DNA of 62,685 nt, counting the filler, from Stramenopiles sp. TOSAG23-2 (Eukaryota), in the NCBI GenBank assembly GCA_900128395.1. It is 4 parts of 4 records of this genome, joined end to end, with 100 filler letters (N's around TTAATTAATTAA, not from the genome) between each part and the next. Parts side by side here need not be neighbours in the genome. Positions count along the whole stretch, not along the records: positions 1 to 29,685 come from LT649387.1; 3 more parts are not named here. One strand, 5' to 3'. A program made the position numbers and the translations under genes. Each line of letters opens with the position of its first letter. The stretch's first letter is position 1. Under the pieces are notes generated by a model. The model worked only from the letters and a program-made list of their open reading frames with translations, ran no database searches and was not told the origin of the DNA. This document shows, piece by piece, positions 1-62,685 of this stretch.

Positions 1-470
1 AAAATTTAAAAAACAAAAAACGTATATATGATATGTATCATAATATTCAAAATAATATCCATGATTACCAGAAATTGAAAAACTTTAAATATATTTTTTG
101 GTTTGAGAAAGTATTTTTTAATGTATGATATGTGTGGTAAATTTTTCCATGTTACTATACACATGTCATCAAGACTAAAAATTATTTTGAAAAATATATG
201 TGTTTGTGTGTGTATATACGAATACACAACACCGTACATATAAAAAATATCAAATTATACGTATAATAATGATTTTATATATATGCGTAAATTGTAAATT
301 ATTATTGACTTTCGTCTTTCGTACATGATACATATTTTATACTCTCGTAATATATATATAATAAATATGCATATGATAATAAGCGTCGTATAAATATACA
401 TTATACTTTCGCGCATACAAAAAAAGTACGAATCTCTCACACCTCATCGTCAAAGCACAAAAATAGTTTT

Positions 471-3400
471 TTACATCAAAGTTCCTGCTCTACTATTTTT
501 CAATAGCCAAGTAAATGCTTCAACAAATGCATCGCGCGTCGATTGGTCTTCAAACTCTAAATTAACCTGTCTAGTTACCAATCGCAATGTTACTGTTAAA
601 CGATCATCCGCAAACGAGACATCATTTTCCATCCTTTGGATATCTTTCACAGCAAATCGTTTTGTTTCTTTAGAACCTCTAGCTAAAGCTCTCCACGCAA
701 AGTGCTTGAAGTCACTGGTTACATATATGAATCGCCGTTGGCGTTTACTAGTGGTGGCATGTTTATAGCACAAAAACCCTTTCTTTAATGCTCGTCTCAT
801 TCTTTGGTCTCTTATCCTTTGTTCTTCTTCTATACGATGGCGATTGTTTGGGCTATTTGTGCCATTTGGACTATTACTATCATTGTTTACCATCGATTTA
901 ACAACTGCGCGTGCATGTGCTTCTTGTATATGCTTTCGAATATAGGAAACTGACTTTTCCATAATCATATTTAGACATTGTTGCAAATTATTGTTATACA
1001 TTTGTAAAAACGTTTGCGCTTCGTCTACGGAAAAATCAGGATACATTTCATTGATTCTATTTGCGTTCTTTCTAACGCTTGGCGAATTCATATTTGACTG
1101 AGAGGAGTTAGTCGATGTATTTGACGCATTTGACAAACTACGATTGGTAATAGATTGCCCAGTGATACCACTATTATTATTTTGACCATTGTCAGATGTT
1201 CCATTGCTCATACTTTGTTGCTGCTGTTGCTGTTCTCTTACTGCTTGCATCTGGTTAATCACATTTTTTGGCGACCCACCTTGACTATTCTTGTTGGTAT
1301 TATTATTAATTGTGGGGGATGATTGCGCTTTGCCCTTAAGTCCACGCATACGATGGCCCGGTGACGTAGGTGCCATATGCATAACACTTTTGCTTTTTTG
1401 AATTTGTTCATTACTCAGTCTTTCATTACGTCTTTCAAACAATTTGCCATAATCATATCCTTTGTTTTTGCTGGTGATATTCATATTGTTCATCGAAGAA
1501 TTTAAGGAATTTGAACTTTGATAATTGATTGATTTATTGCTCCTACCAGCTCGTAATAAATTTGGTTGAAATGCAGATGTCCTAGAATCACCAAATCCTC
1601 CCATACTTGCAGGTGATAACAACGCAATGCCACCATCCGTATTATTACTATTATTACTATTATTACTATTGTTATTATTAGGCAGCCCGATGGATGCGGG
1701 TGAGGTTGTTGGCATTACGGCTTGTGGACTTGTTAAAATTTCGACATTCGCATCGTTAACGTGTTGCTCCCCGCCATTGCCCAGTGCCAACGTGTTTGAA
1801 TTCAAAGTTAACAAACGGGATAATAAGCCTCTACCTGTTTTATCTTGATTCTTTCTATTAAAATGTTGCTGATTTGTCGACAATGGAGACTGTAGCAATG
1901 AAAATGCTGCCGCACCTCCTTGCGGCGAAGTATGTTGTGAACTTGGACTAAATCTCGCATTGTTGCTGCCTTGAGGTCGCAAGGTGGTGTTCGGCGATGA
2001 AAAATCCCTCATTGTCGTGCGTCGCCCTCGTGTTTTTTTCTTTTGATGTTGGATAAACTGACCCATCGTACTATTAATCACTTCACCTTCTGACCGTTCG
2101 CTATGCAAATAATCGCAACAATCGTCCCGCTTCCACATCGCTAGGTATTTGGCATTTAAATTCATAGATCCTCTCATCAATCCAGCTGGATATGAACATG
2201 TTATACGGCGTTTTGCTAAAATTTTCGTGATTCTTGAGCGGCTTAACGTGCGGCTCAATTGTTGGAAAAGCGCTTTAACCATATTGGCAGGTCGAAGTGG
2301 CCCATTTTCATCTTCCATTCCATCAAATGCAAATAATGATGTGCGCAGAATAGCATCAAGAAAGTTTCCAAAGTACAAACGATTACGAGCCTTTCGTCGG
2401 CTGGAGTTTTGAAATAACGATGGATTTATCCGTGTCGTTTCCCCATCGTTACTAGACATCGTCAACGCTAATGGCTTTCCAAACGCATCGCGGCCAGTAG
2501 CACTGCTATGCAACAGTTGCCGATGTCGCCGTTGTCTTATAGAATCATCTGGATGCCCACCGATACGAGATAATAATACCTCACTATTGTTATGGCAAGA
2601 TGCCAAGAAAACTTCTCCTATTTGTTGCAAACTTAAGGCTAAATCATTTTTTAGGTCAAAATCTTGTACAAAGGTCATCCAGTCTTTGTAACCAAGGCAT
2701 AAACCGAATTCCCGCAATGCTTTCGGGTCAAGTTCGCTCGCAGGGGAATAAAATCGAAAAATATCATACAACGGTCCTTTGAATAGACGCGCAGTTTCAA
2801 CAACTTCATCCAACAACAGCAATTTTGATTGTTCCTCCCACACATTGACACTCCACCTGCGGCCGTATGGCAACATGTATTCCACCAACAATTCGCAAAA
2901 TGCTGCTTCTAATGCTTCTTGCGATGGGCCGGTCTGCCATTGATTATCACGTGGCGTACATGCGCGGCTTGAAACATTCATTAATGCATTTAAGAATTCA
3001 TCATAATTCATTTTCCCACTTGAACCCGTTTGACCACGAGATTCTGCAGAGTAAATGACACGAAAAGATGCAGCTGGAGTCCGGCTAGCAGTGCCAGAAC
3101 CTAATAATTCAACATCTCGCATTAATTGCAACCAATGATGGCAACGTAAATGTTCTACCTCTTTTGCATCTCCATGGACACAATAGAAGGTAAATATCCT
3201 CCATAATTCTGATTCAATATCCACATCAGATGCTGCCGCATTAATTAAACGTTCCATTGGTGGTTGTTGTGGCTGCTGTTGCGATACACCACTATTATTT
3301 TGCATACTGCTCATGATTTTATTCCCTTGTGTTCCATTGATGTTATTATTATTATTATTACTACTACTATTATTATTTCCAAAAGCTCGGGTCATAGAAT

Positions 3401-3938
3401 GTGCAGTTTTTAAAATAATATGTATACCAGGTCGATCCCGTGCATCTTCAGAAAACATTGCTTCTATTTTTGCATGCTCAGGCCATGCACATCCCTCATC
3501 ATCTTGCAATAAACAATCGTTTGTTGGTAGATTAAAGTACCGTGCCGCATCACGCCTTAATTGTCCAAACGTATATTGTGGGGTTATCCACGAACTTAAG
3601 CTTTCCCCATTAAAATTAACACTAACCTTATTGGACATTCCTGGGGCATTGCCGCCGCGTCTTATCGTTAAATGTGGTAAAAAATCCGTTGCAGCGATTG
3701 ATTTCTCTTGTCTTAAACTTACGGGAACGCCATCTGGTAGTAGAAAATTAAATTTCTTTGGAACATGATCTAGTTCTTCATTAATTTTTTGTCTAACATG
3801 TGCTAATGTTTTAATACTATCATTCACTTCAATGAAACCAAGAAAATCACCATCTTCTAACGCTAATCTTAACACATCCGATGCAGACCATGCTTGCTGT
3901 GGTGGCACGGCAGTATTTTCATTATCCATATTACTCAT
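471..3938 (-). CDS. 1155-aa multidomain protein: possible N-terminal ubiquitin-like folds, EF-hand/p25-alpha-like helical region, Asn/Gln/Ser low-complexity linker, C-terminal PH domain
   Basis: Long uninterrupted ORF. 'ELWRIFTFYC...HWLQLMRD...MNYDEFLNALMNVS' resembles p25-alpha/EF-hand-like modules. 'KKGFLCYKH...RRFIYVTSDFKHFAW...LEFEDQSTRDAFVEAF' is PH-like. Confidence 0.75.
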   Translation of the reverse strand: MSNMDNENTAVPPQQAWSASDVLRLALEDGDFLGFIEVNDSIKTLAHVRQKINEELDHVPKKFNFLLPDGVPVSLRQEKSIAATDFLPHLTIRRGGNAPGMSNKVSVNFNGESLSSWITPQYTFGQLRRDAARYFNLPTNDCLLQDDEGCAWPEHAKIEAMFSEDARDRPGIHIILKTAHSMTRAFGNNNSSSNNNNNNINGTQGNKIMSSMQNNSGVSQQQPQQPPMERLINAAASDVDIESELWRIFTFYCVHGDAKEVEHLRCHHWLQLMRDVELLGSGTASRTPAASFRVIYSAESRGQTGSSGKMNYDEFLNALMNVSSRACTPRDNQWQTGPSQEALEAAFCELLVEYMLPYGRRWSVNVWEEQSKLLLLDEVVETARLFKGPLYDIFRFYSPASELDPKALREFGLCLGYKDWMTFVQDFDLKNDLALSLQQIGEVFLASCHNNSEVLLSRIGGHPDDSIRQRRHRQLLHSSATGRDAFGKPLALTMSSNDGETTRINPSLFQNSSRRKARNRLYFGNFLDAILRTSLFAFDGMEDENGPLRPANMVKALFQQLSRTLSRSRITKILAKRRITCSYPAGLMRGSMNLNAKYLAMWKRDDCCDYLHSERSEGEVINSTMGQFIQHQKKKTRGRRTTMRDFSSPNTTLRPQGSNNARFSPSSQHTSPQGGAAAFSLLQSPLSTNQQHFNRKNQDKTGRGLLSRLLTLNSNTLALGNGGEQHVNDANVEILTSPQAVMPTTSPASIGLPNNNNSNNSNNSNNTDGGIALLSPASMGGFGDSRTSAFQPNLLRAGRSNKSINYQSSNSLNSSMNNMNITSKNKGYDYGKLFERRNERLSNEQIQKSKSVMHMAPTSPGHRMRGLKGKAQSSPTINNNTNKNSQGGSPKNVINQMQAVREQQQQQQSMSNGTSDNGQNNNSGITGQSITNRSLSNASNTSTNSSQSNMNSPSVRKNANRINEMYPDFSVDEAQTFLQMYNNNLQQCLNMIMEKSVSYIRKHIQEAHARAVVKSMVNNDSNSPNGTNSPNNRHRIEEEQRIRDQRMRRALKKGFLCYKHATTSKRQRRFIYVTSDFKHFAWRALARGSKETKRFAVKDIQRMENDVSFADDRLTVTLRLVTRQVNLEFEDQSTRDAFVEAFTWLLKNSRAGTLM

Positions 3939-4352
3939 ATTACTGATATATATATATATATGTATATTACCTTTCTTTGTCTTTATCTATGTTTATATGC
4001 ACAATATATATATATATTTAAATAATATATATGTATTTTTAATATATATATAATTATTGATTACAAATTATATTTCTGTAGGAGATTCGGTGTATTTTAT
4101 AAATAAATACTTAAATATCTATCTATAAATTTATATATGGCTATCTCTTCCTTCTATCTATATAATTATGAACCTACTTATTAATCTATTATTGTACGTA
4201 TATCTATCTGCATGTATCTGTATTATTATATGACAAACATTAGTCTTTAATATACAATTTTATTTATAATATATACACAGATCTTCTAACTTATATATAT
4301 CGATCCAATAATAATTACTAACGATATAATCATCATCATATTGCCACCATAA

Positions 4353-4579
4353 TATGGCCATATGCCCTCTCGAAACATCTCGGACTGTTCCCACTTTCTT
4401 ATACTTGTTAGTATAAGATCAGCACTAATAACAAATATAAAATTTGGAAATTTGGTGAGGCCTTCGGCTGTCTTTTCTTTGCTATGTCTATAGTAAAGAT
4501 AAGACTACAGAAAGTTACACTTAACTTTCATAGGCGAAATGGCCCGAGATGTTTCGAGAGAAATGGCCATATGGCCATA
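4353..4579. mobile_element. MITE-like element with imperfect terminal inverted repeats and TA at both ends
   Basis: tatggccatatg (4353-4364) and ctctcgaaacatctcgg (4367-4383) are exact reverse complements of catatggccata (4568-4579) and ccgagatgtttcgagag (4544-4560). The 160-bp interior has no recognisable coding capacity. Confidence 0.5.
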
Positions 4580-5111
4580 CCAAATAGCCAAATAGCTTTG
4601 TGGTGGGATTATAGGAAATGGATCGTTGACAATCCTGTGTCCATTGTAAACCAAGAGAAGAAGAGGGTGTTATTTTAATTTTCCATTGAACATGATAGGA
4701 AATATACTTAATACCTAGTAGTATAACATTGTAGTCAAAATCGCGATCAAAAAAATCGACAATCGACGATATTTTTTTTTTGAAAAACAACGAAGATGTT
4801 GCCAATACCAAGCCGGGCAAGCACCAAAGCACATCACAACAACACAACAACAAAAAACAACAACACTGAAAATTACACTCTAACAACGCACCACTATACA
4901 ACGCACTATAATAAGCACCTAACTCAATAACGCGATTTGTTACTCGCGACTCGCGAAGACGGAGTACAGATGGTAAGCGAAGAGGCGAGGATCTCGACTA
5001 GCGATTACTAATTGTTATTGAAACCCCATCGCCATATCAATATCTAATTCCGTAAATACTTTCCTCAACGCATGATAATAAATAATATATTAATACGGTA
5101 TATTATTTATT

Positions 5112-8100
5112 ATGGCGACAAAAGAATCAACTATGGAGCATGAAAAAACAATGGCTACGGGAAAAAGTAATTCTGGTAATTCCTTGTCATATTATAATGT
5201 CCGTGTTTCTCCAGGTGGTGTTCAACCATATCATGCTAATGTAATGTCAGCTGGGCCGAAATTTTTTGCATATTGTTCTACCATAGCAATATATATTTAT
5301 AAATTAAATGGGTTTTCTTTTCAAAGGCTTATTCAAGCACATGATAAAGTTATTACATGTATTAAGTGGTCACCAATATATGGTAATGTTTTAGCAAGTT
5401 GTTCATCTGATTTTATGATTAAAATTTGGAACACGGATAATGGGAAGAAACTAGCAAATTTTCGGCATAATAATGCAATTGTAACATTAGCATGGAACCA
5501 ACACGTCAATTCACTTGTTTTTATCGATAGGAGTGGTAAATGTTTTTTATGGGATATTCCTGCATGGCCGAAATTCGATGGAAATGCATCTGGTAATATC
5601 AATGAAAAACATGGAACTGTGCGTTTGATAACGTATTCAGATGCAACCATGAGTAAATTATCAGCAAATAGTTATGCTGTAGAAATAGCATGGAATTTAG
5701 AACATTCCAATTGTGTTGCTATAGGTCATGCATGCGGGCGTATTGTTGTGAAAAAGATTGGAAAATCAGAAAAAATATTGTCCAATAAATCAAAAAAACG
5801 TGGCAAAGTCCTTTTTTTACAATGGGATACAAGATCAGTATCGTATTTATTAGTTGGTTATCATAATGGTAGTATTTCATTATGGGATGTTGATAGTTGT
5901 ACAGAAGCACAAGTTTATAATACAGGACATAATAATGTAAAAAAAAGGAATAACAAAGAACCTGTTTTAAACGGTTTGCAATGGATACACGGCCAAGTCG
6001 GAAATTTTCTATCAGTAGAATATGCCACAGGTAAATTAAAAGTCTGGAATGTTTCACAGAAAGAAGCATTAGGTTCATATTTTGTTAAAAGCGAGAAAAT
6101 AAAAAAACGTGTGGATACTCGTAATCATTTAAGTCTAGTATGTCCGTTGATGGATAAAGGTTATGATCAGAAATCATTAGTATCATTTACGGATGGTAGT
6201 GTAGGTTTATATAATTTGAAAACACATCGATTGGAGTATCAATCGTTTGAAGGCCATCGAGAAACCATTTTCGGTATGGCTTTTTGCCCAACCAATAAAA
6301 ATTTTTTAGCTACAAGTTCCTTCGATGGTATGGTGAAGATGTGGCATTTTCCAACAATGACGCTTCGTAATAGCTTGGAGTTCCAAAGCAGCGTCTATAA
6401 CATCTCCTTTTCACCATGTGGCAAATTGTTAGTATGCGTAACTGAAAATGGCATGATTGCTATTTTCAATGCATTATCTAAAGGCGAAAGGGGTCAAGCA
6501 ACAAGCAATAATAACAAGAATAACATCAGTAACGGTTCAAAAGATGATGGTATTATAGCCTCATTTTGTACCGATTGCCGGATGTATAATTGCGATTGGA
6601 ATCAAATCGATGACGCGTTAATTGTAGCAACTGGGGAAACAAACTATGCCTATGTTATTGATGATCGTGGCGGATTATTTGCAAAATTTCGACACCCAGC
6701 AGAATGTTTTGGCTGTCAATGGAAAATAGGCGATGCGAGATTATTTGTAACTGGTTGCCACGATGGTATAGTTAGGATATTCGACTCTGGACTTTTGGAT
6801 CACACATGTCTCATCGAATTGGATGGACATTCGGATCGTGTTTTTAATGTTGCGTTTTCACCTTTAAATACAAATTTCATAGCAAGTTGTTCAAATGACA
6901 AAACTATTCGAGTGTGGAAAATACAGCGTATTAACCACAATGAAGAAACTAGGGCTAATCTTACTGGTTCCTGCAGGTGTGTGTTAAATGGGCATAGTGA
7001 AAATGTCCGTGCATTGAAATGGTGCACGGAACTGCCCTTCATTTTATATAGTGGCTCGTGGGATGCTACCATTCGTATATGGAATACTGATACAAACGAA
7101 TGTTTGTGTGTAATAAAGGAGCATCAAGCTGATGTTTACCAAATTGCATCTCACCCAGGTAGACCATTTCGTTTTATTTCATGCAGCCGTGATACTACGC
7201 TCCGTGTTTGGGGAATGAATGGACATACCAAGTATAGAATTATTAGCAATTTTTTCAGTGCAAATTTTTCCTATGCAAAGAGAGATTACATGGGGATAGT
7301 CTTGAAAAGCTCGTTAAAGCGCCCATATTTGTGTAGTAATTTTTACAAAAAAAACTTTTATTACTTTCCATTTACTAACGATGATAATCTTGGTCAACAA
7401 AATGACCGCCAAGATTATATGTATAAACCAAATATTAATTATTGGATTCAAATTTTTGAGTACATTGAATGTGCAGAAGGAATTGATGAATTTTTAAATA
7501 TTTTAATTGTACAATATAATAATATCATGAACAAAAATAGTTACAGTTCTAATAATTCCACTTCAAAAGGCAATGTTCTAAAAATCATTAATTGTAGCAA
7601 AAATGATCTAGATGATGATGGACAACCATTGTTCCCATCGCGAGTTTTATATCCGAAAAATGCTGTAAAAAATCGTTTACAAGAAGCAAAAGAACTGATA
7701 ACGAGTGCTACCATGAGGCGCTTTTCGGGAATAGGTAATTTAAAATCAAGTGATAAATTAAAAATTGCATATGAGAAATATATACGTCTTGGTGAAATTA
7801 AAAAAGCATGTGAGGCTTTAATTAAAATTGGTAAATGGGAAAAGGCTATTTCCCTGTCACCAGGTGTATCTATTGATTATTGGAAAAAGTTAAGTGCACG
7901 ATATGCACAACACTTGGATGAGAATGAAGATAAATGTGTTTTAGATTACCACGTTGCAGTGGGTGATTTAAAAAGTGCACAGGAATATTTAATTTCAGAA
8001 GGCTCTTGGGACGATGCAGTTATACTATCAACAGCATGGAACCAAAAAAAGCAAGAAAACAATAATAGTAGAGAAGATCATCAGCGCAATCGAGTAGTTG

Positions 8101-8531
8101 AATCTGGTAGTGAAGATGATGAACACAATGACAGCAACAATACTGAGGCAATAAAAAGATCAAATGAAATTGGTGAATTGATTTATCCTGTTGCACAATT
8201 TTATGAAGCTAGAAATGAACCATTATTAGCAGCAGCAACTTATATTGGAGTTGGTCAGTTTGAAAAAGCAATTCAAATATTATTAGAATTTAATGAACTA
8301 TTTGCAGCTTTCATCGTTGCATTAACATTTCGATGCCATCTATTTCAAAATCAATTTTCAAAAGGCATGTATGTGAAATGCATAGAATTATTTGCATCAT
8401 GTTTTGAAAAATGTGGCAATAAAATTAAATTTAGCAATTTAATAATAGAAGAGCATTTGTCAAAATATGGCATTGATACGAGTAGCAACAGTAATAGTAA
8501 TAATAATAACAGCAGGGAAACCAAAAAATGA
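5112..8531 (+). CDS. WDR17: WD repeat-containing protein 17 homolog
   Basis: Many GH..WD repeats. N-terminal 'PGGVQPY...FAYCSTIAIYIY' and C-terminal 'GEIKKACEALIKIGKWEKAISLSPGVSIDYWKKL' match recalled WDR17 signature segments. Confidence 0.88.
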   Translation: MATKESTMEHEKTMATGKSNSGNSLSYYNVRVSPGGVQPYHANVMSAGPKFFAYCSTIAIYIYKLNGFSFQRLIQAHDKVITCIKWSPIYGNVLASCSSDFMIKIWNTDNGKKLANFRHNNAIVTLAWNQHVNSLVFIDRSGKCFLWDIPAWPKFDGNASGNINEKHGTVRLITYSDATMSKLSANSYAVEIAWNLEHSNCVAIGHACGRIVVKKIGKSEKILSNKSKKRGKVLFLQWDTRSVSYLLVGYHNGSISLWDVDSCTEAQVYNTGHNNVKKRNNKEPVLNGLQWIHGQVGNFLSVEYATGKLKVWNVSQKEALGSYFVKSEKIKKRVDTRNHLSLVCPLMDKGYDQKSLVSFTDGSVGLYNLKTHRLEYQSFEGHRETIFGMAFCPTNKNFLATSSFDGMVKMWHFPTMTLRNSLEFQSSVYNISFSPCGKLLVCVTENGMIAIFNALSKGERGQATSNNNKNNISNGSKDDGIIASFCTDCRMYNCDWNQIDDALIVATGETNYAYVIDDRGGLFAKFRHPAECFGCQWKIGDARLFVTGCHDGIVRIFDSGLLDHTCLIELDGHSDRVFNVAFSPLNTNFIASCSNDKTIRVWKIQRINHNEETRANLTGSCRCVLNGHSENVRALKWCTELPFILYSGSWDATIRIWNTDTNECLCVIKEHQADVYQIASHPGRPFRFISCSRDTTLRVWGMNGHTKYRIISNFFSANFSYAKRDYMGIVLKSSLKRPYLCSNFYKKNFYYFPFTNDDNLGQQNDRQDYMYKPNINYWIQIFEYIECAEGIDEFLNILIVQYNNIMNKNSYSSNNSTSKGNVLKIINCSKNDLDDDGQPLFPSRVLYPKNAVKNRLQEAKELITSATMRRFSGIGNLKSSDKLKIAYEKYIRLGEIKKACEALIKIGKWEKAISLSPGVSIDYWKKLSARYAQHLDENEDKCVLDYHVAVGDLKSAQEYLISEGSWDDAVILSTAWNQKKQENNNSREDHQRNRVVESGSEDDEHNDSNNTEAIKRSNEIGELIYPVAQFYEARNEPLLAAATYIGVGQFEKAIQILLEFNELFAAFIVALTFRCHLFQNQFSKGMYVKCIELFASCFEKCGNKIKFSNLIIEEHLSKYGIDTSSNSNSNNNNSRETKK

Positions 8532-8904
8532 TAATGACCATCGTCATATACGAATTATTAAATATAGGATACACATGATGTGTGCCTGTTATTTTTAAAA
8601 CTTTTTTTTTATTTTAAAATAAATTAATACGGTAGATATATATATAATATGATAAAAATATGTTCTCTTTTTATTTTTTTTAAAATATACGAAGTTCGTA
8701 TTAAAAAAATTTACACACACAATTTTTGATTTCAGCCTCCCCCCCCCTCTCTCTTTGGCTCTTGGTTGTTCATACGTACGGCGTGTACAAATATTGTATG
8801 TCTTTACGCTTCGTATTTAATACGAACGCGCGATATTCTTCTTCTTCTTCTCCTTCACACATACATCACATAAATAAATATTTTCATAAAATATCGTTAT
8901 ATGC

Positions 8905-9573
8905 TTACATGGAAGCCCAATATGCGAAAGCTGCAGTTACACCGTACATAATCCAAACTTCGTCGTTGGTCTCTTTCCATGCAGCCCATGACATACCATG
9001 AATGAATATGATGGCTGCAATATTCGAAAGTAATATAACATAGAAGAATGTTTTTAAACCAGCAGCAGTCGAAGTTGGTGGATTCGATGTATTTTCTGAT
9101 ACCCATGTTAAGAATAAGATGGAAAGAAGATAAACAGATTTGTCATCAGCGGCATAATATGGCCAGTCGCTTGGTTTCATGAAGTATATAACGAATTGGC
9201 ATGCCCATGCAAAGTTAAAAAAGATGAAGAATGCACGTTGTTTAGCACTTCCTTCAACTTGTGTTACTGCTTTTGAAGAGTCTCCCCCCATGAAGTTAAA
9301 TATAGCAAGTGCAAGAACAGCCATTTTCGTTTCGTTGGTAAAGGTACCATTCATGTAGAATGCAAATAGGATGAATGCCAATGACCCGTGTCGTTTTGGT
9401 GCATCTTGCATTGGTACTAAATGATGCGCGATTGCATATGCAATAAGTCCAATACCAAATTGCTTTGCCCCATCACTTTCTGCTGGCAAACCACATAATG
9501 TTGCACCATTGCCAAATAATATGTTTAAACCCATTAATAAAAATGCTGCTAATGTTACTTTATATAATTCCAT
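8905..9573 (-). CDS. Multi-pass membrane protein of unknown family, paralog of 10512..11672
   Basis: 222-aa ORF with roughly 7-8 hydrophobic segments. Shares LAIFNFMGG/LAVLNFFGG and NTSNPPTSTAAGLK/NSRSPPSDLAEGLK with the neighbouring gene. Confidence 0.75.
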   Translation of the reverse strand: MELYKVTLAAFLLMGLNILFGNGATLCGLPAESDGAKQFGIGLIAYAIAHHLVPMQDAPKRHGSLAFILFAFYMNGTFTNETKMAVLALAIFNFMGGDSSKAVTQVEGSAKQRAFFIFFNFAWACQFVIYFMKPSDWPYYAADDKSVYLLSILFLTWVSENTSNPPTSTAAGLKTFFYVILLSNIAAIIFIHGMSWAAWKETNDEVWIMYGVTAAFAYWASM

Positions 9574-10511
9574 GTTGTATGTATATAATATTTGTCTTTG
9601 TTTATATTTTCGTTATTAATATATTAATAATTGTATAATATTTGATTACTTGTATTTGATTAATTTATAACTAATATATCTTTTTATTTATATATATATT
9701 TAATTTAATTTATTATATTCATCTTAACATTCCATTCGTTGTTTATTGTATTTTAAATTTCTATATGCATGACACATAAGAAACGTTAAAAAATGAGGCT
9801 TAACTTTTAATATCCTTTACCATCCTCTCTCCTACTACTTACCTGTACTACTGTCGCCTTCAACTTGACATCAATATTCCAATTGTGCAATTCAATAATC
9901 GATAAAATTATCATAAAAAACGATAAGTGCATTATATGGCCTGGTCATAAAAATATATATTTACCAATAATATCAGAAATGGATAAAATAAGATGGTGAA
10001 TATCCGATCTAAATTCATGTCTAAAAAAAGAGGGATTTTTTTACTCAAGCGTTTTTGTCGTTAATTTTTAGCTACAAAAAACTTTCCTCGCCTCCTATGT
10101 TTTCAATGGTATTCCCATGTTAAAATTTCAAAATAGAACAACACACGCCTTAAAATTTAATAAAAAAAAAACCATCCTCCCCAACTGTTTCATAGAGTTT
10201 AGTTTGCTAGTATTAGCATAGGAATAGCATGGGTGCAATTTACAGAGGGGAGCCAATCTATATCCTTTAACTTATATATTTCTGATGCCAATTCTTGTTG
10301 AATTTACTTCTTCAATAAAATAAAAATAATACACATATGTGTGTGTAAAAGACAACATACATTGTAGATAAATAACAAGATAAATAAATTGTCCGATTTA
10401 TTAAATAAAAAATATTAATAAAAAAAAAGAATAGATTAAAACATCTATATTAAATTAAAACCAAAAACAATAAATTATAATAACATAAAAGATATCAATT
10501 AAATATAAAAT

Positions 10512-11672
10512 ATGGTATCGACACGTAACAGAAAATTAAAGTCAAGAACACCGCCACCAAAAAAAAAGAAGGCACCAGCAAAAAAGAAGAAGGCTCCTGC
10601 AAAAAAGTCAAAGTCACCAGCGCCAAAGAAAAAAACACCAGCAAAGAAAGCACGCGCAAAGACACCAGCAAAGAAGAAGGCTCCTGCAAAAAAATCTAAA
10701 TCACCAGCGCCAAAGAAAAAAACGCCTGTGAAAAAAGCACGTGCAAAAACGCCACCAAAAAAGAAAACACCAGCTAAAAAGTCAAAATCACCAGCGCCAA
10801 AGAAAAAAACACCAGTTAAAAAATCACCAGCGCCAAAGAAAGCACGTGCTAAATCGCCAGCAAAGAAAGCAGCAAAGAAAGCAGCGCCAGCTGAAGAAGT
10901 AGCAGCACCTGTCAAATCATCTGGCAGGCCGTTGACAGAACAAGTATGGACCATTACAAATTATTATTTCTTATCGATGTTAGTTGTTGCATTAGTTCCA
11001 GACAGCTTTGGTATCACCAGTAAAGCACATGATTTCTTGATTCCAGGGGCAGCGTCGGCGGATTTAGCTACATTTACACGCTTCTGCACGTTGTTAGGCT
11101 TAATGGGTTACACGCAATTGTTTGGCGCAGCGCCACAAAATAAAGCAACTGCTTGTGCGTCGATGTCGTTTACATTTACTTTATGGACATACATTGCATA
11201 TACACAAGCTGGTGAAAAAGAATGGGGTGTCATTGGATTATACGGAGTATTGGCAGTATTGAACTTCTTCGGTGGATACGGCCAAAATAGCATTGCTGCA
11301 GATGGTACGGATTCCCAAAAATTTATCTGGTACATGGCATCCTTCTTATGGACGTTAACGGCTATACAAGATTTAATTACACCAGGTAATGCAATGGATA
11401 TTAGTCGTGCTTCGAACGATAATTTAGTACGCATGGGTGCACTTGTTGTAATTGCTGCATGTTCAATCAATTCACGTAGTCCACCATCAGATTTAGCAGA
11501 AGGTTTGAAATGGCAACGTGTATTATTCTTGCTTTACATCCTTACCCCAATCGTAACCCCAATGTTAAGTGGTAACATGAAAGTAACCGAATCAATAAAA
11601 GATGTAGCAAACATGAAAGGAATGCAAATGATAGCATTTAATTTCTTAGCAAGTATGTTACTATCCGCATAA
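10512..11672 (+). CDS. Membrane protein with a histone-H1-tail-like Lys/Ala/Pro-rich N-terminus (about 125 aa) and a multi-TM C-terminal domain
   Basis: 386-aa ORF. Repetitive KKKAPAKKSKSPAPKKKTPAKKARAKTPA region followed by hydrophobic helices. Confidence 0.8.
   Translation: MVSTRNRKLKSRTPPPKKKKAPAKKKKAPAKKSKSPAPKKKTPAKKARAKTPAKKKAPAKKSKSPAPKKKTPVKKARAKTPPKKKTPAKKSKSPAPKKKTPVKKSPAPKKARAKSPAKKAAKKAAPAEEVAAPVKSSGRPLTEQVWTITNYYFLSMLVVALVPDSFGITSKAHDFLIPGAASADLATFTRFCTLLGLMGYTQLFGAAPQNKATACASMSFTFTLWTYIAYTQAGEKEWGVIGLYGVLAVLNFFGGYGQNSIAADGTDSQKFIWYMASFLWTLTAIQDLITPGNAMDISRASNDNLVRMGALVVIAACSINSRSPPSDLAEGLKWQRVLFLLYILTPIVTPMLSGNMKVTESIKDVANMKGMQMIAFNFLASMLLSA
10584..10830 (+). repeat. Coding tandem repeat, 87-nt (29-aa) unit, about 2.8 copies
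   Basis: Units start at 10584, 10671 and 10758 (aagaagaaggctcctgcaaaaaa...), with mostly synonymous divergence. Confidence 0.85.
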
Positions 11673-12542
11673 GTTGAAAATATGAATAGCAAGATATATT
11701 TGTCAAAAAAAAAGGGCAAAAATATGTCACATTTTATATGTACGTAAATTATAGAAAGAAAAGGAAACATAAGACAGAAACAATAAGTAATAGCACAATA
11801 ATAATAATGAAAATAATGACAAGAAACATTGTATATATATGTATAATATATGTATTAAAAAAAAATATAATACGTTGAAGAGAAGCGTTATGTGTGTGTG
11901 TGTATATATATATATATATAAAACTATATGATAGTCTATAAAATTTAAAAATAAAAAAATATATTACAGAAGTGTATTTAAAATTGCAAATCTAAAATCT
12001 GTAAATCGAACACTACAAAAAAAAAGGTATAGCATTTATTTGTACTTGTTAGTATATCAAATATGGTTGTATTGAGTCTTTTTTTTCAGTTATAACCTTA
12101 GCATGACGATATCATCAATCCTGCAATACTAGCTCTAGCTTGTAAATTTTAAGATTTGAAATTTGGAGGCCCATGTGTGTGCGTGCTCTTTCCCTACTAA
12201 ATTCAAAAAAAAGTGTAGGCTGTATGTATAAGGTTGCTAGGATGAAAATGAAATGAAATAAAAAAAAAATAAGCTCTTGGTTTCAAATATTTACAACCCG
12301 GACTAATGATATTTACCTGTTAGTTCAGGAGGGTAACTTTTCTCTCCTCATTTGTATGTCTTATCGGTCGTCGGTATAATAGACTATATATATATACGTA
12401 TATATGCCTACATCAAATAGAATATATTATGAACAACTGGAGTTTATGTACTTAGAGTATAACAACAACAATAACAAAAAGGTTTATTTATATATATATA
12501 TTTTTTTTTAAACAACAAAACAAACAACAAAACAAAATCAAA

Positions 12543-13427
12543 ATGGCAAGAGCATCAAGATCATCAAGCAGAGCAAAAAAAACACCTGCAAAAAAAAGTT
12601 CATCCAAAAAAGCAAGTAGTAGTAGTAGTGGATTTTCATTTTCACTAACTGATACAGATACGGGATTATGGCTTACAGCAATATCTTTCTTCTTCTATGG
12701 TGCAACATTCCTCGGATTACAAGGACCAGCAAGTGAAGTTTTATTTGGTCATGAATATCAATGCAATGAAGCAAAAAATATTACATTATGGAGTGGATTG
12801 ATGATGTTCATCCAAGGTACTGCATGTATTGCATTTATTTACCAAGGTTCCGCAGCAGACAAAAAACGTCATGCATTTGCAAGTGCCATTAAATGGATGG
12901 TATTCTTCATTCTTGTTATCTTCAATGGTTTCAAACCAATGGGCATTATGGTTAAAGATCAATACTACACTGCAGCTGCCTTGTGCTTCTTCATGATGTA
13001 CGTAATGCGTTATGGTGCAAAAGGTTTCACGGCAATTAAAAATTTCCAACCAAACACATCTACAAATATGGGAAAAGCACAATTGTTTTTCAGTCTTATG
13101 ACCTGGATGAACGTCTTGAACTTGGTATTGCAAGATACTAGCTATTCCACTGCTGGAGTTGAATGCTTTGACAGAGTTGCAAAAGCTGATTTATCATGGT
13201 TGGCTGCATACATGCTACTTAGTCAAATGGATATCAGTAACATGATGGGATCAAGTAACAAAAAATTACAACAATCACAAATTTACTTACAAATGGCTGG
13301 TTACTGCGGCCATGCATTCATTTGCTACAGTAAAGCAGCTGATCTGTCTGGAGGTTCATGGTTAACGCAACAATACGCTGCTTGTGCAGCTGCAATTGGT
13401 GTTGCTGCATGGGCATTAAATGCATAA
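12543..13427 (+). CDS. Multi-pass membrane protein with a short basic Arg/Lys/Ser-rich N-terminal tail
   Basis: 294-aa ORF. MARASRSSSRAKKTPAKKSSSKK followed by about 8 hydrophobic segments. Confidence 0.78.
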   Translation: MARASRSSSRAKKTPAKKSSSKKASSSSSGFSFSLTDTDTGLWLTAISFFFYGATFLGLQGPASEVLFGHEYQCNEAKNITLWSGLMMFIQGTACIAFIYQGSAADKKRHAFASAIKWMVFFILVIFNGFKPMGIMVKDQYYTAAALCFFMMYVMRYGAKGFTAIKNFQPNTSTNMGKAQLFFSLMTWMNVLNLVLQDTSYSTAGVECFDRVAKADLSWLAAYMLLSQMDISNMMGSSNKKLQQSQIYLQMAGYCGHAFICYSKAADLSGGSWLTQQYAACAAAIGVAAWALNA

Positions 13428-14049
13428 GTAAGACAACTGTTACTGCTAAGAAATAGAACTGTGTACAGATATGGCTTGTAATACTTGTATATATGCGATA
13501 TTTCTTTTGCGCATCGATTGTTTATGTCGCAATACACATATATGTATGTATGTACGTATATATATATGTCCTGTATAGACTTTTCATCATTACTGTAATA
13601 TTAAAATGTATGACATGTGTGAAGATAGCTTCGTATTTGAAGATATTTTTTACTAGTCATCGCTTTATACATTCATGATGTATTATAAGTCACCACGGTA
13701 ATGATTAAAAAATCGTTCAAAATATTAAAATTATAAAACGAATTGAGAAATATGTACATTACGACTCTCGTATCATGATGTATATATATATGATTTATTA
13801 ATATCATACAATTATTAAAAAAGAAGAAAATAAAAATAATAATATATAAAAAAAAAAGTCCCCTATTAGAGAGTCTTAAAACAAAACACACAAAAAATAA
13901 TACGAGTATATACTCTTAAAAATAAATATATTATATATATATTTAAATTAGAAAATATTAAAATATTTAATTTAAAAAAATACGTTCGTAGCGCAATTTT
14001 GTCCCCTGCTGCGTGGTACAAAAACACGCACCACATATTATAAGAATTT

Positions 14050-15237
14050 TTAAAATTGAATCTCACATAGTGTATATTTTTTCTTTTCTTCCTCATCATC
14101 ATCAGTAAATTGTGTCTCTCTACTGCCAGTTGTAACTAATGCGCTACTACCGGAGGAAAATGTAATATTATTATTATTATTATTATTGCTAACCGATGTG
14201 GGGATGCCCTTATTCAAGCTAAATCCATTAATTACATCGTTGACCCGATGATCATCGGATGTTTGTGTATTATTGTAAACCAATTTACCAGTCTCTAAAG
14301 AATAAATATAAATGGAATGGTCTGTCGATCCACTAAAAACATACTTTCCAGACGGATCAATGTCAAAGTAAATTCGTTGATTATTATTAACTGGCCTTTT
14401 TAATTTATATAAAATTTTGCCATTGCCTGCACCACGTATATCATATACATTTATGGTATCGTCTTTACGTTTTCCTGCCAACAGAAGATGTCCATTTGGA
14501 CTCCATGCGAGTTGCGTAATGCCATTATGCTGATGAAATTTATTACCTCCATCATTAGTAGTGTCATTCAAAAATGACGAATTTTTAAATTGTTCTTCTT
14601 CAATTAATTTTAAATCTAACAATAGATCGCCAGAGTTTTCTTCGTAAAGACAAACGCTGCCATTATATGAGCCAACAGCATACATACCGCTAAAATCTGG
14701 ACTAAATGCAATTGTAGATAATAAACCACGTTGCCCATGTTTACTTTTACGTGTTTTACAAGTGGGGCGTCTTTCTAATATTGTAGACGGGCAATTTGCG
14801 TCAAAAATTAAAATTTCTCTATTATATCCTGCGTAAATATGGTTACCGTGTGTATTAAATGATAAAGATATTGCCGACATATGCTCCTCAGTATTTTTAT
14901 TAATACCACAATATGATGCTTTCAAGATACCATTGTTCGCATCCCATAAATGTATGGGTAGTCCTGACCCGGTTGATAAAAATATATATGATTCTTTTAG
15001 ACTCGGTTTTGTATATGGATACCATGTAAAATCATATATGCTACCCTCTGGTTCCGTCACCGTACATAATAATGTTTTATTATTTACGTTGTTGTTATTA
15101 TTATTATTTACATTATTATTATTATCATATGAATATATTTTAGATGTTGTTGATGCTACTAAAAATTTTGTATGGCATGGGCTATATTTTACACCAAGAA
15201 ATGGAATGTTACTATTCAATAGAATATGCGATTTCAT
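14050..15237 (-). CDS. WRAP53: Telomerase Cajal body protein 1 (WRAP53/TCAB1/WDR79) homolog
   Basis: Motifs IYDFTWYP, PIHLWDA, GQRGLLS, YAVGSY, GITQL, RKDD, NQRIYFDID are typical of TCAB1. Confidence 0.9.
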   Translation of the reverse strand: MKSHILLNSNIPFLGVKYSPCHTKFLVASTTSKIYSYDNNNNVNNNNNNNVNNKTLLCTVTEPEGSIYDFTWYPYTKPSLKESYIFLSTGSGLPIHLWDANNGILKASYCGINKNTEEHMSAISLSFNTHGNHIYAGYNREILIFDANCPSTILERRPTCKTRKSKHGQRGLLSTIAFSPDFSGMYAVGSYNGSVCLYEENSGDLLLDLKLIEEEQFKNSSFLNDTTNDGGNKFHQHNGITQLAWSPNGHLLLAGKRKDDTINVYDIRGAGNGKILYKLKRPVNNNQRIYFDIDPSGKYVFSGSTDHSIYIYSLETGKLVYNNTQTSDDHRVNDVINGFSLNKGIPTSVSNNNNNNNITFSSGSSALVTTGSRETQFTDDDEEEKKKYTLCEIQF

Positions 15238-15796
15238 TCTTTTCTTTATCTATCTCTATAGCTCATATATACAACATGACACTGTATATGTATTTTGTTT
15301 GTAAAAATATAGTATATATTTTTATATATAAGAAGTACTCATCACGCGTCGTCGTGCATTTTTACTACGGATAGTATTAGGGTTAATAAAGTATACACAA
15401 GTATTCTTGAAACTACCACAAGTACGATTGAAAGAGGTTTTGATAGGCTGAAAATGGAAAAGTCGTCATCCCTTAAAACTTTCGAAAATGATATATATTA
15501 GCAACAAGCACCAAGGTAAAGCTCTAAAAAAGTAGTTGTTTGTTGAAGTATTATTACCAGGTATAAATAGTAAAATTTTATATATATCGTATAGACGACC
15601 GTTATTTTGCCAACGTAATTACTTGTCAATATGTGTTTATTATATTTGTCAAAAGAAAAATTTAATATTCATACCATTATATAATAACTAATTTTTGCGA
15701 ACGTCATTATTAAAATATATTTATGTGTTGTCGATATATATAATATATATAATATATATTGTCAAAAGAAGAATTTAATATTCATTGAACTATACA

Positions 15797-17041
15797 ATGG
15801 GGAAATTAAAATTCAATACGGAGGAACAATTAATTCAACATGTTGTAAAATATCAAAAAAAAAGTTCTAGAAAAAAAGCTGAAAAGAGATTGGCCCATTT
15901 TGGTGGATCACTTCCACGTCAATTAAAATGGGCACAGTTCGTTATTTCTATTTTTCGATATGATGGGACCATCTTCTCGAAGTCATGGGTTCCAGTATTG
16001 TTAGGTTTTATTATGGGAGGACTTTTTAAACTCTTATTTGATGCAGTTGACGGCTATTCTATCCCGACGAAATTATTCACTCCAGTAGCAACGTTGACTG
16101 CATTTTTATTGGTTTTTCGGACAAATTTAGCCTATTCGAGATATACGGAAGGGAGAATAAAACTAGGTGGAATCGTTGCCTCTTTCTCGTTGATTGTCAA
16201 AGTTTGTGTAACTAATCTAAAAGATACTCAAATTGATGTTTTCGAAGTGGTTCGTAAAAGTAATCTTGCTTTTGCATTTATAAGACAAGATTTAAGAGAA
16301 TCACGTGTGCCTCCAGGTATCAACAATAGTGATGTAGAGTCAGGTGATAAAGCATGGAAACGTCTTTTTGGTGGTGGTGGTAAACATGCAGTATCCAGAT
16401 TTTGGGTAGACTATGATATATGGGGATCACCAGCTATGAAAACGATTATCACAGAGGAGGAGATTTCCTATTATTCTACTTTAAAACCAAATGCACGTGT
16501 ATTAATGGCATTAACAGCTTTGGGGAATGAATTTGCCAAAGGAAATGCTAGTGATGTTGTTAATGTTGCGATCAATGGAGAAATTGCTAACGTTGAACGT
16601 GCTTGGAGGGCGGCTTGCAGAATAATTGATACACCTTTCCCTTTTGTTTACAATCATTTATTGCATTTGATGTTATTTTTATTTTGTTATGTTATTGGGC
16701 CGATTGTTTATGCTCAAGAATTGAAATCAAGAGATGCGTATATTGTGTTTGATTATGTTTTATGCATTCTTGCCAGTGGTGGTATGGCCTTACTTTTTTA
16801 TGGAACTAATGCTATAGGAATTGAGATTGAAAATCCATTTGGTTGGCACAAAAACGATCATAATATAAGTAGATTTTGTAAAGCTTTAAACAAGGAAATG
16901 GAAATGATGGCAAAATGGCATGACCATAAGATGATAGTGTCACCTTCACCATCTGCAAAGAAACAATCAGTATTGCCGGTAGATAATAGTAATAATAATT
17001 CAACGCAACAAAGTAAATATCTAGCTTCATCAAATGTGTGA
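15797..17041 (+). CDS. Bestrophin-family anion channel (bacterial/algal UPF0187 type)
   Basis: LLVFRTNLAYSRYTEGR, RIIDTPFPFVY and IGIEIENPFG motifs. First ATG is at 15797. Confidence 0.9.
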   Translation: MGKLKFNTEEQLIQHVVKYQKKSSRKKAEKRLAHFGGSLPRQLKWAQFVISIFRYDGTIFSKSWVPVLLGFIMGGLFKLLFDAVDGYSIPTKLFTPVATLTAFLLVFRTNLAYSRYTEGRIKLGGIVASFSLIVKVCVTNLKDTQIDVFEVVRKSNLAFAFIRQDLRESRVPPGINNSDVESGDKAWKRLFGGGGKHAVSRFWVDYDIWGSPAMKTIITEEEISYYSTLKPNARVLMALTALGNEFAKGNASDVVNVAINGEIANVERAWRAACRIIDTPFPFVYNHLLHLMLFLFCYVIGPIVYAQELKSRDAYIVFDYVLCILASGGMALLFYGTNAIGIEIENPFGWHKNDHNISRFCKALNKEMEMMAKWHDHKMIVSPSPSAKKQSVLPVDNSNNNSTQQSKYLASSNV

Positions 17042-17293
17042 GAGAATGTGTACATGTGTGTAACATGATGGAAAATGTAGAAATAAGGGGGTATGATATT
17101 AATATGAATAATGAAGATGGCACAATGCACGCGGGTAAGATTTAATGTTTTTAATGAACTTTTTAATTGTAGTGTATAACCACACAAAAATATTTTCCTT
17201 TAATACATGTTATGCACATACCATAAAATATTAATATGTACATGATACTTGTAATATTATTTTTTATAAAAAAAAGTACAGCTCAAAAAATAA

Positions 17294-19636
17294 TTATTTC
17301 TTCCTATCCTTTCTTTCTTGCAACCATGCATCAGCTTCTTTTTTTCTCCGTTCTTTTTCTAATTCTTTTTGGTATTCTTCATCTTCTTTTCTAATTTGTT
17401 TCTTCTTTTTCAATCTATTTTTTTTCTTTGAGATTTTAATTTTCTCCCATTTTTTTGATCCTTCCTCATTACGGATGATTTTTTCTTCAATTTCTTTCTG
17501 TTTCAAATCATGTTCACGTTGTTTCTCGAGTAAACGTTCTTCTTTTTGTGTTTTTAAAAATAAAGAATGTGCTAATGATATTTGTTCATGGCTTTGCTTC
17601 TTATTCTTCTTTTTCTTCTTCTCTTTCGATGATTTATTATTATTTTCTTTTTTTCTATTAAATGTAACATCGTCAATTGTTTTTAATTTTTTCTCAAGTG
17701 TTAAATTATTTTCCTCCATGGATTGTATTAACGTATCAATAGTACTTTGCAATGTGTTTTGTTCAAACCCATTTTCAAAACTAAATACTAAAAAAAACAA
17801 TTCGCAAAACACATCAAAATCAATTAACTTTGTATTTCTTGGGTAATGTGTCGTTTTAATACCACCAAGGATTTTCTCACATGCCGATTGAATTTCCGAC
17901 GAGGTTATGCTCTCTCGTTGATTTTTTGACATAACACGTTTTAATCCATACTTTTTGTTGCTTTCAAATGATTTCACAGACATACATAAACGATAAAATG
18001 TTAATCGGTCGATTGTTTCTGCATTTCTAAAGGTACATAAATGATCAAATATTCGTCCAAGTTTTAAGCCTGAATGAATTAAAAATTCACTTTTAGTATC
18101 AAATTGTATTTTTTCATAATACATAGCAGGCTTAGTGGAATTGCATGCCAGTGATAAAGCACCTTCAATGACTTTTTCTTTTATTTCAGCATCAATTGGG
18201 CTAATTGTGCTAATATGAACGCCATCTTCTTTGGAATTATATGCTGTTTTCAAACTTGGGTGCGCATTTACTTCTAACAACCATGGAAGCAATTCGTTCG
18301 AATCTTCACTTTTTTTAGTTAACATTACATCAAATCCAATTATCTGGAAGCATGGATTTTTAGATGAGGGTCCAATATTATGTTTATTAGAATCACCTGT
18401 TAACAAGTTATTGTAATCATATTTCTTATATAATTCGTAATTCAAATGTGGATGCATTGTAGCACATGTGTATTCGACCAATTTAATTATTTTTTTCCAT
18501 AGCTTGTCAACATTGTATCCAAGAGATCGCAAATCTGCTAATACGTGTGTTAATGTTTTTTTAATCCCCTCTTCCGAGTTTTCCGCTGTTGATGAATCAT
18601 CAAATAAAAGTGAATTATTTAATAATAACCCACTACTACTATATGATGTGTTGCCTGGATCATTACTATCATTATCTACAATTGTTTCCTCTTTTTCTTT
18701 CTTTTTATTAACTGCAAAATTAGTTAAATGCATGCGATCATTATCAGCATTTTCACTAGTAGGTTTCTCATATGGAACTGTACAAAATCGACACAAACCT
18801 TCTCGACATATATACACATTGTACGGATATAATGAATCAACATATACATACAATCGAAAGTCAAATTTTAATTTATCTGGAAAAGTAAATGGATTTTCAA
18901 GATATTCTTGAACAACACCTTTAAAAACTATATTTTTAAAAACGTTGTCTTGTTCGAAACTTTCCATATCATCTACTCCACGAATCAACATAATGCCTTT
19001 GCCACTATTGCCTGCGTTAGGTTTATATATATAGACTTTTCGTTCATTTGCTGGCAATGTTTCATTTGCTTCCAATACTCTTCGAAACAATTTATAATCT
19101 TGAGGGAAAATAAATTGTGTTGGTAAAAAATTATACAAGGACTGTTGACGGGTGCTACTTTTATTATCAAATAGCACTGCATTCAAACGAAACAAAGTGC
19201 CTAACTTTGCTTTCGTGCATACCTCATACATACCTGGAAAAAAGTTCAATTTGGAGTTATTTACTTTCACGTGGCTCAATAATTGTTTAAATCGAGCAGT
19301 CGTACCAACACGTTGTTCTTTTGCACGCGTCCAATAAATACTATTTTTCATATCTTCATAGTTTTCAATACTTTTTAAATTCAATTTATTAAAACATTTT
19401 CCTAAAGTAACGGGTGGTTCAGCATAATGACAAAAATAACTGTATATTGTTTCTATAATGTTATTCTTAGTCGTACTGTTTTTTTTTCTATAAGAATTGT
19501 TATTATTTTTATATCGCACATCACTTGTTACATTATTACTGTTATTTTTTCTGTTTCCAACAGAAGAAAAAGAATGTTTGCCTTGTTTGGCAACAATCCT
19601 TGATGTGGATGAAGAGCGGGACTTTTTAGAACTCAT
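17294..19636 (-). CDS. Tubulin-tyrosine-ligase-like polyglutamylase (TTLL6/7/11 group, TTLL11-like)
   Basis: FFPGM, YKPNAGNSGKGI, VVQEYLENP, KFDFRLYV, EGLCRFCTVPY, HLTNFAVNK, CFQIIGFDVML, LLEVNAHPS. First ATG is at 19636 (the ORF track starts at a TTG). Confidence 0.9.
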   Translation of the reverse strand: MSSKKSRSSSTSRIVAKQGKHSFSSVGNRKNNSNNVTSDVRYKNNNNSYRKKNSTTKNNIIETIYSYFCHYAEPPVTLGKCFNKLNLKSIENYEDMKNSIYWTRAKEQRVGTTARFKQLLSHVKVNNSKLNFFPGMYEVCTKAKLGTLFRLNAVLFDNKSSTRQQSLYNFLPTQFIFPQDYKLFRRVLEANETLPANERKVYIYKPNAGNSGKGIMLIRGVDDMESFEQDNVFKNIVFKGVVQEYLENPFTFPDKLKFDFRLYVYVDSLYPYNVYICREGLCRFCTVPYEKPTSENADNDRMHLTNFAVNKKKEKEETIVDNDSNDPGNTSYSSSGLLLNNSLLFDDSSTAENSEEGIKKTLTHVLADLRSLGYNVDKLWKKIIKLVEYTCATMHPHLNYELYKKYDYNNLLTGDSNKHNIGPSSKNPCFQIIGFDVMLTKKSEDSNELLPWLLEVNAHPSLKTAYNSKEDGVHISTISPIDAEIKEKVIEGALSLACNSTKPAMYYEKIQFDTKSEFLIHSGLKLGRIFDHLCTFRNAETIDRLTFYRLCMSVKSFESNKKYGLKRVMSKNQRESITSSEIQSACEKILGGIKTTHYPRNTKLIDFDVFCELFFLVFSFENGFEQNTLQSTIDTLIQSMEENNLTLEKKLKTIDDVTFNRKKENNNKSSKEKKKKKNKKQSHEQISLAHSLFLKTQKEERLLEKQREHDLKQKEIEEKIIRNEEGSKKWEKIKISKKKNRLKKKKQIRKEDEEYQKELEKERRKKEADAWLQERKDRKK

Positions 19637-19919
19637 ACTGCAGTAGTTAGGATATCTCTTTTTCAATTTATGTTTTGTTACGATCCTTTCTTGCGAGACT
19701 TTTGTTTTAATATGTTGTGTGTGGAACCGTTAGTTAAATTATATTATTTATTTATTATTATTGCTATTATTATAGTAATAATAGGCTAGTAGACGACTGG
19801 TAATAGAATAGAAGAATAGTTGCAAGAAGTAATATGAAGAAAAAAGTCTGCTGCATATGCAGTGTTATTTATATATAAATTCTTTTGTAATGCTATTATG
19901 CTGCTATAATGACTTTTTC

Positions 19920-20411
19920 TCACACACACACATGTAAAACGTTGGCCCATCGAAAATTGTTTTGTATAAATTCTCTGATTTTGTTCATACTATTCCCAAT
20001 GATTTCAAAATGATATCCTAATCCAGTTCCTATTGTAAAATCGCCTTGGAAAACAGAATCGCCAACACGAATCCAACCAGGCTGAAATGGTTCATAATTA
20101 TCGATTTCGCCTGAAACATTTGGAAAAACAATATATGGATCCATTGAATATGGCCCAGCAATACGTACATTGTTACACATAATATGTTTGCTCTGTTGGC
20201 AAAATTGTAAAATACTTTTCAAGACATGTATCAAATTTAAATCTATTTTGATATTATATTGCTTTGCTAATAGTAACAAATTATCCATGAAATATGTATG
20301 AAACAATGTACCTCGTACTTTATCATCAACAAGCATATTAAATAACTCTACTTCTTTCAGCTTAAGATTAATAAACATACTTAGTGAATCAACCCCTTTC
20401 CATTTGTACAA
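19920..20411 (-). pseudogene. Orphan ORF fragment, possibly the C-terminal part of an FAD-dependent monooxygenase-like protein
   Basis: 163-codon open frame. 'RVGDSVFQGDFTIGTGLG' resembles the GD...GxG second FAD motif, but there is no N-terminal GxGxxG region and no clear upstream exon. Confidence 0.3.
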
Positions 20412-20967
20412 TTGTCCGCATTTATACCATGCACAAAGATCGGAGCTTAATAAAAAAAATAAAAATAAAATAATCTTCTAAAAAAAAATCCAGGAGGCCA
20501 CAGGAGGCCACACACAGGCGGGGTTTAATACTGTAAAAGCATGTGATAATGTGTCCATCATATCTAAAGAAATTTTTTAGTTCCATTTTACAGTCCGGGT
20601 CTACTAAATTTCCGTAGCCTTTGAGTACAAAAGGGGAGTAAAACACATGTTATACTAAATTATAGGTACTTAGTATACGAAAATATCGGGAATATCAAGG
20701 GAAAAGGGATACGGGGATACCCCTACCCCCTATTAATATTAAGGTATTTACCCAAATCATACGGATCTTATCGCCGGTGGGTCATATATATATAATATCA
20801 ATTATAATATCTTTTTGATTAGTCTAATATAAATATATATTCATATACATTTATAAGAGAGAAGAGAGCTCTTTTTTGTTTATTAATAATATTATACTTC
20901 GTACAAGATACAAGTACCTACCGGGTATTGCATAGCTATATGTTAGAAACCACTCTCTTCGTTATTA

Positions 20968-21829
20968 TTAAATAATAATATCATCATTTCTCAGCTCTGG
21001 ATTTGTTCTATTATTTTTTTTAGGGCTTGGAGATGAGGCATCTCTAACTCGCTCCCAAATATCTTTTATCATGTTGGCGCTATGGGTGCGTTCCATCGAT
21101 CTGAGCGTAGAACGTCTGCGAAATGTGGGGACACTTATTCTGCTTTCCATCTCGTCTTTCAAATACCAGCTATACAAGTATTTTTTATTATCTTCATGCA
21201 TCGCAAAATAAAAGTAATCATCGACATTCACCTGCTAAAGTTCCATTTGAAGTTGGGAGTTGGGAAGGCCAGCTTGGCCAGTATAAAGGGGTGTAGTCTA
21301 AAACTTTCTAAATTACTATATATATTACAGAAGCATTGCTGAGGCGTTGCGATATTATTCTTCCCTAGCACGGATGTGTCCATCATCAATATCTATTGGC
21401 TCATATATCTCATATGTTTATTATACCTGCACCAGTTTGCATTGGGGTGTATAATGGCTATGAACGTTGCTGCCTTTGAAATAACAAAAGTTTCACCAGA
21501 TGAATATATGAGGGAATGTTTGACAGTTTGTCGCGACGAAATGTTTGATACTTTTTTCAATCACTCACATAATTGTACGCACACAACTCCAGCTTCTTTA
21601 GATGATGGTAATCAATCTCTTCACCTGTACACATTGATCAAACAAAATGAAATATTATCATATCGTATATATTATTGTTGGTTATAGTCATCTGCACGTC
21701 TGGAATGGATAAAGTTCATTTAAGGGAATCGTTATTAATATTGATGATCTCGGATAAGGGATATAAATTATCCACTGTGCTACACTGTGGAATACTACAT
21801 GGTAATACGTGTATAATATATGAGATCAT
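20968..21829 (-). pseudogene. Degenerate, frameshifted coding-like segment
   Basis: ATG at 21829 after an A-run. Coding-like composition continues to a plausible C-terminus (20968..21231), but every frame is interrupted by stops. Confidence 0.3.
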
Positions 21830-22194
21830 TTTTTTTGTTTCTATAATACCTTAACCTGCCGGTAATGTTTTATGTTTATAGAGACATGCACCAGCACAAT
21901 AATAATTTTTTATATAAAACTTGTTGCGAACTTACTACCAGGTACATATAGGTATAATATTATTTATTATTATTGGCCGGCGGAGAATCAATTATAATAT
22001 AAATACACACTAAAGATTATATATATATTATAGGATAAAAGATTATTGTTGTGCAAGCTGTGCCAGTATGAAGTATGAAAGATATAATATATATATAACA
22101 TCAACAACAGAAATATTCTCAAAGAGAAACGAATAGAATATACATATACTTCTTTGAATCAATAGATATAGATATATATACACAAACGGATAAG

Positions 22195-23493
22195 ATGTCA
22201 ATCTTTCTTTCTGCAAATTCACCATGGTTTAAAGATACTTTTGGATTTAGTGAAATGAGGTCGTTTTTAGAAACGAAAACTCAATTTATATTATCGAACG
22301 ATCACAAAACTTTAGAATCGAAAGCAAATGGCCGTAAATTTCATGTTGGGCGATTTGAGGTTTTGTCCAATATGCAATTAGATCAACGATGTGAGCAAAT
22401 GGTTGAATCATTATCTAAAAACAAAGGTACAACTGATTTAGGTGGTTTATTATTTGCAAATACTGGGGGTAACGTTACGAGTTTAATTAAAGATATAGAA
22501 AATAAAGATTGTGTTTTTCAAGCTGCAAGTCAATTTAATTGCTTAGAAATGATCGGACCAGGTGTTAGACCGGAAGATGGCATCACGCGTTATTTTAACG
22601 ATCGCACACAAGGTCCAGCATGTGCATTGGCATGCCCTGCAGGAACTTTATATCGTAATTATTTTGTAAATGGTGGAAAAGGCCAAGCTGGAGGAAATGA
22701 AAATCAAATTAATACACTTGATCAAATTGAAGGAATATTAAAAAAGAAATATTGGAATGTAAAAAATGGTTATGCAATGCCCCTTTCAAATACTAGCATG
22801 GCTGCATTAAATAATCGTTTAGTAGCAGAAGATCAGTTATCACAATCAATACATGCGAATTTAAAAATTGGTGTACATTGGGATACAGAAGTGGAAAAAA
22901 AGTCAAAATGGAAAAAACAACAAAATACAAATGGTCAAAATAATAATTGGGTTAGTGAAAAAGATACAAGAAGTGAAGAAGAACAAAATGTTTGTCAAGT
23001 ATATGTCTCAGCATGTCCGGTTGCATATACCAAATCAACAAAATCAACCGATTGGGCACCATTTGCATCAATTATATTAAATAGTTGTTATGAATCCACA
23101 TTACAAGTAGCAAATATACTAGCATTAGAAAGAAACGAACGAGTTAAAGTTTTTTTAACAAAAGTAGGTGGTGGTGCATTTGGAAATCGAACTATGTGGA
23201 TTACAAATGCAATTGAGCAAGCTCTTGAAAAATTTAAAGATGCACCATTAGATGTTTTTGTTGTACATTATGGTGGTCGTACACCTAAAGAATATGCTGC
23301 ATTGGAGAAGAAAATTCAACGAAAACTGAAGAAAGTTGAAAAAACAAGTAAGAAAAGGACTGTAACAAATGATAATAATAATGTTGATATGGGTGTGAAT
23401 AACAACGATTCAAATGATTCAAAAATGGCCATACATGAAACTGCACGTATGATACGAAACGATTTAAATAAAAAGATGAATGCCAATGAGTAA
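22195..23493 (+). CDS. Uncharacterised conserved protein, probable macrodomain/PARG-like fold
   Basis: Motifs VFQAASQFNCLEM, PEDGITRYFNDRTQGPACALAC, and VFLTKVGGGAFGN, the last resembling the GxGxFG diphosphate-binding loop of macrodomains. Confidence 0.65.
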   Translation: MSIFLSANSPWFKDTFGFSEMRSFLETKTQFILSNDHKTLESKANGRKFHVGRFEVLSNMQLDQRCEQMVESLSKNKGTTDLGGLLFANTGGNVTSLIKDIENKDCVFQAASQFNCLEMIGPGVRPEDGITRYFNDRTQGPACALACPAGTLYRNYFVNGGKGQAGGNENQINTLDQIEGILKKKYWNVKNGYAMPLSNTSMAALNNRLVAEDQLSQSIHANLKIGVHWDTEVEKKSKWKKQQNTNGQNNNWVSEKDTRSEEEQNVCQVYVSACPVAYTKSTKSTDWAPFASIILNSCYESTLQVANILALERNERVKVFLTKVGGGAFGNRTMWITNAIEQALEKFKDAPLDVFVVHYGGRTPKEYAALEKKIQRKLKKVEKTSKKRTVTNDNNNVDMGVNNNDSNDSKMAIHETARMIRNDLNKKMNANE

Positions 23494-24096
23494 CAAAACT
23501 ATGCACATAAAAACATAATTTTACACTCTCTGAGGAACAAAGAACAAAGAGAAAAATACTCGCTCGGAAAAATTTATATTATTAAATTCAGTGTGTGGGG
23601 AATTTAAAAAAAAATAAAAATTTAATTTTAACTGTATTCTATACATACACACACGTCGTATATTTTTTCTAACTCCGGGTCACTCTCTCTCTCCCTCTTT
23701 TAAATAATTATACAATGTAATGTACGAGTTCATATTTATACCAAATCACAAAGTCCTTTTTATCTTCTTTTTATATCCGATTTTTTTTAGATTTAGATTC
23801 ATACATCATCAGGCACATGGTATTTTCTATTCCCTTAAAAGCTTAAAAGTATTTCTCCTCCTTCTATTTTATAATAATATAGTGACCGTATCCAAATATA
23901 ATATATTTACTACTACTATTAAATATATCCAGATATATATAATATAAATAATATATATTTTAAATATTAAATATTGATGCATCATGCGAAGATGTTCTCG
24001 ATTCAACAAACAAAATTGAATTTTAAAACAATGTATATCGGATTTACCAAGAGTATATATTCACACCACTCATAATATATATAACAAGCAAGAACA

Positions 24097-26664
24097 ATGA
24101 CATCAACATTATTCCATGGGAATGTAGTGAATGCCAATAAACATTATGACACGACTACAAAAACAAACGGTGAGGATAATAACAATGACAACCCAATTTA
24201 TTTATTGAAAAATGTATACATTGGTGTAGATGAATATGGTCGAATTAATTATTTTTCTCAAAGTAAACGACCGTCTAGTGATATTTTAAAATATGAAAAG
24301 GAAATTATGTTAGATCAATATCAAATTATTATGCCCGGGTTTGTTGATACCCATGTTCATGCAGCTCAAATACAATATTCTGGTACAGGAACAGATTTGC
24401 CATTAATGAAGTGGTTAACAAAATATGCTTTTCCGTCAGAGAAAAGATTAACAAATAATTTAGCCTTGTCAAGAACAATATATACAAATCTTGTCAATAA
24501 ACTTTTGAATAATGGTACGACTACATGTTTATACTTTGGTGTCTTAGGTGTTGAAAGTTCAAAAATTTTAGCAGATGTTTGCAATGAAAGAAAACAACGT
24601 GCTTTTGTTGGGAAAGTAAATATGGATAGATTATCACCAGATGACTATATTGAAACTACAGAGGACTCTTTATTAAATACCGAGAAATTTATAAAGTATG
24701 TGAAACATAATATTAATTCAGATTTAGTGAATCCTGTCATAACGCCTCGTTTCGTCCCTTGTTGTACTAAAACATTATTATCTGGTCTTGGAAAGATTGC
24801 TAAAAAATATGATGTTCATATACAATCACATGCTGTAGAAAGTTTAGATTGTTTACAAACTGTTGAAATGTTACATCCATCCGAAAATGAAGTAGATATA
24901 TTAAATGAAAATGGGTTGCTTACAGAAAAATCTGTCATGGCTCATTGCGTACATATAAATGATGATCAAGCAAAAATATTTTTAAGTACAGGTACAAGTA
25001 TATCACATTGTCCTTTGTCTAATTTTTATTTTGCTGGTGGATGTTTACGAACATGCTCATTGTTGAATAAAGGTGTTGGGGTAGGACTTGGTACAGATAT
25101 TGCTGGTGGGTATGCAGCCCAAATGTTAAATAGTATAAGACATTGTGTTACAACACACTTAGCCATTGCAGCTGCAGATGTAAACGCAGGTAATAAAAAA
25201 TCAGATGGAATTGCACCAGGATGTGGAGAAGTGGTACGCCGTAATGATTTTACATATAAACATGCAATATGGTTGGCTACTGTAGGTGGAGCGAAGGCAT
25301 TGAAAATAAATGATACAGTTGGCCATTTTGACATTGGCATGTCTTTTGATGCATTATTAATTAATTTGAAAGATTTTGCTGATGTTATCCCATCAATGCC
25401 AACTTCGGATAATTCTATGCATCAAGAAATGGATGAAGATGTATTATCGACATTATTTGAGAAATTCATACATTTAGGCGATGATCGTCATTTTCAAAAA
25501 GTATGGGTTGCTGGCAATTTAGTCGTAAATAAAGTTGCTGCAACAAGCCCAAAAGAAGTAGAAGTAGTAACAACAACAATATCCAATAAAAATGATGAGG
25601 TATCATCAGCATTAAGCAACAAGAATGTAATAATTGGTATTAGTAATAATTCAAATGAAAAATTATCTGTTATTGATCTAGGAACCGTAGAAAATGGAAC
25701 TGGGCCAATTGGTACAGCATCTGAAATTGCAATTGCTAAAGTTTTGAATAATGCATGTCGAAATGATGGATTTTTCTATCTAAAAAACCATGGAATATCA
25801 TCTGAATTAATAGAAAAAACATTTGAAATGAGCAAAGTTTTCTTTACAAAATTAACGCTAGACGAAAAGAAAATGGTTCTTGTCACTAATTCTCGAGGAT
25901 ATACACCGATGGCAGAGGAAACGTTAGACCCTAAAAACCAAACACGTGGAGATACAAAAGAAGGATATTATATTGGCAATGTGGAAAAAACAGACAATAG
26001 TAAAGATACCGATTGGGTTAATATATGGCCAGATGAAGATCGATTATCGGTATTGAAAGGATGGAAAAATACAATGAAAGAATATTTTAATCAAATACAT
26101 ATTTTAGGGATGAGAATGCTTCGTATTTTAGCTTTATCGCTTGATTTGGATGCTGATTTTTTTGATGAAAAATTCACGAACCCAATGGAAGCTTTACGAT
26201 TGCTTCATTATAGCGAAGAAAAGAGTAGTACGGAGGAAGGTGTGTTAGGATGTGGAGCACATTCTGATTATGGAATGTTAACGTTTTTAATAACAGATCA
26301 TGTGCCAGGGCTAGAAATTTTAAGAAAAGGCAAATTATCTAATGCTACTACTGGAATTACCACGGAGAAAGAAGAATGGATGCCAGTTCCACCAGTAAAA
26401 GACACATTCATTGTCAATTTAGGTGATATGTTACAGCGATGGACTAACGATACATATAGTAGCACTGTCCATCGTGTTGTTAATCGCCAAGGATTGGAGA
26501 GATATAGTATTCCATTTTTCTTTGAACCGAACTTTGATACTGTAGTGGAAGTATTAGAAAGCTATTGTTCAGAAAATAACCCTGCAAAATATCCTCCAAC
26601 TACTTCTGGTGAACATTTATTGAGTAAATATGCTGAAACACATGCAATGTTTGAAGATGATTGA
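24097..26664 (+). CDS. guaD: Guanine deaminase fused to a C-terminal IPNS-like 2-oxoglutarate/Fe(II) dioxygenase
   Basis: N-terminal half: PGFVDTHVHAAQ, WLTKYAFPSE, NGTTT, TPRFVP, HIQSHAVE, MAHC, HCPLSN, GLGTDIAGG, GDDRH. C-terminal half: VIDL, GFFYLKNHGI, RGY, KEGY, LRLLHY, AHSDYGMLT, VNLGDMLQRWTN, STVHRV, RYSIPFF. Confidence 0.92.
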   Translation: MTSTLFHGNVVNANKHYDTTTKTNGEDNNNDNPIYLLKNVYIGVDEYGRINYFSQSKRPSSDILKYEKEIMLDQYQIIMPGFVDTHVHAAQIQYSGTGTDLPLMKWLTKYAFPSEKRLTNNLALSRTIYTNLVNKLLNNGTTTCLYFGVLGVESSKILADVCNERKQRAFVGKVNMDRLSPDDYIETTEDSLLNTEKFIKYVKHNINSDLVNPVITPRFVPCCTKTLLSGLGKIAKKYDVHIQSHAVESLDCLQTVEMLHPSENEVDILNENGLLTEKSVMAHCVHINDDQAKIFLSTGTSISHCPLSNFYFAGGCLRTCSLLNKGVGVGLGTDIAGGYAAQMLNSIRHCVTTHLAIAAADVNAGNKKSDGIAPGCGEVVRRNDFTYKHAIWLATVGGAKALKINDTVGHFDIGMSFDALLINLKDFADVIPSMPTSDNSMHQEMDEDVLSTLFEKFIHLGDDRHFQKVWVAGNLVVNKVAATSPKEVEVVTTTISNKNDEVSSALSNKNVIIGISNNSNEKLSVIDLGTVENGTGPIGTASEIAIAKVLNNACRNDGFFYLKNHGISSELIEKTFEMSKVFFTKLTLDEKKMVLVTNSRGYTPMAEETLDPKNQTRGDTKEGYYIGNVEKTDNSKDTDWVNIWPDEDRLSVLKGWKNTMKEYFNQIHILGMRMLRILALSLDLDADFFDEKFTNPMEALRLLHYSEEKSSTEEGVLGCGAHSDYGMLTFLITDHVPGLEILRKGKLSNATTGITTEKEEWMPVPPVKDTFIVNLGDMLQRWTNDTYSSTVHRVVNRQGLERYSIPFFFEPNFDTVVEVLESYCSENNPAKYPPTTSGEHLLSKYAETHAMFEDD

Positions 26665-27099
26665 GGATGAAATATATGTGATATATTATAAATGATGGTT
26701 AAAATCTAAGTTATAATATTTTTACACTTCTCGCGTGTTAAAGTAATATAATATTAAATAATTAAATAATATTTAATTTAATGCATAACTTATTATGATA
26801 TATGATATACACGAAGTATATATTATGTACGAACCTCCTTCGTATAATTATAAAAGGTCATTTAATTTGCAACACAAATTATTTTTTACTACATTTTTTT
26901 AGAAATTTTAAATACGACGTAGCCTGTGGGCGTTTTACATTTACTCTGGACTCTGGACCCCAGAGAGCTTTTCCTTGCCAGCCTGGCCAGTATAACTTTA
27001 TACTTTACATTGATGCTATTATGCATATTTCCAAAAGGCGCACAGCATTATACGAGAAAGTGTAATACGAGGTATTACGGCGTAAAACAGTTAAAAATT

Positions 27100-29130
27100 T
27101 TACATTCCTTTCCCATTTCCATAAATGTTTGGAAAATCGCTTGCAAGAAATGCTTTAAATTCTCTCGATTCTTCTTCGCTTAATGTTGCATCATAGGATG
27201 CCATCATTGGTTGAAACATATCGTTTACAAGGGCTATTTCAATTGCAACTTTATCTACATTTTCGAATACCATATAACCTGGATGTTCCGAACTTATATC
27301 ATTTCCATTCAATTCCTGTTCATCAGCTGTTTCGTTGTTTTCTTTCACTAAAATTTCCATTGCTTGAAGCAATTGCATCACGTCAAAATCCTTGTATTTT
27401 TCATGAATTTTGTCAACGTATTCTACATATTTTTTTTTCTCGATCATTTGTAAGCTATATTTCTCCTCGTTTGTAACTTTACCATGCCCATTTAATCCAT
27501 TTATACACATATTTCCAAACACTGTTTTTGAATCTTTAATATTAAATTTCTCATCATCATCAAAATCATCCAGAGTCACATTTAATTGATCATGAAAAAA
27601 TCGGTTTTCCAAGTCAAATTCAGTATTCACTTGGTAATATCCAGCAAAATGTTTTTCATCTACAACATTTGCGCAATCTTTATCCTTGCCCATTGGATCG
27701 TAATTGAAAGCCTCCATAGTCGCCCTATCAATTGTATATAAAGATATTTTACCTTCATCATCAGTCAATTTTACTGCTACTAATCGTTTATTAGTTGATT
27801 CTCCTTCAAATGAATACAAAGGTGTTTGAACCATATGATTTTCATCTACTTTTACGGTTTTCAATTTTTCATCTGCATCTTTCATGGAAATGCATGTAAA
27901 TTTATGTGACTCTTCCCAATGAGATTTTTGACATGATGGTGAACAGTATTTCACAGTTCTACATCTATTACATGTTTTGAATTTTCCTTTTGTTTTCTTC
28001 TTCTTTTTCTTCTTCTTTTTCTTTTTTTTTTTTGACTTTTTACTGCCATCGGTGCTTTTATCCCCATCTTCATCTTCGCCACCACTACCATCACTTTCAT
28101 TTTCAACCATAATTTCTTCAATTTTGTGACAATACGAACATGATACTGTATTACGATCCATTGCAGTGCGAGAATTTTTAGGAATATGCTTTATCTTGTA
28201 TTCCATATCAGCGATTTCCCTTTGTGCAAGATCTACACTTTTCATATCTGTTGCACTCTCTAACATCAATTTAAAATACTTTAAACCTTTTTTAAAGTTT
28301 TTAGGTTCATTTGTATACTGATAATATCTTCCAATGTTAAGATAAAAATTGCACTTGTCTTTATTTGTATACAAATCACTTTCTTCTAATAACGGTTCTT
28401 GAATTTTCAGTATATTTCTAACTTTTGTTAAGATTTGTTTTACTTCGAGACCAATTTTTTTCACTTGCTCATTTTCATTGACAAACTCTTCGATTAGTCT
28501 TTCTGAGTAACCAAATCGAATGTTAGAATTAACATGGGAAGGCATGTTATTGACCACTCCATGTGGAAGTTGCGTAGGAGTGCCGAGTTCACGTCTTATC
28601 ATTTTCCAATATTGCTCCTCTTTATCACGTATTCTTGCAAAGCACATAATCATGAAATTATGAATGGTGTAGCCACTTGGTTTTATATTAATACATTTTG
28701 AATAATACATATCTGCTTCCTCAAATCTGTTACTACTTTTACATGCTAATGCTAAATTGTTATAACACGTTGCAAGTTCAGCCATAAATTGACCATTGAA
28801 AGAATGAAATTGTTTCAGGTTATTTTGCACCAATTTAATAATCAATGTACATTGTTTATAATATTTGATTGCTTTAGCATCCATGTTCTTTGCTTCGTAT
28901 ATTTCACCTACTCGATTGCATAACCTGTTTTCCCAAATAGAAGAAACAGAGGGAACAAGATCACCTCGCAATTTAAGTGACCGTACCCAAGCCACCATCA
29001 TATCCAATGATTGGCTCCGTTCAACTTCATTCCGTATTCGATCAGTATATAAGCTCATAGGGAAAATGGCCAGTAAATAATCAACTATCCTACGTCTCAT
29101 TTTTTGCATTTCTAATAATTCTTTCAACAT
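27100..29130 (-). CDS. TPR-repeat and MYND zinc-finger protein
   Basis: TPR-like 'LATCYNNLALACKSSNRFEEADMYYSKCINI'. MYND finger 'CSYC...CNRCRTVKYCSPSCQKSHWEESHKFTC'. Confidence 0.85.
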   Translation of the reverse strand: MLKELLEMQKMRRRIVDYLLAIFPMSLYTDRIRNEVERSQSLDMMVAWVRSLKLRGDLVPSVSSIWENRLCNRVGEIYEAKNMDAKAIKYYKQCTLIIKLVQNNLKQFHSFNGQFMAELATCYNNLALACKSSNRFEEADMYYSKCINIKPSGYTIHNFMIMCFARIRDKEEQYWKMIRRELGTPTQLPHGVVNNMPSHVNSNIRFGYSERLIEEFVNENEQVKKIGLEVKQILTKVRNILKIQEPLLEESDLYTNKDKCNFYLNIGRYYQYTNEPKNFKKGLKYFKLMLESATDMKSVDLAQREIADMEYKIKHIPKNSRTAMDRNTVSCSYCHKIEEIMVENESDGSGGEDEDGDKSTDGSKKSKKKKKKKKKKKKKTKGKFKTCNRCRTVKYCSPSCQKSHWEESHKFTCISMKDADEKLKTVKVDENHMVQTPLYSFEGESTNKRLVAVKLTDDEGKISLYTIDRATMEAFNYDPMGKDKDCANVVDEKHFAGYYQVNTEFDLENRFFHDQLNVTLDDFDDDEKFNIKDSKTVFGNMCINGLNGHGKVTNEEKYSLQMIEKKKYVEYVDKIHEKYKDFDVMQLLQAMEILVKENNETADEQELNGNDISSEHPGYMVFENVDKVAIEIALVNDMFQPMMASYDATLSEEESREFKAFLASDFPNIYGNGKGM

Positions 29131-29330
29131 TGCTTTTTGAGCTGCTTTTCCATTACCCTTGTTTTTTTTCTTCTTTCCTTTTTTACCTTGCGAACAAGAA
29201 TACTACCTCGTTTTGGTTAATATTTTTTTTGGACAAGACATACTTCGTTGATATAATAAGAGAGGCATTTTACATTTTACCTAGTTTTATTAAATTAATT
29301 TAATTGTCACTTATACAATATTATATATTC

Positions 29331-29685
29331 ATGGCATCATTAGCACGAAGAAGAGGCGCAAGTGCCAATGCAATCAAAATTGAAGAACCTATCTTAGAGG
29401 CTGATTTTCATGATCTTGATGGTAAAGATGGTTTATTGTTACAACAATTATACTTTAATATAGAAAATTATGATAATAGAGAAACAAAAAACTTTTTTAA
29501 TGACCATCTGGAAAAAGAAATGGCACGTCAACATGGCATATATAATTCTGGTCCTAAGGTGAAAATAATTGAATTGGAAGAAAATGAACGTGTACGTATA
29601 GTTGATGTTGGCTGCATTTCTAAGTTTGTAAATGATAGTGATGGTAGAAATAAGTACCAGGAAGACGTATATGATATCACCGCTG
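29331..29685 (+). CDS. 5' fragment of a gene truncated at the contig end (weak PP2C-like 'GRNKYQED')
   Basis: ATG at 29331. The frame stays open until the N linker. Confidence 0.5.
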
Positions 29686-29785
29686 NNNNNNNNNNNNNNN
29701 NNNNNNNNNNNNNNNNNNNNNNNNNNNNNTTAATTAATTAANNNNNNNNNNNNNNNNNNNNNNNNNNNNNNNNNNNNNNNNNNNN
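29686..29785. other. Artificial contig-joining linker
   Basis: 44 N + TTAATTAATTAA (stops in all six frames) + 44 N. Confidence 0.98.
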
Positions 29786-29787
29786 TT

Positions 29788-29991
29788 GTTGATACTAGTA
29801 TTTTCTTTCATGCTTTGAAAACAGTTACAGGGAACTTAAAGGATGCAGAGATTAAATTAAATGAAGACGAGGGCACTACACAAGAAATGGCGTGTAAAAG
29901 ATGTGTTGATACTCGTCATTCTCTAAGAGATGTAGTGTTTGTTTACAGTAAGCTATTAAATAATAAGACGATTCTAAAAAACGAAGAATAA
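29788..29991 (+). CDS. 3' fragment of an unknown gene at the contig start
   Basis: Open frame VDTSIFFHALKTVTGNLKDAEIKLNEDEG...ILKNEE ends in TAA at 29989-29991. Confidence 0.5.
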   Translation, partial: VDTSIFFHALKTVTGNLKDAEIKLNEDEGTTQEMACKRCVDTRHSLRDVVFVYSKLLNNKTILKNEE

Positions 29992-30515
29992 CCCCTGGTC
30001 CTTATAATAGTCCTGGTGTGTATGAGAGGATTAGGATCCGAGCGGGTCCTCTCTATCCTCATAGGTGTGTATACGGCCTAAAATATAATAGCAAATAAAT
30101 AGCAAGCGGCATATTATAATACTATTATATAAATAACTATTAAAAGTATTTTTTTAAAAAAAAAAAAGCTGGCTGGCTGGAAAAAAGAGGAAGTGAAAAA
30201 AATATAAAAGCAAAAAATAAATCAAAAACAAGGGGAAGAAGAATATTATAATAAAGTAGTAATAGTATTAATATTATATAAACATAATAATAATAATACT
30301 ATAATATTGTACTCAAAAAATCAAAAAATACAATATATGAGGAGTAAATGTATAATACGGAGTCTCGTTATTATATTGTCTATTACTGTATAAACTTTAT
30401 AACACACACGAAATACGAAATACGAAATAATTCGTGTACAATACATATTGAACAATTTAGACAAGGAAAATAAATATAAAGTATATATTATATTTGTCCA
30501 TTCAGGTATACAAAC

Positions 30516-33374
30516 ATGTTGTCGTTAAGCCCCAAGAAAATTGTACAAATAGTAGTTCTAGCAACAATATTAATATATACTTGTTTTGGTAAAGAGACAA
30601 GTAAATTAATTAAAAATAAACTGAATAAAGTTATTAGTAGAAGCAAAATAAACACAGCGTTGAATAAAGAGAGATGCAATAATCACGCTACAAGTGCCTT
30701 TTTCGGTAAATTTTATTCGCAAACAATGGGGAATGCATATAATATGGACGATACCGTATTGGCTGATGGCAGTTTGGAGTCGCAAGTTAATTGTAATACA
30801 TCGACAAGGTCGAAAAAAGAGTTCGAAAGAAGAGATAAGGCAAGGTGTGACTATTTAAAACTTCTAGACAGAACACACGATGTGGAGGGCAATCACCGAC
30901 GCTGCATTAAGCTGGACGGAAATTCTGACAGCGAAACAACAGGTAATTTTCCAGATTGGTGTTTAGGAACGAATCCGGACAATTGTCATGGACCAAACCA
31001 ACAACTGTTTAACAAACGAGCCGAGGCAAGTGAAGGTAGTAGCAACAACATGAGAGTGACACTAGCTGGAAAATCATCAGAAAAGAAGGATATGATGAAA
31101 ACGATGAAGAGAAAAATAAACGAAGCAGCGCTAAAAGATAAAGAAAAAAAAAAGACGAATAAGGTGAATAGTAACGAAAACATTTTCATAGAATCTGGGA
31201 AGGACACAGCAGATAGCTTGCTGAAGGACGATGATCCGTTACTAGTAATGGAAACGTTGTTGTATAAGGAGTATAACAAACCAAAATCAAAAGTCGAAAA
31301 GGATTGTCGGGACGCAGGTATACGTGTCATTAAAACATTAAGAGAGAAACGCAAATGCATTGTTTTATCAAATATGTCATTTTCAAGAGGCAAGTTGGTT
31401 TATTATACAGACTACATACGCGAACTAAAATATCGGACTAAAGATAACAGAAGAAAACCAACTTGGTATGGAAAAGTACAAAAATTGCAAAAACTTTTAA
31501 AGGATTTAAAACCATTATTTGTAAGTGTTTTTAAAAAAAGAGGTGTTTGTGAAGAAGCAGTAGAAAAGATCTTGCAGTTTCTTTTAGATTTGGTTGTGGT
31601 ATTTGCTCAATACGATGATTTACATAAGCTCTGGAAACATGTTGGCGAAGACAAGAATTTTAAGGATATCCAACATTTCGATAATAGTAGTAAGATAGAA
31701 TTTATAGAAAAATCAATTCTTTTCTTTCAATATTTAGAATCTAAAGCCCCTTTTGTTGGTGATGAAAACAAATTTTACTTACTAAAGAAACGGATGCTGA
31801 ACGGCGAGGTTCCAAAACCAGAATCGTTTATAGACGGGAAAGTAACAGAATGGGAAAAAATGAACGATGGAGAAAAAGAAACGTTAAAACATCTAAAAGA
31901 CGACTACCGTTTCTTCAACCAGGAAAATTTAACAACAGCAACATGCATTAGTTGTGATTTAATAAGATCATTATTCCTCCCAAAATTTGATTTTGTACCT
32001 CAAGACATTAATCGGTTTACGCTTCTTAATATCCTGCTGAAGATATTTGATGCAAAAAAAAAAATGTCTCTAACTGAAGATTCGCAAAGTCAAAGTGCAA
32101 TCGCAAAATCATATCAACAGCTTAAATTTTTATTTGATCGAGTAAAATTTATTTTCATGACCATCAAACATTTGCAACAAAATATGGATGGGAAGAAATA
32201 TTACGACAAAGTGTCCGAGAAATATGCTAACATAACGGGCGGGCCAGCATATAACATAGAATATTTGGAAGACCATTTATTAGGGGATTCTCTCACAACT
32301 GAATCATGTAAATCCAAAACATGTTACAGATCATGTGAATTTACACATTATAAAACAAAATTTAAACTAGCTTTTGCCCAAGATAAGATAACCTTTAAAG
32401 ACCATCCATATGCAAATTGTGTAAAATTTGAAACTGAAACAAATTATCGAAATGCAAAAAGTCAGTGTCCAATCGGAACAATCCTACCAGTCCCAAATAC
32501 ATTTGAATATAGAATGTATCAAGAGAATTTCAAGACCACTTGGTTATGGTCACAGGAGAAATTAGGTTTTAAAAATACTGGGCACGTTGCAAAGCATTAT
32601 AAAAGTGATTTGGCGACACAAATATTTGGTTTTAAATGTGACAAACCATGCAATAATTGTTATGGCAACAACAATGGTTATCCCTTTCCAATCGCGAAAG
32701 GATATACGCTAGATTTCATACCAAAAACAAGCATATATGGAGTGAAAAAAAAAACAGGAGAAGATATACCATGGATTCGTAAAGAAAATTGGGATCCTGA
32801 GACTGCAATGTATTATCCACGATGCGAATGTGAACATGGGTATAATGGACCGCACGAATGTAACGGCAAGAAACACAAAAAAGGTGATATAACAATGGTG
32901 TGTGAAATGGTAAAAACTGAAGGTGGCATTTTAGATGGTTGTTTTGAAGGCCATTTTGTAATCAGTGCAAACAAAAAAGATGAAACTAAATGTTTTGTTC
33001 TTCAAATGAACTTAGAAGATCCATGTGTTGATTATTCTGAAGGCATAAACTTCTTCGAAAAAGACAAATTCAAGCTACATAAATTTAGTAACAAGCAATG
33101 CCTTGTGGATAATCTGGGTTATATTGGAAGACAAACATTGTATAAAGCTAGTCGCTCAGAACCACAATTACGCCTATTAGACAATACACATTGTCCGGGT
33201 CACGATAAACCGTTCGGGTTTACAGGCGGCAAAAGTATAATTAATGGCACAACGTATTGCAAAAAATCAAAAGAAAATAAAAATCCATTTATTAGAGCTG
33301 AGAAGAGGAATTGTAAAGATCCGATGAGGGGGAGGAGGAGGAGATTGTTGCAAAGAAGTCAAAGCAGTTGTTAA
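30516..33374 (+). CDS. Secreted or signal-anchored cysteine-rich protein ending in RRRRLLQRSQSSC
   Basis: Hydrophobic N-terminus (IVQIVVLATILIYTCFG), Cys-rich N- and C-terminal regions, EGF-like 'CECEHGYNGPHEC', and a Lys-rich helical middle. Confidence 0.8.
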   Translation: MLSLSPKKIVQIVVLATILIYTCFGKETSKLIKNKLNKVISRSKINTALNKERCNNHATSAFFGKFYSQTMGNAYNMDDTVLADGSLESQVNCNTSTRSKKEFERRDKARCDYLKLLDRTHDVEGNHRRCIKLDGNSDSETTGNFPDWCLGTNPDNCHGPNQQLFNKRAEASEGSSNNMRVTLAGKSSEKKDMMKTMKRKINEAALKDKEKKKTNKVNSNENIFIESGKDTADSLLKDDDPLLVMETLLYKEYNKPKSKVEKDCRDAGIRVIKTLREKRKCIVLSNMSFSRGKLVYYTDYIRELKYRTKDNRRKPTWYGKVQKLQKLLKDLKPLFVSVFKKRGVCEEAVEKILQFLLDLVVVFAQYDDLHKLWKHVGEDKNFKDIQHFDNSSKIEFIEKSILFFQYLESKAPFVGDENKFYLLKKRMLNGEVPKPESFIDGKVTEWEKMNDGEKETLKHLKDDYRFFNQENLTTATCISCDLIRSLFLPKFDFVPQDINRFTLLNILLKIFDAKKKMSLTEDSQSQSAIAKSYQQLKFLFDRVKFIFMTIKHLQQNMDGKKYYDKVSEKYANITGGPAYNIEYLEDHLLGDSLTTESCKSKTCYRSCEFTHYKTKFKLAFAQDKITFKDHPYANCVKFETETNYRNAKSQCPIGTILPVPNTFEYRMYQENFKTTWLWSQEKLGFKNTGHVAKHYKSDLATQIFGFKCDKPCNNCYGNNNGYPFPIAKGYTLDFIPKTSIYGVKKKTGEDIPWIRKENWDPETAMYYPRCECEHGYNGPHECNGKKHKKGDITMVCEMVKTEGGILDGCFEGHFVISANKKDETKCFVLQMNLEDPCVDYSEGINFFEKDKFKLHKFSNKQCLVDNLGYIGRQTLYKASRSEPQLRLLDNTHCPGHDKPFGFTGGKSIINGTTYCKKSKENKNPFIRAEKRNCKDPMRGRRRRLLQRSQSSC

Positions 33375-33576
33375 AACTTTTTTAAATTGCGTTTTTTAAT
33401 ATTATTTTAATTTGAAATAAAATGATTACACCCTCTCTCAATCATCAAAATAATTACCAACCATTGCTCGTATATGTGCAGTACAATTATCTGCTAATAT
33501 ATTACACTTCTTTCCTCTCTCTATTTTATGATATATACGACGAATCGTAAAATATTTTAATGTCATATTGATATTG

Positions 33577-33855
33577 TTAAGTTTGTATATTTGCAATATT
33601 CTTCCTTTTACTCTTTGCTAAGTTCATATCAACATGTTTCATGCATGCTGGTTTAAATACGGTTTGAATATATTCAACAATTCTGTATGCTAATGGGATA
33701 AATGGATCAGGATTATGTAAAGCTGATAATGCAGCAATTCCTTCAAGAAATTCTGTATATACCATTTCACTTGTCGTGTTTTCACCACCACTCGCACCAG
33801 TCGATACGGAACCTCTACGATTATTCTTATTGTTATCGTTTTCTTGTATTGTTGT
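33577..33855 (-). pseudogene. Orphan 3' gene fragment or terminal exon (EF-hand-like 'MVYTEFLEGIAALS...PDPFIPL')
   Basis: The frame extends upstream of the listed ORF (ENDNNKNNRRGSVSTGASGGENTTSE) to a (TA)n tract. No convincing upstream exon before the divergent gene. Confidence 0.45.
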
Positions 33856-34562
33856 TATGTATGTATATATATATATATATATATATGTATTGATATGTAT
33901 CTATTTATTTATATGATTTGATTCTATGTTTTATATTTTTCCAATATATTATACTATTATATTCTAATTATATATATGGAAATATCTTTTACGCAATCAT
34001 GTGTACATGTGTACATTTTAACATGCAAAAAGCAATTTCATCTTACTCACTGGAAACTTATAAACTAAAACGGATCGATTTATCTCATAAAATAAGATGA
34101 TCGGTGCATCTCGGTGCTCTTTTTTTAAGGGCTATTTTAGCTAGCTAGCCTGGCTGCTACCTAGCTGGGCTAGCCCGCTAGTAGGCCAGTATAGGTAGTT
34201 GTTTAGGTTTTAAGGATTATTAAATGATTTACGCAAAAGCTTAAACCACAGTGCTATTCAACTGTTATTACGAGCCTCCCAACAAAAAAAAAGGATGATA
34301 CTTACGCAACCATAATACAACTTCTTTACAAAAAAGATATGTATTTACAAGCCAATAGTAAATTAGAATGAAAAAGGTTTTTTATACGTCGAGAAAAATA
34401 AAAACATCCCACCATTGCTTTCAACATTAACCTATTCGTACATTGCAAACAGATACAATAAGTCAAAAAAAATATAGCACATATATAGAATATAATAAGA
34501 GAACAACAGGAAGTTTTACGTAAAAAGATTTATAGATTAACAAAACATACCAATACTTGACA

Positions 34563-36708
34563 ATGATGGCAGACGGAGCAAGAGCAATAACTACTACTAC
34601 TACTACTACTACTACAAACATCATAGCAGATATAGAAACAGGCACAACAATATTTGATTGTCCAATATGTTTTGATAAAATGTCTGGGCGCATGATACAA
34701 TGTATAAATGGACATACATATTGTGAATCTTGTTTAGATTCAGTTTGTGGCAAGTCATCTGGATATTTTCCTTGTCGTAAGTTCTACAAACATACAATTA
34801 CAATAAATATAATTTATTTTACTAACTTTATATATATATATATATATCAACTTAGCAATTTGCCGAGTATCATGTTCAAGACGACGTCCTATCCATAATA
34901 TATTCCTTGAAAAAATTTTAAATGATTATATAATAACACCAAAACCAAAAGTTATACCATCATCTTCATCATCATCTACAACTTTGAAAAAGCGAAAAAG
35001 GAGCAATATTATCGATCCAATAGTACCAGATACTGTGAAAAAAATTGCAACACAAATGAAACGCAATGATTTTTCTTTACGGCAACGACAACGTGTGAAA
35101 AAATTAACCAGCAGCAACACACTTTTAGGGGATGATGAGATTGTGACAAAAACCGTACATATTTGGAAAGGTGGAGATGATGAAAAAAGTGAAAAGCAGA
35201 ATAATATACAAACTGGTGATTTATATTTATTTACAACAAAAAGGAAGATTAAGCAAGTATTTCAACGAACACACCGATCGGATGTAATGACAACCATTAA
35301 ATTTGAAGATATTGATCCTACTACAATGAAAGTCCAAGTTCGACCACTTCCAAGTGGCATTATGATTCCTGCTAAGAGGTATAAAAAGACGAGATATAAT
35401 TTGCCAGAGGAGGATGAAGACGAGGAAGAAGAGGAGGTAAATTCAAATAGTACAGAGAAAAACCCTATTATAGTAAATGGTAAACCATTGTATTTACAAC
35501 AAAAGAAGGAAAGTAACAGAAGTTTAAAATTTTCCCATAGAAAAAAAAAAACTGCAGCATCTTTAGCAAATCTAAGCGCATACAATGCTTTAAGGAGAAA
35601 TGACGAGGAAGAAGATAACAAATTACCAACAAGTAGCTCTAGACGTAATTGGACACAATCAGAACATAATATATTCATTGAAGCATTTAAGCAAAAGAAA
35701 ACTGTTGAAGAAATGTGTAAATTATTTAAAAAAAAATCATGGCAGCAAATTGACACTCATCGATTCCTTTATATTAAAAATTTAAAAATATCTCATACAA
35801 GAAAAAATGGAAGATTTCCTGTTGAAAGATCTAACAAAGCAACTGCCAACGTTGTTAGCAACAAAAAGCAAAAGAAACAATACAATAAAAAAGGTCGATG
35901 GTCAAAAGCAGAACGTAAAAAATTTATGAAAGCGTTGCAAGAGGATAGATCTGTAAAAGAAATGTGTGAGTTGATTCCTACTAGAACATACCGACAGATT
36001 TACCAAAAAAAAGAATGTCACACTTCATACGAATCTGAATCTGAGTCTGAGTCTTCATCATCTGAAGATGAATCTGAATCCGAGTCTACAAAAAAAATGA
36101 AATTACAGAAGAAAAAACGGTACAATAAGAAAGGTCGATGGTCAAAAGCAGAACATAAAAAGTTTATGAAAGCGTTCAAAGAGAATAAAACAACAAGGGA
36201 AATGTGTGAGTTGATTACTACTAGAACATACGACCAGATTTGTAACCATCGGTTTTATTTTGAATCTAAAGTGAGGTCTTCATCAACTTCATCTTCATCT
36301 GAGGATGAATCTGAATCGCAATCATCATCAGAAGAGTCCGAATTAGAATCGATAGAAGTAGAATTTAAAACAGGAGTTTGGTCAAAATCAGAAAATGAAG
36401 CCATTATGCAGTTAATTAACGCCCGCATGGGTATAAATAAAATAGATGAAGTGATAGTAACACGTTCAAGGGAACAGATACTAAACAAAATCAGAGATAT
36501 GGGTTACACAAGATCCAACACCGATGCAAATACAATTGATTGGGTGAAAGATATTGAAAAAAAACAAGTAAACAGAAGTCCAAACAAAACATCTAGTAAT
36601 AAGCAACTGATTGGTATTGTAGATGATACAAACAAAGAGGACAACAAACATGGAAGTTCAAACGGGATTTCTAATTTTTTCAGTTTTCTTTTTAGTAAAC
36701 GACAGTGA
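34563..36708 (+). CDS. Spliced gene (exons 34563-34776 and 34856-36708, 688 aa): SINA-like RING finger plus about four Myb/SANT-like repeats
   Basis: Removing the intron restores FDCPICFD...QCINGHTYCESC...FPCPICR...NIFLEKIL and joins in frame to the 34984 ORF. Myb-like units: NWTQSEH, GRWSKAE (twice), GVWSKSE. Confidence 0.88.
34777..34855 (+). other. 79-nt spliceosomal GT-AG intron
   Basis: Donor GTAAGT at 34777, branch point TACTAAC at 34820-34826, acceptor TTAG ending at 34855. Confidence 0.92.
35881..36320 (+). repeat. Intragenic tandem duplication of about 240 nt (Myb repeat plus Ser/Glu tract)
   Basis: 35881-36000 and 36121-36240 are highly similar at DNA level (tacaataaRaaaggtcgatggtcaaaagcagaac...gaaatgtgtgagttgattMctactagaacatac). 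Confidence 0.88.
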
Positions 36709-36983
36709 GATATTACCCCTCTATGTTATTGTCCATTGTCCATCTTTCAGTTTAGTAAGAGATAGATATATATTATTGCCTCTCAGTTATTGTATTCTTT
36801 CTGGAGAGTATAAATTATCATATGAGTAAAAATTAAAAAATAATTAAGTTATGCACGCTAATTAAATTTATTCTTTTTTAATATATTTTTATAAATATAA
36901 AATGATTTATTTTATTTTATACGTTCGTACTTCTATATTAGTCTAAATATTTAAAAAATATTAATTGTCATATCATGTATATT

Positions 36984-38033
36984 TCACAATGATGATGGTA
37001 AAAACACGAAACGTGCCATGATGGGAATATGATCAGAACCGAATTTACTATTTGGTATACCATTATTATTGGAAGATTTATTTAATAATCCATCACCTAA
37101 ACTTTCATTTACTGCATCCAGCCATCCATCTGGACCATCTTCAGCTCTTAACAAATCTTCGCTTGGTATTTCTAATAATTCAATTGGTAATAAATTATTT
37201 GAATGCCATATATAATCAATAGTTTGACAACGTTTATAGTTAACAGTTGTATGTGGTGGTTCATTTTTACCACCATTTGCAACATCGTTGTTGTTATCGC
37301 CGTTGTTGTTATCACCGTTGTTGTTATCGTTAATATTTGCATAATTTCTATAAGCACTCTTAAATGATAGTTCTTTTTCCATATATTCATATACCGGGGA
37401 ACCTGGTATATTATTAAAATCTCCAGCAATAATAATAGGTGGAGTATTTTTTGAACCACTAAACCATTTATCCGTAACAAACTTTAATTTCTCCGTCAAT
37501 TCTTTTAATTCTGCTAATTGTACATCAATTTTTTTAATGTTCCAATATAAATGAGTTGACACGACAATTATTTTTTCACCACTTTCTTTTGATTGCAACA
37601 ATACAAATAAAGCAATTCTATCATGTGTATCATTATAAATTAAAGTTTCTTGTTCTAACATTTCAAATTTTGTTGATTTGAAAAATATGCCACAACCATC
37701 ATATTTATTTACACCACTCCAACTACTTTCATTTAGAGACGGCCTTTTGAAATATACGCTATTGTAACCATATTCAAACATGGCACCTTTAAAATAATCC
37801 TCGTAATCATTTAATTCTTCCATACAAACAATTGTAGCATCTGTTTCAATAACATTTTGCACTATTAATTTTTTCCTAAATTGCCAGTCTAACAAGTCTT
37901 TTTTCACATATGGAAAACGATTTGCTTTTCCTAAATTTCCAGCTAATATATTATATTGCAACACGCTGAAAACATTTTCTTTACCCTTTTGGTTCATTAA
38001 TGGTAAACGGCGTATGCAGTTCCTCAGCAGCAT
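36984..38033 (-). CDS. EEP-superfamily CCR4/nocturnin/angel-like nuclease or phosphatase
   Basis: QYNILA, CMEE, DGCGIFFK, STHLYW, IAGDFN, TIDYIW, SDHIP. First ATG is at 38033, and MLLRNCIRRL could be a mitochondrial presequence. Confidence 0.9.
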   Translation of the reverse strand: MLLRNCIRRLPLMNQKGKENVFSVLQYNILAGNLGKANRFPYVKKDLLDWQFRKKLIVQNVIETDATIVCMEELNDYEDYFKGAMFEYGYNSVYFKRPSLNESSWSGVNKYDGCGIFFKSTKFEMLEQETLIYNDTHDRIALFVLLQSKESGEKIIVVSTHLYWNIKKIDVQLAELKELTEKLKFVTDKWFSGSKNTPPIIIAGDFNNIPGSPVYEYMEKELSFKSAYRNYANINDNNNGDNNNGDNNNDVANGGKNEPPHTTVNYKRCQTIDYIWHSNNLLPIELLEIPSEDLLRAEDGPDGWLDAVNESLGDGLLNKSSNNNGIPNSKFGSDHIPIMARFVFLPSSL

Positions 38034-38237
38034 TTTTTTTTCTTGCAATATGTTTTGTTGTCTGTTGTTTGTGTTGTTTTTTGTTTGTTTGCTTTAGCTT
38101 GTTGTTCATTCATTTTGTACAATTTGCATTTAATTTTGTATTTTGTAAAAAAATTCAACAAGGTGCCAAGAAGAAAACTAAAAAAAAAACGACGACGACG
38201 GGACGGGGACGACGAAAAATCATCATCCATTTTAATT

Positions 38238-38356
38238 TTTAAAAAACTTTCATAATCTGCTATACCAGAATCATGTACAAGTTTGTTGCTTTCCTCCGTT
38301 GATTTTTTTAATTTACCAATAATCATAGCAGCTGTAGCTATCCGATATACAAACTG
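38238..38356 (-). repeat. Perfect 119-bp inverted copy of coding segment 38798-38916
   Basis: Base-by-base reverse complement of cagtttgtatatcggatagc...gaaagttttttaaa in the neighbouring cNMP gene. Confidence 0.95.
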
Positions 38357-38611
38357 TGAGTTTAAATAATGCAATTCCTTAAACCAGCATTTTTTAGCAA
38401 GTGCCTCTGGAGTAACAACAAAGCACCAAAAGTCAAAAAACGTTATTATGATATAATACTTTTATTTCATGTATATATATACAGTATACGATATAACTAT
38501 AATATATAGAAACAATTTTCTTTTTTTTTTTTTTTTTTTGGTTCTGTATGTTCCTTACATTATTATCATACTATACTTTCAAAGGGCATCACTCATATTC
38601 AATACAGAAAT

Positions 38612-40036
38612 ATGAAATCATCTCAAGTTCGAGCTGGATTGCAAACATTTGTACCATCGAAACAAACTTCAAACAAAAAAGGCAAAGTCAATCGTTTGAA
38701 AGAAAAAGCTAGAAAAATAGGAGGGTTAGGCACAGTCTTGAGAAAGAGGCATAATCAAGTGAGACAAGATAGAAAAAATGCATTGAAAAATAACTGGCAG
38801 TTTGTATATCGGATAGCTACAGCTGCTATGATTATTGGTAAATTAAAAAAATCAACGGAGGAAAGCAACAAACTTGTACATGATTCTGGTATAGCAGATT
38901 ATGAAAGTTTTTTAAATACAATAAATTTACCAATAGAACAAAGGACGGAAAGCCATATATATAAAATAGCAAGAATGGTAAGACCATTGAAATTTTTTAA
39001 AGACTTAAATATGACTTTACAATTAATTCGTGAGTTAAGCAGAACAGCTGTTGTAAATACATTAAAAGAAGGAAGCAATATAATATTAGATGGACCACTC
39101 ACTTCAAATAAATATATATATATATTATTAGTTGGGTCTGTAGAAGTATATGTTCGTAATCCGGAAAATATTAAATTTAGCATAAGCTATGGATATAAGA
39201 AGCAAGGCGATAGCTTCGGTACTTCTAGAAACCCAAGCAAAGAAGAGGCATTTGTAAAAGCATTAGAAAATTGTGAAATATTAGTATTAGAGGCGAAAAT
39301 ATTACAAGAATTATTACATTCAGATAGAGTCGTAAAGGCTAAGAAAGTTACACAATTTTTACGCCAAGTACGTGCATTTAAAAAAATAAATGATTACGAA
39401 ATTGAAGATTTATCTTTTTCTGTATCAACCATTACATATAGACCAGGCCAAATATTATATAAAGAAGGCGATACAATTGATCGTGGACGATTTTTCATGG
39501 TTGTAAAACGTGGCGATGTTGAAGTATATAAAAATGTACCAAACAAAGAAAATCAATCAAAGAAAACAAAGAAAAAATTACATTTTATAAAAATATGCCA
39601 TCCACATGATATTATAACATGTCGTAATAAAATACCGCAAAATATATTAAATGGTGAAAATTATAAATTTAAAGAAATAAGAAATTTAAAGAATGATGTT
39701 ACAGCCATAGCGAAAACAATGTGTGAATGTTTAGTATTACCACAAATGGCTATATATAAACGATTATCAATTAAATCCATGAATTACTTGGCAAAATATA
39801 TGCCATTATATCCAAAAGATATAGAAGCTACAAATCAAATTACAAAACGAAAAGTATGGGAAAACTATAAAAAACAATTAGTTAATGATATCTTGATGCA
39901 ATCAAAACGTAATGGGAAAAAATATATTAAACACAAATCATTAGTTACTAAAAAAGCCAATCGCATCTTTCGGTCTAGCCAGGATGTAATTACAGTAAAA
40001 GCTGCAAAAGCAGAAAGAAATTTAAAAAAGTATTGA
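38612..40036 (+). CDS. Cyclic-nucleotide-binding domain protein (two cNMP-like domains)
   Basis: 'YILLVGSVEVY...KQGDSFG...VKALENCEILVL' and 'YRPGQILYKEGD...FFMVVKRGDVEVYK...TAIAKTMCECLVL'. Confidence 0.82.
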   Translation: MKSSQVRAGLQTFVPSKQTSNKKGKVNRLKEKARKIGGLGTVLRKRHNQVRQDRKNALKNNWQFVYRIATAAMIIGKLKKSTEESNKLVHDSGIADYESFLNTINLPIEQRTESHIYKIARMVRPLKFFKDLNMTLQLIRELSRTAVVNTLKEGSNIILDGPLTSNKYIYILLVGSVEVYVRNPENIKFSISYGYKKQGDSFGTSRNPSKEEAFVKALENCEILVLEAKILQELLHSDRVVKAKKVTQFLRQVRAFKKINDYEIEDLSFSVSTITYRPGQILYKEGDTIDRGRFFMVVKRGDVEVYKNVPNKENQSKKTKKKLHFIKICHPHDIITCRNKIPQNILNGENYKFKEIRNLKNDVTAIAKTMCECLVLPQMAIYKRLSIKSMNYLAKYMPLYPKDIEATNQITKRKVWENYKKQLVNDILMQSKRNGKKYIKHKSLVTKKANRIFRSSQDVITVKAAKAERNLKKY

Positions 40037-40457
40037 AATTAGAAGAGGAACGACAGGGGATACTGTATATGATGAGAGGAAGAGAGAGAGCGAGGAAAAT
40101 TTTGAATGCAGTGTGTGTTTTATGTGTGCATCACATGTGTTTTTATTGTACACGTACATATACATGATATGTTGCGCTGCTAACATATTTTTACGAAGCG
40201 TAAATAATAATGACTATGTACATGATACATCATTTTAATATATTTTTATAATAATATCTCGTACGAATATTTTTTTACATTTCTTTTCTTTTTACGTCTC
40301 CTCGTGTACACTTTTTTTAAAAGAGATACATATATATATAATACACACACACACATGCTACGCTTTGCACCACCGAGATATTATGTCCTCTTTTCCTTTT
40401 TGTATTGAAATATTTTTTAAAAAATTATTTCCACACAAAGTTCCTGGGGTTTTTTTT

Positions 40458-41624
40458 TTACTTTTTTTTCTTGCCTTTCTTTTTACCTTTTTTCTTTCCT
40501 TTCTTTCCACCACCTTTTTCAGCTTTTTGTTTCAAATATACACGTCCACGACGTTGAATCTTAATAGCTGCAGCATGTCGTCGTGCTTCCTCTTCTTTTC
40601 TCAATCTTTCTAATTCAGCCAAACGTCTTTCCTCTGCTAAACGTGCCATTTCAGCCGCATTTCGTTGTTCATCCCTTTCTTGTAAACCATTTAATGTATT
40701 TAAATCTCTTTCCCTATCTGCTGTTAACAATTTATATTCTTTATCTTTACCTTCCGTATCAGCCATATGTTTATTTTCCCATGCCTCAGCTTTTTCTTCC
40801 AATGTTTTATGGCATTCTTCTAAAAATCCCATAGTCTCTTGGTGAACGATATTTTCCGTTTCTTTTTGTTTTTCCAATGCTTCGATTTCTTGCCTTAATT
40901 GCTTTTCTTTTTGCCCAAACATACGTAAAATACTAGCCGTCTTTGCTTGTGCTTTTTTTCTCATATAATTTGTTTCTCCTTGCGTTCTTGATTTAATATC
41001 TTGCAATTCCTCTTTTAATTCTGCTATTTTGTTCTTTCTTGCAGCTAATTCCGTTTTATGTTCTTCCTGCTCGCGAATCAATTCTTCTTTCAATCGTTTC
41101 ACTGCTGCTGTTGTTTCTTTTTCCCGTCGAACTAAATCTTCTAATTTAGCTTGTTCGTTACGGTCTGATTCTACTTGACTAACTAACGTTTGAAACGTAC
41201 CATCTTCCAAATTTTGTATAGTCCTAGTCAATAAATCTTGTAAAGATTCACGCTCTTGTTGTATTTTTACTAAATTTCCACTAATATTTGGGTTGTCTTT
41301 CAAATTGCGGCATAAATTCTTTGTCGATTCTCTTAAAGCACGACTAACATCTTGTATTTCGACTTGGTTTTGTTTATATTTTGATTTATTCGATAAACCT
41401 TTTAATACACCACGTTGTGCAATTAATTCTTCATATTTTTGTTCTAAACGTTTTTGCTCTTCAATGATTCTTGAAATTTCATCCCCAACGAATTGACTCA
41501 ATTCATCCCTGTGTGCCAATACATCTGGTGTTATACTACCTAAAAATGCTAACTTTTCCAAACATTCTTCCAATACAGCTATTGCACGTTGTGCCTCAAT
41601 AGCTGATAATCTATTGACTGACAT
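40458..41624 (-). CDS. IQCG: Dynein regulatory complex subunit 9 (IQCG)
   Basis: Coiled coil with segments matching IQCG (LVKIQQER, LKEELQDIK, ENIVHQETMGFL, WENKHMADTEGK), a C-terminal IQ motif (AAIKIQRRGR) and a GKKK tail. The paralog IQCD/DRC10 fits less well. Confidence 0.82.
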   Translation of the reverse strand: MSVNRLSAIEAQRAIAVLEECLEKLAFLGSITPDVLAHRDELSQFVGDEISRIIEEQKRLEQKYEELIAQRGVLKGLSNKSKYKQNQVEIQDVSRALRESTKNLCRNLKDNPNISGNLVKIQQERESLQDLLTRTIQNLEDGTFQTLVSQVESDRNEQAKLEDLVRREKETTAAVKRLKEELIREQEEHKTELAARKNKIAELKEELQDIKSRTQGETNYMRKKAQAKTASILRMFGQKEKQLRQEIEALEKQKETENIVHQETMGFLEECHKTLEEKAEAWENKHMADTEGKDKEYKLLTADRERDLNTLNGLQERDEQRNAAEMARLAEERRLAELERLRKEEEARRHAAAIKIQRRGRVYLKQKAEKGGGKKGKKKGKKKGKKKK

Positions 41625-42360
41625 TTATATTATATTAATATATTATTGAAAACAATGATTATAATTATTATTATATAACTATTTCAGAATATAATTATAT
41701 ATATGTATGTATATATATTCTTTACCAAATGAATTAGTAAATAAATACTATGAAGAACTTAATTCCTGATCTATATAATACTACCACTATACATACGTCT
41801 GGAATGTTACATCTGGATAATTCCATCAACAATATACACCCACAATAGATATATTGAGGCAATGAGGCATCAAAAAGTGCAATCACAAGTTAAAGCAAGT
41901 GGGTGTCGTCCCCATAGTGTGCTGTGTTAATTTGCTTGACGCCTCTAACCCTAACACGAACTACCTCATTTAGTTTCTAACGTATATCTCTCTCACCTTC
42001 CCAATAAAACAGTGCCATATGTTCCATACGAATAGCATTAGCATGGCAGGGTTTCCTGAGTACAGAATGTTAGGAAAAAACTACAATGGTATACACTGCC
42101 TATAATGGTATACACACTACCTACGATGAAATGGAAAAACGCTTTTTCTTCTTCTTTCCTTTTCGCTAAAAAAAGTCTATTTTGGTGTACGTTACTATTA
42201 TTGTAGAATTAAATATACATATTGTATACCGTCATGGAAAAACATATAGTTTGTAATACTACGAATAAAAGAAATACATTAGAAGATAAAAAAGTCATTG
42301 TGTATTGATTTAATATATACATAACATATAATACAATAAAGTAACAGAATAAAAACAAAT

Positions 42361-42966
42361 ATGAGTGGTGGTGGATTTGGTATATGTGGACATAAAAATC
42401 AATTTAGTACTGGTGTAAGATGTGGTAATTGGGTGGAAGATACAGTTGGTGGTGTATTAGCAAAAAGACATTTAGCAGAAGGACCAGCGGGATATAAAGG
42501 TGCTATGAGTGAAACGCAACAACATTATGATGAAACTGTAGTAAAAGCAATGGCAAATAAAGAAAAATTCCGTGCACAAGATTCGGAAGATCAATTGATT
42601 GCATTACGTGGATTACCAAACCATTTATTATTTGGACATGAAGGTGATTATACAGCACAAACACGTTATAGGACAACAGCAGAAGCCGCAAATTACGCGC
42701 ATTCTAAATTTGCAAGAACAAGCCGTGACAAATTGATGAGAAGGAAAAAAATTGCAGATAAGATGGCAGCTATCGCAGATCATTTTGAAACACAAGACAA
42801 GAGGGCATCACGTGAAATGCAAATCCAAACAATAACACATGAAAAAAAAGATTTTAGAGCACCAGAAGGTGGCGATGAAGAACATTTAAAAGACGTACCA
42901 AAAGACCGTCGACATACAACCTTTGTTTCAACATTTAAAACAGGAATTAGAGGTTTACGTAGTTAG
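42361..42966 (+). CDS. Probable ciliary microtubule inner protein (CFAP107/CFAP68-like GNW motif)
   Basis: 201-aa ORF with N-terminal FSTGVRCGNWVED and an LLFGH motif. Confidence 0.6.
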   Translation: MSGGGFGICGHKNQFSTGVRCGNWVEDTVGGVLAKRHLAEGPAGYKGAMSETQQHYDETVVKAMANKEKFRAQDSEDQLIALRGLPNHLLFGHEGDYTAQTRYRTTAEAANYAHSKFARTSRDKLMRRKKIADKMAAIADHFETQDKRASREMQIQTITHEKKDFRAPEGGDEEHLKDVPKDRRHTTFVSTFKTGIRGLRS

Positions 42967-43674
42967 AGATACGAATTTCGTATTTTATTTGTATGTATGT
43001 ATACGATATAATATATACATATATAGGATGTGTAAATATATTGCAACAAGATGAACATAGTTCTTAATAAATCAAAATGTAAAAAAAAAAATTCGAGTTC
43101 GTATAAGAGAAAATAAAAAAAGTATTACAGACATTATCAAGAAGTGTAATATATGCTAATCGTCAAAACAAAACGTAAATATATACATATTAAATTAAGG
43201 AAATTATCACATGATTTGTTTTGTTTTCATGATTCCCCTATCTATATCTATACCCCCTATGCACTATATCAATATACTTGCATATAGTATTTTATACTTA
43301 TTATTTTCGTACTGTTTTACTACATTTATGAACGTATTTAGATGATCTCTTAAAAATAATTTTCCCAATTACAATGCTATATGCCTATTAAAATCAGCAA
43401 CGAGGAAAGGAGGTAAATACAACTTGAAGAAAAGAGGTTCAAAAAAACAAAACCCACACGTTGTACAGAGATTTAAATGATGGAATACCTGTGGAATAGA
43501 TAGAGAGGTAATTGGAAATTGACAATATATTGGAGACGTAGGCATATAGATATATATCTCTGTGTATATTTTCAATTTATCTTTCTTTGTTTTTTTTCCT
43601 CTTGTAATTATAGTATTGTCTATTACATTATATATATTATTAAAAATCAATTAGTATAATATTTATATATCATC

Positions 43675-46053
43675 ATGGCAACTGTAACTGATGTGAACAA
43701 TAATTCCACTAGTAATATAGATAACGATGTAGTTCCAACAAACAGTTTAGGCTTGGACACAATTGGGATGGATGGTTCGAGTGGGCATTCATGCTGTAAA
43801 AAGAATGCGTATGCTTCATTTTTAATGGCTACTATTACCCCGTTGGTTCTGGTGATACAGTTGCCACAAATGTTTGTTGCATTCTTTCGTTGTGATGCAA
43901 CAGGGCTGTATACACTTGTATTAATTATGAGCATTGTTCCAATTTTTTTTTCGCCTGTTATAGCATGGGTGGTAGATGCAGACATATGTGGATCTTGCTT
44001 TGGTAAGATTGGAATGCCTACGTACGATACGTATGATTTGGATGAAAATGGTAAAGTGAAACGGGATGCTGATGGTAAAATGATTCTAAAGAAAATGGGA
44101 TATGGAAAAAGAGCATCAGTATTTGCATTTTGCATGGCATTTTGTGCTGTAATATCATTTTTCATCTATTCTCCGCCATCTTGGGCAATACTAGCTACTG
44201 TAAAAGATGGCACTCGGTTGCTTAATGAAGCATTGGGTTATAATAATATTACTCATTATAAATATGGAGAAAGTGGAGAATGGCAAAAATTTGAACCAAC
44301 AATGGATATAGTCAATGGATTTGATTGTTCACAAAAATTATACTTGAATACTACAGGTATAGGGAAAGTTTCTGCCCCCTGGACGACTGAAATTCTCCCT
44401 GATGGTACAGAAATAGTTTCATTCACAGCGGTACGCTTATCTATTGACCAGACAACAGAAATACCTGCATATGGTAATGATATTTGCGAAAGTATGATTT
44501 CCTCTTCCAGCGTTTGTTGGCCTGGGCCAACAGGATCTACGAAACCTGGTGATGGGGGAGCACGTGTTTGTTCTTATATGGACAACAATAGTATTTTGAC
44601 ACATACAACAATTATATCAATTTTAATGTATGTGTTTGTCTCGACTGCAAATTTAACTGCAACATCAGCAGTAATGGAACTTTATCCATGGAATCAAGAG
44701 CGAATGCAAGTATTTGGTATGGTTATGGTATGGGTGTTATTAGCTGTAGCCTTTTATGTAGTTGTAAACACACTTGCAATAGGAGAAAGTGAATTTACCA
44801 CAAAGCCAGATGGTAATCAATCGTTTCGAAGTGTTGCTGCTATTGTTTGTGGTATTCTTGTTGTTTTGTTTTCAATTGCACCATTATGGCCATTGCGTGA
44901 GGCAAGGCAACAGCAAAAAAATTCAAAGAAAGTTGATAATTTCTTTGCAGAATGCAAAAATGCATTTTTAGGTGATGTAACTGGTGATAAAGAAAATAAA
45001 TCGGCTGGTGCTATGCGAATTATGACACTGTTAGGTTTGGTTGGTGAAATTCGTTATCAATTAAGAGTAATCGGACAACCTTTTGTGTTTATATATATAT
45101 TTAAACTGACTCCAGAATGGATTGCCTCAGCTGGTATTATTGGAGGCATCGGTATTTTAATAAGATTGTTCTTTGCAGGAGTATGGTCTTGGGTGTTTGG
45201 TACAAAATCAAAAAAAGGCAGGGAACATTCACGAGATCCTCGTTTGATATCAATGGTTTGTTTGACAATTTTAAGTTTTTTGCAATTTATTATTATTGGT
45301 GCTATGTGGCAACCTCGATCAAATGAACATACATCTGGGTGGCCAGAAGTTATGGCCTTACTAGTTTGGGGAGTGGTGGATCAAACTTTAATTTCAGTAT
45401 ATTCATTTTGGTTAACAGCTGCAGGCGCATGGATAGTTGATGAAGATTGTCAGTATCAAATAACACGTGGTGGAAAACGCAGGGAAGGTTTTTACAAAGC
45501 AATTCAACAAATGGTAAATGGGGTAGCGACATTTATTGCAGTTGCATGGATTAACTCTTTCCTCATTGGTGATAATGCTCCTTGTAATACTAATTATCAA
45601 TACAACAATCAAAAGCCGGAGTGTGGTCAATCGTTTTTCATATTATTTTTAGTATTTCATCCAATATTGCGATTAATTCAAGTTTTGTTGATGTATTTTT
45701 TCCCTATCACTGGTGAGCGTTTAAAAGCACTTTATAGACGCCAAGCTGTAACCCATGTTGTTGTAGGTGGTTCTAGTGCAGAAAAAGAATTAATTGAATT
45801 GAAGAAAATGAAATCACAATTTCAAAAAGAAACTGCCGCATTAACTACACAAGCCCCGGCTACTTTTAAAGTAGTTTTACCTGATGGTGCAGCACCTGGA
45901 ATGCAATTACAATATCCTTTATCAAATGGAACAAATGTAACTGTAGTTGTGCCAGAAGGGAAAGGACCTGGAGATGAACTATTAGTCCCAATTCCCCCAG
46001 TAACGACAACGACGATAAACACAGGTGATAATAAAGGCACTGGTACTATATAA
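43675..46053 (+). CDS. MFS transporter of the GPH (glycoside-pentoside-hexuronide) type with a large Cys-containing loop
   Basis: About 12 hydrophobic segments. PVIAWVVD and WIVDED...GKRREGFY motifs. C-terminal VVLPDGAAPG/VVVPEGKGPG beta-repeat. Confidence 0.78.
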   Translation: MATVTDVNNNSTSNIDNDVVPTNSLGLDTIGMDGSSGHSCCKKNAYASFLMATITPLVLVIQLPQMFVAFFRCDATGLYTLVLIMSIVPIFFSPVIAWVVDADICGSCFGKIGMPTYDTYDLDENGKVKRDADGKMILKKMGYGKRASVFAFCMAFCAVISFFIYSPPSWAILATVKDGTRLLNEALGYNNITHYKYGESGEWQKFEPTMDIVNGFDCSQKLYLNTTGIGKVSAPWTTEILPDGTEIVSFTAVRLSIDQTTEIPAYGNDICESMISSSSVCWPGPTGSTKPGDGGARVCSYMDNNSILTHTTIISILMYVFVSTANLTATSAVMELYPWNQERMQVFGMVMVWVLLAVAFYVVVNTLAIGESEFTTKPDGNQSFRSVAAIVCGILVVLFSIAPLWPLREARQQQKNSKKVDNFFAECKNAFLGDVTGDKENKSAGAMRIMTLLGLVGEIRYQLRVIGQPFVFIYIFKLTPEWIASAGIIGGIGILIRLFFAGVWSWVFGTKSKKGREHSRDPRLISMVCLTILSFLQFIIIGAMWQPRSNEHTSGWPEVMALLVWGVVDQTLISVYSFWLTAAGAWIVDEDCQYQITRGGKRREGFYKAIQQMVNGVATFIAVAWINSFLIGDNAPCNTNYQYNNQKPECGQSFFILFLVFHPILRLIQVLLMYFFPITGERLKALYRRQAVTHVVVGGSSAEKELIELKKMKSQFQKETAALTTQAPATFKVVLPDGAAPGMQLQYPLSNGTNVTVVVPEGKGPGDELLVPIPPVTTTTINTGDNKGTGTI

Positions 46054-46429
46054 AATGATTTATCATGTGGGTAGTGATTATATGTGTGTATAAAATATGC
46101 TGTACGAGTATTATATAATATATAAATAGTACTTTTTGTGTTCAAAATTGTAGTAATAAAAAAAAATAATATTTTAGTACATGTTTTTGTAGTATGCGCC
46201 TACTAACGTGCTAACCAGGTTTTAAACCACAGTTTAAGTTTACCTTTAGCACTTTACACTTCTTCTTTACTATATTGGGATTTATTAAAATATATACACA
46301 CACGATCTAAATGTATTTTACAGGTACAATTAAAATTAAAAACTAAATAAAACAGTTTGTGAAATCCGTGACAAGATTATATATGTAGCTACAGAATACG
46401 GACGGTAGACCACTATTAAATTAAGAACT

Positions 46430-48361
46430 ATGTGTGGCATTGGCGCGTTATTGATTTGTAAAAAATACAATGATGGAAACAATAATAATGTTGAGGACAA
46501 TGTAAAAAATAATAACAATGATAATATTAATAATAATAATAATAATTACGAACAGCAAACAATTATACAAAATATGTCTAATAAAATATATAGAAGAGGA
46601 CCTGATAGTATCAATGTGATCGAAAAATCAAGCGATGCATCCATTTTTCAATGTCTAATTGTCGGGTCTGTGCTGCATCTTAGGGGCGAAAAACGGGTAG
46701 ATCAACCTTTTGTAGATAATGATAACCAAAATACATTTTGCTGGAATGGAGAAGTTTTTGGAGATTTTCCTCATGTTAATGAAGGTCAAAATGATACCAT
46801 ATTAGTATATGCATCATTAAAGGAATATTTACAAGAAAAAATCTATAATAATAACGTCCATGCCAACTTGGCAAAGGAAAAACTAATTGAAAGCCTTGGT
46901 ACATCAATTCTATCGTTTTTTGCAAAAATCGAAGGACCATATTCTTTTATATATTATGACCACGCAACTTCGATGATATGGTGGGGTCGTGATAGTCAAG
47001 GTCGTAGAAGTTTAGTTTATAATATGAATACTATGAAAAATCGCTTGATAATTTCATCTACTTCTTTTCAAATGGATAATGCTATTGGGAAGGACGACAT
47101 TGTAAATAGTAACAATGTTGTAGAATGGCAAGATGTCCCAACAACAGGGATATTTTGTGCATCTTGTTTATCTCCGACAATTCAAATCAAAGAATTTAAT
47201 TGGGAATCAACACAACGAGTATATTTCAACATGGCATCTCGAAAAGATATATCACCACCTGATGATTATATACGGGAGAAAGAATATGATGTAATATTGT
47301 GCAACGAACTTCAAAAAGCAATTACACGTCGCTTACCGGATAATATTGCACTAATGAATATATCTTCATCAACAGCATCATCATTAACAAAAAGTGATAG
47401 TGATGGCAATAATAATAGTAACATAAAAAAAAACAACAATGTCGTAGATTCCAATATTTATCAAACGAATTCTAAAATTGCAGTATTATTTTCCGGTGGA
47501 TTAGATTCCACTGTTGTCGCAGCTTTGTTAGATAAACAATACGAGAAAGATCAACCAATAGATTTACTTAATGTTTGCTTCGATTATCCTAGACACAAAT
47601 CACCTGATCGTGTAACAGCATTAGCAAGTTATGTTGATTTATGTAAACAATTTCCAAATCGAAAATGGAATTTAATTTTAATTAATGTAACACTTGATGA
47701 AGTTTTATTGCATCAAAAGCATTTATTAGATTTAATTGCACCAATGAAATCACAGATGGATTTTAATATAGGGGCTGCACTCTGGTTTGCTGCGCGTGGG
47801 AAAGGATATTTATTTGATCCAAATGATGAAGATAAGAACGATGCAAATAAAGACAAGGAGACTTTAAGTAGTGAACAACACCAAACGCCATGCCAAAGCA
47901 ATACTCGTATTATATTTACTGGTGTTGGTGCCGATGAACAATTAGGTGGATATGGTAGACATCGATCTTCGTTTCTTAAACATGGCGGATGGACACGCTT
48001 ACAGGAAGAACTTGTATTGGACACAAACAGATTATGGTTGCGGAATCATGGGCGTGATGATCGTTGCATATCAGATCATGGGAAAGAGCCACGATATCCA
48101 TTTTTAGATGAAAACGTTGTTCGTGCATTAAGTGAAATTCCATTGTGGGAAATTACCGACCCGCGATTGGAAAAAGGATACGGCGATAAATTGATTTTGC
48201 GTCATGTAGCAAATAGATTAGGTTTAAAAACCTGTAGCGTCTTGCCTAAACGCGCCATTCAGTTTGGTAGTCGTATAGCAAAACAATCTGCTAAGCGTGC
48301 AAAAAGGGATAGAGGAACGCGACATGTTAAAGGTACAGATGTTTTTGAAGTTGTCTCGTGA
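46430..48361 (+). CDS. ASNSD1: Asparagine synthetase domain-containing protein 1
   Basis: MCGI, RRGPD, SVLHLRG, WNGEVF, GRRSL, LFSGGLDS, PDR, GADEQLGGYGRHR, RNHGRDDR, PFLDE, KRAIQFGSR. Confidence 0.92.
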   Translation: MCGIGALLICKKYNDGNNNNVEDNVKNNNNDNINNNNNNYEQQTIIQNMSNKIYRRGPDSINVIEKSSDASIFQCLIVGSVLHLRGEKRVDQPFVDNDNQNTFCWNGEVFGDFPHVNEGQNDTILVYASLKEYLQEKIYNNNVHANLAKEKLIESLGTSILSFFAKIEGPYSFIYYDHATSMIWWGRDSQGRRSLVYNMNTMKNRLIISSTSFQMDNAIGKDDIVNSNNVVEWQDVPTTGIFCASCLSPTIQIKEFNWESTQRVYFNMASRKDISPPDDYIREKEYDVILCNELQKAITRRLPDNIALMNISSSTASSLTKSDSDGNNNSNIKKNNNVVDSNIYQTNSKIAVLFSGGLDSTVVAALLDKQYEKDQPIDLLNVCFDYPRHKSPDRVTALASYVDLCKQFPNRKWNLILINVTLDEVLLHQKHLLDLIAPMKSQMDFNIGAALWFAARGKGYLFDPNDEDKNDANKDKETLSSEQHQTPCQSNTRIIFTGVGADEQLGGYGRHRSSFLKHGGWTRLQEELVLDTNRLWLRNHGRDDRCISDHGKEPRYPFLDENVVRALSEIPLWEITDPRLEKGYGDKLILRHVANRLGLKTCSVLPKRAIQFGSRIAKQSAKRAKRDRGTRHVKGTDVFEVVS

Positions 48362-48639
48362 TATTTAAAAATATAGTGTGGTGCGTGCGTAAAAAAAAAT
48401 AATACGCTCGTAATATATATATATTGAAGAGTTTTTTAAATATTGAAAAAATAGTTTAATGCATCTCATATTTATGATAATGAATATAACTTTTAAAAAA
48501 TACGAAGTATGAGATATAAAAAAATATAACGAACGTACGTCGTATGGTATGATACGTGTCGTATGCGTATTTTATTTTACGAAAAGATATTATGATACAA
48601 TAATGTATAATGAGAATCGTGTTTTCTATATATCATTGC

Positions 48640-51600
48640 TCACGAATAAAACATATTACAAAAATACGATCGATCCCAATCTGCATGGTTAAAAAGCAAA
48701 TTCCATAATCTCTCTAGATAGTGCCCTTCTATTGGATCAGACGAATTTGACAAGGCATCTAATACACGTGTTTTTATTTTCAAGTTGCGATACGATGGCG
48801 AAGACAAAAATTCACGTATTCTCTCATCACTCAACACAAATTCACCACGGAGCGAGCTAGTATACTCCACACAAGAGGGACCATATATATTGATAGAATC
48901 GTATATCTTGCAAAATTCGTGCATTACTTTGACATGCGATTCTTGTATATCATATTGAAAACAAAATGGATAGCATGTGCACTTTTCTTGATCTTGCGTG
49001 TCATCATAAAGCGAAATGTATTGTACCCTTTTATGCCTTTTTAAATCATTTTCTAACGTTGACAAGGATACTTCTGGTGTTCCTTGAACAAAAATATTTA
49101 CATGTCCAAAAGTAACGTCTTTTCTAGTCATGTGATGCAACCAAGAATGACTTTCTCTGCCAACGTTAGGCAATTGCATTATAAATAAATCAGGGTTGTT
49201 GCCATATAAATTTAAAAACACCTTCAATTCCCCTTCATCCTCGTTCTTATTGTATATAAAAATCTTATCAATTTGTAAGTGCGATTTCCATTTTACAATC
49301 CACGATAGATCTTCCTTATATCTACTTATAACTAAATGTTTCTCTATCTTAGTAGCCGAAGAAGAAGAGGAGGATGAAATAATCGATGAAAATTTAGATA
49401 TTCTTCGAAGAAAAGGCTGGTACCATGGATATTTGAATTTTGCTGCATTTATAGCAACACATGCTGCCGTGTCAAAATAATTGCTGCTTTGCCCAGTGGT
49501 CAATTCTTCTACTGCCACTACTTTCTTCTTTTTTTTCTTAATAGCCATTATTTTTCCTTCATAAAGTAAACTTTCAATTTGTGTGTTTTCTTTTTTCATA
49601 TTATGTAAAATAATTTCTTCTTTCACATAATTGTTATATCCATTTATAAAATAAATTCCATTTTCCTTTAACAAATATTTAAATAATCTATTAAACAATA
49701 CATGTGTATCCTTATCCAGATTCAAGCTATATTCACTGTTATGAATTATGATATCAACACTTTTGACGGCGTGATATAGTATACCCGACATAAAATTTTC
49801 ATCCGAATATGAACCTTGAAATATAGTGACACGGTCATTATATTGACAACCAAAATCACGATTTATAACATTTTTATATGGACCACATTCTGGCCATAAC
49901 GTTTCATCTTCCATCGCATAGATTTTTGCAAATGGAAAATAGCGATACAATAAGTTTATACTATCTGTATTAGAAACACCGAGTTGCAAAATCTTCAAAT
50001 TACTTGTAAAACGCAAATCAGAGAAAAATTTATCAAACAATAACATGTTAACGCTATAAGAATTATAAATTTCATATCCAATTTCTTCCAATGTTTTTAA
50101 ATTGTCATTTTGTTTTTGACTGAATCGCAGTAGCAATCGCTTTTGTGTTTGTGCTGGTGAGTTAAAATGGCGCAAAATATTTATCGTTGTTTTTTGTGCA
50201 TAATGTAAACATTGTCGTCTATGTTTTTTCACTATTACACCATTTGTTGTCCCATTTTCATCATTGACAACACCTACAATATGATCACAAAACGTTTTAA
50301 TTGTATTTAAGATTGGAAACTTCTCATACACTTGGAACGACCATGCAGTGCCATTTTTTTGTGCATGGATTCTGTCAATTTCAAACGGCCAAGAGGATAA
50401 TTTGTAGAGACTTTTGAGTGATTCATCATATGCATTTACCAAGTGAAGTCTTGGCAATTCAGCAGCTCCATTACCATCATTCTTTGAATTCATCTTGACG
50501 GAATTATCTCTAGTCAGTTTGGTCGAAATTCCAAATGGCTCGTGCAGCAATCCATTATCAGTTCTTAACTTTACAATATTTGATATTCTTGCGTCATATG
50601 CATTATAAATATAGCTTGGTTTCACACTTTGTTCTCCCCGATGACGTGTCACCATTTGTGAAAAATCTGAATATACATTGCCAATAAAGTCGCTTGAATT
50701 CGCGCATATAATGTAGTCAACAGCACTTTGCAGCAATTGTGGCATTTTCGAGATGTTGTAAGGATCAGAAAAATTTGAAAACGTAACAGGAATGTGATTC
50801 AATTTTAAATATTGTTGCAAATGCGAGATGGAACTATCATCAGTATCATCACTATTTATAGGAACATATGCTGCAAGGTATATAACCTTTGTATTTCGCA
50901 ATTTATCTAATCCATCAATTCTTTGTTGGATTTGTTTTGGTGGTACCCATAGATCTGCTTTATAAGCAAATAGGCGTTCCTCTGAAATACTAAATTTCTT
51001 CCACCGAGCATTCAAACTTGCATGAATTGCCATAAAATAATTTTGTCCATACGTGTTCCTCCCTAGATTCATCAGCTGATCAATTACATTGTATGCTACT
51101 TTTGTTAAAATCTGTTCAAATATTAACGCTACGCGTATTCTATGCTCAAGTGTAATAGCACGTGCCCCATAAAATTGGACGATATCCGCATCTTTATATG
51201 AATATGGGCAAGAAAAGTGCAAATGAGTAATAGAACGCAGAGAAAGTTTATTAAACTCACGGCGGTACCAATCCAACGGTGCATTTTCTGTATGTACTAC
51301 TCGAAATATTTTGGAATCTGCTGTTACCGCAGTACGATTTTTAACAAAACATAGAAGACCAGCTAATTTTTTTCCCAAGTGATTGATATCAAAAATTCGT
51401 CCAAACGGGATTGTGGTAGTCCCATTATCATTAATGCTTAACAATGGCAAAATTAATGAACGGTTTAAAATATGTGCAATGCTTATTATTTGAATAATTT
51501 TATTCATTTGATTATCTAAAGTGCCAACTAAAGGATGGAAAGATATATATTTTTGTCTGGGATTATTACATGCATTTTTATTTGTAGTAGACGGTGGATG

Positions 51601-52494
51601 ATGTAAATGAAATAATGGATCTTTGTTTTCTTCATTTTGAAAGGACCATGTTTTCTGAGAAAATGGAAAGTTTGATTTGTCATTTTGATATATCATTCTA
51701 TTGTTTAACATTAATTTGTGTGCAATTTTTGTTGTATGTATACTTTCTTTTTTGTACCCAAGAAGTTTCAAATATCTTGCATACTTATATAATTCATAAG
51801 GTCTTGATCTGTAAAAAAATTCAACCAATTTATTTTGATTTGAATATCCTGTAAACATATACCAAAATGATGTTTGGCGTTGTGCACCTAAGAAAGTATC
51901 TTTAGTAACTATTTTATTGTACAACTTGCTGGCATTAATTAAACGATGATCACCCAGTAGTACAGGTGTAACTCGTAAAATATGGAATCCTGGGTCGACC
52001 ATTATTCCTTTTGAATTGTATGACCATGTAATGGCTTTAGTGCTAAGATCTGTGTTAGGATCAGTGGATTTATTTTCTTCCTTTGCACTATATTCATTAA
52101 ATTTATCGACGTTGACTAATTGACATAAAGACAAAGGATATTGAACATTTGTTTCATCTACTTGAAGCAGAATATTCGCAAAGTCGCAAAGGTTCAAATA
52201 TCGTATAACCCAAAAATTGTGTGTTGAATAATCAACAGTAAAATTAGTTTGCATGGTTTCATCTGCCATAACATTTGAATTTTTCAATGGAAGCAGTAAG
52301 TCTAGATCGATCGCTACATCGAAATATCCTAGTTGTATTGGTTTTGGACATGATTGTACGTGTGGCGTGACTAGACTTTTATCTAAAAATGCATGGTACC
52401 ATTCTGTATTTTTGCCAAAAATAAACTGCTCAACTATTGAATGTATAATTAATATCATGTAGGTAATTAACACATGCCGGCATGAAAAATGCAT
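48640..52494 (-). CDS. Signal-anchored multidomain glyco-enzyme: O-fucosyltransferase-like, SAM-methyltransferase-like and DUF3431 domains
   Basis: O-FucT-like: GTLDNQ...AHILNRSLILP and AVDYIICANSSDFIGNVYSDFS. MTase-like: ILQLGV...YFPFAKIY...RVTIFQGS...DIII. DUF3431: LVISRYKEDLSW, LPNVGRESHSWLHH, FVQG, GHYLERLW. Confidence 0.8.
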   Translation of the reverse strand: MHFSCRHVLITYMILIIHSIVEQFIFGKNTEWYHAFLDKSLVTPHVQSCPKPIQLGYFDVAIDLDLLLPLKNSNVMADETMQTNFTVDYSTHNFWVIRYLNLCDFANILLQVDETNVQYPLSLCQLVNVDKFNEYSAKEENKSTDPNTDLSTKAITWSYNSKGIMVDPGFHILRVTPVLLGDHRLINASKLYNKIVTKDTFLGAQRQTSFWYMFTGYSNQNKLVEFFYRSRPYELYKYARYLKLLGYKKESIHTTKIAHKLMLNNRMIYQNDKSNFPFSQKTWSFQNEENKDPLFHLHHPPSTTNKNACNNPRQKYISFHPLVGTLDNQMNKIIQIISIAHILNRSLILPLLSINDNGTTTIPFGRIFDINHLGKKLAGLLCFVKNRTAVTADSKIFRVVHTENAPLDWYRREFNKLSLRSITHLHFSCPYSYKDADIVQFYGARAITLEHRIRVALIFEQILTKVAYNVIDQLMNLGRNTYGQNYFMAIHASLNARWKKFSISEERLFAYKADLWVPPKQIQQRIDGLDKLRNTKVIYLAAYVPINSDDTDDSSISHLQQYLKLNHIPVTFSNFSDPYNISKMPQLLQSAVDYIICANSSDFIGNVYSDFSQMVTRHRGEQSVKPSYIYNAYDARISNIVKLRTDNGLLHEPFGISTKLTRDNSVKMNSKNDGNGAAELPRLHLVNAYDESLKSLYKLSSWPFEIDRIHAQKNGTAWSFQVYEKFPILNTIKTFCDHIVGVVNDENGTTNGVIVKKHRRQCLHYAQKTTINILRHFNSPAQTQKRLLLRFSQKQNDNLKTLEEIGYEIYNSYSVNMLLFDKFFSDLRFTSNLKILQLGVSNTDSINLLYRYFPFAKIYAMEDETLWPECGPYKNVINRDFGCQYNDRVTIFQGSYSDENFMSGILYHAVKSVDIIIHNSEYSLNLDKDTHVLFNRLFKYLLKENGIYFINGYNNYVKEEIILHNMKKENTQIESLLYEGKIMAIKKKKKKVVAVEELTTGQSSNYFDTAACVAINAAKFKYPWYQPFLRRISKFSSIISSSSSSSATKIEKHLVISRYKEDLSWIVKWKSHLQIDKIFIYNKNEDEGELKVFLNLYGNNPDLFIMQLPNVGRESHSWLHHMTRKDVTFGHVNIFVQGTPEVSLSTLENDLKRHKRVQYISLYDDTQDQEKCTCYPFCFQYDIQESHVKVMHEFCKIYDSINIYGPSCVEYTSSLRGEFVLSDERIREFLSSPSYRNLKIKTRVLDALSNSSDPIEGHYLERLWNLLFNHADWDRSYFCNMFYS

Positions 52495-53042
52495 GGTAAC
52501 TATTATTTATCTAAACATTTGCTTTCAAGAGTGTTTATGGTGATATGTATACATAATAATAATGTTTAATTATTCTTGTAAAGTGCTATGTGGGTTTGTT
52601 GCAAAGTTTTAGTTTTTTTGTTGTTGTTTTGTGGTGTTTTGTGTTTTGTAGTTTTACTATACAGGTACTAATAAAATTTAATAATATGCTGCTTACGGTA
52701 ATAATAAAATATGTGAAATATGTTGTTAAAAGGCTGTAAATTTTTTTCCTATATGAAACACTACAATAAGACCCAATAAGTATAAAAACATACGAAATTA
52801 CAACAACAAACAACAGCAGCATGCAAAAAAAAAAAATGTAGTAATAATAAAGTATTTTTAATTATAGCACTACTAAATGTAAAAAAAGGAGGAACACATA
52901 GAACACAAAACAGCGATATACATTTAGTGTGAAAACGTTGCAAGGCAGAGAACATATGGATACAACTGTGTCTACTGAGCTTGAATATACCGCTTTTATT
53001 TTATATTTTGATACTACATAGTTAGTAGATATAGTTGCAACA

Positions 53043-53558
53043 ATGAAAGTTATTACTTTGACCAATTTAAATATATTAGTATCATGTATTTGGTTCTTTT
53101 GTATAATACAGTATTCGTCGTGTAATAATCTTAAGAAGAATAGTCTAATAAAACATTATGTCAACACTATGTTCATTGATGAGCACTTTGTTGAAGATAC
53201 TTTAAACAATGTTGATCTTGGTAACATAAATCGACATGGAGTAGATAATATTGCAGAAGCACTTGCTGATAAATTTATTCATGTACATAAAAATTTTGAA
53301 CTTTCAACCAGTAATAATAATAATAATAATGGACAATTGAATAACCTTCGAAATAGGAAACTGCTTTCGCAGGATAAATCAATTCCAGATGTTGCTTTAG
53401 CCCCTATTAATCCGGGAGCAATGCCTGATATTGCAGCCGGGGGTTCAATGCCATCTGTGACTGTTGAAGAGCACACTCCAGATTGTTATCGCGAATTGGT
53501 TATTAAAGCTATGCAATGTGAGTTTTGCACCATAAAATGTGGCCCTCTGTTTTTTTAG
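53043..53558 (+). CDS. Small secreted protein with an internal RNRKLL motif and Cys-rich C-terminus
   Basis: Signal-peptide-like N-terminus. C-terminal CYRELVIKAMQCEFCTIKC. Confidence 0.6.
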   Translation: MKVITLTNLNILVSCIWFFCIIQYSSCNNLKKNSLIKHYVNTMFIDEHFVEDTLNNVDLGNINRHGVDNIAEALADKFIHVHKNFELSTSNNNNNNGQLNNLRNRKLLSQDKSIPDVALAPINPGAMPDIAAGGSMPSVTVEEHTPDCYRELVIKAMQCEFCTIKCGPLFF

Positions 53559-53703
53559 AAACTTTAAAAATGCACGCACACGCATAATAAATAATACATC
53601 AATTTATTTTTTGTACATCATATATATATATTTTTTATTAAAAAAAAAGTATTTAATTAAGTTACACACTTTATATACTCTTTTATATGTCGGGGTTATT
53701 TTT

Positions 53704-55437
53704 TCAAATTTGTGTCCTTTCACGTCTCTCATGTTCCCATATTGCAAGTAACTTATATAGTTCAATAGCAACTTCCTCTGTCAAAAGTTCGAATCTTTGT
53801 CTTTCATCATTTAATTGCTTTAGACACTCTTCTTTAGCAACGTTTAATTCTTTCTTCATTTTGAATTTTTCTGCTGCCCATGTCATCCACGCTGCTCTAC
53901 CATTTGTACTGTTGAACAATGGTTGAAAATCATTATTTGTATCTATACCTTCGCCATTGCTTCCTATATTATCACCACCATTCACACTATTATTATTATT
54001 ATTATAATTACGTGTTTTTGCTGCGTTTCCCAACTTATCGCTGAAAATCATCTCTCTATATTTATCTCTTACATTTGCATGTTCCAATTCTTCTTGTCGA
54101 AATTTTACTTTGTACCTATCTCTATCTTTTTCTAATTGCACTACAACCTCTTCCATTTGTGATAAATCATTCGAAGCGGTAATTGCAATTTGTAACAATT
54201 TATTTCGTGGCATTTTATGCAGTCTATCTCTCCACACCGAATTTGCACGTGAAAAGCGCATATCACGAAGTGCTTTGCGCAAAAATATTGGATCCTCTAA
54301 TTTTGGTTCTTTCACTATTTCAGATGGATCATTCCCAACTAAAAATTCAATTTTACGTACATTTTTCCAATGTGCCGAATCTACAGCCCATTTTGCATCT
54401 CTTAACATGTTTTTCAAACGAGCTAATGATGGTACTTTATTGATAGATGAAGGATCATTTGTATTATCACCACTAGTTGTAATATTATCATCATCCCCTC
54501 CGTTACTTAATAATTTTTGACCATAGGCATTTCTTCGTGTTATGCTATTATAATTTCTATTATTATTGGCAAACTGGGCACGTCTACGCTCAATTGCCCA
54601 TTCTGCGACTGCCATGTGAGTTATACCGTGGGTTGATTTAGCATTACTTTCTAAACGTATTCCTTTGCGCCTTTCCTCGGATAATTTTGATCTTAACAAT
54701 TGTATTTCATCTTGTAATCGCCCAACTTTGCTGCTCAACCTTGAATCGGACACTGAATCAAGTGCAACTCCCATTTGTTCCTTTAATTTTTGTACTTCTA
54801 GACGATACGCATCTGCTTGTTCTTGCGTTTCTTCTAATTTCAAACGCAGACTATTGGCAACATGTTTTTCTTGCCCCAGTGTTGATTTCAATGCCACTAA
54901 CCGTTGAAAGACATGTTCTATGTCCTCTTCTGAATCTAGTTTTTCTTGGAGTCTTGCCAATTTTGCTGTCGCTTTATCAGCTTTAATACGTTGTTCATTT
55001 GTTTGATCCGTCAAAGTTTTTAAATACCTTTTCATGTCATCACCAGATGCATCTATGACCGTTCTAAATTGCCTATTTTCCACTTCTAATTTCTGCAACT
55101 TGTCGTATTGGTATTGATTGGTGCTGAGAGGGTTAAATGAAGAACTTTCACTTTGATCACCACTATAAACGGTTTGCATCATTTGTATTTCAGCTTGTGC
55201 TCTATTTAAGCGTCGACGTAAAGATTGTGTAAGGAACTTTGCAAGCTCTTCCGTCAATGTATTTACAATGTCGTCTCCATGTATATGATTTACAACGGCA
55301 AATTGCTTCGCTATGTCATGTGCCTCATCTTGCAATGGCCTTACCGACACAGGGAGTTGAATTATACCAGCTATTGTTTTATATCTAAAATTTAATGTCT
55401 CTAACTCAGCATTACTACTTTTATTAAAGGCAGCCAT
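53704..55437 (-). CDS. Coiled-coil protein of unknown function
   Basis: 577-aa ORF with long heptad-like E/K/L/Q-rich stretches. Confidence 0.75.
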   Translation of the reverse strand: MAAFNKSSNAELETLNFRYKTIAGIIQLPVSVRPLQDEAHDIAKQFAVVNHIHGDDIVNTLTEELAKFLTQSLRRRLNRAQAEIQMMQTVYSGDQSESSSFNPLSTNQYQYDKLQKLEVENRQFRTVIDASGDDMKRYLKTLTDQTNEQRIKADKATAKLARLQEKLDSEEDIEHVFQRLVALKSTLGQEKHVANSLRLKLEETQEQADAYRLEVQKLKEQMGVALDSVSDSRLSSKVGRLQDEIQLLRSKLSEERRKGIRLESNAKSTHGITHMAVAEWAIERRRAQFANNNRNYNSITRRNAYGQKLLSNGGDDDNITTSGDNTNDPSSINKVPSLARLKNMLRDAKWAVDSAHWKNVRKIEFLVGNDPSEIVKEPKLEDPIFLRKALRDMRFSRANSVWRDRLHKMPRNKLLQIAITASNDLSQMEEVVVQLEKDRDRYKVKFRQEELEHANVRDKYREMIFSDKLGNAAKTRNYNNNNNSVNGGDNIGSNGEGIDTNNDFQPLFNSTNGRAAWMTWAAEKFKMKKELNVAKEECLKQLNDERQRFELLTEEVAIELYKLLAIWEHERRERTQI

Positions 55438-56052
55438 TTAATTTTCTATCCTATGTAACCAAAACAATTTATTGAAGCAGGAAAAAAAGCAAAAAAAGTT
55501 TACAAAATAGGGATATGCTTATAATATAATTTACATATAAGTGGACGTGTTCATTAATTTCTATATCGTCTTCCTTACTTGAATCTTGATTGTTTTATAC
55601 AATAAAATATATATATTGCATTGCAAGAAGATGATAATACTTTTGTTATTTTTATTAGTAACGCAGTAATAACTTATTATATTTTTGAGTCATGTAAAAG
55701 TAAAAAAGTATAAGTATTAATGCTATTAAGATAATTAGAATAAGTATAAGTTGAAAAATAAATAAAAAATAACACAGTACACAATGGGTACACAATGGGA
55801 AAATACAAACTTGAAAACCCTCATTCTAACTATTGAATAATACTTGAACCGTTATTATTATTATGAAAACGTTGAAACAAAATACATCTGTAATAATATT
55901 TTTGTCAGGGAAGAAAGTAAACAAAACCTATAGATCAAACATCACATTTCTTAACAAAAAAAGGAATATAGGATATTCCTAATCACTATATATATATATA
56001 ATAACATCAATATTAATAGCTATACATTGTCTGTGTATACACATATTTGAAT

Positions 56053-56904
56053 ATGAATAGATCGTATTCAAATAATACCATGGACAGGTATTATAATGTA
56101 CCAGATGAAGCAAGTAAACAATGGAAAAAATTTGGAATGGATACTGAAGCTGGTAGAATGTTAAATAAATTGTATGCTGGTAAAAATAAAGTACAGATAA
56201 ATTATCCAAGAATTAATACTGTATCAAGGAAAGAAAATATGGCACAACCTAGGTTCATACCAGCAGGTGGTAAAAAGGATGTAAATCCCCGCTCAAATCG
56301 TATAATGAAAGTGAATGTAAATCGACCAAAAGTTGGCCGTGGAAAAAAACCAAAAAAAATTCATGCAATTGATGTTATCAGACGTCGAAAATCAAAAGCT
56401 AGTATTGATGAAGTTAATAAAACAAGAGAATTTGATGTTAAGGGTTTCCAAGGACCGGCTACAAAAGCTGTTTCGACAGAGCAAAATAAACGAATGTTAC
56501 AAATGACCAATCAATTTAAAGGTGGTAAGATTTTACCAAATGCTGGTTCATACGACGCTATTAGTACACAAATTCCATTACATGTTATTACTGGTAGTGA
56601 TAAAGCTCGTGCATTCCATGAAAAAACAATGGCAAAAAGACGTGGTTTGACAACAAATCAACCAAAAGTTAAGAAACAAAGTGAAAAAACAGAAATCGAA
56701 AAACTAAGAGAAGATTTTGATTTTGCAATGAATTTGATAGCAGAGGATGAAAATTTTTTAAATGAATTAGAGAATGATAATTCTAAAGAAGCAAAAAAAG
56801 CAAGGCAGCATGTAATGAATCAAACTGCGGAACATTTAAGGCGTGCAAGAGATATTGATAAGAAAATGAGAGAATATAGTGAATTGAATCCAGATAATGT
56901 TTAA
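56053..56904 (+). CDS. UPF0193 (EVG1/C22orf23)-like protein
   Basis: C-terminal 'EDFDFAMNLIAEDENFLNELE...VMNQTAEHLRRARDID' resembles the UPF0193 helix pair. First ATG is at 56053. Confidence 0.55.
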   Translation: MNRSYSNNTMDRYYNVPDEASKQWKKFGMDTEAGRMLNKLYAGKNKVQINYPRINTVSRKENMAQPRFIPAGGKKDVNPRSNRIMKVNVNRPKVGRGKKPKKIHAIDVIRRRKSKASIDEVNKTREFDVKGFQGPATKAVSTEQNKRMLQMTNQFKGGKILPNAGSYDAISTQIPLHVITGSDKARAFHEKTMAKRRGLTTNQPKVKKQSEKTEIEKLREDFDFAMNLIAEDENFLNELENDNSKEAKKARQHVMNQTAEHLRRARDIDKKMREYSELNPDNV

Positions 56905-57259
56905 AGAATTTATGAAGACTTACATACATGAAAAAAGCCTCTCTGTGTAAAGAGAAAAGAAAGAAAGTGAAATATAGAGAGAGATAATTTCAAATATATT
57001 GTGTGTGTGTATTCATATAGTAATTATTTTAAAATGAAAGGATTTTGTATGATATATGATATGATATGACACATTTATTCTTGTGAAGAAAAGTCCATCA
57101 CCATCTACACAGACCATTAGATAGATCTTTCCAGGCTCCAAAATCTCCGTTTTCCCAGGAAGACACAGCACAAACACAGACCATTTACAACATATCAGAC
57201 GACACACATCATATACAATTTTTCTAATTAATTTACACGCGAATGATACTCCTCAGTGT

Positions 57260-58105
57260 CTACCAACTACCTATCTGACTTTTGAGATGTTTAGCATATA
57301 TTGCAGTTTGTTTTTTTTGAATTTGTGGTCTACGTACGCCTACTTTCACTTTTTCTAATACAGTTTCTTTACCAAAATATGCTGTGGAATCTGATTGAAA
57401 CAACCTTTTTTGTGTAGTAGCTTTAGTTTCTAACATATTTTTCTGTTTTGTTGCCTCGTTAATACTAGTTTTTACTCTCATTTCAGCTTCAACTTCTGCT
57501 TTATTTCTTCCACCTAGCCGATTAAAGGGTTTTGTAATAACACCTGTTGTTGGCATTATATCGAGTGTTTTTTCCCTTGTTTTATTGTTACTATTTCCAT
57601 TATTACTATCAATGTCACTAAATGCGCCTTGTATGATTTCCATGGTTTTTCTTGAATTATTTAAACGCATGTATTTCTGTTCATTCACACGACGTCGATT
57701 TGCCGTATCTTCACTTAATTCATCATGATCATGAGCATCTTTTGAGTGTAAAGTAGATTCATTTCCCTTATACATTTTATGTATGGTCCATATTTTTTCA
57801 TTCATTTTCTTATTAACTTCTTCTTTCGACCATACAAAATTTGCACATGGATTTGCAGATGAAGTGGTAACACTAGATGTTGGTCGTAATGGTGCATGAT
57901 AATATCGATGTCCTTGCAATTCTTGTCTATTTGTTAAATTTCTTCGTATGCAATTTTTATCAACATCTTGATTTGGCACATTTGTTCTTGCCCTTCCTAA
58001 ACCAAGTGCCGATCGATGTTCCATAGATTTTTGTAACATAACATGATTAACAAAAGGCCTTCTTGGAGACGGTGGTGCACCAGATGTGGATGCAAACGAT
58101 GCCAT
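57260..58105 (-). CDS. Hypothetical basic protein (281 aa)
   Basis: Open frame with the likely start ATG at 58105 after an A-run (aaaaaaATGgca). Confidence 0.65.
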   Translation of the reverse strand: MASFASTSGAPPSPRRPFVNHVMLQKSMEHRSALGLGRARTNVPNQDVDKNCIRRNLTNRQELQGHRYYHAPLRPTSSVTTSSANPCANFVWSKEEVNKKMNEKIWTIHKMYKGNESTLHSKDAHDHDELSEDTANRRRVNEQKYMRLNNSRKTMEIIQGAFSDIDSNNGNSNNKTREKTLDIMPTTGVITKPFNRLGGRNKAEVEAEMRVKTSINEATKQKNMLETKATTQKRLFQSDSTAYFGKETVLEKVKVGVRRPQIQKKQTAIYAKHLKSQIGSW

Positions 58106-58768
58106 TTTTTTATTATACTGTATATCAATCTTCGTTGTTAAGAATGTATGACAATGATAGAATATTTTAATATCAATATAGAATCCAATGCATACGTCAC
58201 ACACACACTCTCTCTCATATATATATATATATGACTAATTTCATCATTTCACATTTCAATTCAAATATAGAGATATGTGTTCATATTTTTTATATAAAAC
58301 TACAAAAGTTGTAACGTTGTAAACTGTAATAATAAGGTAATATGCACATATAGCTCTAGCTCCTACCGATAAACGATTAATTAGATTATTGCAGCTATTG
58401 TACTACCTTAATATTTGAATCACGTTACTTTTAAAGTCTGTCCTAATAAGTTTAGTTTTAAGGGGAAATTACATAAATGACGGCCATCATCACCTGATGA
58501 TAGTTGCTTGTTAAAAAAGAAGAAGGAGAAAATCATCATCTTTCCTCCTCCTCCTGGCTTTTTGCACTTTTTTTAGCTTCTTTTTTATACATACAGGTAA
58601 AAAAAACCTGGATGGTAAAGCACTTAAATCTATCTAGATGTATTATGACATTTACTGTAGTAGCACTTTAATTTGTATTATTGTTTTGTTGGAACGGAAT
58701 AATATAATCATAAAAAGCAAAATCAAGCATATGTTAATAATTGATATTCGTTAGGAATAAGATAAATA

Positions 58769-59224
58769 ATGAAGCACAAGACTACCGCAGAATTACGTAT
58801 TATATTTGATTTATATGCATCCAATACAAATGATGGTCCACAACTTGATTTCAATGGTTTCAGTAACTGTTTTGCAAAACTACAATTACAATATAATGAG
58901 AAAGAATTAAAAGACTTATTGTTAACTGCGGATGATGATAACTCCGGTTTTATTTCCTTTGAAGAATTTAGAAAATTATTTGATCAGGCAAATTTGAAAA
59001 AAGTATTTAATACAATAGATGATGACAGCTCAGGAAGCATAACGGAAACAGAACTTTTGAATGCTTTAGTCTCTATGCATATTCACGTAACAAAAAAAGA
59101 TGTAAGAAAAATGATAGCTAAAGTTGATCAAAATCATGACGGGTTGATAACATTCGATGAATTTGTTGAGATATTTGGCAACGTACCAAATGCAACATTA
59201 GAAGGTGATTTGTGTCTAGGATAA
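58769..59224 (+). CDS. EF-hand calcium-binding protein (four EF-hands), possibly the truncated N-terminus of a Ca2+-regulated mitochondrial carrier
   Basis: EF loops DDDNSGFISFEE, DDDSSGSITETE and DQNHDGLITFDE plus a degenerate first loop. It ends 33 nt from the contig end, with a possible GT donor at 59205. Confidence 0.8.
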   Translation: MKHKTTAELRIIFDLYASNTNDGPQLDFNGFSNCFAKLQLQYNEKELKDLLLTADDDNSGFISFEEFRKLFDQANLKKVFNTIDDDSSGSITETELLNALVSMHIHVTKKDVRKMIAKVDQNHDGLITFDEFVEIFGNVPNATLEGDLCLG

Positions 59225-59257
59225 TCGAAGCAAACATTAAGTAAATCTATTGGTCGT

Positions 59258-59357
59258 NNNNNNNNNNNNNNNNNNNNNNNNNNNNNNNNNNNNNNNNNNN
59301 NTTAATTAATTAANNNNNNNNNNNNNNNNNNNNNNNNNNNNNNNNNNNNNNNNNNNN
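59258..59357. other. Artificial contig-joining linker
   Basis: 44 N + TTAATTAATTAA + 44 N. Confidence 0.98.
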
Positions 59358-59570
59358 TGGAAGTATAACATTTTTCGGGAAGGAGGATTCGACTGATGAT
59401 GAGAGGTAAAATATTTAAACACAATGTACTTCGTACGTAATATTCCGTACATTTTTATAAAAATACGAAAGTATTATACGAAGTACGTCGTACGAAGTAT
59501 TATATATTAATATAGTTAAACCCAACACATGCATATCTACTGCACCGTGGTTGCCGTGATACCTCTCTAA

Positions 59571-60569
59571 CTATGGCAAATTAAAATCTTTTTTCTTAGG
59601 TGGCGGTGCAGGTACAGGAACAACCGATGCTGCTTTTAACTCATTGTCGCTAAATTTTGGATCTTTGAAACAACATGGCAAACAATTGCACATACCTTTT
59701 TGCATCATTGGGTAGATAATGCATGCTGCTAGAACGCCAACACATAATATAATGATTATAAATACAATAACATCGACGCTACATATTTTTGCACCGGGTT
59801 TACTATTTGAACCAAATCCACATGGTTTACACAAGTTTTTTTTCTCTAACCCTTCTTCATCACCAAATGTTTTTGCGGGGCATTGGGTACAATCCTGTTT
59901 AGATGTGATATTTAATTTGTCTGAATACGTTCCTTTTGGGCATGGTTTTGGTTTTTGTTTCATGTCGTTTGCATTACAGAATCTTCCAGCAGGACATATT
60001 CTACATTTACCTGTTTCATCAATCCACGAACCTTTCAGACATTTACCACTTCCTTTCTTCTTTTTTGGCGGCGGATTGCCACTAGAAGGAGATGGTGCTA
60101 AAGATTGTGGAGTGCTTGTTGTTACTGGAGCGGGAGCAGGTGCAGTTGTTATTGCTGCTGCTGCTGTTGTTGTGGATGCAGCTGTCGTTGTTGGGGTTAC
60201 GATACACGTTCCCCAATTACTATTTTTTACATAATTATCACATTTTGGTTTATAAGAAGGGCATTGGTATTGAGTTGTAACGGTTTCATTTGGTTGCCCG
60301 CAACATGCATAGCCATTTCCATAATCTGCGGCACATTGAAGAGAATGTGCAGCAGTAGTCGATGCAACTGTAGTAGATCCAACTGTTGTGGATGTTGCTG
60401 CTGCTGCTGTTGTTGTGGATGCAGCTGTTGTGGGTGTCGACGTAGTAGTTGTTTGTGCAGATGTTGTTGTTGGTGCTGCTGTTGTGGATGCCGACGTAGT
60501 AGTTGTTTGTGCAGATGTAAAGCTAAATAATGTTAATACGATTGCCAATATAACTAATAAACATTTCAT
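59571..60569 (-). CDS. Type I cell-surface protein: signal peptide, Thr/Ala mucin-like stalks, small Cys-rich module, GCC2/GCC3 (ephrin-receptor-like) repeats, TM helix
   Basis: MKCLLVILAIVLTLFSFTSA signal, TTTA repeats, CPAGRFC, CPKGTYS, CTQCPAKTF, CKPCGFGSNS, and TM segment VIVFIIIILCVGVLAACIIY. Confidence 0.85.
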   Translation of the reverse strand: MKCLLVILAIVLTLFSFTSAQTTTTSASTTAAPTTTSAQTTTTSTPTTAASTTTAAAATSTTVGSTTVASTTAAHSLQCAADYGNGYACCGQPNETVTTQYQCPSYKPKCDNYVKNSNWGTCIVTPTTTAASTTTAAAAITTAPAPAPVTTSTPQSLAPSPSSGNPPPKKKKGSGKCLKGSWIDETGKCRICPAGRFCNANDMKQKPKPCPKGTYSDKLNITSKQDCTQCPAKTFGDEEGLEKKNLCKPCGFGSNSKPGAKICSVDVIVFIIIILCVGVLAACIIYPMMQKGMCNCLPCCFKDPKFSDNELKAASVVPVPAPPPKKKDFNLP

Positions 60570-60971
60570 TTTTCAAATTGATATACGAAATAATTTTATA
60601 AACAGTAGTAATCAAATACGTTTCCGTCGTTTACATATGCATATCTGAATATACAGTAGTATTTACATATGTGTTAAGCGTTTGTGTTACTGTTTCCATC
60701 ACTTTATAAATGTGTACTTTTAATTTTTTTTGTAAAATAAATAATAATAATTGTTGTAAAACGCATTCGTCCTCGGTTAATGAATTTAAGGTGTTTATCT
60801 CTTTTCTAACTGATTTCATACGCTGATTTCGAATTTGTACAATATTAGCACACAACAATCACATTTTAATAATAAATAACGATATATATGATAAAATAGA
60901 TATTATAATACAAATTAAATCAACGATGGTAACCCGTTTCATAAATATAGATATAATATTGTATTTCAGTC

Positions 60972-61071
60972 NNNNNNNNNNNNNNNNNNNNNNNNNNNNN
61001 NNNNNNNNNNNNNNNTTAATTAATTAANNNNNNNNNNNNNNNNNNNNNNNNNNNNNNNNNNNNNNNNNNNN
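60972..61071. other. Artificial contig-joining linker
   Basis: 44 N + TTAATTAATTAA + 44 N. Confidence 0.98.
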
Positions 61072-61344
61072 TTATAACATCGTTTATTTAAATACAATCG
61101 TAGCATGTGTGTAGTGTAGGGAATCGATGGAAGAAAGAAAGAAAAAAGAAGGAAAGTAACGTGTGAGATAGTCTTGAATAATATGAAATATATGTTCTTA
61201 TGTTCTATCCAAAATTGATTTCATTGATGGTTAGTCTGACATCATTAAAGTGTTATTATTATTTATTGTATCTCATACAATTATAATTACAATCGATGTT
61301 TTTGGTTCTTGGGCCGATGATGATACCAAGGATAAGGTATGGAT

Positions 61345-61408
61345 GAATGCTGGAATGCTGGAATGCTGGAATGCTGGAATGCCTGGAGAATGCTGGAATG
61401 CTGGAATG
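61345..61408. repeat. 8-bp minisatellite (GAATGCTG)n, about 7.5 copies with one interrupted unit
   Basis: Directly visible tandem array. Confidence 0.9.
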
Positions 61409-61559
61409 TGCAAAATAAAATGATTGAACTTTGAAATGCTTACTTGGTAGTATATACTATTTTGGAATCTATTTAAAACAACCCTATGAAGAACATGCAA
61501 ATAGCACATGTATGATATTTTGCTGTATAATAGTAAGTTACTGTATGTATAATATTAAT

Positions 61560-62240
61560 AAGACACCAATCATATGATTGCAAAACAGTTTGCTGTTTGG
61601 CAATCACATGTCAAATCATGTATATATGACCCATCTTTCTGAAAAAATAAATCTACCATGTATCATGTTGTTCCCTCACGGTTGCACACTTTACATGGCA
61701 ATTGCAAGGATGACACAAAGTCTTGAAACCACTCCTTGTACTTTTTCCCCACCACATTTGCTTCTGATAGCTTGTGCGCCTTTACCACACCTTTTCCAGC
61801 AACAGCCAATCCCAATGTGTTGTGCACTGATTGCATTGTATTCCTGCCACTACATGTGGTAATGGCCCTGTTGCAGCTACACGGACTTCCTCTGCATAAT
61901 ATATGTAGCAGTCTGTTTAAATTCAGCACCAAAATGGTTTTCTATGCTAGCAGGGCCAGGGATGAGAGTGGTATCTATTTCAGAAAGAAAGTGATTATTG
62001 AAGAGAATAGAATAATATATATCCAGTATGACAAGGATTATTATGTTGATTTCCAAAATCATGTGGCTTATGGGAACTTGCAAACCATATGTAAAAAAAG
62101 ATGGTAGCAATTGTAAAAGACAACCATCAAATACCATTTATAGTGAGGTATTGAGGTTGGCCATGACTTGGCCAGAGCCAGAGGGATACACAATTTTATT
62201 TCGTTGGTGCATCATTAAAAGCAATCGGGAATTATGCTAG
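61560..62240. pseudogene. CpG-depleted decayed coding-like sequence (transposon or viral relic, or pseudogene)
   Basis: Coding-like GC content but only short ORFs, very few CG and abundant TG/CA. The minus-strand frame reads on plausibly through an in-frame TGA. Confidence 0.45.
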
Positions 62241-62685
62241 TTTTTTAAATAAAAAATAATTTACATACAATTTGCCGACATTGAAATGGTTTGATGGGCG
62301 AATATTATAAAATTTCGGGCTTCAGCAATGCAATCAGCACTGCAATGTTTGAATAAAATAAGATTGGAAAAGGCAAAATGTAACATCTTTCTTAGTAAAC
62401 ACTTTAAATCTAAATCTTGAAAAATTTTGTTCAATAATATTAAGGTAAAATTAACATAACATTATGAAATAAAAAGGATTACTGGATTACCAGATTACCT
62501 TAACCTGGCGCCCTGGTAAAGCAGATAGGAGTTCTCTCCTTCTTTGACTAATAAAGATTATTGTCCTACTATACATGCATTTTTTTTTTTAATCATGAAT
62601 TAGATGTAATAATCTATAAACATACAGAAAAACATCTTGAAATACAACAAAATAGATACAACAAGATAAAACAAAACAGAAAACA

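Follow-up and report, generated by a model that had tools for sequence, protein, structure and literature searches.

A guanine deaminase fused to an IPNS-like Fe(II)/2-oxoglutarate dioxygenase in a stramenopile, and a possible molybdenum-independent step in purine catabolism

The working model that we propose for the protein described here is fungal XanA, an Fe(II)/2-oxoglutarate (2OG) oxygenase of the TauD/TfdA class that converts xanthine into urate without molybdenum. A free-nucleobase oxygenase is also found in the IPNS-like class, namely, thymine 7-hydroxylase (T7H) from N. crassa (structures 5c3p-5c3s), which hydroxylates the methyl group of a pyrimidine. Substrates shift fast in this superfamily, with enzymes acting on arginine, homoarginine and thymine. 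In Aspergillus, XanA coexists with the molybdenum enzyme, according to part of one report (PMC5746545). The plant 2-ODD-C23 enzymes (DOXC class) are described, in sections of another, as homoarginine-6-hydroxylases, lost in Chlamydomonas reinhardtii and single-copy in rice (PMC11018352), and the structure 9ovh has been identified as an ancestral ethylene-forming enzyme, EFE (PMC12329707). In bacteria, OFF riboswitches binding xanthine (KD 3.7 µM) and urate (KD 25 µM) lie mostly upstream of pcbC-like dioxygenases, for which that study gives no established function (Yu & Breaker 2020, PMC7373994).

The locus lies in the window (the whole stretch of DNA that was analysed, 62,685 nucleotides, from Stramenopiles sp. 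TOSAG23-2), and its host is an AT-rich, intron-poor marine protist. An ORF with an ATG start on the plus strand (24097..26664, stop codon included) codes for 855 residues comprising a guanine deaminase, a linker and a 2OG/Fe(II) dioxygenase. The 25 other ORFs of the window include no purine gene, which carries no information in a eukaryote.

The deaminase domain (residues 33-477; 24193..25527, plus strand) has the amidohydrolase (beta/alpha)8 fold and matches human guanine deaminase (GDA, 2uz9) at an E-value of 3e-91 and the yeast enzyme (6oh9) at 5.6e-78; Pfam Amidohydro_1 covers residues 77-476 (1.4e-43) over profile positions 1-345 of 345. The HxHxxQ motif (H86, H88, Q91; 24352..24369, plus strand), aligned to human GDA, is invariant in all 21 sequences of an alignment, A2. 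Further active-site residues, placed by A2 columns and human GDA, follow at 24748..25098 (plus strand), where R218, H245, E248, H283 and D334 are invariant and F219 is nearly so. We take H86 and H88 to be metal ligands, Q91 to be the Gln conserved in guanine deaminases, and H245/E248, H283 and D334 to be metal or catalytic residues; Q91 in HxHxxQ and R218-F219 (PRF) presumably contact guanine. The metal ligands, HxxE, HxHxxQ and PRF are common to the window protein, human GDA (2uz9/4aql), the yeast protein, E. coli GuaD (6ohb) and the TIGR02967 model. The latter, curated for prokaryotes, scores 355.9 bits, just below its equivalog cut-off of 375.4, yet leads all other models by a wide margin, the next one reaching 263.5 bits and the 8-oxoguanine deaminase model 117.3. 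Judged by its residues, the N-terminal domain is of the guanine-deaminase type, with every hallmark of an enzyme predicted to convert guanine and H2O into xanthine and NH3. Compared with known guanine deaminases, the protein adds a C-terminal dioxygenase, absent from the other 82 matches of a search that gave 83.

This IPNS-like 2OG/Fe(II) domain (residues 521-855; 25657..26661, plus strand) is made up of Pfam DIOX_N (525-647, 5.3e-23) and 2OG-FeII_Oxy (701-811, 4.9e-23), and keeps all 46 invariant columns of a 30-sequence alignment, A1. These include H722-x-D724 of the iron-binding facial triad (26260..26268, plus strand; columns H218 and D220) and, at 26470..26508 (plus strand), H792 and R802-x-S804 (columns H288, R298 and S300), which we take from the general biochemistry of the family to be the third iron ligand and the 2-oxoglutarate C5-carboxylate site. 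A family-specific conserved segment, RGYTP...EETLDP.NQ..GDTKEGYYIG (residues 600-627; 25894..25977, plus strand), in which R96, G97, D107, G114, K117, E118 and G119 of A1 are invariant, is a candidate substrate-binding lid. The AF2 model of the domain, a double-stranded beta-helix with a mean pLDDT of 89.8, has as its top Foldseek matches 9ovh and 5c3p (TM 0.71-0.75), with probability 1.00 to 9ovh, 5c3p and 6jyv. The best PDB match by sequence is also 9ovh (2e-42), and T7H is matched at 1.7e-35, with a TMq of 0.75 and 30-32% identity; this likeness is one of overall similarity; T7H is no ortholog and oxidises the methyl group of a pyrimidine. The DOXC/IPNS-like class also includes plant 2-ODD-C23 and bacterial EFE. 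By its conserved residues, this half of the protein is an intact member of the IPNS-like class of Fe(II)/2-oxoglutarate oxygenases. A search with this domain alone returned 3275 matches at E <= 0.001, a representative library 785 at E <= 1e-30, and the protein atlas matches were to generic 'Fe2OG dioxygenase' clusters only. The family is standalone in most eukaryotes and in many Proteobacteria. No TauD match was found in the domain (Pfam, E <= 0.01); it is not a member of the XanA family but may work alike, and a XanA-like function, if shared, would have arisen by convergence.

Both halves agree with the sequence-only reading, which had described a single ORF joining, across a linker, a complete amidohydrolase with intact motifs and a complete IPNS-type dioxygenase with its HSD...H triad and RxS preserved; the kinship with IPNS-like enzymes including T7H, proposed at the same time, finds T7H among the nearest solved folds. 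The linker (about residues 478-520; 25528..25656, plus strand) contains neither a stop nor an in-frame ATG and is predicted to be disordered, with a modelled pLDDT below 50 at residues 505-520. Among 46-codon windows of non-ORF sequence in the window, 1235 of 15516 (8%) are stop-free by chance, and a frame match is required besides. In-frame Met codons occur at residue 445 and next at 578, already within DIOX_N, while the initial Met of standalone orthologs such as P0309 aligns to about residue 519 of the fusion. An 855-residue protein 99% identical to the window ORF (P0002) represents a 36-member cluster at 90% identity, and the 15 members listed, drawn from ENA, NCBI and EukProt, comprise eight full 855-residue proteins and seven fragments. 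A second haplotype, L081, differs from the window over the 2568-nt CDS by nine substitutions (seven synonymous, two non-synonymous) without any indel, and over the linker by one synonymous change, again without indel; the 294 nt directly upstream of the CDS differ, once the CDS is subtracted from the blastn segment, by 33 mismatches and 20 gap openings. This pattern is that expected of purifying selection, under which, as far as two haplotypes tell, the linker and both domains stand. The fusion is real as DNA and as an ORF, and the fused protein very probably exists, since one ORF with intact motifs lacks any Met between 445 and 578 and recurs at full length in the cluster, and since the L081 CDS is so well preserved beside strongly diverged upstream DNA. 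That it might be an assembly chimera, the possibility named earlier as fatal to the fusion, is ruled out by this recurrence in the cluster and in L081. Parts of the stretch were found in 17 RNA sequencing runs (of 24 runs listed, 13 studies), with a best share of words of 0.42 and none with half.

The same architecture, which had been expected to be worth seeking in other eukaryotes, was found in this one lineage only. The fusion accounts for one of 83 matches in one search and one of 53 in another, all within a single 90%-identity cluster, and the nearest orthologs of both halves, including those at 59-63% identity, are standalone; it may therefore be a young, lineage-specific event. A comparable arrangement is seen in P0083, a bacterial protein of 490 residues (cluster of one) in which a yeast-type cytosine deaminase (E 4e-39) precedes a dioxygenase matching T7H at 1.5e-31. 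Like the window protein, it has an N-terminal amino-base deaminase and a C-terminal IPNS-like dioxygenase; unlike it, its deaminase is of the CDA fold (yeast Fcy1 type), and its dioxygenase, only 31% identical, is placed on a long branch.

The purine-gene neighbourhoods that it had been suggested to look for around the closest bacterial homologs do exist. Among the 80 best bacterial homologs, 32-40% identical to the window dioxygenase, 54 loci have at least one purine-type neighbour: a GDA/8-oxoguanine deaminase (8-oxoGD)-like amidohydrolase at 36 of the 80, an adenosine/adenine deaminase at 36, and a Bmp/PnrA-type binding protein at 49. A single Pseudomonas cluster contributes 31 of the 54 positive loci, so that these counts are not independent, and after clustering at 75% identity such neighbours are present in 17 of 40 clusters. 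No marker gene was found at 19 loci; seven show a cytosine deaminase/creatininase context instead, and cytosine deaminase stands beside the dioxygenase at five Rhodobacterales-type loci. When 11 of the 36 amidohydrolase neighbours were scanned, six passed the 8-oxoguanine deaminase equivalog (620-704 bits vs 532) and two passed guanine deaminase models. The 8-oxoGD gene lies upstream of the dioxygenase on the same strand, 253 bp away in Hoeflea (L003) and 168 bp in a Hyphomicrobiales MAG (L049). In Agarivorans (L066), the order is xanthine permease, Bmp, dioxygenase, XdhA, XdhB, XdhC, OHCU decarboxylase, guanine deaminase and PuuD, and in Oceanobacter (L048) ureidoglycolate lyase, allantoinase PuuE and allantoicase are close by. 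Three bacterial clades and P0083 each show an association with a deaminase, independently of one another. Whether the enzyme from the purine clusters of the P. aeruginosa group might be the solved PaIPNS (6JYV) was also considered, and rejected on a score of only 221.7 bits.

An earlier suggestion that the dioxygenase replaces molybdenum-dependent xanthine dehydrogenase does not hold in bacteria: nine of ten genomes with a purine-context homolog have XdhB above its curated cut-off, and PuuD urate oxidase is present in five of five genomes (PF01014 uricase in none of the five), so that the dioxygenase fills no obvious gap. The idea that it could be the missing urate oxidase of these clusters was rejected, given PuuD in all five. 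In the tree, 30 eukaryotic rows are sister to nine bacterial rows (SH-aLRT 86, not starred), the neighbourhoods of which consist of housekeeping genes, with none of 44 scanned ORFs clearly purine-catabolic. This sister group without purine context, together with the retention of XdhB in nine of ten genomes, speaks against a simple transfer of the purine function.

With regard to riboswitch control, RF03054 occurs in two of five genomes, upstream of DIOX_N/2OG-FeII_Oxy genes, the products of which share 31-32% identity with the window domain over 316-347 residues (tblastn). No xanthine riboswitch was found by Rfam at the 35 neighbourhood loci scanned out of 80. In a tree of 74 rows, none of the three rows linked to the riboswitch falls in the eukaryotic clade; their partners are L063 or the long branch of P0083. 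As far as the published passages go, the riboswitch-linked pcbC-like dioxygenases and the window domain have the same Pfam architecture, are both predicted purine enzymes, and are both associated with guanine/8-hydroxyguanine-deaminase-like amidohydrolases and deaminases (PMC7373994). However, the former are bacterial, standalone, RNA-regulated and in other subclades, whereas the window gene is eukaryotic and its link to a deaminase is covalent.

The earlier proposal that the second domain acts on a purine thus stands in part: the bacterial neighbourhoods, the independent fusion in P0083 and the riboswitch control outlined in sections of the published study (PMC7373994) lend it support, while the bacterial sister clade without purine context does not. 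We regard a purine or nucleobase as the fairly probable substrate of the dioxygenase. The overall best explanation, which domain content and gene context favour with modest confidence, is a bifunctional protein whose dioxygenase would take a purine base as substrate within the catabolic route that the deaminase serves. Within this explanation, molybdenum-independent ring hydroxylation is the most likely reaction judged from the sequence evidence, although as an assignment it is tentative and short of even. The fused deaminase would first convert guanine into xanthine, and the dioxygenase would then hydroxylate xanthine at C8 to urate, sequential action being the simplest scheme for a fusion; this specific conversion is nonetheless doubtful. 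Two variants fit the bacterial clusters equally well: hypoxanthine could be hydroxylated to xanthine, both domains converging on xanthine, or guanine could be hydroxylated to 8-oxoguanine, which would then meet 8-oxoguanine deaminase. Digested prey RNA as the source of purines is a conjecture. Plants are not known to have a guanine deaminase, and plant xdh mutants accumulate xanthine, which argues against efficient hydroxylation of xanthine by the plant orthologs.

Other readings of the dioxygenase retain its chemistry but change its substrate. An oxidative N-demethylase of methylated purines (N2-, 1- and 7-methylguanine, N6-methyladenine), releasing formaldehyde and passing the base to the deaminase, is improbable. 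It would bring the varied amino-base deaminase partners (GDA, 8-oxoGD-type, adenosine/adenine deaminase, cytosine deaminase) under one rule, and T7H, a near structural neighbour, likewise works on a base methyl group. A 2OG dioxygenase that demethylates methylguanidine, MgdH, which may lie outside this subfamily, is described in part of one study (PMC12508155), and the tighter binding of xanthine than of urate by the riboswitch, as given in passages of PMC7373994, fits enzymes upstream of xanthine. Such a role, however, leaves unexplained why the frequent partner is the 8-oxoguanine-deaminase equivalog rather than plain guanine deaminase, and no formaldehyde-handling gene is found among the recurrent neighbour families of the bacterial homologs. 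We give as little weight to a non-purine guanidino substrate (homoarginine, arginine), as in plant 2-ODD-C23 and EFE, in which case the fusion would reflect general nitrogen scavenging or chance. The match to 9ovh (PMC12329707) and the homoarginine hydroxylation by 2-ODD-C23 of the same DOXC class, from sections of PMC11018352, point in this direction. Against it, C. reinhardtii has a member 51% identical to the window dioxygenase though C23 is lost there, wild-rice homologs are multi-copy tandem gene models vs the single-copy C23 of rice (both C23 statements from the same sections), and no recurrent arginine or lysine pathway gene lies near the bacterial homologs. On these indirect signs, the window clade is probably distinct from C23, the group of At3g50210/Din11.

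The fusion itself might carry no catalytic meaning, if the disappearance of a stop codon had lately joined two neighbouring genes, leaving the dioxygenase with whatever unrelated role its standalone orthologs play. Its restriction to one 90% cluster, the standalone orthologs and the bacterial sister clade would be in line with this; we hold it to be less probable still than a changed substrate, given the purifying selection between haplotypes on linker and domains alike, the recurrence of deaminase associations in three bacterial clades and P0083, and a riboswitch through which, in the published passages, the family at large is linked with xanthine and urate (PMC7373994). That the fusion is an artefact, either of chimeric assembly or of a pair of genes mistaken for one, is highly implausible. 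One JGI gene call does cut a 2587-nt contig into products of 636 and 228 residues, but the 636-residue product already crosses the linker into the dioxygenase, and that contig spans the junction in frame. The 855-residue ORF is moreover found in the window, in L081 and, across three sources, in eight of the 15 members listed for the cluster, and the dioxygenase, though intact, lacks its own start codon.

Returning to a dioxygenase acting on purines, three lines (the eukaryotic fusion, the bacterial clustering and the riboswitch) narrow the candidate substrates of a large family without established function to a few definite compounds. It is conceivable, though unlikely, that the whole family, meaning the clade of stramenopiles, green algae, land plants and Chromera with its proteobacterial relatives, represents a second class of purine ring hydroxylases that arose by convergence and works without molybdenum, and that, paired with a C2 deaminase, takes guanine to urate in two enzymes. 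If so, this partner would be guanine deaminase in the protist and 8-oxoguanine deaminase in bacteria, and no molybdenum cofactor would be needed. The orphan 8-oxoguanine deaminase would gain a metabolic source of substrate beyond repair, its physiological role would have to be rethought, and a widespread O2- and 2OG-dependent branch of purine catabolism would exist beside the molybdenum enzyme. A function would likewise be found for a 2-ODD clade that is conserved in algae and plants but still an orphan. Were the dioxygenase not to act on purines, the fusion would be a cautionary case for Rosetta-stone reasoning.

In literature searches, no description of a guanine deaminase-dioxygenase fusion was found among the papers listed; gene-ID searches for the plant relatives gave list mentions only, and PA0147 is not named among the matches listed. 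No further amidohydrolase fusion came to light when 16 long homologs were scanned with Pfam. Other partner domains in these 16, such as Tpt1 and a luciferase-like domain, were each seen once.

The open reading frame at 24097-26664 on the plus strand codes for 855 residues, in which Pfam places an amidohydrolase domain (Amidohydro_1, residues 77-476), followed by DIOX_N (residues 525-647) and 2OG-FeII_Oxy (residues 701-811). Human guanine deaminase (2uz9) matches the N-terminal half end to end (residues 33-477, E 3e-91), and the yeast enzyme aligns too. The top NCBIfam model for this half is guanine deaminase TIGR02967, with a score of 355.9 bits, slightly below the curated 375.4, whereas the 8-oxoguanine deaminase model scores far lower (117.3 bits). 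In an alignment of 21 sequences, the deaminase residues H86, H88, Q91, R218, H245, E248, H283 and D334 are invariant, and F219 is nearly so, while the dioxygenase half retains H722, D724, H792, R802 and S804. The predicted model of the dioxygenase has the expected fold (mean pLDDT 89.8), and among solved structures it comes closest to an ancestral ethylene-forming enzyme (9ovh), thymine-7-hydroxylase (5c3p) and PaIPNS (6jyv). The sequence-only reading, which had described a two-domain ORF with intact motifs, was right on all points checked by Pfam, the 2uz9 alignment and the conserved residues. With regard to the surroundings, the window is AT-rich (GC 0.29-0.40) and contains 32 intron-free ORFs of at least 150 aa; no purine-related neighbour of the fused ORF is present in it. 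Other genes of the window include those for WD40 proteins, tubulin-tyrosine ligase, bestrophin, asparagine synthase and O-fucosyltransferase, and Pfam recognises nothing at E <= 1e-4 in four long ORFs, namely 471-3938 (minus strand, 1155 aa), 30516-33374 (plus, 952 aa), 43675-46053 (plus, 792 aa) and 53704-55437 (minus, 577 aa).

The linker joining the two halves (about residues 478-520) is free of stops, with disorder predicted for its C-terminal part (residues 505-520). No in-frame Met lies between those at 445 and 578, and Met 578 already falls within DIOX_N. As 1235 of 15516 (8%) stretches of 46 codons in the non-ORF sequence of the window are also stop-free, a chance origin of the open linker is unlikely yet not negligible, and the comparative evidence for the fusion is stronger than this argument. 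The same 855-aa protein, at 99% identity, heads a cluster of 36 members from ENA, NCBI, EukProt and JGI; among the 15 members listed, eight have the full 855 aa, on contigs of 2.7-3.2 kb. A metagenome contig (L081) carries a second haplotype of the fusion gene, in which 9 of the 2568 bases of the CDS are changed (7 synonymous, 2 non-synonymous) without any indel. The single change in the linker is synonymous. The evolution of the linker is thus that of coding DNA. Furthermore, the start Met of standalone dioxygenase orthologs (P0309) aligns exactly at the linker end. Among the runs listed as holding parts of the stretch (13 studies), 17 of 24 are RNA runs, many of them polyA metatranscriptomes. 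One conserved ORF carries two intact catalytic domains, and this unusual architecture, which unites a textbook enzyme with an orphan family, is real and was found in a single protist lineage. The 99.65% identity of the fused CDS between the two haplotypes stands beside diverged upstream non-coding DNA: subtracting the CDS from the blastn segment leaves 33 mismatches and 20 gap openings for the 294 nt immediately upstream (window 23803-24096, L081 2278-2571), which would reflect either very fast intergenic turnover in this organism or a recombinant promoter region.

The fusion is rare. The same architecture, which the sequence-only reading had proposed looking for elsewhere, yielded no second case: both domain types occur only in the query's own cluster among 83 whole-protein hits, the same is true of amidohydrolase plus dioxygenase among 53 long dioxygenase-domain proteins, and none of the 16 long dioxygenase homologs scanned has an amidohydrolase domain. 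At 59-63% identity, the closest orthologs of the dioxygenase are standalone proteins, as are the closest deaminases at 51-57% (varying with the aligner).

Scanning the family alignment against one genome per prokaryotic species gave 597 relatives, the best 80 of which (32-40% identity) were kept; ORFs were called in the fetched flanks of these loci, clustered and checked by tblastn. A Bmp/PnrA-type ABC binding protein is encoded, usually 50-250 bp upstream of the dioxygenase and on the same strand, in 49 of the 80 loci, an adenosine/adenine deaminase (ADA), usually 80-180 bp downstream, in 36, and a guanine-deaminase-related amidohydrolase nearby also in 36. The idea that bacterial homologs might lie in purine-gene neighbourhoods gains support from the 54 loci with at least one of these markers, seven others having a cytosine deaminase/creatininase context instead and 19 no marker neighbour of any of these kinds. 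These counts are not independent, since one Pseudomonas cluster represents 31 loci; grouped at 75% identity, the 80 loci form 40 clusters, 17 of them with purine context. An NCBIfam scan covered 11 of the 36 amidohydrolases. Six pass the 8-oxoguanine deaminase (8-oxoGD) equivalog (620-704 bits, cut-off 532) and belong to three Pseudomonas, one Oceanospirillaceae, Hoeflea and a Hyphomicrobiales MAG; the guanine deaminase models account for two others, and three fall below every cut-off. The gammaproteobacterial gene order is 8-oxoGD, Bmp, dioxygenase and ADA, unlike that of alphaproteobacteria (8-oxoGD, dioxygenase, Bmp, permeases, formamidase). In Agarivorans sp. (L066, 4949-16680), a compact purine catabolic cluster comprises xanthine permease, Bmp, the dioxygenase directly upstream of xdhA, then XdhA, XdhB, XdhC, OHCU decarboxylase, guanine deaminase and PuuD, and ureidoglycolate lyase, allantoinase PuuE and allantoicase are encoded in the vicinity of an Oceanobacter dioxygenase (L048).

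Some of these loci have features of their own. The alphaproteobacterial clusters continue with formamidase (572-575 bits; L003 12228-13448, L049 12427-14147), followed in L049 by a protein whose 415.8 bits put it over the threshold of the equivalog for biuret amidohydrolase BiuH, which hints at a ring-opening route with formamide release. In seven loci of Rhodobacterales/Rhizobiaceae type (L061, L071, L074, L075, L079, L072 and L036), the dioxygenase (at about 8001-8860) directly precedes a creatininase-family gene; in five, a cytosine deaminase gene (NF005759, 620 bits) is situated roughly 2.7 kb upstream. Genes for ABC permeases or NMT1-like binding proteins are additionally present in L075 and L079. 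The context suggests that the substrate is another N-heterocycle, for instance creatinine or a pyrimidine. The purine-cluster dioxygenase of P. paraeruginosa (L046, 5520-6482) was considered as the solved PaIPNS 6JYV and ruled out, with only 221.7 bits; the P. aeruginosa group therefore has two or more paralogs, and negative results published for 6JYV are irrelevant to the purine-cluster enzyme.

A second deaminase-dioxygenase fusion, independent of that in the window, was found in a bacterial protein of 490 aa (P0083, a cluster of one), in which a yeast-type (CDA-fold) cytosine deaminase (E 4e-39) is joined to an IPNS-like dioxygenase matching thymine-7-hydroxylase over its full length (1.5e-31). 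Another link to purines comes from the NMT1 motif, an OFF riboswitch reported to bind xanthine (KD ~3.7 uM) and urate (~25 uM). According to Yu & Breaker (2020, PMC7373994), the commonest genes downstream of it code for pcbC-like (isopenicillin-N-synthase-like) dioxygenases, NMT1-like proteins and tauA, and it is also associated with tadA and 8-hydroxyguanine/guanine-deaminase-like amidohydrolases; these authors describe the function of the pcbC-like dioxygenases as not established and predict purine substrates. A purine action of IPNS-like dioxygenases was thus already published in 2020 as a prediction for the bacterial relatives; what is new here is the eukaryotic fusion of guanine deaminase to this orphan dioxygenase family, which is independent support for the prediction. 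The corresponding model, RF03054, had no match in the 35 bacterial dioxygenase loci scanned (of 80) and was found in two of five genomes searched, ahead of NMT1-DIOX_N operons and lone DIOX_N genes, whose DIOX_N proteins share 31-32% identity with the window's dioxygenase domain. At L086 (1953-4370), a divergent RF03054 pair precedes NMT1-like and DIOX_N genes on one side and a second DIOX_N on the other; at L088 (8974-11701), RF03054 lies ahead of a DIOX_N dioxygenase adjoining a divergent NMT1-like and DIOX_N pair. Dioxygenase paralogs number at least three in the Xenophilus genome and at least two in the Pseudacidovorax MAG, each with a further paralog at L057 or L062.

We infer that the two domains act in one pathway. 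A purine or other nucleobase is a reasonably likely substrate of the dioxygenase, and ring hydroxylation may be put forward as its reaction more tentatively. The conversion of guanine to urate would need exactly a C2 deaminase and a C8 hydroxylase; the pairing with a guanine-type deaminase in the protist and with an 8-oxoguanine-type deaminase in many bacteria could fit the same two steps in reversed order. Hydroxylation of hypoxanthine to xanthine would fit equally well, given the tight pairing of the dioxygenase with adenine/adenosine deaminase and the xanthine preference of the riboswitch. The main purine-related rival to ring hydroxylation is an oxidative N-demethylation preceding the deaminase.

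The purine substrate proposed in the sequence-only reading gains from the neighbourhoods, P0083 and the riboswitch, and loses from phylogeny and genome content. In a quick IQ-TREE phylogeny (71 rows, LG+G4), the 30 eukaryotic rows form a single clade (SH-aLRT 100), whose sister comprises nine bacterial rows, including Acidocella, Rhodospirillaceae and Competibacteraceae (support 86, not starred). Among 44 ORFs scanned beside these sister-group dioxygenases, there was no clear purine-catabolic gene, the neighbours being unrelated; the purine-context rows lie in two clades apart from the eukaryotes and this group, and the riboswitch-linked dioxygenases take yet other positions in a tree of 74 rows. 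Moreover, PuuD urate oxidase is present in all five bacterial genomes checked, and XdhB scores above cut-off in nine of ten with a purine-context dioxygenase, which leaves the bacterial enzyme no obvious gap to fill. Coexistence with Mo-dependent xanthine dehydrogenase takes away the most straightforward reason to propose a replacement role, but it is no refutation, since Aspergillus is reported to retain both XanA and the Mo enzyme (PMC5746545).

Within eukaryotes, the fused dioxygenase domain is typical of a wide family to which it belongs (45-55% identity), with all 46 invariant alignment columns present, and the standalone orthologs probably share its function, whatever that function is. 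Members occur in brown algae, diatoms, MAST-4, Chromera, green algae including Chlamydomonas reinhardtii, Klebsormidium, Marchantia and Selaginella, and wild rices have multi-copy, tandem gene models. With regard to plants, the conserved motifs may fit the uncharacterised At1g35190/At3g46490/At4g16770 group better than the homoarginine-6-hydroxylases of 2-ODD-C23; literature retrieved by these gene IDs mentions them in lists only. On the indirect evidence of gene distribution, the family is probably distinct from C23: its C. reinhardtii member is 51% identical and its rice-group homologs are multi-copy, whereas C23 is described as missing from C. reinhardtii through loss and as having one copy in rice (PMC11018352). 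Two or three tandem dioxygenase copies are found in the Cladosiphon okamuranus models P0003 and P0113 (586-590 aa) and in each of the Oryza/Leersia models P0114-P0123 (506-931 aa), which represent either tandem genes merged by annotation or true internal duplications.
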